From NCBI GenBank assembly GCA_035283685.1, contig DATETJ010000009.1:332925-396924 (forward strand): a stretch of DNA of 64,000 bases, read 5' to 3'. This DNA comes from Candidatus Bathyarchaeia archaeon. Its GTDB lineage: Archaea; Thermoproteota; Bathyarchaeia; Bathyarchaeales; Bathyarchaeaceae. Shown one piece after another: positions 1 through 64,000 of this stretch (its first letter is position 1; every line of letters starts with the position of its first letter). A program made the translations under genes and the position numbers. The notes under the pieces are model-generated. The model worked only from the letters and a program-made list of their open reading frames with translations. It was not told where the DNA came from and ran no database searches.

Positions 1-206
1 GTCTGACTCGCTTAGGAGCATGGAGACAAACGTGCTCACAACGAGTGTTGCAGCTACTGTAATGATTACTACAAGTATCATCTTTTTCGACGAGCCAATT
101 GAACCAACAAGAGATTTTATTCGCGCTGCCATTAGACCGCCTGCCTATTTGCGACTCCAAGTGTTGAACATTCTGCTGGAGCTTTTTGACCTTGTGGTAA
201 ACCATG

Positions 207-1466
207 TCATGGTTTGAGATTTGTCTTCACGACTATCCCGGCAGCTTCCGTTCCCTTCTTACCTTCAACAACGAATCTACCAAGCTCCGGAAATTCAGCA
301 AAGTTCTCCACGCACATGGGTTCAGTAGGCGAAAAGAGTACTAGTCCCACGTCTCCATTTGTCATGACTTCCGGAAACTCGGCGTCAACTGTCAAGCTAA
401 CCGGATCAATTCGCTCCAAAATCTCCTCAACTCTGCATCGGACTTCGGCTGTTCCGCAGCGGATAGTAAACACGCTGCCTTTTCGAACCTCAAGATCAGA
501 AAACAAGATAGTCTCGGCTTGAAAACCACTGACAACCTTGGCTCTGTCTTGTGGATAACTGATCACCTCACCTCTCTTGGCGGATCTAACTTCATCTACA
601 ACTAGCCCGACAGAATCTCCAGGTTCTCCTGCGTTCACTTCTTTGCCAAACATTTCTATTTTGTGGACAACAGCGGTCTCTCCCGATGGATCAAAGCACA
701 CTTTCTTGCCTTCCTCGAGTCGTCCTGTCAAGATTTTGCACACCACGATTTTCTTTCCTTCAATATTATAGATGTCTTGGACGCACGCCCGGAGAGGCTT
801 GTCGATAGGCGGCTCCTCGGACTTGACCGTCGCGTCCAAGGTCTCGACCAAACTCAATCCTTTGTACCAAGGCATCTTGTCAGACTTTCTGAACACGTTC
901 TCGCCGTTAAGTGCTGATAGCGGAACCACTGGCGACCGTGAGTACCCAAGAGAGCCAAGAATCGACAACAAGCCCTCACGCATTTTCTTGAAACCCCCTT
1001 CTTCATAGCCAACAGCATCCATCTTGTTGACCGCTACGATCAACTGTTTTATCCCGAGTGTCTTGATCAAGAACGCGTGTTGTTTGGTTTGGTCTTGAAT
1101 TCCTTCTTTAGCCGAGGCGACCAACACTGCAGCGTCTGCTTGGGATGCACCAGTGAACATTTTCTTTATGAATTCCCTGTGACCGGGGCAGTCAATGATT
1201 GTGTACCAGTGGTTTTTGGTTTTGAACGGGGTCTGCACTATATCTATTGTCAGTCCACCTCTTCTCTCCTCCTCAAGTGAATCGAGCAAGAAGGCGAACC
1301 TGAAGCCTTCATCTCCAGCCTTTTTTAACTCAGCTTCGACTTCTTGGAGTTTCTGTTCTGGAATGGCATTTGCATCGTACAGGAGTCTCCCGATCAAAGT
1401 GGATTTTCCATGATCTTTATGTCCTATTATCACAAGGTTGACTGTGGGCAGGCTCATTTTGGGCAC
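207..1466 (-). CDS. cysN: Sulfate adenylyltransferase subunit 1-like GTPase (CysN / EF-1alpha family)
   Basis: 419-aa ORF with translational GTPase motifs GHKDHGKST (G1), DCPGH (G3) and NKMD (G4). The segment [29 protein letters not shown] is closer to CysN than to aEF-1alpha. It starts 33 nt downstream of cysD on the same strand. Confidence 0.75.
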
Positions 1467-1499
1467 TTTCTTTGCGTTCAGACTGCGTGTGTCTTCCGG

Positions 1500-2351
1500 T
1501 TACATGTAGCCTAAACTTCGAAGCTTCTGCATCATGTACGCCTTTTCCTTGTCCTGTGCGCGTCCAGCTCGCTCTGGGGTTTTGGATGTCTCCAGCTCCT
1601 GGACGATTTCATCAATTGTCTGTGCGTTTGAAGGTACAGGCACAGTGCATGGTTGGCAGCCCAAGCTTCGGTAGCGTTTTCCATCCTTAGCGAAGTAGAG
1701 GGGGTTCACAGGCAGGTTTTCCTGTTTTACATATTGCCACACGTTCAGCTCTGTCCAATGCAGTATCGGGTGAACTCGCATATGTGAAAAGTCTTCCGAT
1801 GGCTTCACATAAAGGTCCCAAACTTCGGCAGGTTGGTCCTCGTAATTCCACTTGAAGTTTTCGTCCCTTGGGGAATAGTATCTTTCTTTGGCTCGAATAC
1901 CGTGCTCGTCGCGCCGAATCGCTAAAAGCAATGCGTCGAATTTTTCTTCGGCTAAGAGATTCTTAAGAGCTTGAGTCTTGAGCAGCGTGCAGCATTCGAA
2001 TCTGTCCTTCGTTGGCCCGACCCCCGCTTTCATAGCTTCTTCGTTTTTGGCCACGATTAAGTTAAGGTCCCATTCTTTGGCTACTCGGTCTCTGAACTCG
2101 TAGATTTCTGGAAACTTGCATCCAGTATCTATGTGGATGACTGGAAACGGAACTCCACCGAAGAAGGCTTTCTTGCAGAGCCAAATCACTGCTGAGGAGT
2201 CTTTGCCTGTGCTCCAGAGTGCAGCTGGGTTTTTGAACTGCGCCTTAGCTTCCCTGATCATTGCTATGCTCTTTCTTTCAAGCCCGTTCAGATAAGAATC
2301 GATGTTATTGCTCATTGAAGAACTCTCCATGAGCTCCACTTTTTCTGACAC
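1500..2351 (-). CDS. cysD: Sulfate adenylyltransferase subunit 2 (CysD, PAPS-reductase/PP-loop family)
   Basis: 283-aa ORF with a PP-loop-like STGKDSS motif, CTLLKTQALK and a C-terminal GRAQDKE...LRSLGYM tail as remembered for CysD. GTG start at 2351; alternative ATG at 2330. Confidence 0.9.
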   Translation of the reverse strand: MSEKVELMESSSMSNNIDSYLNGLERKSIAMIREAKAQFKNPAALWSTGKDSSAVIWLCKKAFFGGVPFPVIHIDTGCKFPEIYEFRDRVAKEWDLNLIVAKNEEAMKAGVGPTKDRFECCTLLKTQALKNLLAEEKFDALLLAIRRDEHGIRAKERYYSPRDENFKWNYEDQPAEVWDLYVKPSEDFSHMRVHPILHWTELNVWQYVKQENLPVNPLYFAKDGKRYRSLGCQPCTVPVPSNAQTIDEIVQELETSKTPERAGRAQDKEKAYMMQKLRSLGYM

Positions 2352-2400
2352 AGAAGAGGATGTAGTGATATATAAATGTTATTTCACGTATATATAACTT
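2352..2400 (-). promoter_or_regulatory. Candidate archaeal TATA promoter for cysDN
   Basis: The minus strand reads AAGTTATATATACGTGAAATAACATTTATATATCACTACATCCTCTTCT directly before the GTG start. It contains two TATA-like boxes, the proximal one about 20-26 nt from the start codon, and no Shine-Dalgarno. This suggests a leaderless or short-leader transcript. Confidence 0.4.
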
Positions 2401-2407
2401 ACAACTC

Positions 2408-2587
2408 CTACTTGTACCCAAGAGCTTCAAGTCGTCTGTCCCGGTTCTCAGACTCCAGTTCAGGCATGTACTTACGGATCAAAAAGACAATGTATTCTGT
2501 TGGGCTACGGTAACCGCTTCCCTCCAAAGCTTTCGAAAGTCTATCATACAATGGCTTGGGGATAGAGAGGTTCACGTATTTTGACAT
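2408..2587 (-). CDS. Ribbon-helix-helix (CopG-like) small DNA-binding protein, 59 aa (below the ORF-track cutoff)
   Basis: Hand translation gives MSKYVNLSIPKPLYDRLSKALEGSGYRSPTEYIVFLIRKYMPELESENRDRRLEALGYK. The N-terminal beta-strand (VNLSIP) plus two helices is the RHH pattern. It ends 56 nt upstream of cysD. A TTTAAAAG element lies about 35 nt upstream of its ATG. Confidence 0.6.
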   Translation of the reverse strand: MSKYVNLSIPKPLYDRLSKALEGSGYRSPTEYIVFLIRKYMPELESENRDRRLEALGYK

Positions 2588-2638
2588 AAGTCGTCCCGAT
2601 ATACATCAGCGATGTCTGTTTAAAAGCGTACGCCTCGG

Positions 2639-4030
2639 TCAAGATGGTTGAAGCTTCATCGGCTTCCCGTCCATATCCTTTGGAACTTGAACTCCCATCC
2701 AAGTGAGTATTGTGGGAGCAATATTCGACAGTTGAACAGCTACGTCGCTGCGTTGGTCCCACCTTGGACCGAGGATGCCCAGAATCCCAGGAACATCCAT
2801 TGCATCATGTGCGCCATCGTGACCACCATCCCATCGTGGGCTATCATTGACGTACCTCTTGAGCTCATTTCTCTGCGTTATTTCAGGCTGTCGCGCTGCC
2901 TGCCATCCAGGATTAAACAGTATGGTTAGGTCTGGGGCCTCTTGTAGGTGTTTGCCCCAATACAGTTCTTCTCGTTTCCTTGTGTCTTTGATTGGTTTTT
3001 TTCCGTCTATTCTAACCTTTCTTAGACTGTCCGAGATCGTGGTTCTCAGGGCATCATAATCTCTGTTGGGGTCAATTATTCCGTTGGGCTCTCGACCCTT
3101 GACATTGAGCCAGATGTCGCCGTACCCGTAGGAGACAGCCTTGCTCTTTTCTAGGTTTACCTTGCTAGAATCTGAGACAAGAAATCCTGCTTCTTCCAAA
3201 TAGTTGTTGACAATAACTTCCTGAAAGACGGGGCAGAAACCGTGATCCGAGAGAACCATAAACAAAGTATTTTCGTCCATTGATGATTGAAAGTTGCCAA
3301 TGATTCTGTCAGCCTTAAGGTAGAAATCTTTGACAAGTCCACTGAACATGTTTTCCTCATATTTTGGGTGAGTTGAATCTACATGCTTCCAGAAGAAATG
3401 TTGAATCCGATCCATGCCCATGAAGACCGCCATGAAAAAGTCCCATTCTTCCTCTTGAACGAGGTAAAAGCATATGTCAGCCATCTCATCGGTGATCCTG
3501 TTCACTTCCTCGAAAAACCGATCTGGATCGCTGCTAACTCGATCCAGAACATCAGTCGGCAGGTCCCCAACTAACCTGTCCGTCCCGAATATTTGCTCTA
3601 TCTTTGACTTCAGACTTGCTGGATGCGGAACTCCCTCCATTGTTGACATGAACCCTGGGATTATGAATCCATTCAGATTTTCTATGTCGCACATCGGGAC
3701 GTTGACAACGCCGACACGCTTTCCAGCCGCGCTAAGCAAGTTCCACAAGGTCTTTGATTCAAGCCTTTGTGGGTCGACGACTTGTCTTTCATAGGTGCCG
3801 GCTTTCCTGAACGCGAAGCTGAAGACTCCATGGTTGCCTGGGTTTTGCCCAGTCATGAAAGTTGTCCAAGCGACAGGTGTTTGGGCTGGAATCGGAGGTA
3901 TAGTTTCCCCAAGAAGTCCTTTTTCCCTGAACTTCGCGAGATTCGGAAGACTGCCTATCCATTGTTCGATGAGTTTGGGCGATGCTCCGTCAAAGCCTAT
4001 GACCAAAGTCTTGTTTTTCTGATATGCCAA
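2639..4030 (-). CDS. Alkaline-phosphatase-superfamily type I phosphodiesterase/nucleotide pyrophosphatase-like enzyme
   Basis: 463-aa ORF. IGFDGASP (metal Asp) and PAQTPVAWTTFMTGQNPGNHG (Thr nucleophile context) match the NPP family, and LSDHGF matches the distal metal site. No signal peptide. Confidence 0.8.
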   Translation of the reverse strand: MAYQKNKTLVIGFDGASPKLIEQWIGSLPNLAKFREKGLLGETIPPIPAQTPVAWTTFMTGQNPGNHGVFSFAFRKAGTYERQVVDPQRLESKTLWNLLSAAGKRVGVVNVPMCDIENLNGFIIPGFMSTMEGVPHPASLKSKIEQIFGTDRLVGDLPTDVLDRVSSDPDRFFEEVNRITDEMADICFYLVQEEEWDFFMAVFMGMDRIQHFFWKHVDSTHPKYEENMFSGLVKDFYLKADRIIGNFQSSMDENTLFMVLSDHGFCPVFQEVIVNNYLEEAGFLVSDSSKVNLEKSKAVSYGYGDIWLNVKGREPNGIIDPNRDYDALRTTISDSLRKVRIDGKKPIKDTRKREELYWGKHLQEAPDLTILFNPGWQAARQPEITQRNELKRYVNDSPRWDGGHDGAHDAMDVPGILGILGPRWDQRSDVAVQLSNIAPTILTWMGVQVPKDMDGKPMKLQPS

Positions 4031-4150
4031 GAAGATGAGGTCTCCATCGTGATGTTGGTTGAGGTTTGATGGGGATAAGAAGCCTTGTGGATTCTTGATA
4101 TTGACCTAGACGCCAAAACGAATATACTTTAGTTCACGGTTTCCGTATAT

Positions 4151-7100
4151 TTGGAGTACGAAGAGACGACAAGATTTATTAAGTCTTCCTACATTGGATG
4201 CGGTTGGTGGGCCATGTTTACTAAAAGAGTCAGAGTCTTCTTCTCAACGGTTACCAAACGCGACTTCTCAAACGTTGCCTTGCCATTAGCTGCATTATGG
4301 TTTTCCATCCGCGTTGCACCAAAGCCCAGTCGCGCGTTGTATCCGTGCCAACAGGCAACTCTCAGCCTGTTTCTCGCCAAACTGGGAATTTCTCTCTCCG
4401 CACTTATTCTGTCGTCAACGTCCCTCTTCAACAGAAGATCAATCAAAACCGTGGGTATGTTAGCGTTGGTTGGAGTTGCACTCACTGAGCCCCTGACAGA
4501 AGTCTATTTCCAATATAGATTCAGCGTTGCCAGCGGTCCACAATTGACCCTAAGCAACATAACATACGGGTTTCCAACACAGCGAGTCATCAGAGTTCAC
4601 AGCAATAACGCCACAAGCTGGGACTTCTCAACCAGCTATTACTGGGAAAACATTGACCAATCAGTGATCGACAGAATGGTGGAAGAAGGAGTAAAAGCTC
4701 TCACTGGAGCTTCAGACGCGCAAACTGCTTGGCAGACAATAATGTCAGCATATGCAGCGGGGAACAGAGTTGGAATCAAAGTCAACGGCAATGACTGGTG
4801 GAACACCGATCACCGGGAAATTGATTCGATACCTCAGATAGTGAACAGCGCAATTAAGGGGCTGAAGAGCATAGGAGTTCCTGAATCTGACATATACATA
4901 ATTGAAAACACAGACCCCGATATCACCTGGAGGAGGATACCGGACTATTACAAGAACAAAATCATCGCTCTGTATCCTAACGTGGTCTTTCGATACGACA
5001 CAGACATCAATCCAACTTTTGGAACGGTCGCAGGCACGACTGTCAATTTTCCATACTCGCCAGGTTCAAAAAGAATCAATGATCAAATCGCAGGTATGGA
5101 TCACTTGATACTCATGCCCATAATGAAAGCCATTACTCCATCATGGGGAGTAACAGGCTCGATCAAACTTATGCAAGGAGTGATTGAAGACGTAAGCTCT
5201 TTTCATGGCCAGTTGATTAGAGCAACGGCGGATAACCCAGACGTGCTTATTTACCAAAACCAGCACATCAACGACAAGACAAGGTTGATTCTCGCAGACG
5301 GATTATACGGAGCTTGGACCGGACAACACTTCACCGGGGGCTACGGAGGAACAGACACCCTCACTACACAAGTAAATGACATTCCCAAACGTTGGCTTAC
5401 ATTCAACAACGACGCACCAAGCGTCCTCTTCTTCGGCGTTGACCCCGTGGCCATCGACAGCATAATGTACGACCATATTCTCGCAGAAAGAAATGCTCAA
5501 GATCAAATCGCGGGGCAGACGCTTGCTGCTCTCAATGAGCCACAGCTTCTGGCTGGCGAAGCAGCAGGACTGGGGATTCGAGAGCACGATCCACCATACA
5601 GTAACATTGACTACACTGAAATTGAGTTAGGAGCGGCACCGCCCACAACTCACGACCTGGCGGTCACGGGCGTTGTAGCCGCACCTACGAACGTAATGAG
5701 GGGTGGACTTGTAAACGTAAACGTTACTGTGACCAACCAAGGAAACGCGCAGGAGATTTTCAACGTTACTCTGTACTATGATAATGAAGTCGTCGGGAAA
5801 CGAACAGGAATATCGCTGGCAGCTGGAAACAGCAGACTCGTGGGCTTCTCATGGAACACGAGCGGAGTCGGCGAGAGCACCTATACGCTTAAGGCAGAGG
5901 TCAGCGCCGTGCAGGGCGAAACTGATCTAAGTGACAACGTGTTCATCGATGGAACGGTTACCGTCAATCCACTGGAGATTCATGATGTCGCCATTACAGG
6001 TGTCTCTGCATCTCCAATCACGGTCTTTCCGGGAGAAACCGTTAACGTTACTGCTGTAATCCACAATGAAGGCACGTATGCCGAGACTTTTACAGTAGCA
6101 GCCTACGCAAACTCGACGCTCATTGGCTGGAGAAATCTGGCTTTGGCAGCTGGAGAATCATCAACCGAGGTTTTCTCTTGGAACACAACCGGATCACTTG
6201 GGGTCTATATAATCAAGGCAAATGCCAGTGTTGTTGCAGGTGAAATTGACATCGCTGACAACGTACGTCAGTTCGATGGTGCCGTAGCCGTTTTCACACA
6301 TGCGGTTCAGTTTCCTGTAGCATCGTTTACTTCTCTGCCAAACAGACCCCTGATCGGCGAGAATGTCACTTTTGACGCCGCTGGCAGTTATGACCCTGAC
6401 GGCATTATCACGTCATATTTATGGGATTTTGGCGACGGAACCCAAGGGAGCAGCGCCATAGTGACCCATGCCTATAATTCAAACGGGAACTTCACGATCA
6501 CTCTGACAGTTATCGACTACGAAGGTCTCTTCGACTTGGAAAGGAAGTCCATTGTTGTTCAAGGAATCCCTCAAGCTTCTTTCACGTATCTGCCTGCCGC
6601 ACCGCGCGCCGATCAGGTTGTGGCCTTCAACGCTTCATTGAGCAGACCAATAGGAGGAACAATCTTGTCTTATCACTGGGATTTCGGCGATGGGACAACA
6701 GTCAACGAGTCCTCATCAGTTGTGGAACACTCATTCAGTCTGCCGCAGGTCTACACCGTAACACTCAATGTTACAGACACCGAAGGACTCTGGGATACAG
6801 AGTCACAATATGTCGTCATCATTAAGCCTCCGAGAGCAAGCTTCGTCGCGTATCCGTCAAGCGCATTTGTTGGCGAGACAGTGACGTTTAACGCAGAAGC
6901 CTCTGTTCCCGAAGGAGGGACAATAATTGCCTATTCTTGGAGCTTTGGAGAGGGGGCAAGAACCTCAGGAAACAGTCCAACTTCGACACACGTTTTTCAG
7001 GCGAAAGGCACGTATGACGTTGCGCTTAATGTCACAGACAGCGAAGGCTTGTGGGACACTGAAGTTGCTCAGATCGTTGTTGAAGAAAAGCCCCTACAAC

Positions 7101-7195
7101 CGTGGCAATCCAACAACTTCATATTGATTCTGATCATATCTGTGGTGATCGTTGTCGCTCTTGCTTCGGTGCTCTTCCTCAAGCGACGGTTGTGA
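4151..7195 (+). CDS. Membrane-anchored surface protein: DUF362 domain + 2 CARDB + 3 PKD domains + C-terminal TM anchor
   Basis: 1014-aa ORF. The N-terminal hydrophobic region carries KPSRALYPCQQA. The DUF362-like core has IKVNGN and DPVAIDSIMYD. Two CARDB-like repeats start with HDLAVTGV and HDVAITGV. Three PKD repeats carry WDFGDGT-type motifs. The C-terminus has a hydrophobic helix and a KRRL tail. The true start may be the internal Met at 4214. Confidence 0.85.
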   Translation: MEYEETTRFIKSSYIGCGWWAMFTKRVRVFFSTVTKRDFSNVALPLAALWFSIRVAPKPSRALYPCQQATLSLFLAKLGISLSALILSSTSLFNRRSIKTVGMLALVGVALTEPLTEVYFQYRFSVASGPQLTLSNITYGFPTQRVIRVHSNNATSWDFSTSYYWENIDQSVIDRMVEEGVKALTGASDAQTAWQTIMSAYAAGNRVGIKVNGNDWWNTDHREIDSIPQIVNSAIKGLKSIGVPESDIYIIENTDPDITWRRIPDYYKNKIIALYPNVVFRYDTDINPTFGTVAGTTVNFPYSPGSKRINDQIAGMDHLILMPIMKAITPSWGVTGSIKLMQGVIEDVSSFHGQLIRATADNPDVLIYQNQHINDKTRLILADGLYGAWTGQHFTGGYGGTDTLTTQVNDIPKRWLTFNNDAPSVLFFGVDPVAIDSIMYDHILAERNAQDQIAGQTLAALNEPQLLAGEAAGLGIREHDPPYSNIDYTEIELGAAPPTTHDLAVTGVVAAPTNVMRGGLVNVNVTVTNQGNAQEIFNVTLYYDNEVVGKRTGISLAAGNSRLVGFSWNTSGVGESTYTLKAEVSAVQGETDLSDNVFIDGTVTVNPLEIHDVAITGVSASPITVFPGETVNVTAVIHNEGTYAETFTVAAYANSTLIGWRNLALAAGESSTEVFSWNTTGSLGVYIIKANASVVAGEIDIADNVRQFDGAVAVFTHAVQFPVASFTSLPNRPLIGENVTFDAAGSYDPDGIITSYLWDFGDGTQGSSAIVTHAYNSNGNFTITLTVIDYEGLFDLERKSIVVQGIPQASFTYLPAAPRADQVVAFNASLSRPIGGTILSYHWDFGDGTTVNESSSVVEHSFSLPQVYTVTLNVTDTEGLWDTESQYVVIIKPPRASFVAYPSSAFVGETVTFNAEASVPEGGTIIAYSWSFGEGARTSGNSPTSTHVFQAKGTYDVALNVTDSEGLWDTEVAQIVVEEKPLQPWQSNNFILILIISVVIVVALASVLFLKRRL
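5651..6290 (+). repeat. Two tandem CARDB-like coding repeats (about 110 aa each)
   Basis: The repeat units HDLAVTGVVAAPTNV...FSWNTSG...LSDNV and HDVAITGVSASPITV...FSWNTTG...IADNV are visible in the translation. Confidence 0.8.
6314..7082 (+). repeat. Three tandem PKD-domain coding repeats (about 85 aa each)
   Basis: Three units share ASF...V.F.A..S.....I.SY.WDFGDGT...H.F...G.Y.V.L.VTD.EGL.D. Confidence 0.85.
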
Positions 7196-7241
7196 AACCA
7201 CCCTTCCCAAGAGTCTGGAAATGACAGGCAGTACTTGTCGC

Positions 7242-8129
7242 CTATTGCTTCGCAATACCAAGTTTTCTAACGGTAGCTAGGCCCATCTTGGAGATGAGAT
7301 CCCAAACTTTGTCCTTGGTAGTTCTCCGAAAGAAGGGGGTGTAGTGCGCTAAGCTATCGCCAACGACTTTGGGAGTGATTGTTCCCAGTCCTTCCTTGTG
7401 GGCTAAGGCTATGTGAGCTGCTCTTTGTGGGTTTATGCCCAGGATTTTGGCGGCCAGCGAGTCAACTGCAACCGGGTCGATGCTGGCCATGATGAGCCCC
7501 AGCTTCTTCGTTTGCTTTCCTCGAACCCACGTGCCATCTACGAGGCAGAGGTCTGGCTTTAGAGCCTTGTTCGCTGCCACTATTGCTGCATCGATGGGAG
7601 AGGAGTTAATCGCCCTGTTTTGAGCTTGAATTATGTCAAGACTGTTCTTAAGTGCGCATGAGACTACGAATTCTGAGGACAACTTCATTTTTGGGACGGT
7701 AACAAAGAAGTCGGCAGTGTCAAGAACGCTTGGAACGAGAAGCTCATAGGGGGTTCCTGCGACGTTTACTTCGATTTCATGGCAGTCGGTTTTGCTTAGG
7801 TTGACAAGCCGTGCGTTCTTCTTTGTGGCTACCCTAGAGTATCCGAGGAACTTGAAGAGAACTTCACAGGGTGCAGCTTGTGTGTCTGAACCAACGATTA
7901 ACACGTCAAGGCTCTGTGATGTTGATGATCTCAACAGGTCTATGACGTCGCCAACAACGTGCGGATTAGTTGTTAGACCCGTAGTGTGGTCCCAGTAGTA
8001 ACACAAGTCAGGCTTGATTACGACACTTTTTATGTTCGAATGCATATCAAATTGTATCAGTCTGAGGGACTCTTGTATGGTTTCCTGGAAGTCTGAATTT
8101 ATAGAGGATACTAGGCTTACTAGGCTCAT
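7242..8129 (-). CDS. DUF362 domain protein (paralog A)
   Basis: 295-aa ORF with IKSVVIKPDLCYYWD, a PKMK motif and DPVAVDSLAAKILG. Its start overlaps the stop of the upstream oxidoreductase by 4 nt (ATGA). Confidence 0.8.
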   Translation of the reverse strand: MSLVSLVSSINSDFQETIQESLRLIQFDMHSNIKSVVIKPDLCYYWDHTTGLTTNPHVVGDVIDLLRSSTSQSLDVLIVGSDTQAAPCEVLFKFLGYSRVATKKNARLVNLSKTDCHEIEVNVAGTPYELLVPSVLDTADFFVTVPKMKLSSEFVVSCALKNSLDIIQAQNRAINSSPIDAAIVAANKALKPDLCLVDGTWVRGKQTKKLGLIMASIDPVAVDSLAAKILGINPQRAAHIALAHKEGLGTITPKVVGDSLAHYTPFFRRTTKDKVWDLISKMGLATVRKLGIAKQ

Positions 8130-9148
8130 TTTGTCTTCACTCGTGATTTAGTGAAGTGAATCGAGTTCTCATACGCCTTTGAAATCACTTCCAAGTCTCG
8201 AAAGGCGTCGGCAGCCGAGGGTTCGGGGGATATATCGTTTAAGATGCAGTTGACGAAATACTCAAGCTCATTATGGAACGCCTGTTCCTCTTCTGTTGGT
8301 TTGAGTCCCAGAAGATTAAGCGCATGAGTTATTTTCCTTTGTCTATCCACATTCATTGAAACGGTTTCTGATGTGCCGAACACTTCCATGGATATTGACT
8401 TTCTTTGCGCGAACCAGCCGACGTTTACGCTTGCTGATACTCCGCTTTTGAATCTAATCAGACATAAGGCGTGGTCTTCCATAGGCATGTTGAATCGGTA
8501 ACCAAGATAACTTTGGACGGCAGCTAGCTCGTCTTCGAAATACCAGAGAAGAAGATTAATCATATGTGAGCCCAAGTCGAGGAGCGCTCCGCCTCCTGTA
8601 AGTTCTGGGTCAAGCCACCACTGGGGAATTGGTGGAGGAGACGAGACATTCATTGCAGGAAAGAATGGCCCGTGCCATACATTTGTAGCATGAGCTACTA
8701 CGACCTCTCCCAAGTGTCCACTGTCGATCTCCGACTTGATAGTTGCAAACTTCGAGAATCGCAACGGATATCCCACCATGATCTTGACACCGGCTTTGGA
8801 GGTTTTGGCAACTATTTCTCCCCCTTCAGCTAGATTTCTGGCTAGAGGCTTCTCGAGAAGAATGTTTTTTCCATGCTCAGCCGCATCAACCGCGCATTCC
8901 TGGTGAAGAAATGTGGGTAGCGCGATAACCACAGAATCTATTTCCGAGTCTGCCATGAGTCTTGAGTAGTCTTCGTAAACCTTCTTTACACCCATAGCTT
9001 TGGCAACGCCACGAGCACGCTCCTGAGTATCAGCTACTGCAACTAGACGCGCGTTTTTCAGACGCATAGCGTTTCTTAAATGAAATCTTCCTACTCCTCC
9101 GAGACCTACTAGGCCGAGGTTAACCGTCGTCAAGCCTGAATTCACCAC
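8126..9148 (-). CDS. Gfo/Idh/MocA family NAD(P)-dependent oxidoreductase (paralog A)
   Basis: 340-aa ORF with a Rossmann motif LGLVGLGGVGRFH, an EKPLA motif and a C-terminal alpha/beta domain typical of the family. Confidence 0.85.
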   Translation of the reverse strand: MVNSGLTTVNLGLVGLGGVGRFHLRNAMRLKNARLVAVADTQERARGVAKAMGVKKVYEDYSRLMADSEIDSVVIALPTFLHQECAVDAAEHGKNILLEKPLARNLAEGGEIVAKTSKAGVKIMVGYPLRFSKFATIKSEIDSGHLGEVVVAHATNVWHGPFFPAMNVSSPPPIPQWWLDPELTGGGALLDLGSHMINLLLWYFEDELAAVQSYLGYRFNMPMEDHALCLIRFKSGVSASVNVGWFAQRKSISMEVFGTSETVSMNVDRQRKITHALNLLGLKPTEEEQAFHNELEYFVNCILNDISPEPSAADAFRDLEVISKAYENSIHFTKSRVKTK

Positions 9149-9179
9149 AAACGTGTAAACAGATTGCTAAAGCACTAAA

Positions 9180-10673
9180 CTACACGTATCCTAGTGCCTT
9201 AAGCCGATCTATTATCTGCTTTTTCTGTTCCTTTGGGAACTCTCGCGCCCCTGCGTATGACAGATCAACTGTGTTAGCAAGTTTTTTCTTCAGTTCTTTT
9301 GTTACTTGAGGGTGTTCTTTAGAAATGTCCAGCAACTCATCTGGATCGTCCCGAATGTTGTACAATTCTTCCCTATCCCTCCAGAGTATGTACTTGAAGG
9401 TGGACGTCCGAATTGCCTTGCACCCTCGATCGATTTTAGTGAGTTTGTTTCGTGTGGATTCAGGGAGACTCCAAGCGTTTAGACCTCCGAATGCTTCGGT
9501 GTGAAGTGCGCCATATTCGGCGCACACGAAATCGTGGGTTCCGTCCTTGTCGGACTGAAATAGGCTTTTACCGTCTATGACCTGTGTGTCTTTGACTTGG
9601 GCTGCCTGTGTCATTGTTGGGTATAGGTCCACGAGTGATACCAGACCTTGGATTTTCTGATTGGTAGGAGCTATGTCGGGGTATTTCATTATCAATGGGA
9701 CACGAAGAAGGCTGTCGTAAAGGCACAGTGGGTGGACCGCTAAACCATGGTCGCCAAAGTTTTCTCCATGATCTGACGTTAATAATAGCAGTGTGTCATC
9801 CAAAATACCGTTTTCTTTGAGGCTCTGAACTAGATTTCCAATATGGGAGTCCAGATAGGCTATTTCGCCGTCATACCACGCTCTGATTATCTCCCATTCT
9901 TCACGAGACACAGAGGCTTCCTTTACAGAAAAAGAGAAGCCTCCACCACCGCTTGCAATCCACTGAAGTTTTCGCATGTCAGTGGTCCTTTTGGAAATTT
10001 TTTCAGTGGTAAGTCCCAGCAGGGAGTTGGCGAGCAACTCTTGCAGGTAAAGCGAAGACTCATCGAACTCGTTACAGAACCGCCCTTTGAATGGACTTGG
10101 CGGATCGTACGGTGTGTGCGCTGTGAAATAATTGACAAACACGAAAAAGGGTCTATCTCTGTGGCTTTGCTTAGTAAAGGCTTTTATCATCTCAGTTGCT
10201 TGGGAGGTTCCTTTGTCTGGTCCGCGAACCATACGCCAAATGAAATCCTTGAGTTCTGAAATTCGTCTTCGCTTGATAAGGCGAACAAGCGATGATTCTA
10301 CAACCTCAGCGTAATGTGTGAATCCTTTCTCAAAGCCGCTTCCCAACCCGAGTATTTGACAGCATGTCACTCCGAGCGTATCGTACTTAATCGCCAATGA
10401 TTCTGCGATCGTGGTGTTTTCGCTTTTCAGACGAATTTCCTTTCCTAGAGTTTTGTGACGCGAAGGGTATTTGCCTGTAAAGATTGACGCGTGCGATGGA
10501 GGCGTCCAGGGAGCTGCGGAGAAGGCATTCTCGTACAAGACCCCTTGTGCAGCAATTCTGTCAATATTTGGACTGGTTTTTCTGTCGTAACCATAGCAGG
10601 AAAGGTGATCAGCTCGCACAGTATCCATCACTATTAGAATGATGTTAGGAAGTTTGTTTTCAGTCATAGCCAA
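9180..10673 (-). CDS. Sulfatase-like (alkaline phosphatase superfamily) hydrolase/transferase with non-canonical nucleophile motif
   Basis: 497-aa ORF. IILIVMDTVRADHL and TSDHGENFGDHG are the sulfatase metal-site motifs. The position of C-x-P-x-R reads T-P-P-S-H (SAAPWTPPSHASIFTG). No signal peptide. Confidence 0.85.
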   Translation of the reverse strand: MAMTENKLPNIILIVMDTVRADHLSCYGYDRKTSPNIDRIAAQGVLYENAFSAAPWTPPSHASIFTGKYPSRHKTLGKEIRLKSENTTIAESLAIKYDTLGVTCCQILGLGSGFEKGFTHYAEVVESSLVRLIKRRRISELKDFIWRMVRGPDKGTSQATEMIKAFTKQSHRDRPFFVFVNYFTAHTPYDPPSPFKGRFCNEFDESSLYLQELLANSLLGLTTEKISKRTTDMRKLQWIASGGGGFSFSVKEASVSREEWEIIRAWYDGEIAYLDSHIGNLVQSLKENGILDDTLLLLTSDHGENFGDHGLAVHPLCLYDSLLRVPLIMKYPDIAPTNQKIQGLVSLVDLYPTMTQAAQVKDTQVIDGKSLFQSDKDGTHDFVCAEYGALHTEAFGGLNAWSLPESTRNKLTKIDRGCKAIRTSTFKYILWRDREELYNIRDDPDELLDISKEHPQVTKELKKKLANTVDLSYAGAREFPKEQKKQIIDRLKALGYV

Positions 10674-10717
10674 CCACTCGCCAAACTTGGCTTCACTCGA
10701 TGTGATGATTCAATCGG

Positions 10718-11509
10718 CTATATGCGCTTTCTGCAAATGGCAAAGAGGTGCAAACACAGGCTTGGCACTAGGCGCCCTAGCTCTCTCTCCAATCTGTCAA
10801 GTTTCAAAGCTGAGACTAGGCTTGCTACCAACGGAATGAAGACGTAGTCGCCCTTCACTTTCATCACGATGTAGTTGCATTTTTGCAGAATAGTTGTGAA
10901 GAGCATCATGTGCATATGTGGGAAATACTTGTGAGGGTATTTTGGGGTAAGTCCTAGTGACTCATAGATTCTGGACTTGAGCCTCTTAACATTTGGCACT
11001 TCAACGAGAAGCTTTCCGTCGTCTTTCAGCGATTTGTGAAACTCGCCCAGTCCTCTTGTCATGTCCTGAACACTCACAAATTTTCTTGCAAAGATCGTGT
11101 CAAAGGATTCTGGTCGAAACGGAAGACAGGTATTATCAGCAACCACAAATGAAATGCCCTTTTCGCGTTTGAACCTGTTGACCAAGTCTATGCCCACAAG
11201 ATTATTGTAGCCACTGGACGCAAGCGTTCCTGCAATGACTCCCGAGCCGCATCCAGCGTCTAGGATAAGAGAGGATGGTTTGGAAAAAGAAGAAATCAGC
11301 CTCACATATTCTTTGAATGTAAGAAGTCTCCCACGCGAAGGCTCGAGTATCCTTTGCCGTCTCCATAGGTTTTGATAATAGATCTTCTTGTCCAGCATTT
11401 GATCCTCGCTTTCACCGTAGAGGATTGAACCGGAGGTTCCCTTAGTAGTATGGATGTCCTTTGCTTGCATAACCAACTTCCCAAGAATTAGCTGACGCCC
11501 GGGGCTCAA
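10718..11509 (-). CDS. Class I SAM-dependent methyltransferase
   Basis: 263-aa ORF with motif I ILDAGCGSGVIAG and downstream FDTIFARKF. The true start may lie at an internal Met. Confidence 0.8.
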   Translation of the reverse strand: MSPGRQLILGKLVMQAKDIHTTKGTSGSILYGESEDQMLDKKIYYQNLWRRQRILEPSRGRLLTFKEYVRLISSFSKPSSLILDAGCGSGVIAGTLASSGYNNLVGIDLVNRFKREKGISFVVADNTCLPFRPESFDTIFARKFVSVQDMTRGLGEFHKSLKDDGKLLVEVPNVKRLKSRIYESLGLTPKYPHKYFPHMHMMLFTTILQKCNYIVMKVKGDYVFIPLVASLVSALKLDRLERELGRLVPSLCLHLFAICRKRI

Positions 11510-11559
11510 TCTCGCGTGTGGAAAAAAGTGCTCATGTTGATTGAAGCCGCGACGCTAAC

Positions 11560-14500
11560 CTACCGGTACACCCCTCTGATGTCGTCTATCTTGAAATAGC
11601 CCGCACTCGCTCTGAGTTCCCAGTCAAAACGGATGAAGCTGATAGAGTTGAAATTTACAGTGCCAGTCCTTGAAGTTGGCGCGGAAAGATCAATCGAAGC
11701 AAGTGTCCATGAGTTTGAGGTTAATCCTGTAATCGTGTAAATGTTGTAGTTGCTCCAGCTGGTTGCAACCATAAGTCTGAGCGGCTTTGATGCATCGGAA
11801 ACTTTTATCCACATTTGAAGCGACGAGTATGCGGAAAAGTTCATTGCTCTTTGCATTGTGGCATAGCTGTGCCATGGCGGCGGACTGGACGCAGTCACAA
11901 CTATGGCGCCTGCGCCCTCTTGAAAATCTGCGTTGTCAACACTCAAGGTTGCAGCTGTTGCCCACCATCCTGAGAGAGAATCGCCACTGTCAATCTGAGC
12001 TGTGGTTATTCGTGTGAAGAATGCGGCTACCGTGTGGTCTGATGTGCCAACATTAAATGAATATGAAGGTTGCGTGCTAACACTTGCTCCGTCCAGTTCC
12101 CAATGGTCAAAAGTGTAACCTGAGAGTTGTGTGGCGCCTATTGAGAAAACAGTATTCTGAACCACAGTGTATACTCCCGCTGCGGGGCTTGTTGTTCCGC
12201 TGTTAATTGGAGAGACATCTGAGATTGTAACCGTGGCAGTCGGTATTGAAGTGAAAAAGGCGCTGATGGCGTGGTCTGTCGTCGCAACATTGAACGAATA
12301 TGGGTTAGCAGAGCCGACATTGCTCCCATCTAGTTCCCAGTGGTCAAAGGCATAGAATGTTGAGGGCGTTGAAGAAACGGTAAACAGTGAGTTTTCAGGC
12401 ACTTGATGTTGTCCAACAGCTGGACTTGCGGTTCCACCGCTGGGAGGTGAAACACCCACCGTTACTGTAACCGTGGGCACAGGAGCGAAGAATGCTCCAA
12501 TGCTGTGTGAAGATGTGCTTACGTTGAATGAGTAGGGGTTGATTGAACCTGCGTTCACTCCGTCCAGTTCCCAGTGGTCAAAAACGAAACCTGTGTTTGG
12601 CGTGGCTGTTATTGAGTACAACGAATTCTCCGCCACAGTATATGTTCCAATTGTGGGGGTCGTGGTTCCGCTGCTCGACGGTGAAACCGCAGACACATCC
12701 ACGGTAACTGTCGGTACTGGCGGCCCATAAACTACTTCGAGTTTTTGTCCGCCTTGGCCTTTGTTGAATTCAATGTAGATGTATTTGTCATCTGTATGTT
12801 TAAGTTGCCCGATGGAGCGATTGTCAACGAAGTTGCTAAAGCTTCTTCCGTTGACTTGAGTTGGAAACTTCCAGACGTAGTCTTCCAAGTCGCTGGGCGC
12901 ATCAAATTCAAGGGTTATTTTCCCTGCACTGTAATAGGCGTTTGATGTGGTTTGAAGCATATTTCTGGAACTTTGCCAGAACACGAAGGCTTCACGAGGG
13001 TTTGCTGGCTTGATCGAGTCTGTATACTCCGGGAATGAAAATGAAGTGTTATAGTTCAAGCGATGCGTAAAGGTGCTTACTACCGGGTATACAGTCTTAA
13101 CCATGTCTTCAAGCGGCGCAAATCTATCATACGGATAGATAAATTCCTCATTCGCGCTTGACAGAGTGTATTTGGAAGTTTCGGATTTCTTGCCAAATCC
13201 CACATAGTACATTTTCCCATCATATTGGAACAGAACCCATGGCAGACTGTCTATCACTGCGTCCGCCTCGGGGGGATGATTGTCATATGGATGCGAAATG
13301 ATAACTTGATCTTCTTCGAAGCCGTAACCAGTTCCGCCGAACTTGTCCTTCATCCAGTATCTATTGGCTTCATACCTTTCACGAATGTACGTGGTGTTCA
13401 ACACAAAACTAGCTCCATTCCACATTGCATACGAGCTGCCGTCTGCCAGTCTGACATGCTGCCATCCGTGAAAGCTATAACTCAAACCGTAGTCAGCTGC
13501 ATACTGTCTCCACCTTGGCAGGTTTGTTCCCTCGTTTTCGATAAGCATCGGCGTCTGCCACCAGCCTATGTTGATTCTTTGAGGTTGCGAGAAGTCAGGT
13601 GAGATTGCGCACCAATAGAGCTTTCCTTGAACAGTTTGGTAGGTCATGTTTTCCCACATTTTGTAGCTGACATCGTCGCCGAAATTATTGTTTTGATTGA
13701 AATCAAGTTTGATACGATCATAGTTCCCTCCCAGCGTGCTATTGTAAATTATCGCACGGTAGGTTCTGGAATTTCGTAGGTTTGTCTGCAGGACGCCGGT
13801 TACATCGGTGTACATGACTCTTGAACTTGGCATTCCAGTGTATCCAGAGGGAGCTCCGCTTGTCAAAGTCAAGTCAGCTACGCTTGAAGTTCGTCCATAA
13901 CCCAAAACGCTGTATTGATAGTCAAAGACCCATCCCGATTGAAGAACTGACTCCGGAGGCAACTGATCACTTCTCCATCGATAAGTGTCAGTATCTATTC
14001 GGATGATCCATGCGCCTTTCCAACGTTTGAAAGGCATTATCTTCACCGGAATCTCTTCGATGTTGTTAAAAGCAAAGTTGAAGGCATGCCCCCAAAAGTC
14101 CATTCTGTATTCAGTCCAAGTTGCCGGGTACCTTGCAGGAGCGTACTCCATAGCAAACTCGTTCAATCCATAGCCGAGGTACCAGACTTTTCCACTGCCA
14201 TATGTCATGTTAGCCATTCCAACAGACCAGCCGCCACTCCACGTTTTGTTAAACCATAAGGTCATTCCGGTGTGCTTTCGAATTACGGCGTGCGTGTAGA
14301 GCGACAAACCAAACGTTAAGCTTGTGCCCTCTCGATATTCCTTGACCCCATCAAAAAAGGTTCTTATAACGCGAGCTGAAACGGTGAGCCCTCTCCATTC
14401 AAAACCAACATCCGAGGAAGCAAGATTAAGTAATGCCGGAACTGCGTTTGCAGCGCGATTGAAGATAATCGCGTTCGTACCGTTACCAACCGCCCAGTAT

Positions 14501-14898
14501 ATGTGCTGTTGATTTGCAGCTGTCGAATCGGTTGGCTCATAGTCCAAGAGCAGGACAATTGCTTGATACTTTGGTAAACCGTTGGCGAACTGAAGGGAGT
14601 AACGGCCTGGAGGATTGGTATCCGATGGTCCCGAAATCATGTCGTCTTGAAACAGATCGTAGGGGACGCCTCTGCCTTGCATGATTCTTTCAATTCTTTG
14701 AATGGAGTTGTAGGTGAGATCCCGGTAATAGTTGTACCCGCCCATTATGATTACGGCCCACTTGAGAGGGATTTGGCTATTTGGATCTGACTCCGCAGCC
14801 TTTGTTGTCGCGGGAAGGAGAGCTGCAGCAATACTTATGCAGATTAGAATGAGAGCCGCATGGGCGTTAGGTTTCTTGATGTTCATTAGAAACACCAT
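11560..14898 (-). CDS. Large secreted protein: unknown 730-aa N-terminal region + 3 InlB-B-like repeats + C-terminal CBM-like jelly-roll domain
   Basis: 1112-aa ORF with a signal peptide (NIKKPNAHAALILICISIAAALLPATTKAAE). Three 80-aa repeats each end in FDHWELDG...YSFNV...H.I.AFF. The C-terminal domain ends in FIRFDWEL...FKIDDIRGVYR. Confidence 0.85.
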   Translation of the reverse strand: MVFLMNIKKPNAHAALILICISIAAALLPATTKAAESDPNSQIPLKWAVIIMGGYNYYRDLTYNSIQRIERIMQGRGVPYDLFQDDMISGPSDTNPPGRYSLQFANGLPKYQAIVLLLDYEPTDSTAANQQHIYWAVGNGTNAIIFNRAANAVPALLNLASSDVGFEWRGLTVSARVIRTFFDGVKEYREGTSLTFGLSLYTHAVIRKHTGMTLWFNKTWSGGWSVGMANMTYGSGKVWYLGYGLNEFAMEYAPARYPATWTEYRMDFWGHAFNFAFNNIEEIPVKIMPFKRWKGAWIIRIDTDTYRWRSDQLPPESVLQSGWVFDYQYSVLGYGRTSSVADLTLTSGAPSGYTGMPSSRVMYTDVTGVLQTNLRNSRTYRAIIYNSTLGGNYDRIKLDFNQNNNFGDDVSYKMWENMTYQTVQGKLYWCAISPDFSQPQRINIGWWQTPMLIENEGTNLPRWRQYAADYGLSYSFHGWQHVRLADGSSYAMWNGASFVLNTTYIRERYEANRYWMKDKFGGTGYGFEEDQVIISHPYDNHPPEADAVIDSLPWVLFQYDGKMYYVGFGKKSETSKYTLSSANEEFIYPYDRFAPLEDMVKTVYPVVSTFTHRLNYNTSFSFPEYTDSIKPANPREAFVFWQSSRNMLQTTSNAYYSAGKITLEFDAPSDLEDYVWKFPTQVNGRSFSNFVDNRSIGQLKHTDDKYIYIEFNKGQGGQKLEVVYGPPVPTVTVDVSAVSPSSSGTTTPTIGTYTVAENSLYSITATPNTGFVFDHWELDGVNAGSINPYSFNVSTSSHSIGAFFAPVPTVTVTVGVSPPSGGTASPAVGQHQVPENSLFTVSSTPSTFYAFDHWELDGSNVGSANPYSFNVATTDHAISAFFTSIPTATVTISDVSPINSGTTSPAAGVYTVVQNTVFSIGATQLSGYTFDHWELDGASVSTQPSYSFNVGTSDHTVAAFFTRITTAQIDSGDSLSGWWATAATLSVDNADFQEGAGAIVVTASSPPPWHSYATMQRAMNFSAYSSLQMWIKVSDASKPLRLMVATSWSNYNIYTITGLTSNSWTLASIDLSAPTSRTGTVNFNSISFIRFDWELRASAGYFKIDDIRGVYR
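12013..12722 (-). repeat. Three tandem 240-nt coding repeats (InlB B-repeat-like)
   Basis: The repeats are visible at DNA level: agttcccagtggtcaaa recurs near 12327 and 12567, and a variant occurs near 12085. At protein level the motif FDHWELDG occurs three times. Confidence 0.85.
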
Positions 14899-15034
14899 TA
14901 CTCTTCAGCTTGTTGTTTTTCTATGTCATCGTTCCATTTGAATCTATGTGAGGTTTTTCTATAGAAGAATCTGAGAAAAGATCTATATAACTCGTCGGAG
15001 AACTACAAAATCATTAAAAGTTTTAGATGCGTAT

Positions 15035-16579
15035 TTGTACACGTGTAGAGCAGAAATGCAACAACGTTTATTAAGATTTACGATAGAGAGTACTCAAGTG
15101 GCTATCTTGAACAAAACAACCCTTTTGGCCATTTGTCTCATGTCATTTCTGGTGGCATACGAAGTATCCGCGGCGTTTCCTCCCGCAGTGATAAGAAGCT
15201 CGGGCTCAATAGGTCCTATTCAGACAGTTAACGTTGATAGTCTGAGCCTTTGGATTGCAGACTTCATGGCAGACTTGCTGAGCCCCAATTTTGATAGCTC
15301 TGGGGACGCTCAAAGATGGCAAAACGCTTTACAGGATCTGATTGACGCACAGCACACGCCACCGCCGAATAGCGAGGTAACGCATATCCAAATGCGTATC
15401 TGGTACGACATCAATCTGGGTGCCGGCTCAACCGCAGCCGACTGGGTGAACCCCTACTTAGGCTCAGCCGACTCTGGACAGACTCCGGTCATGAACAACA
15501 ACCAATGGCAAAGATGGTATTTTAACCGTGACAACAACCTGCAGGCGGGGCTGTCCGCGGCTCAGCGCATCCACAGCGCGGGGCTTAACATGGAGTTCAT
15601 CGTTTCAGGCGCGTGGAACAGAGACATCTCAGATCCCGCAAAGCCGCCACCGTTTTTCAGGGGTAGAAGAGAAGCAGACTATCCGGAATGGATGGCTGCT
15701 GGCGGAGGCGAGACTTTCCTAAGAAACTACTATGAGAATGTTCTGAGACCCGTTGCCGACTTCGTGGCACAGTCACCGAATTTCGTGAATGGTGACATAT
15801 TCGGGGTTGCACTTGAGATGGTGTATCCAGAGGCAGATTTTACATGGTTGCACAATGACACTTGGATAAGGATGATCAATGGAGGAACAGGATCCACACC
15901 GTATTTAGATGATGACCCGACAAAGCCAGGGATCAGAAGAATCTTCCAAGACGCTGGCAAGGGTGGGGTCATCTTGACCTTACAACATCAAGGCTGGTAC
16001 GATGATTATGGACTGGGCTACAACGCTGTAAAACAGATCAATCCCAGCGCAAATCTTGGGACTCAGTACCAAGGGCTATCCGGGGCATCGTACCTCAGTG
16101 TGTTCGATTTCATATCAATAAGCGAATGGGTAACGGTTGTGAGAAGACAAGATGCTCCTCCAGATGGGACGCCTTGGAATGAATCAGGGCGATATCTTTT
16201 CAGAGACGGTTGGTTCAACGATTTGACCTATGCAAAAACGGGCACTCCATCACAGCAAGGCAGGAACTTGATCCAAGACTTCGCCACATTGTCTGAAGTC
16301 ATGAACGGAACAAAGATTCTTATGAACTCAGGATACGAGTCGCGACACTATGCTGGAGTCACGTGGCCTCCCTCAGGAACCTTGGATCACACAGCTCAAC
16401 GCGAAGCGTGGGCTGGTCACCTGCTTGCACTGGCAAACCAAACGTGGTGTGCAGGTCAAGACTTTGAAAGATACACGGAAGACAAAGCATACAATCCTAA
16501 CGACAGCCGAACATCCTGGAGAAACGCGCTGGCGCAAGACGTCATCATAAGCATAATCGCATCCATCAGAACACCGTGA
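15035..16579 (+). CDS. Secreted hypothetical protein, possibly glycoside-hydrolase-like
   Basis: 514-aa ORF. The best start is probably the GTG at 15098, giving MAILNKTTLLAICLMSFLVAYEVSAA as a signal peptide. The hydrolase (TIM-barrel-like) idea rests only on weak motif resemblance (GVALEMVYPE, LTLQHQGWYDDYG). Confidence 0.7.
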   Translation: MYTCRAEMQQRLLRFTIESTQVAILNKTTLLAICLMSFLVAYEVSAAFPPAVIRSSGSIGPIQTVNVDSLSLWIADFMADLLSPNFDSSGDAQRWQNALQDLIDAQHTPPPNSEVTHIQMRIWYDINLGAGSTAADWVNPYLGSADSGQTPVMNNNQWQRWYFNRDNNLQAGLSAAQRIHSAGLNMEFIVSGAWNRDISDPAKPPPFFRGRREADYPEWMAAGGGETFLRNYYENVLRPVADFVAQSPNFVNGDIFGVALEMVYPEADFTWLHNDTWIRMINGGTGSTPYLDDDPTKPGIRRIFQDAGKGGVILTLQHQGWYDDYGLGYNAVKQINPSANLGTQYQGLSGASYLSVFDFISISEWVTVVRRQDAPPDGTPWNESGRYLFRDGWFNDLTYAKTGTPSQQGRNLIQDFATLSEVMNGTKILMNSGYESRHYAGVTWPPSGTLDHTAQREAWAGHLLALANQTWCAGQDFERYTEDKAYNPNDSRTSWRNALAQDVIISIIASIRTP

Positions 16580-16594
16580 GGCTCGACGCAACTT

Positions 16595-17770
16595 TCAATC
16601 CGAAAGGCAACTCTTTATTGCTTGCATCAAGGAACTTACAGTTGCATCCCATGAATACAGCTTAGACCTCTTGCAAGCCTTTTTTCCCATTTGCTCTCTG
16701 AGGTTACGATCTGACAACAGCTTTTGCAAGGCCTTCCGCCAGTGTTCTGCAACGGGGTCAACTAGGAAACCGCAGTCTCCTACCACCTCAGGCACTCCGC
16801 CGGCTCGACTGGCGATGATGGGCTTGCCGCATGCCATAGCCTCAAGAACCGACAAGCCAAACGTATCTTTAGTGCTTGGGAAGACGAAGACAGCGCACTT
16901 TTGAAGTAAACTAACCAGTCTTTCCGGGGTCGGTGCCGGTTCTATTCGGAATCGGTTCCCCAGGTGCAGTTTTTCTGCAAGACTCACCAAGTTCTCTTTG
17001 TACCACGCGAAACGAGGCTCCACATCGCCTGCAAAGACCAAGGAAAAATTGGGATTCGCGTCTTTCATTGCCTGCACAGCGAGCTCAAGCTTTTTCTGAG
17101 GATGAATCCTTGCAACGCATAAGACGAAGGGTTCTTCCTCAAACGTTGGGTAGAACTCTGAATGGTTCACGCCTAGAGGAACTATGCCAAATTCCGGTCC
17201 TGCCTTACTGCTCTTCATTCTTATGGCTTGATCGTATACGAAACGACTATGGGCCAAGATCATTCCTAGCTTCTTAAGACTGCGATTGCTCCAGATTCCT
17301 ATGGGAGAAAGTTCAATGACTTTTTGGTCTATCTTTTCGCGTAGCGTGTTGACATGGAACGGTGCGACTCCTCGAGGAAGTACATGAAGACAAACTACTC
17401 CCACAGGTTTCTTGAGGTGATAGAAGTAGGGAGGCAACCAAAGCTCGCCTGTGTAATGGAAAACGACGACATCGGGGCTCCACTCTGCTGTTCTGCGACT
17501 TATCTCCATTACCGCAAGTGTCCGGGCCAGATAATAGTCGACGTTTTTCCCAAGCGCAAGGTTCACAGAACGTGCAAATGAGAAATCCTCAGTTGGCACG
17601 ACCTCCACGGGCGTCTGAAGCATTTGTGGAAAGCAAATTTTCGTGTCCATTTTCAGGGCAAAGACTCTGACGTTGTGCCCTTGAGCTTCCAGTATTTTTG
17701 TGGCTTCATAGATGAATCGTCTTGAGCCACTTCTGACCGACAGGTCTTCTTCGATCATCGCCAGTTTCAA
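16595..17770 (-). CDS. Glycosyltransferase family 4 (GT-B)
   Basis: 391-aa ORF with FPSTKDTFGLSVLEAMACGKPIIASRAGGVPEVV (E-x7-E motif). Confidence 0.9.
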   Translation of the reverse strand: MKLAMIEEDLSVRSGSRRFIYEATKILEAQGHNVRVFALKMDTKICFPQMLQTPVEVVPTEDFSFARSVNLALGKNVDYYLARTLAVMEISRRTAEWSPDVVVFHYTGELWLPPYFYHLKKPVGVVCLHVLPRGVAPFHVNTLREKIDQKVIELSPIGIWSNRSLKKLGMILAHSRFVYDQAIRMKSSKAGPEFGIVPLGVNHSEFYPTFEEEPFVLCVARIHPQKKLELAVQAMKDANPNFSLVFAGDVEPRFAWYKENLVSLAEKLHLGNRFRIEPAPTPERLVSLLQKCAVFVFPSTKDTFGLSVLEAMACGKPIIASRAGGVPEVVGDCGFLVDPVAEHWRKALQKLLSDRNLREQMGKKACKRSKLYSWDATVSSLMQAIKSCLSD

Positions 17771-17825
17771 AGGTTTTTCCTCGTTAGGCTTTCCGTAACG
17801 TGTAGAATCTCGTCTGTCTCAGTGT

Positions 17826-19967
17826 TCATGGGTTTTCCGGGATTATGCCAAGGATTTCGCAGTCGCCGTTTGAGTATACGACGTTCTGGGATTCTATTTG
17901 CTTTGAGATTTCAGATGCGTTCCACAGAAGCCCTAGAGCCACCATTTTGCCCTCAATCAAATTGATCCTTCGCAGAAAAACATATCCGTTAGAGGAGAAT
18001 TCGGTAACGTTAGACAACACAACGGAGTAGTCTCCAGGAATCCCACCATAGCTCGTTAAGACATGGTAGGTCGAAATGTAGTCGCCATACACCATTGAAT
18101 CTGAAACGTTCAGCTGCTCAGAAACCCATTGCGCGGCGGCAACCTCCTTGCTATCGGTGATATAGCTGTACAGCATAATCTTGTCCATTCTGTAACCGCT
18201 AAGAGACAGCGAGTAGCTACTGTCGCCGGCGACCTCGTACAGAAAGCCAGTCTCAAACAGAAAGAACGGAACGAGTACAAGTGCGATAAGGCTCAGCGCC
18301 TTGCCTTGAACTCTCTTTTTCAAAATGTAGGTGACGGTTGCCTCGCCCCCCATGACGCAGAATGGAGCTAGAAATAGAAGCGAGATTTGAAGAAATCGTT
18401 CCATGCGGAAATATCTCGCAAAGTTGGGAAGCGCAATTCCCATGATGAGTATGAGCAAGTTCATGTATGAAAGCATCGCGTACTCGTTGCCGAGGCTCTT
18501 TGTTTCCTTCTTGAACAACATCCTTGCGACGCCCACCACAATGAAGAACTCAGTGATGTAGAAGAAGATCCTGCCGACCAAATGGCCAAGAGATGATGCT
18601 TCGCCTGCCCCTGGTAAGCCTCTCAAAACAGTCGTCGTTCTGGCTAACGGGTTGAAGAAGTCAAGAAAGAAGTTGTGTGATATCTGCTCGCCCACCTCAG
18701 TAACTGCTTCAAATGGAACCGCTGCAGAAGAGAATATGTACCATGCAAAAGCAAGCGTGAATATCACGAGAACCGTGCCTAAATCAATTTTCGAGCTTCG
18801 CTTGAGGTCAGGGTAGAAGAATCGCCCAACGATAGGCAGTAGCCACACTGCCAGAATCAAGAACAGAAAGATGTATGACAGCGAATAATGTGAAACCACC
18901 AGACCGATACCGAAAAGGATGAAAAGAAAGCTTCGCTTAAACGTACTCAAGCGGTTTTCCAAAAGGACAATGAACAGCAAGACGTAGAAGAGCTCTGCGA
19001 CCATCTGTTTGGCAGGAAACCCGTCTATTGAAAAAAAGGCAAGATTGGAGATGAGGAAGAAGACCGACAAGAACGCGACTTCTTTTCTCATTCTGGCGGA
19101 ATACAGTTTGTAGAGGGCAAGAGGCACGAAAGCTAGGATTCCGGGGAACACAACCTTGAAAATCCAACTACCATCCAAACTGGTTACCTTGGAGTACATG
19201 GTGGGGAGAACTGTGACACTAAGCATGCCGTTTCCTTTTGCAATACGGTCGTCAAAGGACACCAAAGCTGAGTTCCAGTGTGAAGCATCATTGGTCAGTT
19301 CGAAGACATTGTATTCGCTGTGAATGTCCCATCCTATAATATAGTTAGTAATCAGAGACGAGTGGAACAGCAGAGCAATGGATATAGCTAACAATGCAGC
19401 CGGATAGAGCCTGTTTGGAAGCACTTTCTTTGAGATTACTCCTAGGCTGACCATAGCGACAATAAGAATCAGAGTCAGGAGCAAGACGAGGTTGCTGTTA
19501 AGGTTGTTAACTGCGTAGACCCCGAGGACGCTTAGAAATGGTAGGACAAAAAAAGGCGCTAAGTGATACAACGGATCGCCACTTAGAGCCAAGGATCTAC
19601 CATTCTTTAGAGAACCTAGCAAACATGGCAGGAGTACGATGATGTTGGTTGCCAAGAGAATGGGTGGTAAGGAAAGAGGATGTGTTATGCCCACCATGGG
19701 GGTGAGTTCGTTCAAAAGCAGACCTATGAGCATGAGCATAACTAAGCTTAGGCCAACGGAATAGAGTATGACTTCGGAAAGATCGCCTTCATCCCAGCTG
19801 AGCGCCTTGAGAATGACCAGTCCTGGGATAAGTGTGAGATACACGGCCCCGACAACTTGCCTAGCATATGGAACGTTCAGAAGCACAACAAGGTCTACGA
19901 GTGCTTGGAAAAGTAGAATAAACCCTGTGAATGACAATGAATGTCCAGCTTTTGACAAGCTAATCAA
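17826..19967 (-). CDS. Polytopic membrane protein with C-terminal soluble domain (DUF2206-like; polymerase or GT-C-like candidate)
   Basis: 713-aa ORF. More than 12 hydrophobic helices span the first 560 aa, followed by a roughly 150-aa hydrophilic tail. It sits between glycosyltransferase genes. Confidence 0.8.
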   Translation of the reverse strand: MISLSKAGHSLSFTGFILLFQALVDLVVLLNVPYARQVVGAVYLTLIPGLVILKALSWDEGDLSEVILYSVGLSLVMLMLIGLLLNELTPMVGITHPLSLPPILLATNIIVLLPCLLGSLKNGRSLALSGDPLYHLAPFFVLPFLSVLGVYAVNNLNSNLVLLLTLILIVAMVSLGVISKKVLPNRLYPAALLAISIALLFHSSLITNYIIGWDIHSEYNVFELTNDASHWNSALVSFDDRIAKGNGMLSVTVLPTMYSKVTSLDGSWIFKVVFPGILAFVPLALYKLYSARMRKEVAFLSVFFLISNLAFFSIDGFPAKQMVAELFYVLLFIVLLENRLSTFKRSFLFILFGIGLVVSHYSLSYIFLFLILAVWLLPIVGRFFYPDLKRSSKIDLGTVLVIFTLAFAWYIFSSAAVPFEAVTEVGEQISHNFFLDFFNPLARTTTVLRGLPGAGEASSLGHLVGRIFFYITEFFIVVGVARMLFKKETKSLGNEYAMLSYMNLLILIMGIALPNFARYFRMERFLQISLLFLAPFCVMGGEATVTYILKKRVQGKALSLIALVLVPFFLFETGFLYEVAGDSSYSLSLSGYRMDKIMLYSYITDSKEVAAAQWVSEQLNVSDSMVYGDYISTYHVLTSYGGIPGDYSVVLSNVTEFSSNGYVFLRRINLIEGKMVALGLLWNASEISKQIESQNVVYSNGDCEILGIIPENP

Positions 19968-19994
19968 TCCTCTTGCCCAGCGGCATTTGTGGGC

Positions 19995-21224
19995 TCATGA
20001 TAATGAGTTGTATTTCAAATATGTCTTCTCTAGCTGCTCAGAAAGCACTGTCCATGACAGATGCTTGACAGCCTTCTCTCTAGCCATCTGTCCCATCTTC
20101 CTCCACAGATCCATCGGTTGGCGCATTGCCTGCACAAGTTTATCCGCGAGGTCAGCAGAGTCGTTCGGTTTGGCTAGCCAGCTGAATCCTCGGGTAACTC
20201 TTTCGATTTCTGGCAGTGCGGTTGCGACTATCGGTCGACCGGCAGCCATGTAGTCCGCGAGGCGTAATGGGAACCGTGCCCGGTCGAAGATCGTATCCCT
20301 AATCGGTAACACCAAGAAGTTTGATGCACCGAAGTACAATGAAAGCATGGAAAGCGGTTGCCATCCCACGCAGCGTACGTTCTTTTCAATTCCAAGCGAC
20401 TTGATCCACGGAATGCATTTTTCGCTTCCCTTTCCCAAGAGAAATAGAATGGCACTTGGATGTTCTTTTAATGCAGACTTGTGGGCTAAGAGAAGGTCTA
20501 GGATTGGGTCGCCAGGCCGAAGCGGAACGAAAAACGTGGATTTGTTGCAGATGTAAATCATTACGTCCGCTGGCAACCCCAGCTCCTCTCTTGCTTTCCT
20601 CATGTCCTTAGGTCCAATTGCATCAGTGTTCGCTCCGTTTGGCAGCATGACTATGTCCTTTTTGTTCACTCCAACCTGAAGTGCCCTTTGCCGTAGGACC
20701 TCCGTTGTTACTGTAATCATGTCAGCGTAAAGCGGAGTCTTCTCTTCCAAGAATGTGAGTAATGGTATAACCATGTTGTTTGCTCCTTCCCCGTGAAACA
20801 AGTTCAACGAGCCGCCTCGTCCCATCCAATCGTCCCAGTCTACGAAGAGTGCAGGTCTTTTGGATCGACGTTTCACTCGGCAGAACATAGCAGGAATCGC
20901 GTTTTGAGGAAAAGCTGCATCATAGACATGTATTACGTCAAAATCCAGAGACGTTGTCCACAGGTTTAGACACGTCTGAGTGATAAGAGTAGATGCCCTA
21001 GCTGCGGTCTCTAAGAGAGAGTTACTGCTGACTGATATCAGCGAAGGAAGTGAGAGAATTTTGACACCAGCCACAACTCTACGGGAGGCATGTAACGAAG
21101 GACTCTTGCTCTGACATACAAGAGTAATGTCGTGTCCCCGAGATGCTAAGGGCATTCCAAGATTGAAGGCTCGCCAATAGCCTGCAACGGCCTCAAAGGC
21201 TGATGTTAGAAAGAGAATGCGCAT
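19995..21224 (-). CDS. Glycosyltransferase (GT4/GT1-like, GT-B fold)
   Basis: 409-aa ORF whose C-terminal half has FLVLPIRDTIFDRARFPLRLADYMAAGRPIVATALPEIERV. Confidence 0.8.
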   Translation of the reverse strand: MRILFLTSAFEAVAGYWRAFNLGMPLASRGHDITLVCQSKSPSLHASRRVVAGVKILSLPSLISVSSNSLLETAARASTLITQTCLNLWTTSLDFDVIHVYDAAFPQNAIPAMFCRVKRRSKRPALFVDWDDWMGRGGSLNLFHGEGANNMVIPLLTFLEEKTPLYADMITVTTEVLRQRALQVGVNKKDIVMLPNGANTDAIGPKDMRKAREELGLPADVMIYICNKSTFFVPLRPGDPILDLLLAHKSALKEHPSAILFLLGKGSEKCIPWIKSLGIEKNVRCVGWQPLSMLSLYFGASNFLVLPIRDTIFDRARFPLRLADYMAAGRPIVATALPEIERVTRGFSWLAKPNDSADLADKLVQAMRQPMDLWRKMGQMAREKAVKHLSWTVLSEQLEKTYLKYNSLS

Positions 21225-21256
21225 TCGCTTTGTCCCCGGGGGTAGTCCTGTATCCG

Positions 21257-22147
21257 TTAAGGCTGGTATCTGTCAAGATGAGCGGAGACAAAACCAAGTA
21301 ACCAAGCCATGTTCTTGAAACAATATTGAAAAGGCAGGAGGAAACTGATTTTTCGATGTGTGGCTTTATAGGCGATGTTTGCGTGTGTAAGCCCTTGGTA
21401 CAGAGCAGCTGGTGGAGTCTTTACCCAGGTAGGAAAGAACCCGTTGTACTTGTGATTGACGAAGTGACTCCCATAGCCATACCAGAGGTATTGACGCCAC
21501 AAGTCACGCCAAGTTTCTTTTGTTTTGTGAAAAAATTCGCCTCCGCTTGCGTCTAGTGCCCACCCTGCCTTCATCAGTTTGGCAGCAAGATCGATATCCT
21601 CACCTGCGCCCGTTATGTTTGTGTCGAAACCTCCTACTTGGCGCAAGGCGTTAAGCCTACAGATTGAGCCGCCGATGCCAACTAGCTTCGAAACGTCTGA
21701 TTTGGCGGTGGTTTGCGTTGGTTTATGCTCTGAGGCTCTCATGTTCTCAAGTTGCGCCGCAAGTCCCCCATTTTCAAGCAACATCCATTTGCCTCTAGCT
21801 TTGGCCACCTTTGGGTTTCTTTCCATGAACTCAACTTGCGTTCGCACATAGTCTTTGGATAGCTCCATATCGCCATCAACCCAAATGATGTATTTGCCTT
21901 TAGCGTTGTCCATGGCCATCTGTCTCGCTTTTCCAAGCCCAGCTCCACCCGTTTGAAGAATCCTTAGTGGAACTTTGGTTTTTTTGAGTTCTTCGATCAT
22001 AATAAGTATCGTGTTATCACTGCACCCGTCGTCCACCGCGATAGCTTCCAAAAGTTCGTGTGGCATGTCTTGATTTGCGACACTTCTGACCGCTTTTCTA
22101 ATCGTTGCACCAGAGTTTTTGACGCAAAGAGCTATCGAAACGAGCAA
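21257..22147 (-). CDS. Glycosyltransferase family 2
   Basis: 296-aa ORF with VSIALCVKNSG, AVDDGCSDNT and a WVDGDM (DxD) motif. Confidence 0.9.
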   Translation of the reverse strand: MLVSIALCVKNSGATIRKAVRSVANQDMPHELLEAIAVDDGCSDNTILIMIEELKKTKVPLRILQTGGAGLGKARQMAMDNAKGKYIIWVDGDMELSKDYVRTQVEFMERNPKVAKARGKWMLLENGGLAAQLENMRASEHKPTQTTAKSDVSKLVGIGGSICRLNALRQVGGFDTNITGAGEDIDLAAKLMKAGWALDASGGEFFHKTKETWRDLWRQYLWYGYGSHFVNHKYNGFFPTWVKTPPAALYQGLTHANIAYKATHRKISFLLPFQYCFKNMAWLLGFVSAHLDRYQP

Positions 22148-22158
22148 AAACCATCGCC

Positions 22159-23346
22159 TTATCCGCTTTCGAGCGCATTCACGAAGACGTCAAGTGTCTG
22201 CGCAACAATCCTATTCCAATCGTAATAGCGTTCCACATGTTCGCGTGCATTAAGACCAATACGCTTGCGGGTCTCTTCGTCTTCCAACAACTCGATGATC
22301 TTTTCTGCGAGGATGTTAGGATTCCCGGACGGCACCAACATGCCATCCTGCCCCGATGTAATTATCTCAGGAATTGCTCCTGTGCATGTTGAGACTACAG
22401 GCTTGCCCATGGCCATAGATTCCAATATGGTCAGTGGGCATTCCACTTGCGGCCAGAATTTGAATGGAAGGACGACGAGATCTGCCGAAGCCAAGTATTG
22501 AATCAAGGTGTCTTCGTCGAAAATACCTACTCGTAGTTCACTAAAACTGTCAAAGGTTAGTCGGCGCTCCGCTTTTGCGTCTTTTTCACGACCAAGTAGA
22601 AGAAGTTTAGCCGATGGCACTTTTCTCTTGATTTCAGGCATCGCCATTGTCAACGTGTCAACACCGCGGAACGTGGACAAGGGACCATAGTATAGTATTA
22701 TCAAGTCTTCCTTGGACAAACCTAGCTTCGCACGGGCGTCCTCCGAATTTAGCGGACGAAATCGCTGAGTGTCCACTCCTGAACGAATTGTCTCAACTTC
22801 AGCATGTATCCCAATCTCTTCCAGATACAGCGCTAAACGTTCACTCAGTGTGATTACCCGTCGAACTTTTGAAGCGCGCACCCATTTCCTGATTAGGCAA
22901 CGAGGAAAGACAGAGCTTGAGACATTGTTCCAGTACTTGAATAGTTGTAGCTTTTCTCTTAACTCTAGGCCGCGTAAATCGCGCATTGAGAGAGGACCTG
23001 AGTGCAGTGTCCACACGGTTGCGCTTGATATATTGTTTAGACGCGAGAGATAAAACGAGCTCCAAGTGTCGCTTCCATGCCAGTTGGTTACTTCGGCATG
23101 TTCTTCATCCACAGTCCTAGTTATCTCATGAGTGTCAAGAAAGAAATGCGAGCGTCCAACTCTCCTTATATGCAAACCTGCTATGTCTTCGTCATTCTGC
23201 AATGCATGCTTGCCGTCTGAGATGATCTGGACCTCGTTTCCGGACTTTTGAAGTCTCTTGGCTACCTCGACAACGTGTCTCCAAGGCTGTGCACGTGCTG
23301 AGTCAAGGGTAAGGCCCTCGCAAACGAAAAACACTTTCAACGTCAA
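22159..23346 (-). CDS. Glycosyltransferase family 4
   Basis: 395-aa ORF with LTILESMAMGKPVVSTCTGAIPEIITSGQDGMLVP. Confidence 0.85.
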   Translation of the reverse strand: MTLKVFFVCEGLTLDSARAQPWRHVVEVAKRLQKSGNEVQIISDGKHALQNDEDIAGLHIRRVGRSHFFLDTHEITRTVDEEHAEVTNWHGSDTWSSFYLSRLNNISSATVWTLHSGPLSMRDLRGLELREKLQLFKYWNNVSSSVFPRCLIRKWVRASKVRRVITLSERLALYLEEIGIHAEVETIRSGVDTQRFRPLNSEDARAKLGLSKEDLIILYYGPLSTFRGVDTLTMAMPEIKRKVPSAKLLLLGREKDAKAERRLTFDSFSELRVGIFDEDTLIQYLASADLVVLPFKFWPQVECPLTILESMAMGKPVVSTCTGAIPEIITSGQDGMLVPSGNPNILAEKIIELLEDEETRKRIGLNAREHVERYYDWNRIVAQTLDVFVNALESG

Positions 23347-23366
23347 TTACTCCAACGCTGGTCATC

Positions 23367-24029
23367 TCAGCTGCGTGGAAGGTGAGACAATGTTTGGGTT
23401 CGGATTTGACTGCAGTTGTGGACAAAATCTCGATTTGAGTCGATGATCACAAAATTGAACTTTCTAGCTAGCTCTAAGAATGCCCTTCTCCTCATCGAAA
23501 GTTGTTCGGTGTTGAATCCACGCCTTGATCTAGCCGTGGCCACGTTGACGTCTAATAGGAAAGTCACTGCAGGCTTAGGAACCATTTTTGTCGCCAACTC
23601 TTCAAAGGTTGACGTATAGAGCTGGCTCGCCCTGAGTTCCATAATCATGTCATACACGTATCGATCGCACACGACCACCAAGCCTCGGAGAAGGCGCACT
23701 CTGACGGTTGCTAGAACCCTGACCTGAAAATCTACTAGCAAGAAGAGCCGCCAAAAAACCGCCAGTGTGCCTTTCACTGTCGAAGGCGCAAACTCCAGCG
23801 GATCAGTGTACATGCCCTTTTTGGTCTTCTTCCAGTATCCGAGCACCTTTGTGAGACCAAAGAAGGCTAGTGAAAACACTGGTCGTGACGCTGCCCAAAC
23901 ATACGTGCAATTGTAACCCTTTTCGCCCAGAAATGCCACCAGTGATCTCGCGTGTGTGGTCTTGCCTGAACCGTCGATGCCCGTTAGACAGACAAGTGCT
24001 CCATTGCCCAGCTTCAAGATTTGGTGCAT
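23367..24029 (-). CDS. P-loop NMP-kinase-like protein (dTMP-kinase family signature) with hydrophobic insertion
   Basis: 220-aa ORF. The Walker A context LTGIDGSGKTTHA matches dTMP-kinase-type GxDGxGKTT. It is followed by hydrophobic stretches (PVFSLAFFGLTKVLGYW, LAVFWRLFLLVDF) not seen in classical Tmk. Confidence 0.65.
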   Translation of the reverse strand: MHQILKLGNGALVCLTGIDGSGKTTHARSLVAFLGEKGYNCTYVWAASRPVFSLAFFGLTKVLGYWKKTKKGMYTDPLEFAPSTVKGTLAVFWRLFLLVDFQVRVLATVRVRLLRGLVVVCDRYVYDMIMELRASQLYTSTFEELATKMVPKPAVTFLLDVNVATARSRRGFNTEQLSMRRRAFLELARKFNFVIIDSNRDFVHNCSQIRTQTLSHLPRS

Positions 24030-25249
24030 CCTTCAGTGATGAGCCTTGAGTAAACTTCCACGTACTTCTGCACGACAGTTCTGTAGTCATGGTTGCGATG
24101 TATGTTACTAAATGCGTTTTCTCCGATTTCCTTCCTCAGGTTGCCATCTTCCAAAAGTAGGCTTATTGCATTGGCAAGTTTTGGCACGTTCTTACTTGGC
24201 ACTAGATACCCGGTTCTCTTGTGTTCTATCACTTCCCTTGTAAAAGGGTAGTCAAAGGCTACTACGGCTTTGTGACAGGCCATGGTCTCCATTATAGCAA
24301 GGCTGGCGCCAACTTCCACCATGGTCGGAAAGACCGCCAAAGTGCTTCGGTTCATCTCCTTTATGAGCCTCCGGTAAGGCACGTGTCCTTCAAGCGTTAC
24401 GTTCTTTTCAAGCCGCATGGACTTGATCATTGTACGCAAGGTTTCCTCCATGGGTCCTTTGCCGAAAATCTTAAGCTTGACTTTTTCATTGGTGGCCAAA
24501 ACAAGGGGCATCGCTCGTATGAGGTACTCCACGCCTTTCGTGGCGTATAGACGGCCACAATTGAATATCGTGAACTCGCTGTCACTGGAATGCGAGTTGT
24601 TGTTTTCGTCCGATTCCTCACTCGCTATTGAGTGGATTCTATCTAGGTCTACGCCGTTTCTTATCAAAGTGACTTTTCCGGGGCTTATCTTACTAAAGCT
24701 TAGGAAGTCAGCTAGCCCTGCTCCTCCACAAGCAATGTAGTGGTCTGCCAACTTCTCAAGCCGTGTAAGAAAGTCAAAGACGGGATATCCGATAGTGTAG
24801 TAGAATGAATCCTCAAGGCTGAACTTCCATGGCTTTAAACTCAAATAGGTGACTAGGCGTCTGAAGTGATGATCATGAAACGATACAACCCAAGGCTTAC
24901 CAACCTTGTCTTTAACTAAGCCATAGATGGAACCTGACGAATGTTGACTGTGTACAACATCGAATTCGGATAACTTCCTGATTATTCTGCGCGCGTTTTG
25001 AAGTTGAAACCACAACACGCGAGGCGGAACATTCAAAATCGGAAGGCGGTACAGCGTCAGGTTGTCCGCTTCTCGGATAACTGTCGGTTTTGTAGCGCCT
25101 CCGCAGAACACGGTCACCTTTATTCCCATTGCTGAGAGATAATGCGCAAGGTCGTAGGTCTGAACATCGACTCCACCCCACATGTACGGAGGATATCCTG
25201 CAGATATAAGAGCCAAAGAACTAGGCTGGTTCACGTCCAAGCCCCCCAT
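24014..25249 (-). CDS. Glycosyltransferase family 4
   Basis: 411-aa ORF with FPTMVEVGASLAIMETMACHKAVVAFDYPFTREVIEHKRTGYLVP. Confidence 0.9.
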   Translation of the reverse strand: MGGLDVNQPSSLALISAGYPPYMWGGVDVQTYDLAHYLSAMGIKVTVFCGGATKPTVIREADNLTLYRLPILNVPPRVLWFQLQNARRIIRKLSEFDVVHSQHSSGSIYGLVKDKVGKPWVVSFHDHHFRRLVTYLSLKPWKFSLEDSFYYTIGYPVFDFLTRLEKLADHYIACGGAGLADFLSFSKISPGKVTLIRNGVDLDRIHSIASEESDENNNSHSSDSEFTIFNCGRLYATKGVEYLIRAMPLVLATNEKVKLKIFGKGPMEETLRTMIKSMRLEKNVTLEGHVPYRRLIKEMNRSTLAVFPTMVEVGASLAIMETMACHKAVVAFDYPFTREVIEHKRTGYLVPSKNVPKLANAISLLLEDGNLRKEIGENAFSNIHRNHDYRTVVQKYVEVYSRLITEGCTKS

Positions 25250-25252
25250 TTC

Positions 25253-25975
25253 TTAGATGGGCAGCAGCTTCATTCGCATCTCAGCCTTATCTAACTTGTA
25301 TCGCTGCTCCACCTCGCGTAGTTTTGTTTTGGCTTCTTTCCAGAAACCGTCATCGTAGAGCACTATGCCGTAATACAGAGCATCTAGCGCTTGAATGTCA
25401 AGTGCCTCCAATCTCTTCAAGAACTCCTGTTTCGAGCAACATCCGCTCGGCTCAATCCCCAGCGCCAAAGGTCTATCAGAAAGCATCGAAGCCGAACCCA
25501 CTCCAAGGAGTTTCTTAAGAGAAAAGCCCTCAGATTGTTCTGGCAAGTTGCTGGCAATAATTGTGACATCCACGTCACTTGATGGCTTCCACGATCCTTT
25601 TGCTCTTGAACCCAACACAATAACCACGTTCAGAAGCAAGCCTCGGCTCCTGAGTAATTTTACGTATCTAGAGACGCCGTCTGCCATGTCACGACCGGAT
25701 TCATCTGCGCCTAGGCGTGATGAGCCTGTGTATCGCGCTACTTTGGAGTCAGACCCTGTGAAGACTCTGTGCGAAACCATCCTGAAGAGTCTCTCCACCG
25801 TTTGCTTGACCTTTTTCTTAACTCCCCTCTTCATTGCCAGTTTCTTTTGGATTTGCCTGTCGATAATACTCATAGCTGACCTCTTTGGATCGTGAAGATA
25901 TTTTTCTTGCGCGAGATGAGTCAAGCCTAATGGGACCCTGCTTTCAAGTTCTGCTGAAGCATTCTTGGCTGGCAT
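25253..25975 (-). CDS. Nucleotidyltransferase (Pol-beta/MNT superfamily) domain protein
   Basis: 240-aa ORF. VIVLGSRAKGSWKPSSDVDVTII matches the GS-x9-13-DxD NTase motif. Its start lies 1 nt after the DUF362-B stop. Confidence 0.65.
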   Translation of the reverse strand: MPAKNASAELESRVPLGLTHLAQEKYLHDPKRSAMSIIDRQIQKKLAMKRGVKKKVKQTVERLFRMVSHRVFTGSDSKVARYTGSSRLGADESGRDMADGVSRYVKLLRSRGLLLNVVIVLGSRAKGSWKPSSDVDVTIIASNLPEQSEGFSLKKLLGVGSASMLSDRPLALGIEPSGCCSKQEFLKRLEALDIQALDALYYGIVLYDDGFWKEAKTKLREVEQRYKLDKAEMRMKLLPI

Positions 25976-25976
25976 T

Positions 25977-26789
25977 TCACACGTCTTGTTCTAAGATGGG
26001 GGGGATCACGTCTCCGCTGATTCTTTGGTAAATTCTCAGCAGTTTTAACTGCAAAGTCCACAGCTTTAAAGACATTCGACTTTGGTGTGGAAACTCCTTC
26101 TTAAACGAATGCAGTTCTTCCCCGACCACCGTAATGTCGTTGGGGTCGCCAAGTTTTTCTTTGATTGCAAGTTTCAGAAAACCAAGGTCATAAGGATTGT
26201 AGCCCATTATTTTCGACGCGATCCAGTCTAACGAGAATGGATTGCTTCCGGCCATTATCAGGTTTAGTTTGATGGGATGACTTCCAAGCGCTGTGGTTCC
26301 ATCGACTATCGAGACGTGGGGCTTGAGGATCTTGTTTGTGCCGACTATGGCCTCGTTGAGTACTGGGTGATACTTGATTTTCTTTGGTGTCCCAATGCAT
26401 CCGAAGATGTTTTTCATCGCACATGTGATATATGTTGCACGCATTGTCTTCAGCTTAGGTACGTTGATGAATAGACTGGTATTCAGAAGCGAGACAGGAA
26501 CCTCAAACATCAAGTCGTGACCGTTGACCCGCACCTTCTTGCTTTCTAAAGAATCAGTAGACAGGTTAAGAAGCTCTACTTTTTTTTCTTGGGCCAACTT
26601 CTGGTAGTTTAGCATTAGAAAGGCATGATTTGTGCGCATCGCGGTGGCGTCAGCCTCAGCGACTTGTATGGGTACGTCCCTACCAAATGTATCTCGGACG
26701 TAGTCGATTATTCCCGACACCACGCGCGGGTCTGTAGTGTAGCCTGTTGCTGGTTGCCAATAGTAGCAGAGGTTCACCTTGATGATCAC
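25977..26789 (-). CDS. DUF362 domain protein (paralog B); conserved N-terminus extends upstream to 26909 without a canonical start codon
   Basis: The 270-aa track ORF starts at a GTG. The 40 in-frame codons upstream (RETSSTVSLVRATVSDTGIQNSISEALNLINFSPHKPPKS) align with the N-terminus of paralog A. They contain no ATG, GTG or TTG. They run directly into the TAG stop of the upstream oxidoreductase. Confidence 0.75.
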   Translation of the reverse strand: MIIKVNLCYYWQPATGYTTDPRVVSGIIDYVRDTFGRDVPIQVAEADATAMRTNHAFLMLNYQKLAQEKKVELLNLSTDSLESKKVRVNGHDLMFEVPVSLLNTSLFINVPKLKTMRATYITCAMKNIFGCIGTPKKIKYHPVLNEAIVGTNKILKPHVSIVDGTTALGSHPIKLNLIMAGSNPFSLDWIASKIMGYNPYDLGFLKLAIKEKLGDPNDITVVGEELHSFKKEFPHQSRMSLKLWTLQLKLLRIYQRISGDVIPPILEQDV

Positions 26790-26909
26790 TGATTTCGGCG
26801 GTTTGTGTGGGCTGAAATTGATGAGGTTGAGTGCTTCTGAAATGGAGTTTTGAATTCCTGTGTCTGAAACAGTTGCGCGAACTAGACTTACAGTGCTGCT
26901 CGTTTCTCT

Positions 26910-27995
26910 CTAGCTCTCCTTTGTTGTTTTCCCCATTTCAGCCGTTGAATCGTTGCTGCAAGTCAATGTCATTCTTTCCCTTTTGTAGGCTTCCTCGATG
27001 ATCTCAATAATTCTCAGCCCATCCGTGGCTGTGACAGCAGGCTTCAGATCCTCTTCAATGCAACTAAAAAAGTGCCTCAACTCCTTGTAATAAGATTCAT
27101 AGAAGTAAGTGTAAGCAAGGGGTCGTATCTTCTTTCCAGCAATTCTCCGCACAACATTCTTCGCTCCTTCCTTCATGGCATGAACATAGAAATTGCGGGG
27201 AACAAGATCCTCACTTGATATGTATCCTGCATTTCCATGTAATATTGCTCGTAGATTCCATTTTGGAAAAATCAGCTTCTGATACCAACCAACATTGATT
27301 ATTCCCTTGACCGAAGAATTCACCGAATTCAATATGGCTATGGCGCTGTCTTCCACTGGTAGGTTGAACTTGTGATCGAGACATGAATAAAGCAGTTTGC
27401 AGTCACCGGCAAAAAACCGGAATAAGTCAATGAGGTGATAGCCCAAGTCAATTAGCACTCCACCTCCCGACTTCTTTGGATCAAACCACCACTCTGAAAC
27501 AGGCACGGGAACCAAAGGATGCGAGAAAGGCCCGTTGTACACCTCCTCCAAAGTAAGGACTTCCAAGTCTCCGATGTGGCCTTTTTCAACGGTTTCCTTC
27601 ATTTTCTCGATTGCTTCAATGAATCTCATCGAGTGACCTATTGTAAACTTCCTGCCGCTCTGCTGAACAAGGTTCACGATTTTGCGGCATTCATCAACCG
27701 TGTTAGCCATTGGTTTTTCTTCGAAAACATTTAGCCCAGCTTCTAAAGCTGCCTGAACACTTTCGAAATGAAGAAAGTGCGGTAAGGTTATGATAGCTGC
27801 GTCTAACTCGCGTTCCTTGGTAAGCATTTCCCGGTAGTCAGAATAGAGGTTTCTGACGCCAAGTGCTTTGGCTTTGCTTAACGCACCCTTAGAAGCGTCG
27901 GCTGCAGCCTCAACTTTGACATTGTCCATGTGCAAGCAATTCATCATGTGCAGTTTGCCCATCTTTCCGAGGCCAATCATGGCAACCTTCAACAT
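26910..27995 (-). CDS. Gfo/Idh/MocA family oxidoreductase (paralog B)
   Basis: 361-aa ORF with VAMIGLGKMGKLH (Rossmann) and an EKPMA motif. Its TAG stop (26910-26912) is in frame with the downstream DUF362 ORF. Confidence 0.85.
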   Translation of the reverse strand: MLKVAMIGLGKMGKLHMMNCLHMDNVKVEAAADASKGALSKAKALGVRNLYSDYREMLTKERELDAAIITLPHFLHFESVQAALEAGLNVFEEKPMANTVDECRKIVNLVQQSGRKFTIGHSMRFIEAIEKMKETVEKGHIGDLEVLTLEEVYNGPFSHPLVPVPVSEWWFDPKKSGGGVLIDLGYHLIDLFRFFAGDCKLLYSCLDHKFNLPVEDSAIAILNSVNSSVKGIINVGWYQKLIFPKWNLRAILHGNAGYISSEDLVPRNFYVHAMKEGAKNVVRRIAGKKIRPLAYTYFYESYYKELRHFFSCIEEDLKPAVTATDGLRIIEIIEEAYKRERMTLTCSNDSTAEMGKTTKES

Positions 27996-28018
27996 ATGTC
28001 CCCACCAGCCAACAGTTA

Positions 28019-29179
28019 TCAGATTAATGCTCTTTCTCGTAGCATTTCTTCGGTAAGTTGAGCTCTGTCCTCGGGCTTGCTCCAGAATACAACGCGCTTG
28101 TTAAGAATAAGTGAAAGAATGCCGACAAGTAGCAAGAGATAACTCTGCACTGTCTCAAGAACCAAGACTCCGACTCTTGGAATAAGAAAGACAAGGAAAA
28201 CAACCGCAACGTAGGGATAGTTGAACAGCATGTATAGTGTGGCTATCACGAAGAGCAGAAAAATGAACGGATTGATGATATACATGAATACGCTCTCTAA
28301 CGCAACTGCCCTCGCGCTTTTGACACGGTTTCGTAGAAGAAGCAGGAAATAAGTGGCGAATACGCGTACAAGCTGGATTGTTCGTCTAATCTTGATATCC
28401 ATTTTTCCTTTCCAAGTGACTGGAAAGGCTGTGAAGAATTCAGCGTCTGGAACCAATATGGCTCTTGAGCCATCTTCAGCAATCCGAATCACTGTTCCAC
28501 AATCGTCTGAGCCAGTGTTGTATGGATCAAACGAGTTCAATGCTTCCTTTTTGTAAGCGCTAAATCCACCTTCAAAAAAGAGAGTTGAACCTGTTTTCGA
28601 TTCGCCGAGTTTCTTCAGGTTCATAGATCTGAGGTAGCTATCCTCAGTCCTCGTCACCCATGATTGATCCGCGTTCAGAAGAAGCTTCGGTCCTGAAATC
28701 GCCACGACTGAAGAGTTGGCCAGAAAGGGCAACGCCTTGTTTAGAATATCCGATGGCCAAAAGCAATCGGCATCTGAGACAATTATGACATCTTCTTTAC
28801 AGTATTTCAACGCATAGTTTAACGCTACAGTCTTTCCCATTCTTTCGCTTTGTTCGAGGGTCTCGATTTTCATATTTGGGTGTTGCTTGGCAAAGACGCT
28901 CACCTTCTCGATTGTGCCATCAGTTGAGTTGCTGTCAACAACGATTATGTGGGTTAACTCCTTGGGGTACTCTAGTTTTGCCAAATTTTCCATCTTATGG
29001 TTAATGACCTGCGATTCGTTATAGGTTGGGACGATTATGGACACGCTCGGTGAATATTTCTCGTTAATCTTTATCCGCCACGGTTTCTTGGCAGCTTTCC
29101 TCATTGAGATATATGAAATGCCCGGAATGCCGAACGTGAGAAACAGAAGTGTAGCCCAAACGACTATCAGTGTAAACAA
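28019..29179 (-). CDS. Membrane-embedded family 2 glycosyltransferase (synthase-like, PgaC/IcaA-like architecture)
   Basis: 386-aa ORF with an N-terminal TM helix, VSIIVPTYNES, VVDSNSTDGT, SDADC, QLVRV in the place of QxxRW, and 3-4 C-terminal TM helices. Confidence 0.85.
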   Translation of the reverse strand: MFTLIVVWATLLFLTFGIPGISYISMRKAAKKPWRIKINEKYSPSVSIIVPTYNESQVINHKMENLAKLEYPKELTHIIVVDSNSTDGTIEKVSVFAKQHPNMKIETLEQSERMGKTVALNYALKYCKEDVIIVSDADCFWPSDILNKALPFLANSSVVAISGPKLLLNADQSWVTRTEDSYLRSMNLKKLGESKTGSTLFFEGGFSAYKKEALNSFDPYNTGSDDCGTVIRIAEDGSRAILVPDAEFFTAFPVTWKGKMDIKIRRTIQLVRVFATYFLLLLRNRVKSARAVALESVFMYIINPFIFLLFVIATLYMLFNYPYVAVVFLVFLIPRVGVLVLETVQSYLLLLVGILSLILNKRVVFWSKPEDRAQLTEEMLRERALI

Positions 29180-29233
29180 CGAGGATTGATAACCTCCATG
29201 GTGAACAGATTGCGTTCAAGATTGCACAGAGCA

Positions 29234-30196
29234 CTAATCGAAGAAACATGTGAAATGCTTGAACGTGTGTCGTGGTCTATACTGGAATATTTTCATAGGG
29301 TTCTTCACGCTTAGCCAATACAATCTATTGAGATCAACGCTTTCTGAACATAGGGTTTTCCAGTTGTCACTTAAGTGAGATGTAACCTCAATGAGGTTGC
29401 TTTTCTGCATCAAACTGATTCTCTCAAACAGAAAGCGTAGCAGGCTGAGGGCAAACTTGACTTTGATATCTGACCACATTTCAGCTTTTTTTCCGGTAGC
29501 CGAGTAGCTCTTGTTGAAAACTAACGACGATGGGTGCATAAGCAGAACTGATACTTTTTTTCGAAGCAACAAGCTCTCTATCGAGACGGGAAACGACTTT
29601 TGTTCCATCCTGTTTACAAGAGTTGCCAAGATTCCGTCGATTGGTATAGGACCAGGATAGAATGTTATTCCTTTGAAGTTCACTGGGTTGTCTGAGATGT
29701 AGGATGAAAAGTCAAATCTGACACCGAATTGTTTCAGAGCGTCCAAGTGAGGAGGCGACCAAGCCAAGAAAGGCGCTCTGAAACACACGATGTTGTTTTC
29801 TGGGAAGACTCTCTTCAGTGAGAGTATTCCGCCGGGGTCAACGGTTTTCCCGGTCTCAGGGTTAATGTGCGACGTTTCCCTCTTGATCGACAGTTCGAGA
29901 GCCGTTTGGTAGTCAGGCACATCAGTATATTCAAGAATCATCGGTCGTATGGAGTGAACGGCGCCATGATAACCAATTCGATTACTACTCATGAGTTCAA
30001 TGATTTCTGGATGCCTGTACAGTTGCTCTGCCACGGAGGCTGGTACGAAGAGAATGGCTTGAAACCGGAATTCTCTTAACAGATCCAGCACTGAACGCAG
30101 ACACGTAAGAGAAACGTTGTCAAGATGGTCTTCTTGCGGAGGTATTCCTTCGACGTCGAATGTTAAGAGAACTTTCCTAGGTGCGTTTCTGCTCAA
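29234..30196 (-). CDS. Polysaccharide deacetylase-like (CE4-like) protein
   Basis: 320-aa ORF. LLTFDVEG lies in the place of the TFDD motif and GYHGAVHS matches the H-x3-H motif. No signal peptide. Confidence 0.6.
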   Translation of the reverse strand: MSRNAPRKVLLTFDVEGIPPQEDHLDNVSLTCLRSVLDLLREFRFQAILFVPASVAEQLYRHPEIIELMSSNRIGYHGAVHSIRPMILEYTDVPDYQTALELSIKRETSHINPETGKTVDPGGILSLKRVFPENNIVCFRAPFLAWSPPHLDALKQFGVRFDFSSYISDNPVNFKGITFYPGPIPIDGILATLVNRMEQKSFPVSIESLLLRKKVSVLLMHPSSLVFNKSYSATGKKAEMWSDIKVKFALSLLRFLFERISLMQKSNLIEVTSHLSDNWKTLCSESVDLNRLYWLSVKNPMKIFQYRPRHTFKHFTCFFD

Positions 30197-30235
30197 CTTA
30201 AGGCCTCAAAACCAGAGGGACTGCGGTTTCCAGGC

Positions 30236-31048
30236 TCATTTAGCCATTGGGCGAAGAAGTGTTCTGAACTGCTTTCTCATGCGCAGCAGAGTAATTGCAT
30301 GTCGAATAACTCCTTTGGTCTTGATTTTCCTTCTTAGAATCAATTTCACCACGTCCCACATTCCCTTTTCACCTTGAAGAACGGGAATTATGATACTCAG
30401 ATCGCCCCTCACTGTAATCTTGGGATTTGCCAAAGTGGTTTCTGTAATTTCTTCCAGGTGAATTTTGCTGTTCTTCAAACTAATCAGGAATGGAGGAGCT
30501 CCACTAAGGTTGAAATGAATCACCATTTCTGGTTCATGAAAATCCGTTTCAACTGCTGCATTTCTATCCTTTGCTGATAATATTTTTTCTGTTAGTTGAC
30601 CACAGTTCATCAGTTTCACATACGTTGTTGTTGAATCGTTCATTAGTATGGATCCAAGTGGCGCATAAAACTTCCTTGCAACTTCGGGCGTGGCAAATCC
30701 AGAGACTACAACTATTCCGTTTCTCAGTGCTTCCTGATAGAAGAACTCCATCACTGCGGATCCAACTCCTCGTCCTCGGAAGCTTGGATCAACCGCGGTG
30801 TCTCCTCCCAGAGCTGATCTCGCTGTTATGTTGCTAGAGATCTTGAGTTCACGAGGAATCCATGAGGAGGTTCCCACTATTCTTCCGTCTATCTCTGCTA
30901 TAGTGATTGATGCTGGGTTAAAATTGGGATACAGCCTATGTTTCCATTTCCAGAATTCTGCGCTGAAACCGAAGGTTTCCTTCATTAAATCGATCATTGG
31001 TTTTTCGTCGGCGTCCATGAAGTTTCTAGTTGTAAGCTGGGCCTTCAT
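30236..31048 (-). CDS. GNAT family N-acetyltransferase (Eis-like two-domain)
   Basis: 270-aa ORF with the acetyl-CoA motif FRGRGVGSAVMEFF. A 4-nt overlap links it to the upstream GNAT paralog. Confidence 0.8.
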   Translation of the reverse strand: MKAQLTTRNFMDADEKPMIDLMKETFGFSAEFWKWKHRLYPNFNPASITIAEIDGRIVGTSSWIPRELKISSNITARSALGGDTAVDPSFRGRGVGSAVMEFFYQEALRNGIVVVSGFATPEVARKFYAPLGSILMNDSTTTYVKLMNCGQLTEKILSAKDRNAAVETDFHEPEMVIHFNLSGAPPFLISLKNSKIHLEEITETTLANPKITVRGDLSIIIPVLQGEKGMWDVVKLILRRKIKTKGVIRHAITLLRMRKQFRTLLRPMAK

Positions 31049-31863
31049 CCGAAATCACCTTTTGGGACGAACCATGGGTCGCTTAGCCTGAGAGCTGAGA
31101 ATAACTTTGCCACCTTGCGAAACTTCCAGAAGGGTTGCGTTTCTATTCTCGTTCTGAGCACTGCACTTAGTGGATTCATCAATCCGAATAGGCAGGCTGT
31201 AAACGTTTTCGTATCTGTCCTTATCCTAACTGAGGAAGCTTGAGAAGTTCCAGCGCTTACTGTGATGTCGTTTTCGTCGGTTTGAACCCAAAATGAGTAG
31301 CTCCGGGAAGTCTGAGAACCTGAGATTGAGATCTGAAATATCTCGTCTAGACCATCAAGTCTGGATTTCCTGAGTTTGACTATTTCATGTACAAGCTGAC
31401 AATAGTCCAAGATCGTCATGAGAGATTGCACGTGGGGAAATTCGCCAAATCCATTTTCCAAAACGATCTTTCGTAGAATTTCGTCCTCTTTTGGCGCGTC
31501 TAACGAGATCTGATCCACTTTTCTGGATCTAGCGTATTCCGCTATCCACGAAACAAGAATCCTTGCTGCAGTCTCTCCTTCTTCGCGCGTGTAGCAGAGT
31601 TCCAAGACATCAGCTCGAATCTTTCCGTTCTTTGACTCAACTGCAACCACGGCATACCCTACTATTTCGCCTGCCTTTTCCAGTATGCAGATACCGTTTT
31701 TTTCAACTGTTGGTCTATTGAGACAGCACCAAGTCCAATATTCGCTTGTTCTTGGCACAAAACCCGCATGCGCCGAGAAAACACCGTTAAATAAGGCGGG
31801 CAGAACATTTTCATCACCGCTTCTATAGGTTCTGATGACGTAATTCGAAGATCGCTCCACCAA
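31045..31863 (-). CDS. GNAT family N-acetyltransferase (paralog)
   Basis: 272-aa ORF with the same length and layout as the neighbouring GNAT (IRTYRSGDE...GEIVGYAVV...). Confidence 0.75.
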   Translation of the reverse strand: MVERSSNYVIRTYRSGDENVLPALFNGVFSAHAGFVPRTSEYWTWCCLNRPTVEKNGICILEKAGEIVGYAVVAVESKNGKIRADVLELCYTREEGETAARILVSWIAEYARSRKVDQISLDAPKEDEILRKIVLENGFGEFPHVQSLMTILDYCQLVHEIVKLRKSRLDGLDEIFQISISGSQTSRSYSFWVQTDENDITVSAGTSQASSVRIRTDTKTFTACLFGLMNPLSAVLRTRIETQPFWKFRKVAKLFSALRLSDPWFVPKGDFG

Positions 31864-31890
31864 CTTGAATTACTCCCAGATATGTGATGC

Positions 31891-32502
31891 TTAAACCGTT
31901 TTCGTGAAGTTGAGCCAGAGTGCCACAAATCTGTTATCGTACTCGAAAGCTTGCGACGTCAGATCATACCTCCAGAGTTCAAGAAATAGCTGGTAGTAGA
32001 AGCCATCTCTTTGGGAATCCCATATGGCTTGGCTTGGGGGATCAAATGCTAACGCAACATAGTTGAAACTCATTTGCCTGACTACAACGGTGTTGTTCTG
32101 CCCCACAACACTCTCTATTCTGAAGCTCAGTTCACCTTCCCAACTATCATCACTTGCTACAAAAACATTGTACTCGTATAACGCGGGCAGCGTGCTCGGC
32201 GTGGAATTCGCGGCGACCGGAACCGATTGAGTCTGATTACGGAACTTTGCGAGAATTCTGTAATAGGCGGATTCCCCGAGTCGGTTACTCACTCTCACGT
32301 AAACGGTGTACGTTTCGTTTACTCCCACGTTAAAAGGGTAATTCTCCGCCTTATGATCTGGTCCCAGAAGCCAGAGTTCGGAGAACTGTTCAGAGCTACT
32401 AGGTATCTTTACAAATAAGGTTAAGGTGGGAATCGCTGCAACGAGAATCAACACTAGAACTCCAGCAACAAAAAGATTTCGAAAATTGTTCGTGTTTGTC
32501 AT
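31891..32502 (-). CDS. DUF1616-like archaeal membrane-anchored protein
   Basis: 203-aa ORF with one N-terminal TM helix. ELWLLGPDHKAENYPFNVGVNETYTVYVRVSN resembles the DUF1616 extracellular domain. Confidence 0.65.
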   Translation of the reverse strand: MTNTNNFRNLFVAGVLVLILVAAIPTLTLFVKIPSSSEQFSELWLLGPDHKAENYPFNVGVNETYTVYVRVSNRLGESAYYRILAKFRNQTQSVPVAANSTPSTLPALYEYNVFVASDDSWEGELSFRIESVVGQNNTVVVRQMSFNYVALAFDPPSQAIWDSQRDGFYYQLFLELWRYDLTSQAFEYDNRFVALWLNFTKTV

Positions 32503-32514
32503 AATGAACCCAAT

Positions 32515-32967
32515 CTATGGGTGGCCTTCAAAATGACGCTTTTTCAGGAAAAGCCAGATCAAGATGCTTCCAAAGATAATTATGACTATTGCGAGAATCG
32601 ACCCTGCGCTCACAAGCAGTTGTCGAGAAAGGTTCTGGCTCGAAGCGAAGGCCTTCAGCTCAGATCCCTCGGCGTCTACTTGTTCTCCAATGTATCTAGC
32701 TTGATTAGCCAAACTGGACGCTTCTGTGAAATTACCTTTAGCATATGCAGCTCGGGCGCCTGTTAGAAAAGAACCTGCTTCATTTAACTTACTAGTCAAC
32801 TCATCGATGTTTCCGCCTTTTGCTTCTGCATCAACCACAGACTGATATGCTGAGATGATTACATGTTCAGCGTTCTTGATAGTTGAAAGGGCCGAATCCT
32901 GTTCAGCTTGGACTTGTGACTTGGCTGCTGTCATCAGGAGGTTGAGCGCCAAATTCAGCAAGAGCAA
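32515..32967 (-). CDS. Hypothetical helical protein with signal peptide and C-terminal TM anchor
   Basis: 150-aa ORF with a TTG start, an N-terminal hydrophobic leader, an Ala/Glu-rich helical body and C-terminal LLVSAGSILAIVIIIFGSILIWLFLKKR. Confidence 0.6.
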   Translation of the reverse strand: MLLLNLALNLLMTAAKSQVQAEQDSALSTIKNAEHVIISAYQSVVDAEAKGGNIDELTSKLNEAGSFLTGARAAYAKGNFTEASSLANQARYIGEQVDAEGSELKAFASSQNLSRQLLVSAGSILAIVIIIFGSILIWLFLKKRHFEGHP

Positions 32968-33016
32968 AATGATGATAAGGCTTCCAAGTCTCGTAAGAAC
33001 TATCCCTCAAATCAGG

Positions 33017-33403
33017 TCATTGTTTAGTTCTCTTCTTCCCAGACGAATTACCTCGAAATGTTGGTTTCAGACACATGCCCTCTAGGGTGGCTTTTTGGCT
33101 GTTGACACTATGAAGGTGCTCCGCTAAGCCCTTACATCGTTTCGAATAATCTTCATATTTGCTGAGAAACTCGTCACCTTTGGGAGTCAGTACGTATGAA
33201 TCTTTTTCTTTACATTTCACTAATCCAGCATTCAGAACCTCAGCTAGATACCTGCAAAGGAGCTTGTAACTTAAATTTGCGCGGTACATGATGCGAGTTT
33301 TCTTGGATCCGTTGCCTATTATTCCAAGGATATCTGCAATAATCTGTAGCCTGCCGCGGTATTTTCCCAACTTTGTACCACCTAGAAAACGCGAAACGCT
33401 CAA
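33017..33403 (-). CDS. Winged-helix DNA-binding protein (HTH_45 / COG3432-like)
   Basis: 128-aa ORF with RLQIIADILGIIGNGSKKTRIMYRANLSYKLLCRYLAEVLNAGLV. It is a paralog of 34568..34888. Confidence 0.75.
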   Translation of the reverse strand: MSVSRFLGGTKLGKYRGRLQIIADILGIIGNGSKKTRIMYRANLSYKLLCRYLAEVLNAGLVKCKEKDSYVLTPKGDEFLSKYEDYSKRCKGLAEHLHSVNSQKATLEGMCLKPTFRGNSSGKKRTKQ

Positions 33404-33425
33404 ATGGGTCCAGAGAATCTATTCT

Positions 33426-33818
33426 TCACGCTTTGATGTGAAGCCAGCCTCTTCCGCCTTTTTTCAACTGCCTCTGGTAAGCATGTTCAGTCTTCGACGG
33501 CGCCTGTCTTCTTCTTTGTTTTGGGTTTTTGGGATCCAGAACTGTTCGTACGAACTTTCCCCATCCGCCAACCGATGGATTTGGTGGAATCCATTCGCTG
33601 CCGACGGCATTTCTGTGTTGCTCCAGTATATCCTGTAAATCCAAAAGCTTGAACTTCCTTGTGGCAATAATCACTGTGCCTCGTTCGATGAGCAACATGG
33701 AATAGTCTTTGTCAGCTATTCCTTCTGCCCGTACTCTATCGTCAAAACGATTACGCCACAGGGTTTTCCATTGTTCTTTAAGTTCGTCCACTAGTTGCTT
33801 TCTATCGCTAATCTCCAT
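33426..33818 (-). CDS. Hypothetical protein (130 aa, basic C-terminus)
   Basis: The ORF has no recognisable motifs. It lies 54 nt downstream of an RHH gene on the same strand. Confidence 0.55.
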   Translation of the reverse strand: MEISDRKQLVDELKEQWKTLWRNRFDDRVRAEGIADKDYSMLLIERGTVIIATRKFKLLDLQDILEQHRNAVGSEWIPPNPSVGGWGKFVRTVLDPKNPKQRRRQAPSKTEHAYQRQLKKGGRGWLHIKA

Positions 33819-33872
33819 TCACCAAATCCCTCCTTGATCGGAGCAGATGAGAATCAGCTTACGAACAGCTCG

Positions 33873-34046
33873 TCAACTCTCTTTGGCCGATGCCTCCAAG
33901 AATGTTCTCATCAACGAACGGATGGCTTCGCTTCGGCTGGAGTACTTCCTCTTCAATTCGAAATCGAAGGCCTCAACCAGCTCTCTGGGCGCCTTAAACT
34001 CTACCAGCAGTATTTCGTCTCTGTCCTTGGTTTGGTTTTTGGGCAA
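33873..34046 (-). CDS. Ribbon-helix-helix (CopG-like) protein, 57 aa (below the ORF-track cutoff)
   Basis: Hand translation from a TTG start gives MPKNQTKDRDEILLVEFKAPRELVEAFDFELKRKYSSRSEAIRSLMRTFLEASAKES. A beta-strand followed by SRSEAIR in the second helix is typical for RHH. An AGGGGA sequence lies upstream. Confidence 0.55.
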   Translation of the reverse strand: MPKNQTKDRDEILLVEFKAPRELVEAFDFELKRKYSSRSEAIRSLMRTFLEASAKES

Positions 34047-34283
34047 TTTGGAGTCTTTTCCCCTTCTTACTTTCGACCACGCAAGTCGAGTCGGTTCTTA
34101 GCCGACGTGAAGCGAGGTAACTAAAATGTCGTTAAGCTATTTAAGTTGTGATGGAGAGAGCTTCTGTTGAGAAGTTCTATAACTTCCTTCTATTTTTTCT
34201 AGAGAGTTGCTATGAAACGATTGCTCACAAGCCATTTATTCCTTCCACGACTATAGAAGGACGGACTGTGCGGAGAACCCACT

Positions 34284-34556
34284 TTGCTCATCATCGATGA
34301 GATCCTAGATGCTATACGGAACGGCGAATGGCATCAGGTAAAAGAAGTTGCACAAAAGGCCAGATCGAGCGAGTCTAAAGTTGAACTGGTTTCAGGTTTT
34401 CTGGCAACTTATGACTTTTTGGAATTCGACCGAAAGAACAAGAGAGTTAGGCTGTCAATGCAGCTTCAACGTTTCTTAGGAAAAATTCGAGAAGTTGAGA
34501 GCGAGGAAAGAGTCGGCAAGAAAGATACTCTGTCACGAACCTGTTTTCTATCCTAG
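34284..34556 (+). CDS. Small hypothetical protein, possibly winged-helix
   Basis: 90-aa ORF with a TTG start and a GGAG 9 nt upstream. It begins IIDEILDAIRNGEWHQVKEVAQK...FLATYDFLEFD. Confidence 0.5.
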   Translation: MLIIDEILDAIRNGEWHQVKEVAQKARSSESKVELVSGFLATYDFLEFDRKNKRVRLSMQLQRFLGKIREVESEERVGKKDTLSRTCFLS

Positions 34557-34567
34557 CCCGCCCTATT

Positions 34568-34888
34568 TCATTCATCAGCTTCTAGTTCTGTGGTTGACAG
34601 CAAGGCGCGTATGCTGCTGTAGGCTTGGATGAAAGCTTTTCCTTTGTTTGTTGTCAGGTATTTGCCGGAGGGATTTTCATCCCCTATAACTTTGGTGCGC
34701 TTGATCAGTTTTCTCTCAGTAAGAAAATCGAGATAGGTGTGAAGCTGCTTGAAGCTGAGGTTGCATCTGTACATGATGTGCGTTCGTCTCGACTCGTTTT
34801 CTGCGACGCGCAGAATATTCGCTATTATGTCAATGCGACTTCGATGTACTAAACTCGGCTTCTTTTCTACTTGAACCAACGAAAGCAC
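34568..34888 (-). CDS. Winged-helix DNA-binding protein (HTH_45 / COG3432-like)
   Basis: 106-aa ORF with RIDIIANILRVAENESRRTHIMYRCNLSFKQLHTYLDFLTERKLI. Confidence 0.75.
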   Translation of the reverse strand: MLSLVQVEKKPSLVHRSRIDIIANILRVAENESRRTHIMYRCNLSFKQLHTYLDFLTERKLIKRTKVIGDENPSGKYLTTNKGKAFIQAYSSIRALLSTTELEADE

Positions 34889-35299
34889 CGGAAATCGAGG
34901 TTTTTCTATTCGAGGAGTATGTGTCTAGGATATCTCAGCATATTTAAGGGTTAGAGACAAAAAGGAGGTAATCATTCTTGCTGCAGCTGCGTTTTTTTAT
35001 TTTGAATGTGACAAGTGTTCTGTAGAGATTTTATAGAAAATTCGCTGAAATCTTCAATGGGTTCTGACTGGGGCGTCAAGTCTTGGATCAGGCTGTTCCT
35101 TAGGTTCTACTTCGAAACCAGTCTTAGAATGAAGTTGCTTTTGTTTGTACAGCCCTTTTTTGGCTTTCATGTTTCTCCGTTAAGGGCTTTGGCGATTTCG
35201 GTATCACTTGCTAAAATGCGTGGAGTTTTCAGGCTGCAGTTCAATGGTTCTTTTGTGCCCTTATGAATTCTTGATGCGTTGTGTTAACAGTGGTTTTGT

Positions 35300-35392
35300 T
35301 GGTGGGGCTGCCCGGATTTGGACCGGGGTCAAGAGAGCCCAATTGGAGCATTTGCTTGTCTCCTAGCCTAGACCATGCTAGCCGACAGCCCC
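35300..35392 (-). tRNA. tRNA-Pro(UGG) with a 15-nt non-canonical intron and encoded CCA
   Basis: The minus strand reads GGGGCTGTCGGCTAGCATGGTCTAGGCTAGGAGACAAGCAAATGCTCCAATTGGGCTCTCTTGACCCCGGTCCAAATCCGGGCAGCCCCACCA. Folded by hand: a 7-bp acceptor stem (GGGGCTG/CAGCCCC), a D-loop with A14 and GG, an anticodon stem GGAGA/TCTCT, a T-arm CCCGG-TCCAAAT-CCGGG, discriminator A and CCA. Removing 15 nt leaves the loop CTTGGGC, i.e. anticodon TGG with G37. Confidence 0.75.
35343..35357 (-). other. Putative BHB-type tRNA intron between tRNA positions 32 and 33
   Basis: The intron AAGCAAATGCTCCAA contains CTCC, which pairs with exon GGAG to form a 4-bp helix. That helix is flanked by 3-nt bulges, ACA on the 5' strand and AAT on the 3' strand. 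Cleavage after the second nucleotide of each bulge yields exactly the CTTGGGC anticodon loop. Confidence 0.5.
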
Positions 35393-35469
35393 GATTTTGA
35401 TGTTACTGCTTGTTAAGAATGCGTGGGTGTAGATAAGATTTAAGTTGGCTTTTCCTGACTGGCTGGCTT

Positions 35470-35811
35470 CTAGCGGTTACGTCTTTTGACGAAGCATTGC
35501 ATTACTTTGGGGCACACGGCACAATCGTCTGGAATGTCTGCGTTGTCAGGGAGGTCTCCTAAATATCCGAAGCCATGTTTGCAGTGTGTGGGCGCTCTTT
35601 GACCGATGTTGAAAACGGTTTCCACTTGGATTAGTTTGGGACGGGTTGGGTCATCTGTGGCTATTTCTATCTTTGATCGACAGTGGGGGCAGGCATAGTA
35701 GGTTTCTCTTAGAAGTTTAGTTGTGTCCGTCAAGACTATGGGCTTCTCAAACGTTTTGTTGCACATAGTGTAGGGGCAATGAAGTTTGCCTGACTGATGC
35801 AGGAGACCCAT
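35470..35811 (-). CDS. Cys/His-rich zinc-ribbon protein
   Basis: 113-aa ORF with CPYTMC...CPHC (zinc ribbon) and a C-terminal CKHGFGYLGDLPDNADIPDDCAVCPKVMQC motif. Confidence 0.65.
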   Translation of the reverse strand: MGLLHQSGKLHCPYTMCNKTFEKPIVLTDTTKLLRETYYACPHCRSKIEIATDDPTRPKLIQVETVFNIGQRAPTHCKHGFGYLGDLPDNADIPDDCAVCPKVMQCFVKRRNR

Positions 35812-35945
35812 GGTCTAGAAAACCTCAATATTACCAGATATGCCTAAGGTATTACCAATTAGTATCGAGCCTACGTAAACTAATAAACATTATCGCATAC
35901 ATGCACAACACATATACACAAGGGAGTTTCGCAGGAGAGGAATGT

Positions 35946-36203
35946 ATGAGCTGGCGAAATCACGTCAACAGTGCTTTATGGTCTATTTTGGTTGACGCGG
36001 TCCACACTTTACCCATGTATCCGCATCACAAGGCATACGTGCGCGACGCTATTCTCGCGGAGCAACCCAATATGAGCGCTGAGGACTTGGCGCTCAAATT
36101 GAACATCTCACTCGGCGAAAGCTTGGTAATCCTGTATGAACTCGAAAAACCCAGAGACGAGAGCGAGAAAACCTCTAAACAGCCTGAACAGAAGACGCTT
36201 TGA
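35946..36203 (+). CDS. Small hypothetical HTH-like protein
   Basis: The track ORF 35901..36203 is trimmed to the ATG at 35946, which is preceded by GGAGAGG at 5-nt spacing. It contains MSAEDLALKLNISLGESLVILYEL. Its 3' end overlaps the convergent tupC-like gene by 29 nt. Confidence 0.5.
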   Translation: MSWRNHVNSALWSILVDAVHTLPMYPHHKAYVRDAILAEQPNMSAEDLALKLNISLGESLVILYELEKPRDESEKTSKQPEQKTL

Positions 36204-37233
36204 AAGCCAAATAGACGCTTGAGCCCAAGTTGAGAGCCATTTCATTGAAAGATTTCCTTGTGACCTGAACTACGAAGTCTTTTCCAATGCTGACTTTCAA
36301 CTTAACTATTGAGCCCAGGTCGGAGATTTCAGATATTCTGCCTTTGAACACGTTTCTCGCGCTTGAAATTAACGGTTCAGCGGAGAGTATTATGTCTTCA
36401 GGTCTTATGAAAATCGTAACCGCGCCAGATTTTTCCAACGTTGAGACAATGCTCACTCCGCTTCCGATGTCAACGACTGTAGTGCCTTCTTCAGTTGTCT
36501 TGGAAACACCAGAGAAAACGTTTTCAAGCCTTGCGAAACCTGCTAGGAATTTTGATGGCGAGCGGAAGACTTCTTGAGATCTCCCAACTCTTTCGATTCT
36601 GCCGCGATTAAGCACAGCGACTCTGCTGGCTAAGTTCCCTGCCTGCGCCATGTTTTGGGTCGCGACGATTATTGTTTTCCTATGTTTGCTTACTGCCTGC
36701 AGAATGTCTTCGATCAATGAGGCGTTTTTTGGGTCTATATTTGCTGTTGGCTCATCGAGCAGAAGGACTTTTGTGTCGAGCGCCAATGCCCTCGCTATTG
36801 CAACTCTTTGCTGTTCGCCTCCTGACAACTTCCTAGCCGACCGCTTTTCAAAACCTTCAAGCTTGACCGTTTGCAGCACTTCTTTCACTTTTGTTGCTAC
36901 ATTGTTCTTTGTGTGCCCTTTGAGCTTGAGTCCATATGCGATGTTGTCATAGACCGTCCCTGTGAACATGACCGTCTTCTGGAACACCATCGTGATGTTT
37001 TTCGTTAGTTTGTCATTGTTGCGTGAGTTTATCTTCTCTTCTTGAAAGTACATTTCGCCTTGCGTCGGTGTTTCTATCCCAGAAACTATGCGCAACAAAG
37101 TAGTTTTACCAGAGCCGTTGGGTCCAATGAGTGCGAGGACTTCTCCTGTCTCAACCTTTAGGTTTGCTTTGTCTAGCGCGTTGATAGCTCCGTATTCTTT
37201 GGTTACGTCAACAAGCTCGACTATGCAGGTCAT
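36175..37233 (-). CDS. tupC: ABC transporter ATP-binding protein with C-terminal TOBE-like domain (tungstate/molybdate type)
   Basis: 352-aa ORF with Walker A GPNGSGKTT, signature LSGGEQQRV, Walker B LLLDEP and a C-terminal VFKGRISEISDLGSIVKLKV beta-barrel. Confidence 0.85.
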   Translation of the reverse strand: MTCIVELVDVTKEYGAINALDKANLKVETGEVLALIGPNGSGKTTLLRIVSGIETPTQGEMYFQEEKINSRNNDKLTKNITMVFQKTVMFTGTVYDNIAYGLKLKGHTKNNVATKVKEVLQTVKLEGFEKRSARKLSGGEQQRVAIARALALDTKVLLLDEPTANIDPKNASLIEDILQAVSKHRKTIIVATQNMAQAGNLASRVAVLNRGRIERVGRSQEVFRSPSKFLAGFARLENVFSGVSKTTEEGTTVVDIGSGVSIVSTLEKSGAVTIFIRPEDIILSAEPLISSARNVFKGRISEISDLGSIVKLKVSIGKDFVVQVTRKSFNEMALNLGSSVYLAFKASSVQAV

Positions 37234-37925
37234 GTCTTCCCTCTCTGAGCTAGGTTTACAACGAGACTTAGTCCTGTAACTATGAGCAGCAGTATGATTG
37301 TAAGCGCTATGCTCAGTACGATCTCGCCTTTGTTGGTATCTAATGCTATTGTGGTTGTGAGGACCCTAGTGTAGCCGCTTATGTTACCGCCGACCATGAG
37401 AGCCACTCCTAGCTCTGCGATAGCTCGGTTGAAGCTTGCAATAACTGCCAAGCCAACTCCACTTGTGGATTCTCCTAAAACAGTAAGTGAAGCTTCAAGT
37501 TCAGATGCGCCGAGCGTTTTAGCCAAGTTCCTTATTTCTGGGTCGATGGCTTCAATGGCGTTTGTTACTAGGCTGACAGCTATTGGTGTAATGAGTACTG
37601 CTTGGCCGAAGATTATGGCTGTTGGAGTGTACAAAATGTGAAGAAAGCCCAATGGCCCAGATTTTGAAAGAAGCAAGAACAAGATGAGGCCGAGTGCCGT
37701 CGTAGGGATGCCGAGTAGGGCATTAAACATGCCTTTAATGAAGATTTTGCCGCGAAATCGCTTTTGACTTAGGACTATAGCGGTTGGCAAGCTCCATAGC
37801 ATGCAAAGTGCTGTGGCGCCGAATGATATCAGGATGGTTCGCGAAGTGATATCGATTACTGTAGGGTCCCCTGAGAAAATGAGTTCAAAAGCCTTGATTA
37901 TGCCGTCGATTATCTCATTGCTCAC
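37230..37925 (-). CDS. tupB: ABC transporter permease (tungstate/molybdate type)
   Basis: The track ORF 37230..38024 overlaps the binding-protein gene by 89 nt. A GTG at 37925, 10 nt after the tupA stop, gives a 231-aa permease with 5-6 TM helices. Confidence 0.8.
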   Translation of the reverse strand: MSNEIIDGIIKAFELIFSGDPTVIDITSRTILISFGATALCMLWSLPTAIVLSQKRFRGKIFIKGMFNALLGIPTTALGLILFLLLSKSGPLGFLHILYTPTAIIFGQAVLITPIAVSLVTNAIEAIDPEIRNLAKTLGASELEASLTVLGESTSGVGLAVIASFNRAIAELGVALMVGGNISGYTRVLTTTIALDTNKGEIVLSIALTIILLLIVTGLSLVVNLAQRGKT

Positions 37926-37935
37926 GAGGTTTCTC

Positions 37936-38913
37936 TCAGGGGTATAACTCTGCGTAACCGATTCGATATTGGCTTGGGCATTCGGTGCCGTTGAAGTAGG
38001 CGTAACCTTTGATCCATTGAGCAATGGTTGGATCCGTGTTTTCCTTCAGGACTTTCACGGCTGCAGAGAATAAGCTTTGGCTGTAGGTTTCCTTCCCGAA
38101 ATCCTCAATGATCTGTTGTCCTTCTTCTGAGATGAGCCATTTGATGAATGTCATTGCGCCGTTGAAGTTGACTGACGGGTGCAATGTTTGGTTGACCGCT
38201 ATGGCGCTGTACACGTTTAGCAGGTCTTTTTCCTCTTTGATCAGGACTTCAAGCGTTATCAGACCATCATTGTAGTACTTCAGGTATGTTCCTGTGTCAG
38301 CCAGAGTGTAGGCGTCGAAGTAGTCTGCTTTTTTCAGGGTTTCTCCCATGCCTGAGCCGGCGTTGATGTACCAGCTTTCTTTAGATACATCGGCATAGGT
38401 GAATCCTGCGCTTGCCCACAGGCTCTTCTCTTTTGAATGTGTGCCCGAATTGTCTCCTCTTGAAACCCATTTTGCCATGCCATTTCTTCCATTCTCAGCG
38501 ATCTTTGACAGTGCTTGAAGCGGCTGCAAACTCTCAATTTGAACTGGATCACTCACAGGCCCTACTATGGCGAAGAAGTTGTAGGCTGCGATCTTTCTGT
38601 TGACTCCTATTCCACCGGTCAGGAAATTCTTTTCATCAGGTGGTGAATGGACCAGTATGAGGTCTGCGTCGCCTCGTTGTGCATGTTGAATGGCTATGCC
38701 TGTGCCAACAGATATGAAGTTGAGGTCGATAGGATATTTAGCTTCGAATTCTGCTTCCACCGCGTCGAGCAGTTCTGTGTCGTAGAGGCTTGTTGTTGTT
38801 GATACTATGACTCGCTCTCTGGCTGATCCTCGCAGGTAATAGTTGGTTGCTGCAACTGAAGCGATAACCGCGACAACAAGCACAGTTACCCAGACTAGAA
38901 GCATTTTTCTCAT
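37936..38913 (-). CDS. tupA: Periplasmic-type substrate-binding protein, TupA-like tungstate binding protein
   Basis: 325-aa ORF with an N-terminal TM/signal anchor, the VSTTTSLYDTELLD (TTTS) signature, VGTGIAIQHAQRGDADLILVHSP and SRGDNSGTH. Confidence 0.8.
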   Translation of the reverse strand: MRKMLLVWVTVLVVAVIASVAATNYYLRGSARERVIVSTTTSLYDTELLDAVEAEFEAKYPIDLNFISVGTGIAIQHAQRGDADLILVHSPPDEKNFLTGGIGVNRKIAAYNFFAIVGPVSDPVQIESLQPLQALSKIAENGRNGMAKWVSRGDNSGTHSKEKSLWASAGFTYADVSKESWYINAGSGMGETLKKADYFDAYTLADTGTYLKYYNDGLITLEVLIKEEKDLLNVYSAIAVNQTLHPSVNFNGAMTFIKWLISEEGQQIIEDFGKETYSQSLFSAAVKVLKENTDPTIAQWIKGYAYFNGTECPSQYRIGYAELYP

Positions 38914-38952
38914 GTTGTAACATCCTCGTTATGTTTGAGCGTATACATCGAG

Positions 38953-38978
38953 CCGATGTAACCTTATATGCATATCGG
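38953..38978 (-). promoter_or_regulatory. Candidate tupABC promoter: TATA-like element bracketed by a 5-bp inverted repeat
   Basis: CCGAT-N16-ATCGG encloses the palindromic ATATGCATAT about 45-60 nt upstream of the tupA ATG. A GAGG lies 12 nt before the ATG. Confidence 0.3.
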
Positions 38979-39167
38979 TGCATTTGGGCCGAGTCTTTCA
39001 GAGAAGAAGAGTAATCACACGTTAGGAGAGCAGTCAAGAAGTCACTATTAACTGAGGTATCGGGAACCTAATAACACGTGAGCTTGCAATAGGCTCGCCT
39101 AGCTCAAACCGGTAAAGGTAGTTATTTATTGTGCCTAGGGTTCAATTCACTCGTACGGAGGGCACGA

Positions 39168-39542
39168 ATGTCCGCTGCGTCGGCTAGATTTGTCATACAG
39201 AAGCATCAAGCCACTCATCTCCACTATGACTTCCGCCTAGAAATGGACAATGTACTGAAGAGTTGGGCTGCGCCCAAGGAGCCGCCAACTCAGTCAGGTA
39301 TCAGAAGACTTGCGGTGCAGGTGGAAGACCATGAACTAAGCTACATTGATTTCAAAGGCACAATTCCAGAAGGCGAATACGGTGCGGGCACAGTTGAGAT
39401 CTGGGACAAAGGCACATACACGCTGCAGAGTCGAACCGAAAAGATAATCGAATTTACTCTACACGGCTCAAAACTGAGCGGCAACTATGCGTTAGTCAAC
39501 TTCAAAGAAAACAACTGGCTGCTTATCAAAAAGAAAACCTAG
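39168..39542 (+). CDS. Stand-alone DNA ligase D 3'-phosphoesterase (PE) domain protein
   Basis: RFVIQKHQATHLHYDFRLE, KSWAAPKEP, VEDHELSY and EGEYGAGTVEIWDKGTY match the LigD PE domain. The ATG at 39168 is preceded by GGAGGG at 5 nt, so the track start at 39129 is less likely. Confidence 0.85.
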   Translation: MSAASARFVIQKHQATHLHYDFRLEMDNVLKSWAAPKEPPTQSGIRRLAVQVEDHELSYIDFKGTIPEGEYGAGTVEIWDKGTYTLQSRTEKIIEFTLHGSKLSGNYALVNFKENNWLLIKKKT

Positions 39543-39735
39543 TATTGGCTCAAGAGGAAAAATGGACCTCAACAGCTTTTGCTCCGACGTCAGCGTGACC
39601 AAAGCCAACCCAGTAGTCACGGGCCAGCAACAGAAAAAGGCGACAGAGACATTTGACGCCACGTTTTAGAGCATCGTCAAGGTAGAAGAAGGCCTTAATG
39701 GGATTTCGCCTTCTTCTTCTGAAAATTCGTCAAGC

Positions 39736-40557
39736 CTAAGCCACTACCCCAACTCTAGTGATCGCCACTCCTCTTTTTTTAAGTTCAGCTAGGAAAGGAT
39801 TGATTCCAACTGAATCGCTGGAAATATGCCCGCTAACAATGAGGTTGCCAACATTATCTGCCCTGAGACGCTCAAGATCAGCCGAGCTGACATGTATGTA
39901 AACGAGTGTTCCAACCCCATGCCTAAAATAGGTTCTAGCAACTTTATAGCCGCCGTTCGTCCCAGCTGCATGTGAAACAACGATCTTGCCAGCCCTGTTG
40001 AAAGCATTGCCTAAACGAATTTTGATGTCCGTCTGAGCCTTCTTGAATTCTGGAAGTCTCCGTAATGCTGCAACAATGTCGCCAACCGTGGCATTGGGCT
40101 TCCTATCAGTTACCAGCTTGATCTGCCCGGTCATTCTTTGTCTGCCGATTTCATCCAAGGGCGCATGTATATTCATGTAGGGCATTTTCATCAATCGAGC
40201 TACTGAAACCGTATGGTCATAATTGCGCGTGTGGTTTTCGACTTCAAGGGAATCACACTTCTTACGCACAGCCTGCTCCGCTTCCCCCTTGGGCACGCCA
40301 GCTTCAACCAACTGCTCAACATGCCTCTCAAACATCCTATGAAAATTGAGTATAGCTGAGCCACCCTGCGGATGATGCGAAACCACAGCGTCACACCTCA
40401 TTTGCCTAGCCAGCAAGAGCTCTGAGACACCAGCATCTATGCCGAAAAACAGCTTCTTTATGCCTTTTCCTTTCACATAAATGGCACTGTCTGGAGGTAC
40501 AGTTTTGAAACCTGACATCTTCAAAGCAAGTCTCATTATTTCCTCAGTGCTAATCAT
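39736..40557 (-). CDS. Nif3-like dinuclear metal centre protein
   Basis: 273-aa ORF with CDAVVSHHP and C-terminal VSGHISSD motifs characteristic of the NIF3/YqfO family. Confidence 0.8.
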   Translation of the reverse strand: MISTEEIMRLALKMSGFKTVPPDSAIYVKGKGIKKLFFGIDAGVSELLLARQMRCDAVVSHHPQGGSAILNFHRMFERHVEQLVEAGVPKGEAEQAVRKKCDSLEVENHTRNYDHTVSVARLMKMPYMNIHAPLDEIGRQRMTGQIKLVTDRKPNATVGDIVAALRRLPEFKKAQTDIKIRLGNAFNRAGKIVVSHAAGTNGGYKVARTYFRHGVGTLVYIHVSSADLERLRADNVGNLIVSGHISSDSVGINPFLAELKKRGVAITRVGVVA

Positions 40558-40706
40558 CCACGTCAGCCGATCCAGTCATTTCTAACGCAGAGAACGCATT
40601 TCTCACTTTCGATGCTTCAACGTCAGCTTAGAAAAGGAACACAAAGACAAAAAACTTGGAATAAATGGGAACGCTTCAGAAGTTATTAGTTAAGCCTAGA
40701 CTTTTT

Positions 40707-40862
40707 CTAATATCTTCTTGGTCTTGATTGTCGTCTCTTAGCCCAGCAATCTCGGCAGTAAACTGGTCTGCTCGTATCGGGCTTGAATGGCACTTCGCAT
40801 TCTTTGCCGCAATCCGCGCAGGTTGCCTTGTGCATTTCTCTGGGCTCACGTCCATACGCCAT
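40707..40862 (-). CDS. Small CxxC...CxxC zinc-ribbon protein (zf-trcl-like), 51 aa (below the ORF-track cutoff)
   Basis: Hand translation gives MAYGREPREMHKATCADCGKECEVPFKPDTSRPVYCRDCWAKRRQSRPRRY. AGGAGTGA lies 7 nt upstream of the ATG. The antisense track ORF 40728..41003 has no support. Confidence 0.6.
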   Translation of the reverse strand: MAYGREPREMHKATCADCGKECEVPFKPDTSRPVYCRDCWAKRRQSRPRRY

Positions 40863-41028
40863 CTGGCTTTTCACTCCTATTTATTGATTCAACAAGAACA
40901 AGATTTCTCAACGAAACCCCGAGTTCTTGTACGCCTCACATACAGAACGAACACAGTTAATAAGCTTATCCAAAGCAGCATATCGCCTGCTAGCAGTGCT
41001 TGAATAGGACCGGAAATGCGATACGTTT

Positions 41029-41547
41029 TTGTTCACGACATCGAATAATGGTAGGCAAGAGGGAGAAGACAGTTTGAGCGACCGCTGGTGGCGACGCAAG
41101 AGACGTCATGACCAATGGTTCAACGACTCCTTCAACGAGGTCGACAAGATCGAGAAGGACTTCGATGAGATGATTCACCGCGCTTTCAGAAATCCTATGG
41201 AGGAGGAAAGAACGCGCAGACGCTACTCCAGTCAACTTGCAGGCCAGCCACTATCTCAACCGTTCAGTTCACGAATCAATGAATTGAATGAGCCTTTAGT
41301 TGATGTGTTCGTTGATGAAGACTACGTTGTAGTTGTGGTTGAACTGCTCGGGGCGGACAGGAATTCAATTGATCTTCATGCTACAGAAAGCAAATTGATG
41401 ATTTCTGTGGATTTGTTGGGACGAAGATATAGCAGAGAAATCGACCTGCCAGCCAGAGTTGACGCCAAATCATCAATTTCAACGCTGAAAAACGGAGTAC
41501 TAGAAGTTCGCTTAAGGAAATTGGGCGAAAAACTCGTCATTCGATAA
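41029..41547 (+). CDS. Small heat shock protein (Hsp20 / alpha-crystallin family)
   Basis: The alpha-crystallin domain reads PLVDVFVDEDYVVVVVELLGADRNSIDLHATESKLMISVD...NGVLEVRLRK. The likely true start is the TTG at 41074 (MSDRWWRRKRR...), preceded by GGGAG. Confidence 0.85.
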   Translation: MFTTSNNGRQEGEDSLSDRWWRRKRRHDQWFNDSFNEVDKIEKDFDEMIHRAFRNPMEEERTRRRYSSQLAGQPLSQPFSSRINELNEPLVDVFVDEDYVVVVVELLGADRNSIDLHATESKLMISVDLLGRRYSREIDLPARVDAKSSISTLKNGVLEVRLRKLGEKLVIR

Positions 41548-41560
41548 ATGCGGTCTATAT

Positions 41561-42676
41561 CTAGACTATTTGCAGGTCTCTTTCGAAATTGGTGAGTTTT
41601 TCAGCTCCTTCCTTCTTAACCAGGACTGTGTCTTCGATTTTCACTGCGCCGATCTCTTTGCCCGACAGCGGTGCGTGTCCCACGTTGAGCACCATGTTCT
41701 CTAATGTTTTCTGTTTCCTTTCTGCTACCACTATTGTCGTAATCGGGTCTTCTTCAAATCTCAGACCAACGCCATGTGCGAATCCGTAAATATAGTATTT
41801 CTGCACTCCGTGCTTGTTGTAAACGTTCTGTACGATCTTCTCCAATTCGTCTAGGGGCATGTCCGATCTAAGCGCCTTGGTATATGCCTCCCCAGCTTCT
41901 ACCACGGCGCCGTACGCCCTCTTCTTCTCCTCAGTAACTGGACGCACAAAAACTGTATGGGCCAGATCCGAGTAGTACCCATTGTACGAAGGCATAATGT
42001 CAACTTTGACCGTGTCACCCGCCTTAACCGCTTTGTCCCTCGGATGAGCATGAACTCGCGGGCTACCAGCGTTAACGTAGACCAAAACCGAATCCGCGCC
42101 TTTGTTTCGAGCGGCTCGCTGTGCTTCGCCAGCAACTGCTGTTTCGGTTACTCCGACGCGCACTGATTCTACTGCGGCTTGCACTGCGCTTTCAGCGCAT
42201 CGTGACGCTCTTCGAATATTCTCTATTTCCGTCGGATCCTTGACCATCCTGAGCTGCATGATTAATCCGTGAACGTCCACTATCTTCTTGTCAGGATGCA
42301 TGATTTTGAACTGCTCATAGAGCAGTGCAGAAGCGTCGATGTCAATGTCAAAGCCTAAAGCTCCTGAGCCGCTGAGTTTTCGAGTGTTTTCCGTGACGGC
42401 GCGCATTAGTTCCTCCACTTTCCTGTAGCCTAGCACGTTGTTTATCCACGTTTTTTCTTGGAGCTCTTCCACTTCGTCTTCGAAGGCAAAGATGATAGGT
42501 TCGTCTTTAGCGGGGATTAGCACGGCGGGCTGCCACCAACTGGTCCCCGCAAAATATGTGAAACTATAGAGATTCCTGATCATCGAGGCGCCGATGCCTT
42601 TCTGTTCCATCAACGACTGGAAACGTCTCACTCGATTTTCGCCTAAGTTTGATCTCAACTGATTCTCCTCTGTCAA
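41561..42676 (-). CDS. M24 family Xaa-Pro peptidase
   Basis: 371-aa ORF with a creatinase-like N-domain and a pita-bread fold carrying DIMPSYNGYYSDLAHT, FAHGVGLRFEE and a terminal E...VLV. Confidence 0.85.
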   Translation of the reverse strand: MTEENQLRSNLGENRVRRFQSLMEQKGIGASMIRNLYSFTYFAGTSWWQPAVLIPAKDEPIIFAFEDEVEELQEKTWINNVLGYRKVEELMRAVTENTRKLSGSGALGFDIDIDASALLYEQFKIMHPDKKIVDVHGLIMQLRMVKDPTEIENIRRASRCAESAVQAAVESVRVGVTETAVAGEAQRAARNKGADSVLVYVNAGSPRVHAHPRDKAVKAGDTVKVDIMPSYNGYYSDLAHTVFVRPVTEEKKRAYGAVVEAGEAYTKALRSDMPLDELEKIVQNVYNKHGVQKYYIYGFAHGVGLRFEEDPITTIVVAERKQKTLENMVLNVGHAPLSGKEIGAVKIEDTVLVKKEGAEKLTNFERDLQIV

Positions 42677-42770
42677 TCACGAATATAATCCAGACTAGTT
42701 GCTCGCCAAGTTTTAACCTTGCGCTTCATTGCTAGCAGAAAAAAGAGAAAAATGAAGGTGAGGATTCGAG

Positions 42771-43403
42771 TCACTCTATTCTTACGAGCTCACCCTTCGG
42801 CTTCTTCTCTTCTTTAGCCTTAGTCAACGTGACTTCTAGGACACCGTTCTTGTACACTGACTTCGCAGTTTTCGGATCGATACTTGCTTGAAGTTCAACC
42901 TCTTTGTAGTATTTGCGATCTGGTGTGTCCACAGAAATCGTCAGGGCTTTCTCAGTTGCATAGAGCTTGATGTCCTTTTTCTCTACGCCTGGCACTTCAG
43001 CCACGACCTTAACCTCGCTGTCTGTGCTTATCACGTCGACAAGCGGTTCCCGCTCTTCTTTAATGTCAACTGTTGGTCGCTTTGGTCCAAAAAGCGTTTC
43101 AGGCTTCGAGGGCTTCACATTTCCAAACTCTCTAATCTGCGGTTTTCCATCCGGACCAATCGTCATCGAGTAGCCATAAACGAATGGCCCCCATTCTTTC
43201 ACGGTTGAACCATCTGGTAGGCGACGCTCACGAACAAGATCTTTGGGCAGTTTTGTTGTGAATTCCTTGAATTCCCGTTGCATCATCTCTTCCATGTCGC
43301 GAAATATGTCATCTACGTCCCCAAACAGCCAGTCTCGTGAGAAAGGACGTCGCACGCGTCGGCGGAACCATTCAGGGATGTCTTCGTCTGACACGTTTTT
43401 CAC
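42771..43403 (-). CDS. Small heat shock protein (Hsp20 family), paralog of 41029..41547
   Basis: PLVDVISTDSEVKVVAEVPGVEKKDIKLYATEKALTISVD...NGVLEVTLTK. The N-terminal W/R-rich segment parallels the paralog. Confidence 0.85.
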   Translation of the reverse strand: MKNVSDEDIPEWFRRRVRRPFSRDWLFGDVDDIFRDMEEMMQREFKEFTTKLPKDLVRERRLPDGSTVKEWGPFVYGYSMTIGPDGKPQIREFGNVKPSKPETLFGPKRPTVDIKEEREPLVDVISTDSEVKVVAEVPGVEKKDIKLYATEKALTISVDTPDRKYYKEVELQASIDPKTAKSVYKNGVLEVTLTKAKEEKKPKGELVRIE

Positions 43404-43446
43404 GCTCCACAGTCATAAAAAGAACCCAGGTTTATACGCTTTTCTT

Positions 43447-44409
43447 TCACGTTGCCAACACATTGGCCAGCAACAGAAGGTTCAAATCAAGCGGTCTTGT
43501 GCTGTTGCATGACTTTTCCATGTTCAGAGTGCCTATTTGTCCATTTTGAAGCCCAACTATCTTGTTGCCTTGTCCCTTCAAAATGATGTCGACGGCTTGG
43601 TTTCCGAATAGACTGGCTAATAGTCTGCTCCTCGCCGTTGGGCTTCCGCCTCTTTGAGCATAGCCCAGAACGCTAATCCGGACCTCTGAACCCAGGCGAG
43701 TCTCGATTTCTTTAGCAAGCAGTCGGGCGTCTCCGGCGCCTTCAGCCTTCACAATAATGCTTGATCGTTTCCCTTTTTGCCAGTTTTCTCGCAAGGTTTG
43801 GACTACTGTCTGTGTTTTGGTTTTGATTTCGGGCACGATGATAACTTCAGCGCCTGATGTGAGGCCTGCTGTAAGGGCGAGGAAGCCTCGGTCTCTTCCC
43901 ATGACTTCAACGATGAAAGTTCGCTCATGAGAAATTGCTGTGTCACGGACCTTGTCTATTTCTGTGACTGCTGTGTTTACGGCTGTGTCGAAGCCTATGG
44001 TTTCGTCTGTGCCGTAAACATCATTGTCGATAGTGGCGGGCACTCCTACTATAAGCGTGTCGGTTTCTTTGCTCAACGCGCAGGCGCCTCTGAAGGAGCC
44101 GTCGCCTCCTATGACCACAAGGCCTTCAACGTCTGCTCTGGTAAGTGTTCTAGCTGCTTTCTTGGTTCCCTTCTTTGTTTCAAACTCGGGGCATCTGTGA
44201 GTGTGCAGAATTGTGCCGCCGAGATGTAAGATTCCGCCTACTGAACGCGGTGTCAACGGCTTTGAGTCATTTGTCATCACGCCTTCCCAACCTCTTTGAA
44301 ACCCCACGACTTCCAAGCTCATTGAGTAAGCCGTACGAACGACTGCGCGGATTGCTGCGTTTATCCCTGGCGCATCCCCTCCGCTTGTGACAACTCCTAT
44401 CTTTTTCAA
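43447..44409 (-). CDS. pfkA: 6-phosphofructokinase, PfkA family (ATP-type GGDGS motif)
   Basis: 320-aa ORF with KKIGVVTSGGDAPGINAAIRAVV, VIGGDGSFRGA, PATIDNDV, MGRDRG and LGYAQRGG. Confidence 0.9.
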   Translation of the reverse strand: MKKIGVVTSGGDAPGINAAIRAVVRTAYSMSLEVVGFQRGWEGVMTNDSKPLTPRSVGGILHLGGTILHTHRCPEFETKKGTKKAARTLTRADVEGLVVIGGDGSFRGACALSKETDTLIVGVPATIDNDVYGTDETIGFDTAVNTAVTEIDKVRDTAISHERTFIVEVMGRDRGFLALTAGLTSGAEVIIVPEIKTKTQTVVQTLRENWQKGKRSSIIVKAEGAGDARLLAKEIETRLGSEVRISVLGYAQRGGSPTARSRLLASLFGNQAVDIILKGQGNKIVGLQNGQIGTLNMEKSCNSTRPLDLNLLLLANVLAT

Positions 44410-44541
44410 GGCAGGCCAACCTCAGATACGTGTGGTTCTGAAATGCATGTTAATTGCGGATGCTAGAAATAAAACATTGGTTTTGAAGAGAGATTTTCAG
44501 AAAGGTTAAAAGAGAGCGCCTGAGTAAAAATTCTGAAAGGA

Positions 44542-45165
44542 ATGATAAAAATGGAATCAAGCAAATTTTACTCTTTGCCAAAACTGCAATACGGATACAA
44601 AGATTTGGAGCCACACATGACAGAGCAGCAACTGACTATTCATCATCAGAAGCATCACCAAGCATACGTTAACGGCGCAAACAGCCTTCTAGAGAGATTG
44701 GACAAGGCACGAAAGGAAGGCTCAGACATAGACATGAAGGCTACACTGAAAGAGTTGTCGTGGAACATCGGGGGACACAGGTTACATTCGCTTTTCTGGG
44801 AGAACTTGGCGCCTGTTGGGAAAGGCGGCGGAAAACCTAGCGGAGCCCTAGCCAGTGCAATCGACAAAGAGTTCGGAAGCTTTGACCGGTTTAAGAAAGA
44901 GTTTACCCAAGCCTCGATGAGCGTTGAAGGCTCAGGATGGGGCGCACTCACACTTTGCAGACTAACCGGCAGGCCGTTGATAATGCAGATTGAGAAACAC
45001 AACACAAACATCTACCCGGGATTTAGAATAGTGATGGTTCTCGACGTGTTCGAGCACGCCTACTACATTGACTTCAAGAATGACAGAGCAAAGTTCGTGG
45101 AAACTTTCTGGAACATTGTCAACTGGAACACGATCGCCAAGAGGTTTGAAGAAGCATCAAAGTAG
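44542..45165 (+). CDS. sod: Fe/Mn superoxide dismutase
   Basis: [35 protein letters not shown] and DVFEHAYY are the canonical Fe/Mn SOD motifs. Confidence 0.95.
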
Positions 45166-45236
45166 CGAAACACTGAGCTCGGAAGCCACCACGTTTTTCT
45201 TTATTCTCAGAAGACTTACGCATTTGGCAAGAGTCA

Positions 45237-45935
45237 CTATGTCATTGGATACTTGAAACCGGGTATCTTTTGCAGCGCAAGAAGCAAGGGCACTCCAACA
45301 AAGAACGAGACTGCCACAACAAGAGCGTCTTCAATGAATGAGTCTAATGCGCCAGCTACAAAAATACTGTAAACGATCTCTGGCTCCGTCGTGAAAAGCA
45401 CATGCAGACCACCAGGTATGAGCAGAAAAATGCGAATAAGCGCGTCCGCGGCTACCCCGATGAAAGATATCAGCACAAGTGATACGGCTAGCTTCTTAAT
45501 GTCAGGTTCAGAAACCCACTTGCCTATTCGAGCAACAGGATAGATCAGCGCTAGCGCAAGCAGTGTGTCTGCAATAGTCCATAAGGGAAACCATCGCCCG
45601 AACGGGTGGGCAAAGTACGCCGCTAACGAGGTGGCGTATATCGGCAAAGCCACTTTCCACTCACCTCTCGCAAGCAAACCGCAGACCATCACTCCGACGG
45701 GCTCAGCGATTATTCCGAATATGAACATTGTTGGATCCGTGGGTTTGATTGTTCTGCCGACAAGGCCTCCGAGTAGTGCGGCGAAAAAGCCAGCTGCAGG
45801 TCCTAGAAGTATTCCTTCGATGGGCTCCAAGTAGATAGCCCAGTTTCGCCACAAGACCGGCGGCGTCACGAAGTAAAGCACTGCATGAAGAGCTGCGAAC
45901 ACAGCAGTTAGGGCAATCCATAGACTTTTTCGCAT
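45237..45935 (-). CDS. Polytopic membrane protein (ECF-transporter S-component-like, tentative)
   Basis: 232-aa ORF with about 6 TM helices. The functional assignment rests on general resemblance only. Confidence 0.7.
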   Translation of the reverse strand: MRKSLWIALTAVFAALHAVLYFVTPPVLWRNWAIYLEPIEGILLGPAAGFFAALLGGLVGRTIKPTDPTMFIFGIIAEPVGVMVCGLLARGEWKVALPIYATSLAAYFAHPFGRWFPLWTIADTLLALALIYPVARIGKWVSEPDIKKLAVSLVLISFIGVAADALIRIFLLIPGGLHVLFTTEPEIVYSIFVAGALDSFIEDALVVAVSFFVGVPLLLALQKIPGFKYPMT

Positions 45936-46062
45936 AAGGGTTCACTTCGAAGGGAGTGAGGTTGTTGTGTAATTTTTTACATAGGGTTAATAAGATTTTC
46001 CACAGACTCGATCAAATCTAATTCTTTGGATGTCATAAATATCCAACGAGAGAATAGCCTAG

Positions 46063-46236
46063 CATTTCGATTTCAGTCAGGAGCGCGCGTGGAAAACGGA
46101 GTTCATTGACGTTGTTAGGAAAAGAAGAAACATACACTTCTTCACCGACGAAAAAGTTTCGGATGAGGACCTTGACTATTTTAGCGGTCTGGAAAATAGA
46201 GAATCTTATTTTAAAGACTTGAGCCAAAATTCCTGA
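46063..46236 (+). pseudogene. Possible relic of a nitroreductase-family gene (N-terminal fragment only)
   Basis: The open frame has no start codon and reads ...TEFIDVVRKRRNIHFFTDEKVSDEDLDYF. This matches the usual nitroreductase N-terminus (F.dvi..RRS.R.F.d.pV....l). It then diverges and stops after about 20 more codons. Confidence 0.3.
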
Positions 46237-46519
46237 AGGAATTTCTCACAATAGACTTCCTTAACCATTAACTCGTGTGCTTTGTCATCGACGAAAGCAG
46301 GTTTCTTCTGGGGCATGCCTTTTTTCATCTATCCCCGTACACCTCGTACACAATTTATGCTTACGACACCCAAGAGTATAAACTGTTTCGTATTTACAGG
46401 CCTTTTCTATTCTTGCCAAAGAAGCCGCCCAGTGTTTCGCTGATGTCGTGTGCAATGGAAAGCGTATTAGAGGAAGTGTTTTAAACTGATTAAGGATAAC
46501 ATTAGGATACGTGAGAATC

Positions 46520-46684
46520 ATGGCTAAATGCCCCAAATGCAAGAAAGAAGTTGACAAACCAAAGAAAACTTGGAAGATGGCTGGCAGGAAAGACAAGAGC
46601 GGAAAGAGAACCGAACTCACAATTGGGCTTTTTGAACACTGCGGCAAAACCTTTAGGTCAGTGCTTAACAAGCGCAAGATCTAA
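46520..46684 (+). CDS. Small basic zinc-knuckle protein, Cren7-like (54 aa, below the ORF-track cutoff)
   Basis: Hand translation gives MAKCPKCKKEVDKPKKTWKMAGRKDKSGKRTELTIGLFEHCGKTFRSVLNKRKI, with GTGAG upstream. K.W......GRK......IGLF....GK.FR resembles the Cren7 core as remembered ([31 protein letters not shown]). Confidence 0.55.
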   Translation: MAKCPKCKKEVDKPKKTWKMAGRKDKSGKRTELTIGLFEHCGKTFRSVLNKRKI

Positions 46685-46792
46685 AACCATCAGCAGAGCA
46701 GAAGCACTGATCCCTCTCTTTTTCAAACGGCAACTCATGTATCTGGCAAATGAGCAATTTTTATTAGACATCTCTGCACTCGGTTCTTCCGA

Positions 46793-47410
46793 GTGGTTAG
46801 GTTTGATGATATGGCGAAGATGAGTCGCGAACAGAGGATTAGGGCGAGGAAGGAAAAAGCCTTTCGACGCAGGATGATGGCTTTAGCGGTAATTGTCGTC
46901 GTTGTGGTTCCTGTGGTGTTGTTTTACTATTTCGGGAGCAGACCCAACGCGGATCTTAATAGGATTCTTCTTAAAACGACTATGGGAGACATCACGATTC
47001 AACTGTATGATGATATGCCTACCACAACAGGTAATTTCAGGAATCTTGTCAAAGGTGGAGTCTATGACGACACCATTTTTCATAGGGTAGTTCATGATTT
47101 CGTAATTCAGGGCGGAGATGCCACTGCAAAGGGGATCGACGTCGCAGCAATTCTTGATGAGCTTCCGAACAAACATAGCAACGTCAGAGGGTCAGTGGCA
47201 ATGGCGAAGACAAGCGAGCCGAATTCTGCTACAAGTCAGTTTTACATTAACCTGAAAGACAATTCGGATGATTTGGATAGCAATTACTCTGTTTTTGGAA
47301 CAGTGACTGCAGGCATGGATGTTGTCGACGCAATAGGAAATGTCGCGACTGACAGTGATGACAAACCTTTGCAGGATGTAAGAATAATCAAGGCAGAACT
47401 CATAAAATGA
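46793..47410 (+). CDS. Cyclophilin-type peptidyl-prolyl cis-trans isomerase with N-terminal membrane anchor
   Basis: TTMGDITIQLYDDMPTTTGNFRNLVKGGVYDDTIFHRVVHDFVIQGGD and SQFYINL. An N-terminal basic stretch is followed by ALAVIVVVVVPVVLFYYF. The start may be the ATG at 46811. Confidence 0.9.
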   Translation: MVRFDDMAKMSREQRIRARKEKAFRRRMMALAVIVVVVVPVVLFYYFGSRPNADLNRILLKTTMGDITIQLYDDMPTTTGNFRNLVKGGVYDDTIFHRVVHDFVIQGGDATAKGIDVAAILDELPNKHSNVRGSVAMAKTSEPNSATSQFYINLKDNSDDLDSNYSVFGTVTAGMDVVDAIGNVATDSDDKPLQDVRIIKAELIK

Positions 47411-47549
47411 CGCCTTGTGCACGGTGATGCTTCAGGCAAGCCTCATACGTTAGTATTCTTGTGTCTTCGGCATCGGCTGAAAAATTGGGATGTCTTCACT
47501 AGGGAAAGAACATAGAGTTTTGAGATATGAGAAGACAAAAAGGAGTAGG

Positions 47550-47567
47550 CTCACCAAAAAAGGTGAG
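47550..47567. terminator. Hairpin CTCACC-AAAAAA-GGTGAG between convergent genes
   Basis: A perfect 6-bp inverted repeat with an A6/T6 loop lies immediately after the stop of the 47573..48109 gene, which reads T-rich on the minus strand. Confidence 0.3.
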
Positions 47568-47572
47568 AATTC

Positions 47573-48109
47573 TTAGGGCTCTAAGACGATCAGATAACCA
47601 ACCATTCTGCTGTGGTCAACGTCACAGTTTCCTAGCGTGTGGTCGTGGTCTATGCCGCATTTGAATTGGAAGACTCCAACTTCGTCGACAACAAAGGTCT
47701 TGACGACAGTTCGCTGTGCGTCGTTCGGTTGCTCGTTTCTTCCGGGAATTCTGCCCGTGTCAACAGCAAAGTCAGTTGACACGAAAGAATGCGCGTTGCT
47801 ACGTGGGTTCTTCACCGTTAACTGAATTGTGTCGCCTTTGTAAACAGTGATGGTATCTGGTTCCCATCGATGGAATTCTCCGGCTATGAAATCATCACCC
47901 GTTGTTTCGTTTTCCATCACTATCTTTCCTTCTCCCATGCTTATGGTTAGAGCCCGTGTCTGAGGCGTGTATGCTAGTTTCGCGTCGAAGTCACTCTGCA
48001 TCTTTGCCAGTTGAGATGGCACGGTTGCCAATAAATACCCGCTTAGGGCGACAGCTACGACCCCGATTGCTATGGCTATAGCGGTCAATCCTTTTCCTGT
48101 AGTACTCAC
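47573..48109 (-). CDS. Membrane-anchored cupredoxin-domain protein with expanded Cys/His copper loop
   Basis: 178-aa ORF with an N-terminal TM helix. ITVYKGDTIQLTVKNPRSNAHSF is followed by FKCGIDHDHTLGNCDVDHSRM (C-x10-C-x3-H-x2-M). A strong GGAGGTGA Shine-Dalgarno lies upstream. Confidence 0.8.
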   Translation of the reverse strand: MSTTGKGLTAIAIAIGVVAVALSGYLLATVPSQLAKMQSDFDAKLAYTPQTRALTISMGEGKIVMENETTGDDFIAGEFHRWEPDTITVYKGDTIQLTVKNPRSNAHSFVSTDFAVDTGRIPGRNEQPNDAQRTVVKTFVVDEVGVFQFKCGIDHDHTLGNCDVDHSRMVGYLIVLEP

Positions 48110-48302
48110 TTGTTTTCACCTCCGTCTCTCTCCATCTTCTATCGAGTAGAACATTTTTTTGGGTATCTCCTAATAAACTTTCGGTAAGAAATTGGGAAAG
48201 AATATGAATAAAATAGGAAACACGGAATCCATTAAACCGCGAACCATGAGCATCACGTAATGGTCCATTCCAGTTTCTTTCGCATGTGCAGCGCCTTTCC
48301 TC

Positions 48303-50279
48303 TCAACCTACCCAAAGCCATAGAAGAAGCACCGTGTAACCCACATGCATTACCCCAACAGGAATTGACGCTCTCACAGCTTGCGTTTTCTCGGTGAAGG
48401 TTCTCATTGAGATTTTTATTGTAGTTCTCAGTGCAAAGATGAGGCCTACGATGAGAATCAAAACCTGAAGATACGGCACTAAACCTGATAGAAATGGCTG
48501 CCATGCAAAGTGTTTGGTTCCGAAAAGATCCCAGCCCCAGCCGAATGGATCGGAAATGACGGCAATTATGTAGGAACCGTTGATGAAGAGTATCGCTATG
48601 CTAAAGGCTATCCAAGCCAACAGACCCATAGGAACAAGCGTGTATGAGTAGTTGATGAACAATTTTTTCAAAGGCATTTCCTTGACCCGTGAAGCAAGCT
48701 TCGAGAGGGCGATGAAGACAAAGTACACTGCTGGAAAAGCCACAAGCGTTGAGCCCCAAACCAGGACCGCGAACGAACCCCACTGCGGCAGGCTTGCCAT
48801 GTTTGCCATGTCTTTTAGCCACGAGTAAGGTCCCATGAATGTTAGCCCATATAGAAAGGCTAAGGTTGCCATGATGAAGGCTTTCCACGCCTCGTCGAAA
48901 CCTCTTTTCTTTATGCCATGCCATGGTTCAACGTATAGATCTTCGCCGCCCATCCTTAGGTATAAGGTCGTGTTGTCTTTTGGGCAGGTTTTCAAGCATT
49001 CAGTGCACAAACCGCAGTAGGCGTTTCGGTTCATGTTTTGTGGGAATTCAAGCCAGGGACAACCGTAGCCTTTGTCACTTCCTTTGATGCATTCTTTTCC
49101 CGGGTGCTCAAGGCAGACTTTGCGGTCTCGGACTCTCAGTTCCAGAGTGGAGAACATGCTGTAGAGTCCAATGAATCCAGCGACTGGACAGATGTATCGA
49201 CAAAACACGCGGTCTTTGAACACAAGAGACAGTATGAGTGGAGTCGCAATCAACAGAACCATCAAGTACCCTGTAGCCCAAGGTCGTGTGATGAGTATTC
49301 CAATGAACATTGATGTGGCGAGGAAGTCGAGGTTTTGTATCCAGATGTTGTCGAGTTTCTTGGGCCATTTGAGATTCAGCCCGAATCGCTTCTCCTTTTT
49401 GCCAGTGATAGTTCCTCTTTGAGTCCATTCGCCAAAGGAAGGCAGGGGGCAAATCATGCACCAGAATCTCGCGAGGACAGGAACTAGAAACAACATTAGG
49501 GCAGCCCACCAGAGAATCCAAACAAACATTATCGAGAGGTTCTTGTTTCCGACTTGAGTACCGAAAACTCCCGTCAATATCACTAGTATGAAAAATAGAA
49601 GGTTTGGGTATTGCACCCAGAACTGCCAAGAACGAAGTTTCAGCAAGCGGTTGACTATTCCTATTTTTAGCAGGTCAAACCTAAATAAGTACGGGTTTGA
49701 AGGGTCTGGATTGCCATAGACCTTTGAGCGTGGAACCATGATCGCGAATAAGCCGAATGCCGCTGCAACAGCTAGAATTGATGAAAACAAGAACTGATTC
49801 GCGGGTTCTACTCTCAGTTTTCCTATCATGAACGGGTGGAAATAGCCGCAAGTTAGTGTGCAACGAAATCTGAAGACTCCTGCTTTATCGGCTACAAACA
49901 TCAACTCTCTAGTCTCATTGCTCTCGGCTCCATCGTTTTGGATGATCTCCGTTTTGATTTCGTATCCGTCGATGTAGAATCCATGCGACACATCTAACGA
50001 AGAGAAACGAATAAGGACTGTGTCGCCTTGATTAACGACGATTTCGGACGGATCGTAGCCAAACATGAACGCTTTGATGTCTATTTCTCTGCGAGTTGGA
50101 GTCTGAGCTCTGCTAAGAGAGGAAGTCAACCCAATGAGGGCTAGAGCAATCAATGTTACAGCTGTGATTTGAAAAGCTGTTGCTTTTGAAATGACTCGAT
50201 TCCTCAGCGAATGTGTTGTTCTCGTATTTCTCCGCCCTTTTAAGGCACGAACCTCTAGAACCTCAAGCTGAGTTGACAA
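48303..50279 (-). CDS. Fusion protein: extracytoplasmic CuA-motif cupredoxin domain + NapH/NosR-like polytopic 4Fe-4S membrane domain
   Basis: 658-aa ORF with a TM anchor. The cupredoxin has DVSHGF and CTLTCGYFHPFM (C-x3-C-x3-H-x2-M; nt 49827-49862). More than 8 TM helices follow, with CMICP and CRYICP motifs and the ferredoxin motif CGLCTECLKTCP. Confidence 0.85.
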   Translation of the reverse strand: MSTQLEVLEVRALKGRRNTRTTHSLRNRVISKATAFQITAVTLIALALIGLTSSLSRAQTPTRREIDIKAFMFGYDPSEIVVNQGDTVLIRFSSLDVSHGFYIDGYEIKTEIIQNDGAESNETRELMFVADKAGVFRFRCTLTCGYFHPFMIGKLRVEPANQFLFSSILAVAAAFGLFAIMVPRSKVYGNPDPSNPYLFRFDLLKIGIVNRLLKLRSWQFWVQYPNLLFFILVILTGVFGTQVGNKNLSIMFVWILWWAALMLFLVPVLARFWCMICPLPSFGEWTQRGTITGKKEKRFGLNLKWPKKLDNIWIQNLDFLATSMFIGILITRPWATGYLMVLLIATPLILSLVFKDRVFCRYICPVAGFIGLYSMFSTLELRVRDRKVCLEHPGKECIKGSDKGYGCPWLEFPQNMNRNAYCGLCTECLKTCPKDNTTLYLRMGGEDLYVEPWHGIKKRGFDEAWKAFIMATLAFLYGLTFMGPYSWLKDMANMASLPQWGSFAVLVWGSTLVAFPAVYFVFIALSKLASRVKEMPLKKLFINYSYTLVPMGLLAWIAFSIAILFINGSYIIAVISDPFGWGWDLFGTKHFAWQPFLSGLVPYLQVLILIVGLIFALRTTIKISMRTFTEKTQAVRASIPVGVMHVGYTVLLLWLWVG

Positions 50280-51213
50280 CGAGAGTTCCTTTCATGTTTG
50301 AATGTTGGGGACTACAGTACACCATGCAATCGTAAGTGAAGGTCCCAGCCACAATAGCCGTGAACTCGAGTGTGATGGTTTCTCCTTTTTCTATGTAGTC
50401 GGTGTCCACATCGAAATCGTGCAAAGCTAAGCTGTGGGCCACGTCCATTGATTTCACGATCAGCCTGACAATGTCGCCTTGGTTGACGATTATAGTTTTA
50501 CCATCTTCACTTTCTGCAACCTTAAAGCCGCCCTTTTCTTGAGTCCAAGCCTCGATGTTAAACACTTTTACGGCAGCTGCAGTGAGAACAACTGTAACAG
50601 TTGTTGCTGCCTCGCCGCGCACCATAGCGGTGGTTGAGTTCGTTCCATATCCGGATGCCACGGCTTTAACCGAGTAGTCTCCAGCTGTAAGGTCACTGAA
50701 TACGTACTGACCGTCTGTGTTGGTGATTCCTTCTGCTTTCTTTGGTCCTGTGATTGTGACCGATGCCCCTTCTAGGAAGATTCCATCAACACTTGTCACG
50801 TAGACTCGTAGGCTTCCTGGAGGTGATTTATCCTCAACTTTGAATTTGCCTGAGTGGGCGATGGTGCTGTGTCCGACACCGCAGGGTATGAAGCATCTGT
50901 AGAAGAACTCTCCTGCTTTGTCGGCGACGAAACTGAACCTTTGTGGTTCACCTGGTTTTATTTCCGCTCTTATCCCATAGTCCATCATCTGAAAGCCGTG
51001 GATAACGTCTTCGCTCGTGACAAAAAGCGTAATCATGTCATCTTTCTTTACAATTATCTCGTTAGGTATGAATTCCCATTGTCTAGTTGCAATGCGGATC
51101 TCGCGTTGTTCGCCGAAAACATTTTGATCTAGGTAGAATATGCCTAATGGCACGGGCACCAGAGCGATGAATACTAATCCGAAAGCTAGGAGTTCGGTTT
51201 TGTTTATTACCAT
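50263..51213 (-). CDS. Secreted/anchored double-cupredoxin protein with central carboxypeptidase-regulatory-like domain
   Basis: 316-aa ORF. Domain 1 has DVIHGF...CFIPCGVGHSTI (no Met). The middle segment reads LRVYVTSVDG...TDGQYVFSDLTAGDYSVKA. Domain 2 has DVAHSL...CMVYCSPQHSNM (full CuA-type pattern). Confidence 0.8.
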   Translation of the reverse strand: MVINKTELLAFGLVFIALVPVPLGIFYLDQNVFGEQREIRIATRQWEFIPNEIIVKKDDMITLFVTSEDVIHGFQMMDYGIRAEIKPGEPQRFSFVADKAGEFFYRCFIPCGVGHSTIAHSGKFKVEDKSPPGSLRVYVTSVDGIFLEGASVTITGPKKAEGITNTDGQYVFSDLTAGDYSVKAVASGYGTNSTTAMVRGEAATTVTVVLTAAAVKVFNIEAWTQEKGGFKVAESEDGKTIIVNQGDIVRLIVKSMDVAHSLALHDFDVDTDYIEKGETITLEFTAIVAGTFTYDCMVYCSPQHSNMKGTLVVNSA

Positions 51214-51447
51214 TTTTCTCCCAGATTCTTCCCATATTTAACCTTAGAGCTCATCATAATTAAGGGTTTCTGCTCAGTTTTTCGAACAAAAAGAGAAACA
51301 ACGTTCACATTTTAGTCGAGTTTGTTTGCCCTTGCACAGGATTTAGGAATTTTCCTTCCATGGAAGTGATGTAAACTTACTTTGCGAAGCCCTTTGGCGC
51401 AGAGTGATTTTATAAATACGTGAGCTTATTTAGAATGCACTGTCTGA

Positions 51448-51795
51448 ATGAGGTTAATGAATGTGTCGAGAGCCTTCAGAGCGACACTCTGGTGGATTGT
51501 GGCTGGAACTGAAGGAGGGAAAACACGAGCCAAGATTGTGCTAAGACTAAAAGAGAGACCCATGAATGCAAACCAATTAGCTGATTACTTGAAGATGGAT
51601 TACAAAACGATACGTTATCACCTTAAGCTTTTGAAAGATAACAAACTCGTGGAGTCTACTGGAGGCGATTACGGATCGATGTATTTTCTCACATCCAAAC
51701 TTGAGTCGAACTTTCACGTCCTGCAAGAAATATGGGAAAAAATCACAAAAGAAAACGACAATACGACAACAGATGTTAAAGGAGGTGGTGTTTAA
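51448..51795 (+). CDS. ArsR-like winged-helix transcriptional regulator
   Basis: 115-aa ORF with MNANQLADYLKMDYKTIRYHLKLLKDNKLVES. It is divergent from the cupredoxin operon. TTTTATAAATA lies about 30-40 nt upstream. Confidence 0.8.
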   Translation: MRLMNVSRAFRATLWWIVAGTEGGKTRAKIVLRLKERPMNANQLADYLKMDYKTIRYHLKLLKDNKLVESTGGDYGSMYFLTSKLESNFHVLQEIWEKITKENDNTTTDVKGGGV

Positions 51796-51819
51796 CTGTC
51801 TTTAGAAGAAACGGCACAT

Positions 51820-52047
51820 TTGTCTTTGCACGCCACTTCCATCTTGATAACATTAGTAGTAATTTTCGTCTTCATCAGGACTTACAGAGAGATAAAGTCA
51901 AGATTCAACCTTGGACTTGTCATTTTCTCTCTTGCCATGCTCATCCAGATAATTGCTTCAGCGTCCCTTGATATAGTCATCCACCTTGTGTCAGAGATTT
52001 TTGAACTCGCGGCTCTGATTATTTTCCTAAGCCTTATCCGAAAATAG
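51820..52047 (+). CDS. Small membrane protein (2-3 TM helices)
   Basis: 75-aa ORF with a TTG start 25 nt after the regulator. It is strongly hydrophobic. Confidence 0.5.
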   Translation: MSLHATSILITLVVIFVFIRTYREIKSRFNLGLVIFSLAMLIQIIASASLDIVIHLVSEIFELAALIIFLSLIRK

Positions 52048-52153
52048 AGCAAAAATGAACAAAGGGTTCGCCGATGCAGCAGTCTTCTACGGCAAGGTTT
52101 GGGCAGTGTTTCCTGAGGCTGTTCGTTCTTGTAGGACTGTCCGTTACCTTTCC

Positions 52154-52714
52154 TTAATGACCAAGGAGTTTTGTTATAACTTTGGCTCCCCTTCCCACTG
52201 AACTCCTGTTTTGATGTTCAACGTGATCCATGGCTATAGCATATCCAATAACCAGAAGCGGATTGAAGTCTTGTTTAACGATTTCTATGCAGTATTCGTC
52301 TCGGATTGTTACCCAGTTAAGGTGAACCTTTGCGATCACTGTTTTATCTGGCGCGACGACGTCATACGTGTGATGGACGATGTTGCCGTTTATTCTTGCT
52401 AATTCGTTTCCGTCTGGGTCTTCCATCCACCATTCGCTTCCGAAAAGCTTTAGAATTTTCTTCTTGACCCTCGCTCTAACTTGCCCAGTGTTGTCTTTTA
52501 TCTCGTACTCGTGATGCACAGTGACTACTTTTCCGTCAATTTCACCTAAACGAAAGCCAGCGTTGTCTTCGAGCCAGAATTTTGGTCCAAAACTAACAAA
52601 CTCCTGTTTTATGAAGCCTAACTGCTGACCAAACTTGTCCTTAACTACATAAGTGTTCCTTACCGACAGCAGTCTTTGGTCAACAATGAGTTCCCTGTTT
52701 TCTAACATCGACAA
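52154..52714 (-). CDS. LURP-one-related / Tubby-C-terminal-like (DUF567) protein
   Basis: 186-aa ORF with repeated beta-hairpin pattern F.v.D..G..lg.i......fg..f.l.d..G (YVVKDKFGQQLGFIKQEF..., YEIKDNTGQVRARVKKK..., YDVVAPDKTVIAKVH...). Confidence 0.7.
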   Translation of the reverse strand: MSMLENRELIVDQRLLSVRNTYVVKDKFGQQLGFIKQEFVSFGPKFWLEDNAGFRLGEIDGKVVTVHHEYEIKDNTGQVRARVKKKILKLFGSEWWMEDPDGNELARINGNIVHHTYDVVAPDKTVIAKVHLNWVTIRDEYCIEIVKQDFNPLLVIGYAIAMDHVEHQNRSSVGRGAKVITKLLGH

Positions 52715-53017
52715 CTCTAAACACCTTAAGAGTTCCTCAAGGTGAACAAACTATCTATCTCTTGCTAACTCCAAATAATGATTCGAAGCTAATCGTTTGC
52801 TCCAGAAGAACTTCGAATCTACATGTCAGACGTTGCGTTGCCGCAATATGCTTAGGTTTAACCACGGACCCAACAAAGTCAGCCTTTCTAAATCACTGTC
52901 AGCAAGATTCTCGACGTGTTCTATTTTGAGCGTAAGATTGCAGAGGGAATTGAGACTGTAATCCATAAAAGAGAGAAGATGAGACTATCACATTCTTGAA
53001 CACTGAGGACGATCCAC

Positions 53018-54223
53018 ATGCATTTGACTAGAGAAGAGGAACGAATCCTCAAAGGTGAGTCTGGAGAAGGAACACGAAAAGCCATGGAGCTACTTGTGGC
53101 AATTGGAGATGCTTACGATGCTCCAAGACTGATCGAAGTAAGTCGAGCGCACGCCGCATCAAGCGGTCAAGAAGGTGATCTTTACTTTGTTGAACTCTTG
53201 GCTAAAGGAGGCGCCACATGTAAGGTTCCCACTAGCACAAACCCAGTCTATGACATGGAATGTTTCGATAAAATGTTCAGAATTCCGAAGGAAGATTCTG
53301 ATGTGGCTCGCAGAGTGATGAAGGGCTACAAGCAGATCGGCGCCATTTTGAGTTGGTGCTGCACACCGTACATAACAGAGAACATTCCAATGTATGGTGA
53401 AAATGTCTCGTTTTCCGAATCCAGCGCTACGCCATTCGTAAACACGGTGATTGGCGCAAGAACGAATCGGGAGGCGGCTCAAAGCGCGTTAGCGGCGGGA
53501 GTAGTTGGCAAAACTCCTGAGTACGGATTGTACTTCGAGGAGAATCGAAGGGGTACAGCAGTAGTCAAAGTGAACGCCACTCTTCGTGACGAGTTTGATT
53601 ACTCGCTTCTGGGTCAGTATGTTGGCAAGCAGATCGGCTATGGAATCCCTGTATTCACGGGTATATCGCGCCGTCCTTCAACTGAGGAAATGATAAACCT
53701 ATGCGCCATGCTGAACACGTCAGGCGCCATACCCATGTTTCACATACCCGGAATAACAGTTGAGGCTCCAACCCTCAAGGAAGCCTTTGGAGGCAATACC
53801 CCAAAACAGGAAATCACTGTGACTGGGCGTGAACTCAAGGAAACTCAAGAGGATCTTCAGACGGCAAGCGGCAAGGTCGACATCGTCCAGCTTGGGTGCC
53901 CGCATTACACGCTTAAGCAGGTAGTGGATGTTGCACGTTTGCTTCAGGGAAAGAGGATCCATCGCGGCGTATCGTTTTGGATTTGCACATCGGCAACCGC
54001 TTTGTTTCTAGCTGAAAGAATGGGGTATGTTGATGCAATAGAGAAAGCCGCGGGATACGTCGTAGCAGACACATGCATAGATATGGTTTGCTGGAACGGG
54101 TTCAAAGACAAGGTTGGCATGACCGACTCGCCCAAATGCGCCTACTACAGAAGATTCAAAGATGTAATAGTTGCAAGGCTGCCAGATTGCGTCAAAGCTG
54201 CAGTTGAAGGTGAATGGCATTGA
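53018..54223 (+). CDS. Aconitase X catalytic subunit (DUF521); probable phosphomevalonate dehydratase large subunit
   Basis: 401-aa ORF beginning MHLTREEERILKGESGEGTRKAMELLVAIGDAYDAPRLIEVSRAHA, a typical AcnX N-terminus. Conserved Cys residues include CTPY and LGCPH. Confidence 0.85.
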   Translation: MHLTREEERILKGESGEGTRKAMELLVAIGDAYDAPRLIEVSRAHAASSGQEGDLYFVELLAKGGATCKVPTSTNPVYDMECFDKMFRIPKEDSDVARRVMKGYKQIGAILSWCCTPYITENIPMYGENVSFSESSATPFVNTVIGARTNREAAQSALAAGVVGKTPEYGLYFEENRRGTAVVKVNATLRDEFDYSLLGQYVGKQIGYGIPVFTGISRRPSTEEMINLCAMLNTSGAIPMFHIPGITVEAPTLKEAFGGNTPKQEITVTGRELKETQEDLQTASGKVDIVQLGCPHYTLKQVVDVARLLQGKRIHRGVSFWICTSATALFLAERMGYVDAIEKAAGYVVADTCIDMVCWNGFKDKVGMTDSPKCAYYRRFKDVIVARLPDCVKAAVEGEWH

Positions 54224-54642
54224 AGAAACCAGAAATCGTTCTTAAATGCCATAAGATAATGGGTGGCTACGGAGAGGGCGAAGCGTTAGTATCCAAGGAG
54301 CCTGTGTGCTTCTATCTCACTGATCCAAAGACTGGCAAGGTGCGAGAAAGAGGACATGAGCTTGAAGGAAAGAACATTGCCAGGAAGGTGCTTGTTTTCT
54401 CTTCGGGGAAAGCCAGCTCAGTAGTTCAGATTGATGGTCTCTTCAAGCTGGCGTCAAACAATGTCGCGCCCAAGGCAATGATTGTGAGAGACATCGAGAC
54501 AGTGCTGATTGTTAGCGCGTTTATCGCGAACGTGCCCCTAGTAGACAGACTCGAGAAAGATCCGTTTGGGGTCATTGACACGGGCGATTTTGTTAAGGTG
54601 GATGCGAATAAAGGAATCGTAACCGTGATAAAGAAGGCTTAG
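54214..54642 (+). CDS. Aconitase X swivel-domain subunit (DUF126); probable phosphomevalonate dehydratase small subunit
   Basis: 142-aa ORF overlapping the large-subunit gene by 10 nt. It carries GEALVSKEPVCFY...VLVFSSGKASSV. Confidence 0.85.
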   Translation: MALKKPEIVLKCHKIMGGYGEGEALVSKEPVCFYLTDPKTGKVRERGHELEGKNIARKVLVFSSGKASSVVQIDGLFKLASNNVAPKAMIVRDIETVLIVSAFIANVPLVDRLEKDPFGVIDTGDFVKVDANKGIVTVIKKA

Positions 54643-54668
54643 CGTATCGCTGCCTGTATGAGGGAATT

Positions 54669-55601
54669 GTGTTGCATATTGCCCTGATAGGTATCGGCCG
54701 AGTTGGTCAGGCGACGGCCTTTGCTTTGGCACACGAGCAATACATAAACGAGTTAACATTGGTTGATGTTGCTCCAAGACTCGCTTGGGCCGTTGCAGAA
54801 GAAATGCGCCATGCAAGCGCAGGTATGCATGCATCATTAGATGTCAACGCGTTTGAAAAAGTTGAAGATATCTCTAACGCGGATATCATAATTGTCACTG
54901 CAGGCAAACCCGCGGCGCCGAGAGCGGGTAGAAGAGGCCTAGTGGAGGCAAACGCGAAAACTATCAAAAATCTAGCTGAAACTGTGGCGGCTCGAAACCC
55001 AAGTGCGAGATACCTTATTGTGACAAATCCCGTGGACGCAATGGCTACTTTATTCAAGGAAGCAAGTGAAGCAAACTACGTCATTGGCAGTGGGTGCCAC
55101 CTTGATAGTCTTAGATTGAGAGCTGAAGTGGCTAAACAGGTCAAGGTGCCCATACGCTACGTTGAAGGATATGTAGGGGGAGAGCACGGTCATAACGATG
55201 TCTACTTGTGGTCAACCGTCAAAATAAACGGGGAACCTTTTGACGAACACTTGAAAAGAAGAAAACTGAAAATCAGGAAGAATCGTATCATTGCTCTTGT
55301 CCATGACAACACTGAAGACATATTGGCGGTGCTCGGCGGCACCACGTTCGGTCCTGCCACAGCCTTTCGAGAGATAGTGCGAGCAATGGCTTTGAACACT
55401 CACAGTTTGATTTCGGTAGCAGCGCCTTACAAAACTGTGGATATACCTGAGCCAGTGTATATTAGCGTTCCTTCGAAACTTGGAATGAGCATCGGACCTA
55501 CAATTGAGCAAGCACTTACTCTTGCAGAAAGAAAAGGGTTAAAGGGCGCTGCTAAAGCAGTTCACGACTTGTATCGAGTTGCCCGTGAAGTCGCAGCGTG
55601 A
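54669..55601 (+). CDS. L-lactate/malate dehydrogenase family oxidoreductase
   Basis: 310-aa ORF with IALIGIGRVGQATAFALA, IVTAGKP, VTNPVD and GGEHG (catalytic His). The substrate loop (KPAAPRAGRRG) is atypical. Confidence 0.85.
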   Translation: MLHIALIGIGRVGQATAFALAHEQYINELTLVDVAPRLAWAVAEEMRHASAGMHASLDVNAFEKVEDISNADIIIVTAGKPAAPRAGRRGLVEANAKTIKNLAETVAARNPSARYLIVTNPVDAMATLFKEASEANYVIGSGCHLDSLRLRAEVAKQVKVPIRYVEGYVGGEHGHNDVYLWSTVKINGEPFDEHLKRRKLKIRKNRIIALVHDNTEDILAVLGGTTFGPATAFREIVRAMALNTHSLISVAAPYKTVDIPEPVYISVPSKLGMSIGPTIEQALTLAERKGLKGAAKAVHDLYRVAREVAA

Positions 55602-55614
55602 AGAGTGGTTGAAC

Positions 55615-56532
55615 TTAGTCTTTCGACTTAGCTAGCCCAGCGTTGAATAGACTGTGCAGAGAGATCTTTCCCTTTCCGAGAGTTCCGCCGTAGTTTGTTG
55701 CAGTAATCTTTGACACTCCGTTCACGCTTACTGCATTCTCAATTCCGATCTTCATTGCGCGCTCCACGTCTTCCAGCCTAAGCCCGCTGACAATGACTTC
55801 ATAGACACATTTCACGCCTATGGGAATCTTGTTTCCTCGATGCCCAACAAGTGAGGGGCAGTAGGCATCATTAGTTGTAGCTATGGCGTCCTTGTACCTT
55901 TTGCCTCCCACTTTAGTTCCGGAAGCAGCGAACTTTCCAACCACGTATGGGACAGTCTTTATGCCTTCAAGTGCCAGTTCAGCGGCTTCGAGTGCTGATT
56001 CATCTGATTTCGCCAGAATTAGGAACATGCCGCCGGCTACGCCTTTCGCAATTCCGAACGTTCTTTCAACGTAGAACTCGCCGTCCATTCTAGGTATCTT
56101 GTAGACACGTCTCCCAAAGGCTTCAGTTTCCTTTTCGTATCCGTCTCCGAAAGTCTGTATCATTGTACCCTTAATGTCCACAAAATCGTCCGCCATTTTT
56201 CTTGGTAAGGCGTCAAACACGTTGGTCTTAGGGTATGGCATCACTCCTTTTCTTATTCGGATTATAAGCCATTCTCGCAATGATTCCATTTTTCGGTCAA
56301 GAAGCTGTATGATGAAACCCGGTCTTGAGTCAGGCGTCAACTGAGGCTTAGCTTCTGCCTCTAGAGAGGCTTCGCACGGGGGAATCGCAGCTGACCTGCC
56401 GAGTCCTTTAGTCTCCATTGCTGATTCTAAAGCCCATTTTCTGTTCACTGAAGTTATCAGTATCCTTGCAATGCGTACGTTGAAAGTTTCACAGAAAGTG
56501 TCTTCGATTGGAACACCGTGAACCTTGAACAC
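55615..56532 (-). CDS. ftr: Formylmethanofuran--tetrahydromethanopterin N-formyltransferase
   Basis: 305-aa ORF with GVPIEDTFCETFNVRIARILIT, GVAGGMFLILA, TNDAYCPSL, VKCVYEVIVSGL and ISLHSLF, which match remembered Ftr sequences along the full length. Confidence 0.9.
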   Translation of the reverse strand: MFKVHGVPIEDTFCETFNVRIARILITSVNRKWALESAMETKGLGRSAAIPPCEASLEAEAKPQLTPDSRPGFIIQLLDRKMESLREWLIIRIRKGVMPYPKTNVFDALPRKMADDFVDIKGTMIQTFGDGYEKETEAFGRRVYKIPRMDGEFYVERTFGIAKGVAGGMFLILAKSDESALEAAELALEGIKTVPYVVGKFAASGTKVGGKRYKDAIATTNDAYCPSLVGHRGNKIPIGVKCVYEVIVSGLRLEDVERAMKIGIENAVSVNGVSKITATNYGGTLGKGKISLHSLFNAGLAKSKD

Positions 56533-56712
56533 TATTTGGGGATCTCCGTTACTTTGGGAGTTCTGATTCTTTCATCATATAAGTTTGATGTCGCAAGCTA
56601 TTCAACTCGTTGGATGGAACAGGTGGTAGCCAAGAGAACCGTTTGAGATAGGGCAAGAACTTCGAAAATCATATAATAGAATAGAACGATTTGCCATGAG
56701 AGGACCGAAAAC

Positions 56713-58035
56713 ATGTCGGAAGCCATGAAGAAGATTCAGCAAGAAAACGTGAAGGAGATTGCACTGCAGTTTACAGACATTAATGGAGTTCTGCATTCTC
56801 TGTGGGTGCCCTCCAAGCTTTTCCAAAAGATATCCACGGAAGGCATTCACATGGACGGCTCATCTGTAGGAATGGTGGACATAAGCAGAAGCGATCTAAA
56901 GTTAAAGCCTGTCCTAGACACGTTTACGATACTTCCTCAGGGCATTTTCCCGCAAAAAGTCGCAAGAGTAGTCTGTGACATATATGAGCCAGATTCGGAA
57001 ACACCGTTTCAGCTTGATCCAAGGTCTGTCCTCCAGAAAGTGATAAACGACGCCAGAAAACTGCTTGGGGCCTCTGTGAACTATTATGCGTCCAGCGAAA
57101 TTGAATATTTCTTGCTGAGGAGAGATGACGATGGCTGCTTGCACCTGATTGATGAGGGTGGTTACTTGGCAACTCCTCCTGCAGACCTCGGAGTTGACAC
57201 AAGACTTGAAATCGTAGAGAACTGCAGAAACATGGGTATTCTAGTCGAAAAGCACCACCACGAAGTGCCGCCTGGAAAATCCGAGCTGAATCTCGAGTAC
57301 TCCAACGCGCTGAAGATGGCAGACACCATTTATTTGGTGAAGTCGATCGTTAAACTAACAGCCGCCAAGCGAGGCTTAATTGCTTCCTTCATGCCAAAGC
57401 CATTTCACGGTCAGTACGGATGTGGACTACACACTCACATCAGCCTCATAGACGACGCGAAAACTCGAAACGTATTCTATGACTCAAAGGGAAGTCATCT
57501 TCTGAGCAAAACAGGCTTGCACTTCATTGCAGGCATTCTGAAACATGCAAAAGCCCTAGCCGCTCTAACCAACCCCACAGTCAACTCTTATAAAAGACTG
57601 GTGCCTGGCTGGGAAGCCCCGGTTTACATATCGTGGGCTAGATATAATCGGTCTGTGCTTGTCAGGGTTCCTCCTGGAAAAGACTTGAGGACTAGGCTGG
57701 AGTACAGGCCAACAGACGGATCATGCAACTTCTACCTCGCATACGCAGGCTTACTTGCCGCTGGGTTGGACGGTGTAAAGAGAAAAATTGAGCCGCCAGA
57801 GCCAGTGGATGAGGACATATATGAAATGAGCGCAGACACAAGACGGAAAAGAGGCATAGAGACTCTTCCAGAAAACTTAGGAGAAGCTCTTAACGAAATG
57901 TCTAAAGACGAATACCTCCAGCAGTGTCTAGGCCGCCCATTCTGCAAGAAATTCATGGAACTCAAAACCGCTGAGTGGAGAGACTTTAACGTCACTGTGC
58001 ACGAGTGGGAACGAAGAAAATACCTGGACGTTTAG
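56713..58035 (+). CDS. glnA: Glutamine synthetase type I family
   Basis: 440-aa ORF with FTDINGVLHSLWVP, HHEVPPGKSELN, GCGLHTHISL, NSYKRLVPGWEAP and NRSVLVRVP. Confidence 0.9.
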   Translation: MSEAMKKIQQENVKEIALQFTDINGVLHSLWVPSKLFQKISTEGIHMDGSSVGMVDISRSDLKLKPVLDTFTILPQGIFPQKVARVVCDIYEPDSETPFQLDPRSVLQKVINDARKLLGASVNYYASSEIEYFLLRRDDDGCLHLIDEGGYLATPPADLGVDTRLEIVENCRNMGILVEKHHHEVPPGKSELNLEYSNALKMADTIYLVKSIVKLTAAKRGLIASFMPKPFHGQYGCGLHTHISLIDDAKTRNVFYDSKGSHLLSKTGLHFIAGILKHAKALAALTNPTVNSYKRLVPGWEAPVYISWARYNRSVLVRVPPGKDLRTRLEYRPTDGSCNFYLAYAGLLAAGLDGVKRKIEPPEPVDEDIYEMSADTRRKRGIETLPENLGEALNEMSKDEYLQQCLGRPFCKKFMELKTAEWRDFNVTVHEWERRKYLDV

Positions 58036-58058
58036 TTTGCAGGGAAAAGTGGTAAATT

Positions 58059-59330
58059 ATGGGTATAGAAGCTGACTTCGCCATCACCAATGCTAATGAG
58101 CTTGTCACTTTAAAGGGGTCGAACAACAGACCTAGAATCAAAGAGGAAATGCAGGATCTTGGAATCATCCAAGATGGAGCCGTTGCAGTCAAGGGCGTAA
58201 AAATAGTGGCAGTTGGACGCACAAAGGAAGTGCTAAGGCGCCTAGACAAAGGTTTTGAAGTCACAGATGCAACGGGTAAGCTAGTGACTCCCGGGCTTAT
58301 CGATTCTCATGTTCACTTGGTTTTTGCTGGTTCAAGGGAAGAAGAACTCGAGTTGATGGCAGTGAAGGGCGTTCCATACTTAGAGATTAAAGCCAAAGGC
58401 GGAGGCATGCCTACAACTCTCAAGAAAACCGGTGAGACATCAACGGGAGAACTTCTTGAACGAACCACGAAGATACTTGATACCATGCTTATCCATGGCA
58501 CGACAACGATTGAGGCGAAAAGCGGTTATGAAATGACGTTTCAGGGTGAAATCAGGCAACTTGAAATAATAAAGACGCTGAACCAGTCGCATCCGATTGA
58601 GTTAGTTCCGACTTTTATGGCTCAAGGAATTCCCTTCGAATACGAGAACAGAGTGGATGAGCTTACAGATGAAATCGTTGAGAAATGGATTCCAGAGGTT
58701 GCCAAGCGAAAGCTGGCTGAATACTGTGACGTGTTTTGTGAAAAAGGATACTTCAATGTGGCACAGTCTCGTAGGATTCTTGAAACAGGAAAAAAATATG
58801 GGATGAAGTTGAGGATACACGCTGATTGGCTTGCCCACAGTGGAGGAGCGAAGTTAGGCGCGGAGTTAGGCGTGGTCTCGGCTGATCACCTGATCTTCAC
58901 GCCAAAGGAAGAGATTCAAGCCTTGATAAAGAGAGGCACAATTGGGACGTTCTTGCCAACCACGCCGTTCTGCTATCTCGGTACTTATGCGAAAGCCCGG
59001 GAAATCATCGGCAGCGGATTGCCTATTGCATTAGCAACCGACTTGAGCGCTGCAGACATGTGCGAATCCATGCAGATGATGATGACGATCGCAGTTCTTC
59101 AAATGAAGATGACGTCGGCGGAAGCTCTCGTAGCTTCAACATTTAATGCAGCTCATGCTATTGAGAGAGCTCATAGAATAGGAAGCCTTGAAATTGGCAA
59201 GCAGGCGGACATCGTGATTTTCGATGCGCCAAACCATGGATACTTTCCTTATCACTATGGCATAAATCTGGCAGATAGAGTCTTCAAGAATGGAAACTTG
59301 GTTGCCGAAAGAGGAAGAAGAACAAGATAA
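58059..59330 (+). CDS. hutI: Imidazolonepropionase (amidohydrolase superfamily)
   Basis: 423-aa ORF with GLIDSHVHLVFAGSREEE, TTIEAKSGYEM, LRIHADWLAHSGGAKLGAELGVVSADHL, LATDLS and FPYHYGIN, which parallel HutI along the full length. Confidence 0.8.
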   Translation: MGIEADFAITNANELVTLKGSNNRPRIKEEMQDLGIIQDGAVAVKGVKIVAVGRTKEVLRRLDKGFEVTDATGKLVTPGLIDSHVHLVFAGSREEELELMAVKGVPYLEIKAKGGGMPTTLKKTGETSTGELLERTTKILDTMLIHGTTTIEAKSGYEMTFQGEIRQLEIIKTLNQSHPIELVPTFMAQGIPFEYENRVDELTDEIVEKWIPEVAKRKLAEYCDVFCEKGYFNVAQSRRILETGKKYGMKLRIHADWLAHSGGAKLGAELGVVSADHLIFTPKEEIQALIKRGTIGTFLPTTPFCYLGTYAKAREIIGSGLPIALATDLSAADMCESMQMMMTIAVLQMKMTSAEALVASTFNAAHAIERAHRIGSLEIGKQADIVIFDAPNHGYFPYHYGINLADRVFKNGNLVAERGRRTR

Positions 59331-59533
59331 GCAAAGCACAATGCCCTCATGCAGCCAAGCCTCACGTTTGCTCAGGTCACGTCTACCATGGCAATAAGAT
59401 GACACAAGTTAAAGACTCGTTCATGTTAGCTATGTTCCCTATAGAATAAACTTTCATAGCACTTATATTGCGAACTCCACAAACTAGGATGCAGCGAATT
59501 TAACTAAAAGTATGGGAGAAAGGAGAAAAAAGC

Positions 59534-61237
59534 ATGAATACTAGTCATTCAGCTAAACCATACGCTCGCTCTTTTAGCATAATCCTGCTTGTTCTATTGC
59601 TTTCTTTGTCAAGCTTTACATTTTTGGCTCCAGCCTCAGTCTTAGCAACAGAACCAGTGACAGGAGCAATCTGGACAACGGATCCCTTTGGAGAACGCGT
59701 TAACGGGAACCTCTACACAAACCCAAGAAACGTTTACCTATCTGGCGGACCACACAAGAGGGGAGCTGCGGGGCTTCCAGACGGCGTCTACTATTTTCAA
59801 GTTACTGATCCTGCAGGCAAGACACTTCTGAGCACAGATGCAATTTCCAAGAGAAAGTTCGAAGTTAGGTATGGATACATCTACGGCATCGACGGTGGAA
59901 CACATAACTACAATCCAGACCGGACACGTGGCTACGGCATTGTAGTTCAGCTGTGGCCATTCACATATACGCCTAACAGAGGAGGCGTATACAAAGTCTG
60001 GGTGACCAACGTTGATTCTTACACACCAGATCAAGGAACCTTCGGCTTCATTCACTCATTGTCTAAGACCGACAACTTCAAAGTGAAGCTTGATGAGGTT
60101 CCAAAATACTTTGAGCTTTGGATGACTGCAGCGATAGGTGCACCTCCAACTGTGGAATTCTACGTCAACTACACACGTGACGGTGACGGAAATGCAAGCA
60201 CGTTTGATCCAGTTCTACCGTGGATCACAGGACGACTGGTCTACCATCGAACCGAGAATGGATATGATGTCTTCCGCTACGAAACAACGTTCGCCCTATA
60301 CACCTACATCTATTGGAGATTCTCTATTCTGAATACATTCACATGGGAATCAAGCATCAATGGACCAGAACTTATCAATCAAGCAGGGATGGTGAACAAA
60401 GAAACTCTCTTCATAGTTAATGGTCACAAATACAACTATCTGGACAGTTCAGGGCTGGAAGGCTGGACCATAGAGCTTTACCGAGACAACGCGAAAATTG
60501 CTGAAACTCAAACCGATGCAAACGGTTACTACGAGTTCATCGTGATGGGCACGGGCAACCTAAGAGTCTCCGAGGTTAACAAAACCGACGAAGGTTGGGC
60601 GCCGCACGGTCCCACTTACTATGAGTTTACTGCGGAGAACGGTGATTGGACCTTTGACTTTTACAACTACAAAATGCTTCGAATAACCGACACCAGCGAC
60701 TACAGACACGAATTGTCATCGGTCCATGGTGTGTTCACGCCTTCTAACGACGGTTCAGGACTGTACAAGTTGTCGTCAACCAATCCGGGTTCCTTCTACT
60801 ACAATGTGGTTAAGTTTGGAGAAGGAGGCAAAAATGTCAGAATAGAGGTTGGACTACCCGCCGATCAAGAGAATGCACAGTTCGATTCACCTAACTTCAT
60901 ACTGCACCATACAGACATAGGCAGTTCACCAGTAGTCGATATACACGTCTACGCTGCACGCCAACTTAGTCTTGGCGAATGGGTCCCAGAATGGTCAAGC
61001 GACATAACCAACCTATTCAGCATAAATCCAACTCCTGACGGAAAACACGTCGCGATTGAGGGAATCATGCCAGATACCGGGGAAGTCTTTGCAACTGTGC
61101 ACATCGATTTTCAGATAAGCTCTTCTCTGACATGGGAACAGGTTCAGATGTGCAACGATTTCGAATACACCTTTAGCGCCACAGTGTACTTCTCCATTAT
61201 TGGGGTAACAAAGAAAGTTAACTTAGACAGTTCTTAG
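59534..61237 (+). CDS. Secreted hypothetical protein with prealbumin-like (SdrD-B/Cna-B-like) module
   Basis: 567-aa ORF with a signal peptide (SFSIILLVLLLSLSSFTFLAPASVLA). GLEGWTIELYRDNAKIAETQTDANGYYEF is a Cna-B/SdrD-like strand pattern. Confidence 0.8.
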   Translation: MNTSHSAKPYARSFSIILLVLLLSLSSFTFLAPASVLATEPVTGAIWTTDPFGERVNGNLYTNPRNVYLSGGPHKRGAAGLPDGVYYFQVTDPAGKTLLSTDAISKRKFEVRYGYIYGIDGGTHNYNPDRTRGYGIVVQLWPFTYTPNRGGVYKVWVTNVDSYTPDQGTFGFIHSLSKTDNFKVKLDEVPKYFELWMTAAIGAPPTVEFYVNYTRDGDGNASTFDPVLPWITGRLVYHRTENGYDVFRYETTFALYTYIYWRFSILNTFTWESSINGPELINQAGMVNKETLFIVNGHKYNYLDSSGLEGWTIELYRDNAKIAETQTDANGYYEFIVMGTGNLRVSEVNKTDEGWAPHGPTYYEFTAENGDWTFDFYNYKMLRITDTSDYRHELSSVHGVFTPSNDGSGLYKLSSTNPGSFYYNVVKFGEGGKNVRIEVGLPADQENAQFDSPNFILHHTDIGSSPVVDIHVYAARQLSLGEWVPEWSSDITNLFSINPTPDGKHVAIEGIMPDTGEVFATVHIDFQISSSLTWEQVQMCNDFEYTFSATVYFSIIGVTKKVNLDSS

Positions 61238-61295
61238 GGAATTCCTTTCAACTTTCACTTTTTTTCGGTTTCTCTCTAGAAGGAGGGAAAGCTTC

Positions 61296-64000
61296 CTAGC
61301 TTGGGCCCTGCAGCCAACCACGAATCCCAAGTTGCTTCACTCTGATTGTCACCTGTTCAAGCTCGCAATGTCTGTATTCTCCAGCCTCGTTCATGTACCG
61401 AATCTTTGGCGTGAAAATGAACTCTCCTTTCTTTCTAGGCTTTATTCTCAGCTTCATGTCCTCTGCTTCAAGGGGGCCCAGCTTTTTTCCCTTAAGATTA
61501 AGAAATCCGTCTTCGATCACGCCTTTTTGGGGTTTGTCAATGAGATCGCATCCTTCGGGAATGATGTTTTCTATCTTAACCAAAAAAGCTGCGTCTTTTC
61601 CAAGGTTTGCGATGTGAACCTCTATTGGGAAACTTTCGCCGAATAGGATCTCTTTGGAACTGGCTACCACATTTGCCTGAACAAATGCGCCATCAAATTT
61701 TGAAAAGCCAACGGGCTCTTCTACGGAAAAACGTGGAGTTGAAATCATGGTGGTGCTTGATGCGTCAGCAGGTGCGGCCAATAATTCCCCTAAGGATAGC
61801 GCAAATTCACGCTTTTCTTTTATTTTCTTTAAGGCTCTCAATACCTCGTCTCTTTTTCCAATGTATCCAGCTTTTTCATATAGCCCAGCTGACTGCTCAA
61901 GGCATTTCTCTGCAACGAGATACGCATTCATCTTCTTCCTTGGGTCCGTCTCCGCCTCAGCATCACTAATGTAACTATATGCATCAAACACAGTCTCAGT
62001 GGCGCTAGTCCATAGAGAAGCGTTTTCAAAACCAGCTTTCAGATAGTATTTGGATGCGCTTCCAAGAAACTGTTTTGCTTTGGAAAGGCTCTCCTTGACT
62101 CGGCTCTCCTCGAATCTGGTGCCAAATTCCAACGCCTTGCAGAGAGCGTTGTTACCTAACGCAAGCAGACTTGTCCGGTCATTTGCACTGTGTTCTCTTG
62201 CTTTCATAAATAGTTCAGAGGCTTCATGATAGAATTCTGGCAAATCCCTTCCATCAGCTATTTTCATTTTTTGCCATGCTCGACACATGTGAATGATCGA
62301 TTCGATCTCCTTTCGTTCCACTGTTTCATCCTTGAGGGTTTTCAGAATTTTCTCGAATGTTGTAGCCGCCGAATCGTACTTTTCAGCGCTTTTGGCGTAA
62401 TCTCCTTTGAGATCGTCCATTCGTGCTTGTTCCACGTCAGCTCTAGCTAGGCAGTAGTCTTTTCTGCGCAGACAGGCTTTTTCAAGTTCAATTGCATTTT
62501 CCCTTTCATCGGAGACGGTGATTTTGGTGATCTCGTTTTCAAAGGCTTCTTGGGCTTCATTGAAGAGTTCTGCAGCTCTCTTGAAAGCATCTGTTGACTC
62601 GATGCTTTTTTCTTTTCTACTCAAGTCTTCCGCCTGTTCCAAAAACGACAGTGCAAGGAAGTTTGGCGCCAGATAGCCCCATAATTTTGATGATTTGAGG
62701 AGATTTGCCGTATTTTCATAATGTTTCGCTGCAACCGAGTATTCTTCGTTTTTGTGGGCAAGTTTGCCTTGCTCGATTTCATGCCATGCCTTCATGTAAG
62801 TGGCATAGTCTAAGTAGAAATCGGCGAAAAGAAGGATTTTTTGGGATGCGGTCTTATACTCTGCGAATGCATTTTCAAAAATCTCTGCAGCTTTGTGATA
62901 ACTGCCGAGTCGATCGTGGTTCCTCGCAGTTTTCCAGTAGCACTCGGCAACTCGACTTGACAAGTTGATTTCTTTGAATTTCTTAGCTGCATCACCGTAT
63001 ACTTCTATTGCTCGTGCTAACATTTCTTTGTCTTCGGTAAGTATGTAAAGCTCATTGAGTATTCCTCCTAACCAGTCTTCGAATCTTCCAACAGCAGATA
63101 TCAGAGTTGGTACGTGCCGCGACAATATCCATTTTCTACATTGAGACGTGCCTTCTTCCATGTCAGAGGCGGCGCTTTTCAGAAGGTCTGTCTTTTTGTC
63201 TCTATCAGTCTCTACTCTAGACAGTTCCGCTTTGATTAGTCCCTCATAATTTTTGCCGACACCGCGAATCCAATCGTTGAAGGGAAATGCTTTTTCAACA
63301 ATCTTTATGTATTCTTTTCTGTGGTTCAGCGCTTCCTCTAAGAGTCTTGTCTTCTCTTCTCTTTCGGTCTTCAGACTGGACAAGAAGTGAAGCGCCTTGC
63401 TCAGAGCATGGAGGGTGGAACCGGTTGCATCTGGCGAGCCTGAACGGATCGCGTGTTCCAGTCCTTTACGGCCTATTTGAACTGCGTTTTCCGATGTGGC
63501 GCGTTTTTTTCCTGAACTGACTTCAAAGTCCCGCGCCAGTGAGGAGTAGCTTTCAGCATAGAACAAATAGGTTTCTGCTATGTAGAAATCGTGGGATGAT
63601 GCCCGGAGGCGATGTATGGCCTCTTGAGAATGTTTGACGATTTTTTCGTACCCTTCCTTCTTTTTGTCAGGGTCTTCCTCTTTCAGAAGAATCCAATTGG
63701 TAACAAATGCAAGGATGTATGATGCAACACCGATGAGGTAGTTATCTCGCAGAATTGCGGCTTGCTTTAGCATTTCTTGGGCGTACTCACGTGCCTTTTC
63801 AGTTTTGTCTGTGAATATCAATGTGGCGAGGGCGGCAGCCCAGTTGGACATAGCCGCATAATAGGTGTTATCTACTTCTCGGGAGAGCTCCAACGCTTTC
63901 TCTGAATAGCTTAAGCTTCTCCCCACGAGTTCCTTTCTTTTTTCTTCTTCCTCTCCAATGTAAGCATGCCAGCTTTGAAGACTGGCTGTAGCATAGGCGC
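61296..64000 (-). CDS. Large TPR/helical-repeat protein with C-terminal CARDB/NEW3-like beta domain (5' end outside the window)
   Basis: The reading frame stays open from 63926 to the window edge (…AYATASLQSWHAYIGEEEEKRKELVGRSL…). The body consists of helical repeats rich in A/Y/E/K. The C-terminus reads FPIEVHIANLGKDAAFLVKIENIIPEG. Confidence 0.8.
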   Translation of the reverse strand, partial: AYATASLQSWHAYIGEEEEKRKELVGRSLSYSEKALELSREVDNTYYAAMSNWAAALATLIFTDKTEKAREYAQEMLKQAAILRDNYLIGVASYILAFVTNWILLKEEDPDKKKEGYEKIVKHSQEAIHRLRASSHDFYIAETYLFYAESYSSLARDFEVSSGKKRATSENAVQIGRKGLEHAIRSGSPDATGSTLHALSKALHFLSSLKTEREEKTRLLEEALNHRKEYIKIVEKAFPFNDWIRGVGKNYEGLIKAELSRVETDRDKKTDLLKSAASDMEEGTSQCRKWILSRHVPTLISAVGRFEDWLGGILNELYILTEDKEMLARAIEVYGDAAKKFKEINLSSRVAECYWKTARNHDRLGSYHKAAEIFENAFAEYKTASQKILLFADFYLDYATYMKAWHEIEQGKLAHKNEEYSVAAKHYENTANLLKSSKLWGYLAPNFLALSFLEQAEDLSRKEKSIESTDAFKRAAELFNEAQEAFENEITKITVSDERENAIELEKACLRRKDYCLARADVEQARMDDLKGDYAKSAEKYDSAATTFEKILKTLKDETVERKEIESIIHMCRAWQKMKIADGRDLPEFYHEASELFMKAREHSANDRTSLLALGNNALCKALEFGTRFEESRVKESLSKAKQFLGSASKYYLKAGFENASLWTSATETVFDAYSYISDAEAETDPRKKMNAYLVAEKCLEQSAGLYEKAGYIGKRDEVLRALKKIKEKREFALSLGELLAAPADASSTTMISTPRFSVEEPVGFSKFDGAFVQANVVASSKEILFGESFPIEVHIANLGKDAAFLVKIENIIPEGCDLIDKPQKGVIEDGFLNLKGKKLGPLEAEDMKLRIKPRKKGEFIFTPKIRYMNEAGEYRHCELEQVTIRVKQLGIRGWLQGPS

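Follow-up and report, generated by a model that had tools for sequence, protein, structure and literature searches.

A CuA cupredoxin fused to a NosR/NapH-like iron-sulfur membrane protein: a candidate transmembrane electron module in a bathyarchaeal operon

Results and Discussion

Three co-oriented minus-strand genes of a Bathyarchaeia archaeon encode four cupredoxin domains, one of which is fused to a membrane Fe-S protein of NosR/NapH type. On balance, the operon appears to encode a modular, haem-free transmembrane electron module of the NosR/NapH superfamily, which would feed extracytoplasmic copper proteins. Both NosR/NapH-type modules and CuA domains are known, and a literature search found no published description of the core family that joins them.

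Organization of the operon

The window, that is the whole stretch of DNA analyzed, measures 64 kb. The first gene of the operon (positions 50263 to 51213, minus strand; ORF list) encodes a 316-aa protein made by an anchor, a first cupredoxin domain (D1), a CarboxypepD_reg domain and a second cupredoxin domain (D2). Its end, including the stop codon, overlaps by 17 nt the start of the second gene (48303 to 50279, minus strand), which encodes a 658-aa fusion protein composed of an anchor helix, a CuA-type cupredoxin, a NosR/NapH-like module, an Fe-S loop and a five-helix bundle. The third gene (47573 to 48109, minus strand) encodes an anchored variant cupredoxin of 178 aa. The same genes are present in the JGI calls on identical contigs. 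The three cupredoxin genes described in an earlier note on this DNA are confirmed, and a script check found their motifs at the positions given there.

A divergent intergenic region (51214 to 51447) separates the 316-aa gene from two plus-strand genes, encoding a 115-aa ArsR/SdpR-like winged-helix regulator (51448 to 51795) and a 75-aa two-helix membrane protein (51820 to 52047). Direct reading of the region reveals two candidate promoter elements, an AT-rich TATA-like stretch at about 51233-51240, 5' of the 316-aa gene, and the TATA-like TTTATAAATA at 51409-51418, about 30 nt 5' of the start of the ArsR-like gene. A gene for an Fe/Mn superoxide dismutase is found at 2.4 kb from the cluster.

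The window contains 62 ORFs of 70 aa or more; none of them carries a CxxCH motif, and none matches at E<=1 models for COX1, the NosZ propeller, NosD, NosL, RdhA, NarG, SCO, EB_dh, GltD, cytochrome b or Rieske proteins. ABC genes are likewise absent from the window. The absence of oxidase, NosZ and cytochrome genes near the operon, earlier stated for at least 10 kb, thus extends to the entire 64 kb.

The CuA head of the 658-aa protein

The extracytoplasmic cupredoxin of the 658-aa protein (aa 60-160; 49800 to 50102, minus strand) carries the motifs DVSHGF (96-101) and CTLTCGYFHPFM (140-151), as located by script. The H...C-x3-C-x3-H-x2-M pattern is thereby complete (H99, C140, C144, H148, M151), and the ligand set is conserved in the family alignment. 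Pfam searches recovered the expected families in part: COX2 was matched by the 316-aa protein and Fer4_5 by the 658-aa core (30.4 bits, cut-off 22), while the 658-aa head as a single sequence scored 18.2 bits against COX2 (PF00116; gathering cut-off 22) and also fell below the cut-off of Cupredoxin_1. When compared to PDB sequences, the family profile matched the CuA domain of the Thermus ba3 oxidase at 1e-19 to 1e-22 and that of NosZ at about 1e-15. The AF2 model used in the fold comparison (pLDDT 81.6) superposes in Foldseek on the same solved domains, with rmsd of 1.5-2.7 A over about 100 residues and 25-31% identity. Fold and ligand pattern are therefore common to the head, to subunit II of ba3 oxidase and to NosZ; the head is homologous to CuA domains and is predicted to hold copper. 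Unlike subunit II and NosZ, it forms one polypeptide with a membrane protein of Fe-S type.

The operon cupredoxins find their best scores among NosZ and CoxB CuA models, and fit neither protein as a whole. The CoxB model (TIGR02866) gave 33.7 and 77.9 bits (cut-off 147.7), and no COX1-like ORF occurs in the window. The NosZ model (TIGR04246) gave 38.8 and 71.4 bits (cut-off 625), with alignments confined to the cupredoxin part and lacking the propeller.

The membrane and Fe-S core

The core of the 658-aa protein is made by three regions. The first is a four-helix membrane module (aa 216-375; 49155 to 49634, minus strand), in which C274-x2-C277-P and C360-x3-C364-P, corresponding to CMICP (274-278) and CRYICP (360-365), are located at cytoplasmic helix ends. 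Both motifs are unchanged across 20 diverse homologues. The second is a CX3CP motif; the first is not, reading CX2CP throughout the family. The second region is a cytoplasmic Fe-S loop (aa 376-460; 48900 to 49154, minus strand), featuring three isolated invariant cysteines (C389, C397, C407) and one canonical CxxCxxCxxxCP motif (C422-x2-C425-x2-C428-x3-C432-P, within CGLCTECLKTCP, 422-433). The third is a C-terminal five-helix membrane domain (aa 461-658; 48306 to 48899, minus strand) with an invariant outer-face loop, D577-P-x-G-W-G-W. This domain matched no Pfam family. Neither profile searches of the PDB nor Foldseek revealed a solved structural relative of the core, C-terminal domain included.

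Eleven helices are predicted in the protein, and the distribution of K/R-rich loops (positive-inside rule) places the Fe-S loop in the cytoplasm and the cupredoxin outside. Two of the 13 cysteines are CuA ligands; the other 11 are family-invariant, and all are located at or past the cytoplasmic face of the membrane. Since, in addition, the 20-sequence alignment contains no invariant histidine in a membrane helix, no cofactor that could bridge the membrane to CuA is evident, a gap shared with NosR and NapH.

Canonical NosR aligns with the two-Cys-Pro hairpin (hhalign 93.5%, E 2.3e-7). This match and the topology uphold the view that the protein is a NosR/NapH-type module in which a cupredoxin replaces the FMN domain; no FMN_bind match was found in the Pfam search. 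As the 658-aa protein, NosR features an outward redox head, a two-Cys-Pro hairpin and cytoplasmic Cys-rich Fe-S motifs. In contrast, the head of NosR carries covalent FMN, both motifs of its hairpin are CX3CP, the first included, and NosR lacks the Fe-S loop set between helices and the extra five-helix domain that follows. At 14.2 bits with NF046105 (cut-off 1000), the protein is not a NosR proper.

NapH has four helices, two Cys-Pro motifs and cytoplasmic [4Fe-4S] motifs, and is proposed to connect a periplasmic reductase with the membrane or the quinol pool (PMC5928378; PMC3475470). The 658-aa protein shares with NapH and MauN the four-helix module, the Cys-Pro pair and the [4Fe-4S] motifs, but has no NapG partner, carries a fused cupredoxin and is about double the roughly 300 aa of NapH (PMC3475470). 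An assignment to NapH/MauN, a family with four helices, two CX3CP motifs and two C-terminal [4Fe-4S] motifs, was discarded, given a TIGR02163 score of 21.5 bits (cut-off 213), eleven predicted helices, and a single canonical CxxCxxCxxxCP motif accompanied by three isolated cysteines. RdhC/PceC proteins also combine a two-Cys-Pro membrane module with an exocytoplasmic redox head (PMC5928378); the head is an FMN domain and Fe-S motifs are missing, whereas the 658-aa protein has a copper head and an Fe-S loop.

The companion cupredoxins

The 316-aa protein has an N-terminal membrane anchor, and the CarboxypepD_reg beta-sandwich spans aa 135-211. Pfam detects this domain, as well as COX2, which aligns to two stretches of the protein (65.1 bits; cut-off 22). 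D1 contains DVIHGF (69-74) and CFIPCGVGHSTI (107-118), and D2 contains DVAHSL (257-262) and CMVYCSPQHSNM (296-307), all located by script. D2 features the full CuA pattern (H260, C296, C300, H304, M307). D1 has H72, C107, C111 and H115, but Ile at the axial position 118, and hence departs from the pattern. Full-length relatives of the protein are only 5, with no variation at any ligand column.

The 178-aa protein is the second of the four sites to deviate from the CuA pattern, as its ligands are spaced C151-x10-C162-x3-H166-x2-M169. It scored 23.8 bits with Cupredoxin_1, below the cut-off, and did not match COX2 in the Pfam search. H80 (in HRWEP), H107, C151, C162, D163 and H166 are invariant in its family, and M169 is found in most members. 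Relatives are 17, the named ones all archaeal. In a Nitrososphaeria MAG (L046) the family likewise occurs within the core cluster, and it is missing from most relatives of the core.

The best sequence match of the 178-aa family profile is NirK (about 1e-11, domain I), and the best fold match of the protein is nitrosocyanin (E 2.5e-9). Copper proteins of the operon might accordingly be catalytic: at the cell surface, the 178-aa protein or the Met-less D1 would reduce a small oxidant (O2, nitrite, NO or reactive oxygen species), and the membrane module would in turn reduce these proteins. The extra invariant residues near the 178-aa site (E78, H80, E83, D163), the superoxide dismutase gene nearby and the lack of a separate terminal enzyme in the 64-kb window are in line with such a role. 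The site, however, has two cysteines in its C-x10-C-x3-H-x2-M motif, and does not retain the type-2 copper histidines of NirK, as residue 150, just before C151, is a Lys and NPRxxAHSF holds a single His. Nitrosocyanin is itself a protein without known function, and the absence of the 178-aa family near most core relatives also argues against catalysis, which we regard as very unlikely.

Distribution and genomic company of the core family

The core family comprises 279 representatives at 50% identity (E<=1e-30) from more than 15 phyla, and is present in hundreds of species. The arrangement is thus no rare orphan and belongs to a widespread family. One cultured member with a complete genome was found, the strain Desulfoluna limicola ASN36. 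Core and CuA-type cupredoxin are fused or adjacent in 74 of 75 related loci, a figure biased towards cupredoxin-bearing members, as the 80 loci were picked by similarity to the fused query. Fusions account for 45 of the 75 loci; the other 30 cores are unfused, and a cupredoxin gene lies next to 29 of them. At the cupredoxin position some members feature alternative heads: two cupredoxins, an AhpC-TSA/thioredoxin-like domain, or a multihaem, cytochrome c554-like domain.

The H392-E396 segment of the Fe-S loop is an insertion hot spot. In P0004 (58-63% identical) Fer4_20 and Pyr_redox_2 domains, forming a GltD-like NAD(P)H-flavoprotein, are inserted between the two residues, and the same insertion is found in three further members. 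GltD-like genes are adjacent to the module in 5 loci; Hdr-like or FAD-oxidase/CCG genes flank it in L085 and L089.

A terminal reductase is linked to the module in 13 of 31 fully flanked loci. NosZ is encoded in 7 of 84 loci, RdhA in 6 and NarG-like enzymes in 9, while EB_dh is present in 14 and CuA-cytochrome c fusions are present in 19. SCO1 or TlpA-like thioredoxins are found in 18 loci, and NosL is encoded in 9. In Anaerolineales and Bacillota MAGs the module resides in rdhA-rdhB clusters. Linkage to a terminal reductase, which the earlier note had considered as a mark of an ordinary accessory module, is therefore real in many relatives, but not constant: no nosZ cluster genes lie within 10 kb of the core in the closest ones, a Thorarchaeota locus (L085, 57% identity) and Hecatella (L072).

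These data bear on the possibility that the module is an accessory of a NosZ encoded elsewhere in the genome, a NosR analogue donating electrons to the enzyme or keeping it active, its orphan look being an accident of gene order. Archaeal cores 50-56% identical to the 658-aa core lie directly beside nosZ-nosL-nosD-nosF-nosY (L002, L008 and L087 among them), and in Caldarchaeum the same five genes are divergent to the module. Three bacterial loci (L022, L027, L030) join module, SCO1 and nosZ, and the best-scoring models of the operon cupredoxins point the same way. The hypothesis is nevertheless unlikely. The 64-kb window is devoid of nosZ, nosD, nosL and ABC genes, as are the 10-kb surroundings in L085 and L072; most loci lack NosZ, and others encode RdhA or NarG-like enzymes. 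Moreover, a canonical NosR occurs alongside a fused core in L005, indicating that NosR and the module are no simple substitutes.

A model for electron transfer

The electron module favoured above builds on the gene structure, the motifs, the topology, the homologies to CuA and NosR, and the pairing and genomic company of the core. Electrons would be taken up by the cytoplasmic loop of the 658-aa protein, predicted to hold about two [4Fe-4S] clusters; the Cys-Pro motifs are presumably placed at the membrane interface. They would cross the membrane to the binuclear CuA center of the outward-facing cupredoxin of the same protein, and may then pass to the two presumably co-transcribed anchored cupredoxin proteins and to a high-potential extracytoplasmic acceptor. 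Electrons might come from a flavoprotein or a ferredoxin-like partner in the cytoplasm, or from quinol, which has been proposed as the donor to NapH. Several observations weigh against the model: no cofactor is evident between core and CuA, the 64-kb window contains no acceptor enzyme, the COX2 score of the 658-aa head is below the cut-off, and two of the four cupredoxin sites deviate from the CuA pattern. Occupancy of the copper and Fe-S sites, outward electron flow, donor, membrane crossing and final acceptor in the archaeon are all inferred at this level.

The earlier proposal of an electron conduit to outside copper centers gains comparative support from the location of relatives in nos, rdh and molybdoenzyme clusters and from the NAD(P)H-flavoprotein insertion. 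NosZ, RdhA, NarG-like enzymes, EB_dh and CuA-cytochrome c proteins belong to high-potential periplasmic systems, and thus suit a CuA donor. A broader hypothesis, tentative and rather doubtful, is that the family represents a widespread and so far unrecognized class of respiratory electron entry, in which NAD(P)H or ferredoxin donors in the cytoplasm would feed Fe-S clusters and, across the membrane, a CuA 'copper wire', with no need for haem and perhaps none for quinone. In many phyla it would replace NosR, NapGH or cytochrome bc complexes when N2O, organohalides or oxyanions are respired, and in the archaeon it would act as a copper-only extracellular outlet.

The family bears on how NosR, NapH and RdhC-type proteins pass electrons across the membrane, and on which donors supply electrons to archaeal NosZ and to the RdhA of Chloroflexota. 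Its presence in N2O and organohalide reduction clusters makes it relevant to the turnover of greenhouse gases and pollutants. Members that combine a common core with outward heads of CuA, thioredoxin-like or multihaem type are natural 'experiments', and the NAD(P)H flavoprotein built into the cytoplasmic loop of some points to a specific donor amenable to assay.

A possible role in copper handling, and the flanking genes

Fer4_5, the sole Pfam family above threshold in the core, is common to CcoG/FixG proteins. CcoG is a polytopic membrane protein with Fer4_5 and cytoplasmic Fe-S clusters, tied to copper enzymes. The operon might accordingly serve copper handling or the maturation of CuA sites, the 658-aa protein being a CcoG-like cupric reductase or a source of reductant for CuA cysteines, and the cupredoxin-like proteins copper carriers. 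The ArsR-family regulator adjoining the operon, the SCO1/TlpA-like thioredoxins and NosL encoded near relatives, and the AhpC-TSA/thioredoxin-like head replacing the cupredoxin in some members would fit this role. CcoG, however, has no cupredoxin head, and Fer4_5 is the only CcoG/FixG domain reported in the 658-aa protein at E<=0.1, Fer4_18 and FixG_C being missing. Ligand pattern and fold match redox CuA centers rather than known chaperones; SCO, TlpA and NosL are equally explicable as assembly factors for CuA proteins; and the in-line flavoprotein insertion, as the linkage to terminal reductases, favours sustained electron flux. Copper handling is therefore judged improbable.

The regulator weakens the same hypothesis further, as it lacks metal-sensing residues. 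The divergent gene had been described as ArsR-type, and the winged-helix assignment stands (HTH_5, 38.9 bits; cut-off 22). Its reading as an ArsR/SmtB metalloregulator is unsupported: the protein has no Cys and two His, a residue inventory reveals no recognizable metal site, of alpha3N or alpha5 type included, and the NF033788 score (33.6 bits, cut-off 55), as those of the SdpR and ArsR NCBIfam models, is below cut-off. Homologous regulators adjoin the core in L072 and L089. The 75-aa membrane protein matches DUF8036 weakly, and in Ca. Hecatella orcuttiae (L072) a near-identical pair, encoding an ArsR protein and an 83-aa protein, is found 5' of the fused core.

Operon structure and copper sites

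The operon is made of three minus-strand ORFs, which encode proteins of 316 aa (50263-51213), 658 aa (48303-50279) and 178 aa (47573-48109). The first two genes overlap by 17 nt, and the third is preceded by a gap of 193 nt. Two plus-strand ORFs, encoding proteins of 115 aa (51448-51795) and 75 aa (51820-52047), diverge from the operon. The same five genes are present in the JGI gene calls for identical metagenome contigs. The locus was found in four DNA runs labelled soil metagenome, and no RNA run containing it was found in the sequencing-run search. Motifs quoted in the earlier note were all located at the residues given there, and its anatomy of the cluster is correct. With moderate confidence, the best-supported reading of the cluster is an electron module of the NosR/NapH superfamily carrying a CuA head.

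Two of the four copper sites of the operon are predicted to be canonical CuA sites, the other two conserved variants. In the 316-aa protein, the Pfam models of COX2 (65.1 bits, two stretches) and CarboxypepD_reg both score above their cut-offs. Scores of the 658-aa protein for COX2 and Cupredoxin_1 fall slightly below the cut-off; the 178-aa protein is also below it for Cupredoxin_1. When the 658-aa family profile was compared with solved structures, CuA domains were the only matches, that of Thermus ba3 subunit II at 1e-19 to 1e-22 and that of NosZ at about 1e-15. An AlphaFold model (pLDDT 81.6, pTM 0.84) was compared with solved structures by Foldseek: about 100 residues of its cupredoxin superpose on the ba3 and NosZ CuA domains, at 1.5-2.7 A and 25-31% identity. 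Fused homologues share the ligands H99, C140, C144, H148 and M151, the one exception being P0009, where they are lost.

The cupredoxin/beta-sandwich/cupredoxin layout of the 316-aa protein is rare, and only five full-length relatives were found. The His and Cys ligands of both cupredoxin domains are invariant in this family. In the first domain the axial position is Ile in 4/5 and Met in the most distant member; in the second it is Met except in one member, which has Gln. The 178-aa family is also small (17 matches, every member with a source name being archaeal), and residues H80, H107, C151, C162, D163 and H166 are invariant. Nitrosocyanin is the top structural match of the 178-aa protein (E 2.5e-9), followed by domain I of NirK, and the type-2 copper histidines of NirK are absent from it in the family alignment and profile comparison. 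A reading in which the variant copper sites are themselves catalytic is very improbable.

Membrane core and electron donors

The non-cupredoxin part, or core, of the 658-aa protein passes the Pfam cut-off for Fer4_5 (30.4 bits). Thirteen cysteines are found in the protein: C140 and C144 are CuA ligands, and the remaining 11 are invariant in 20 diverse aligned homologues. The model features eleven long helices. K/R-rich loops place inside the N-terminus, residues 183-221, 267-312, 524-547 and 618-636, and the 354-460 Fe-S loop; the cupredoxin and an invariant D577-P-x-G-W-G-W loop are placed outside by the topology. On the cytoplasmic side, C274-x2-C277-P sits at the end of helix 4 and C360-x3-C364-P at that of helix 6, and the cytoplasmic loop carries C389, C397, C407 and then C422-x2-C425-x2-C428-x3-C432-P. 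Conserved intramembrane cofactor ligands were not found in the core. PDB profile searches and Foldseek retrieved no solved relative of it, all matches falling within the cupredoxin.

In profile-profile comparison, the canonical NosR of the Ca. Pyrohabitans nos locus matches the core with 93.5% probability (E 2.3e-7), in a region confined to the hairpin bearing both Cys-Pro motifs. Curated models reject membership of the 658-aa protein in NosR (14.2 bits, cut-off 1000) and in NapH/MauN (21.5 bits, cut-off 213). In the literature, the module common to NapH, NosR and RdhC is said to consist of four membrane segments and to bear a pair of CX3CP motifs whose role is unknown (PMC5928378); the core fits this description, except that its first motif is CX2CP.

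A related protein, P0004, is 58% identical to the 658-aa protein at residues 58-392 and 63% at 396-658. Between the two stretches it carries an insertion of roughly 475 residues (Fer4_20 plus Pyr_redox_2), corresponding to the NAD(P)H-FAD-FeS module of the glutamate synthase small subunit and shared by three further representatives. Stand-alone GltD-like genes adjoin the module in five loci, and FAD-oxidase/CCG or HdrABC/FlpD-like genes flank it in Thorarchaeota and in L089, a related archaeal contig. The insertion and these neighbours support placing the Fe-S loop in the cytoplasm, as well as a probable cytoplasmic pyridine-nucleotide-linked donor in at least some members. In other representatives the outward head is replaced by two cupredoxins, by an AhpC-TSA/thioredoxin-like domain or by a cytochrome c554-like domain, and because of such exchanges the core appears to behave as a general module for exchangeable extracytoplasmic redox heads.

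Electrons would go from the cell interior or the membrane, through the module, to the anchored cupredoxins, which would hand them on to a high-potential acceptor. CuA centres have a positive potential, which presumably would suit the acceptors of the relatives (N2O, organohalides, oxyanions). An electron conduit to outside copper centres was the main inference of the earlier note, and comparative evidence strengthens it.

Distribution and genomic company

Relatives of the 658-aa protein occur in at least 592 species-level genomes. More than 600 matches were counted at E<=1e-3 among scored candidates; in a set of 1.84 billion representatives (50% identity), the core matched 279 at E<=1e-30, a number that rises to 1195 at E<=1e-10. 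The closest named relative is from Thorarchaeota (57% identity), and the closest operon relatives are found in Thorarchaeota and Ca. Hecatella. Archaeal hosts also include Caldarchaeales, Nitrososphaeria, Hydrothermarchaeota-like Pyrohabitans and Undinarchaeales. Bacterial hosts comprise many Anaerolineae and other Chloroflexota, Desulfobacterales, Fidelibacterota, Planctomycetota, Spirochaetes, Bacillota and others. The only source labels in the family are '4Fe-4S binding protein' and 'cupredoxin domain-containing protein', and no paper describing the fusion or the family came up in full-text literature searches.

ORFs were called in 84 related loci and annotated by iterated profile searches from inspected seed proteins, which were confirmed by Pfam. 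The cupredoxin is fused to the core in 45 of the 75 loci with a callable core; 29 of the 30 unfused cores have a small CuA cupredoxin gene at most two genes away. A second cupredoxin usually comes next, either of about 125-150 aa or of about 315-350 aa with a fused cytochrome c domain (19 loci). Within 10 kb of the module, NosZ was found in 7 loci, reductive dehalogenases (PF13486 plus Tat signal) in 6, NarG-like molybdoenzymes in 9 and haem-copper oxidase subunit I in 1. In the NarG-like loci the module is often immediately preceded by genes for a NarH-like and an EB_dh haem-b subunit. Far from being an isolated oddity, the module is common and often linked to a reductase.

The earlier note had also considered that the cluster might always sit beside a terminal oxidase or N2O reductase. 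Flanks of at least 8 kb were available on either side of the module in 31 loci; such a terminal enzyme is present in 13 of them and absent from 18. The window is among the loci with no recognisable terminal enzyme: it has 62 ORFs of 70 aa or more, of which none contains a CxxCH motif and none is matched at E<=1 by the eleven seed proteins used (COX1, NosZ, RdhA and NarG among them), which bears out the reported lack of an oxidase or reductase partner. In Caldarchaeum, a cupredoxin-core-cupredoxin set is divergent from nosZ-nosL-x-nosD-nosF-nosY. With such loci in view, the operon might be a NosR-like accessory to a nosZ sited elsewhere in this genome, which is unlikely. In the Ca. Pyrohabitans locus (4434-8493 and about 10001-12321), an FMN-type NosR beside nosZ coexists with a cupredoxin-fused core having its own small cupredoxin, so that canonical NosR and fused core are not simple alternatives.

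Copper-site assembly factors are frequent near the module: 18 loci have SCO1 or TlpA-like thioredoxins, and 9 have NosL. Weighed together with the reductases of the related loci, copper handling or copper-site maturation by the cluster itself has a low probability, and an electron module remains the preferred reading. In a Bacillota MAG (L051) the whole unit, made of fused core, tetrahaem cytochrome, small type-1-like cupredoxin and reductive dehalogenase, is tandemly duplicated, which suggests that the module serves organohalide respiration there.

Regulators

The 115-aa ArsR-family protein passes the cut-off of HTH_5, not those of the curated ArsR/SmtB and SdpR models, and contains no cysteines and only two histidines. 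In the Ca. Hecatella orcuttiae locus (L072, 8311-8909), genes for a closely similar regulator and for a two-helix protein of 83 aa lie upstream of the fused core; in L089 an ArsR-like gene abuts a core plus two-cupredoxin pair. The linkage of regulator and operon, raised in the earlier note, is therefore conserved in this archaeal group, and a metal-sensing role is not supported. In the window, as in L072, the ArsR/SdpR-like regulator is paired with a small DUF8036-like two-helix membrane protein (75-83 aa), and the two pairs are nearly identical; the arrangement resembles SdpR/SdpI-type pairs of regulator and membrane tether. Each of the two divergent starts is preceded, at about 25-30 nt, by a TATA-like box. 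A search of the intergenic region for an ArsR operator yielded only weak, unconvincing 9-nt palindromes.

Other genes

In 10 bacterial loci, among them those of Desulfoluna limicola (L032, 7648-9156), L019, L023, L042 and L086, a protein of 430-500 aa is encoded upstream of the module; it has a haem motif near its N-terminus ('FARRYxTSCxxCH') and ends in Phe. In L032 it adjoins a plastocyanin-like protein which, on sequence inspection, runs on into a carboxypeptidase-regulatory-like C-terminal part. These neighbours match no Pfam family and look like outer-membrane barrels; for those of Desulfobacterales, identity with L-NosZ (clade III) was rejected, as they have an N-terminal CxxCH, no CuA motif and no Pfam match. 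A 168-aa membrane protein in L089 (7975-8481), ~7 kb from the core/two-cupredoxin pair, has a weak COX1 Pfam match and is too short for a haem-copper oxidase subunit I. The gene directly downstream of the fused core in L072 (12198-12791) encodes a secreted protein of 197 aa in which His/Glu-rich stretches recur (HEHVHEEEAVVEEHVHEEE...) and which may bind metal.

In the window, a gene for formylmethanofuran:tetrahydromethanopterin formyltransferase (FTR) lies beside those for aconitase X (two subunits) and a malate/lactate dehydrogenase of the Ldh/Mdh family (55615-56532, 53018-54642 and 54669-55601). No further methanogenesis genes are in view in the window, which fits a non-methanogenic archaeon using H4MPT-linked C1 metabolism. 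Genes of one orientation follow each other over a long stretch of the window (about 7200-33000 on the minus strand; also 4151-7195 and 11560-14898). Those scanned encode a DUF2206 membrane protein, a 1014-aa PKD/CARDB-repeat protein and a 1112-aa InlB-B-repeat protein, and the stretch looks like a cell-surface or glycan-synthesis island.
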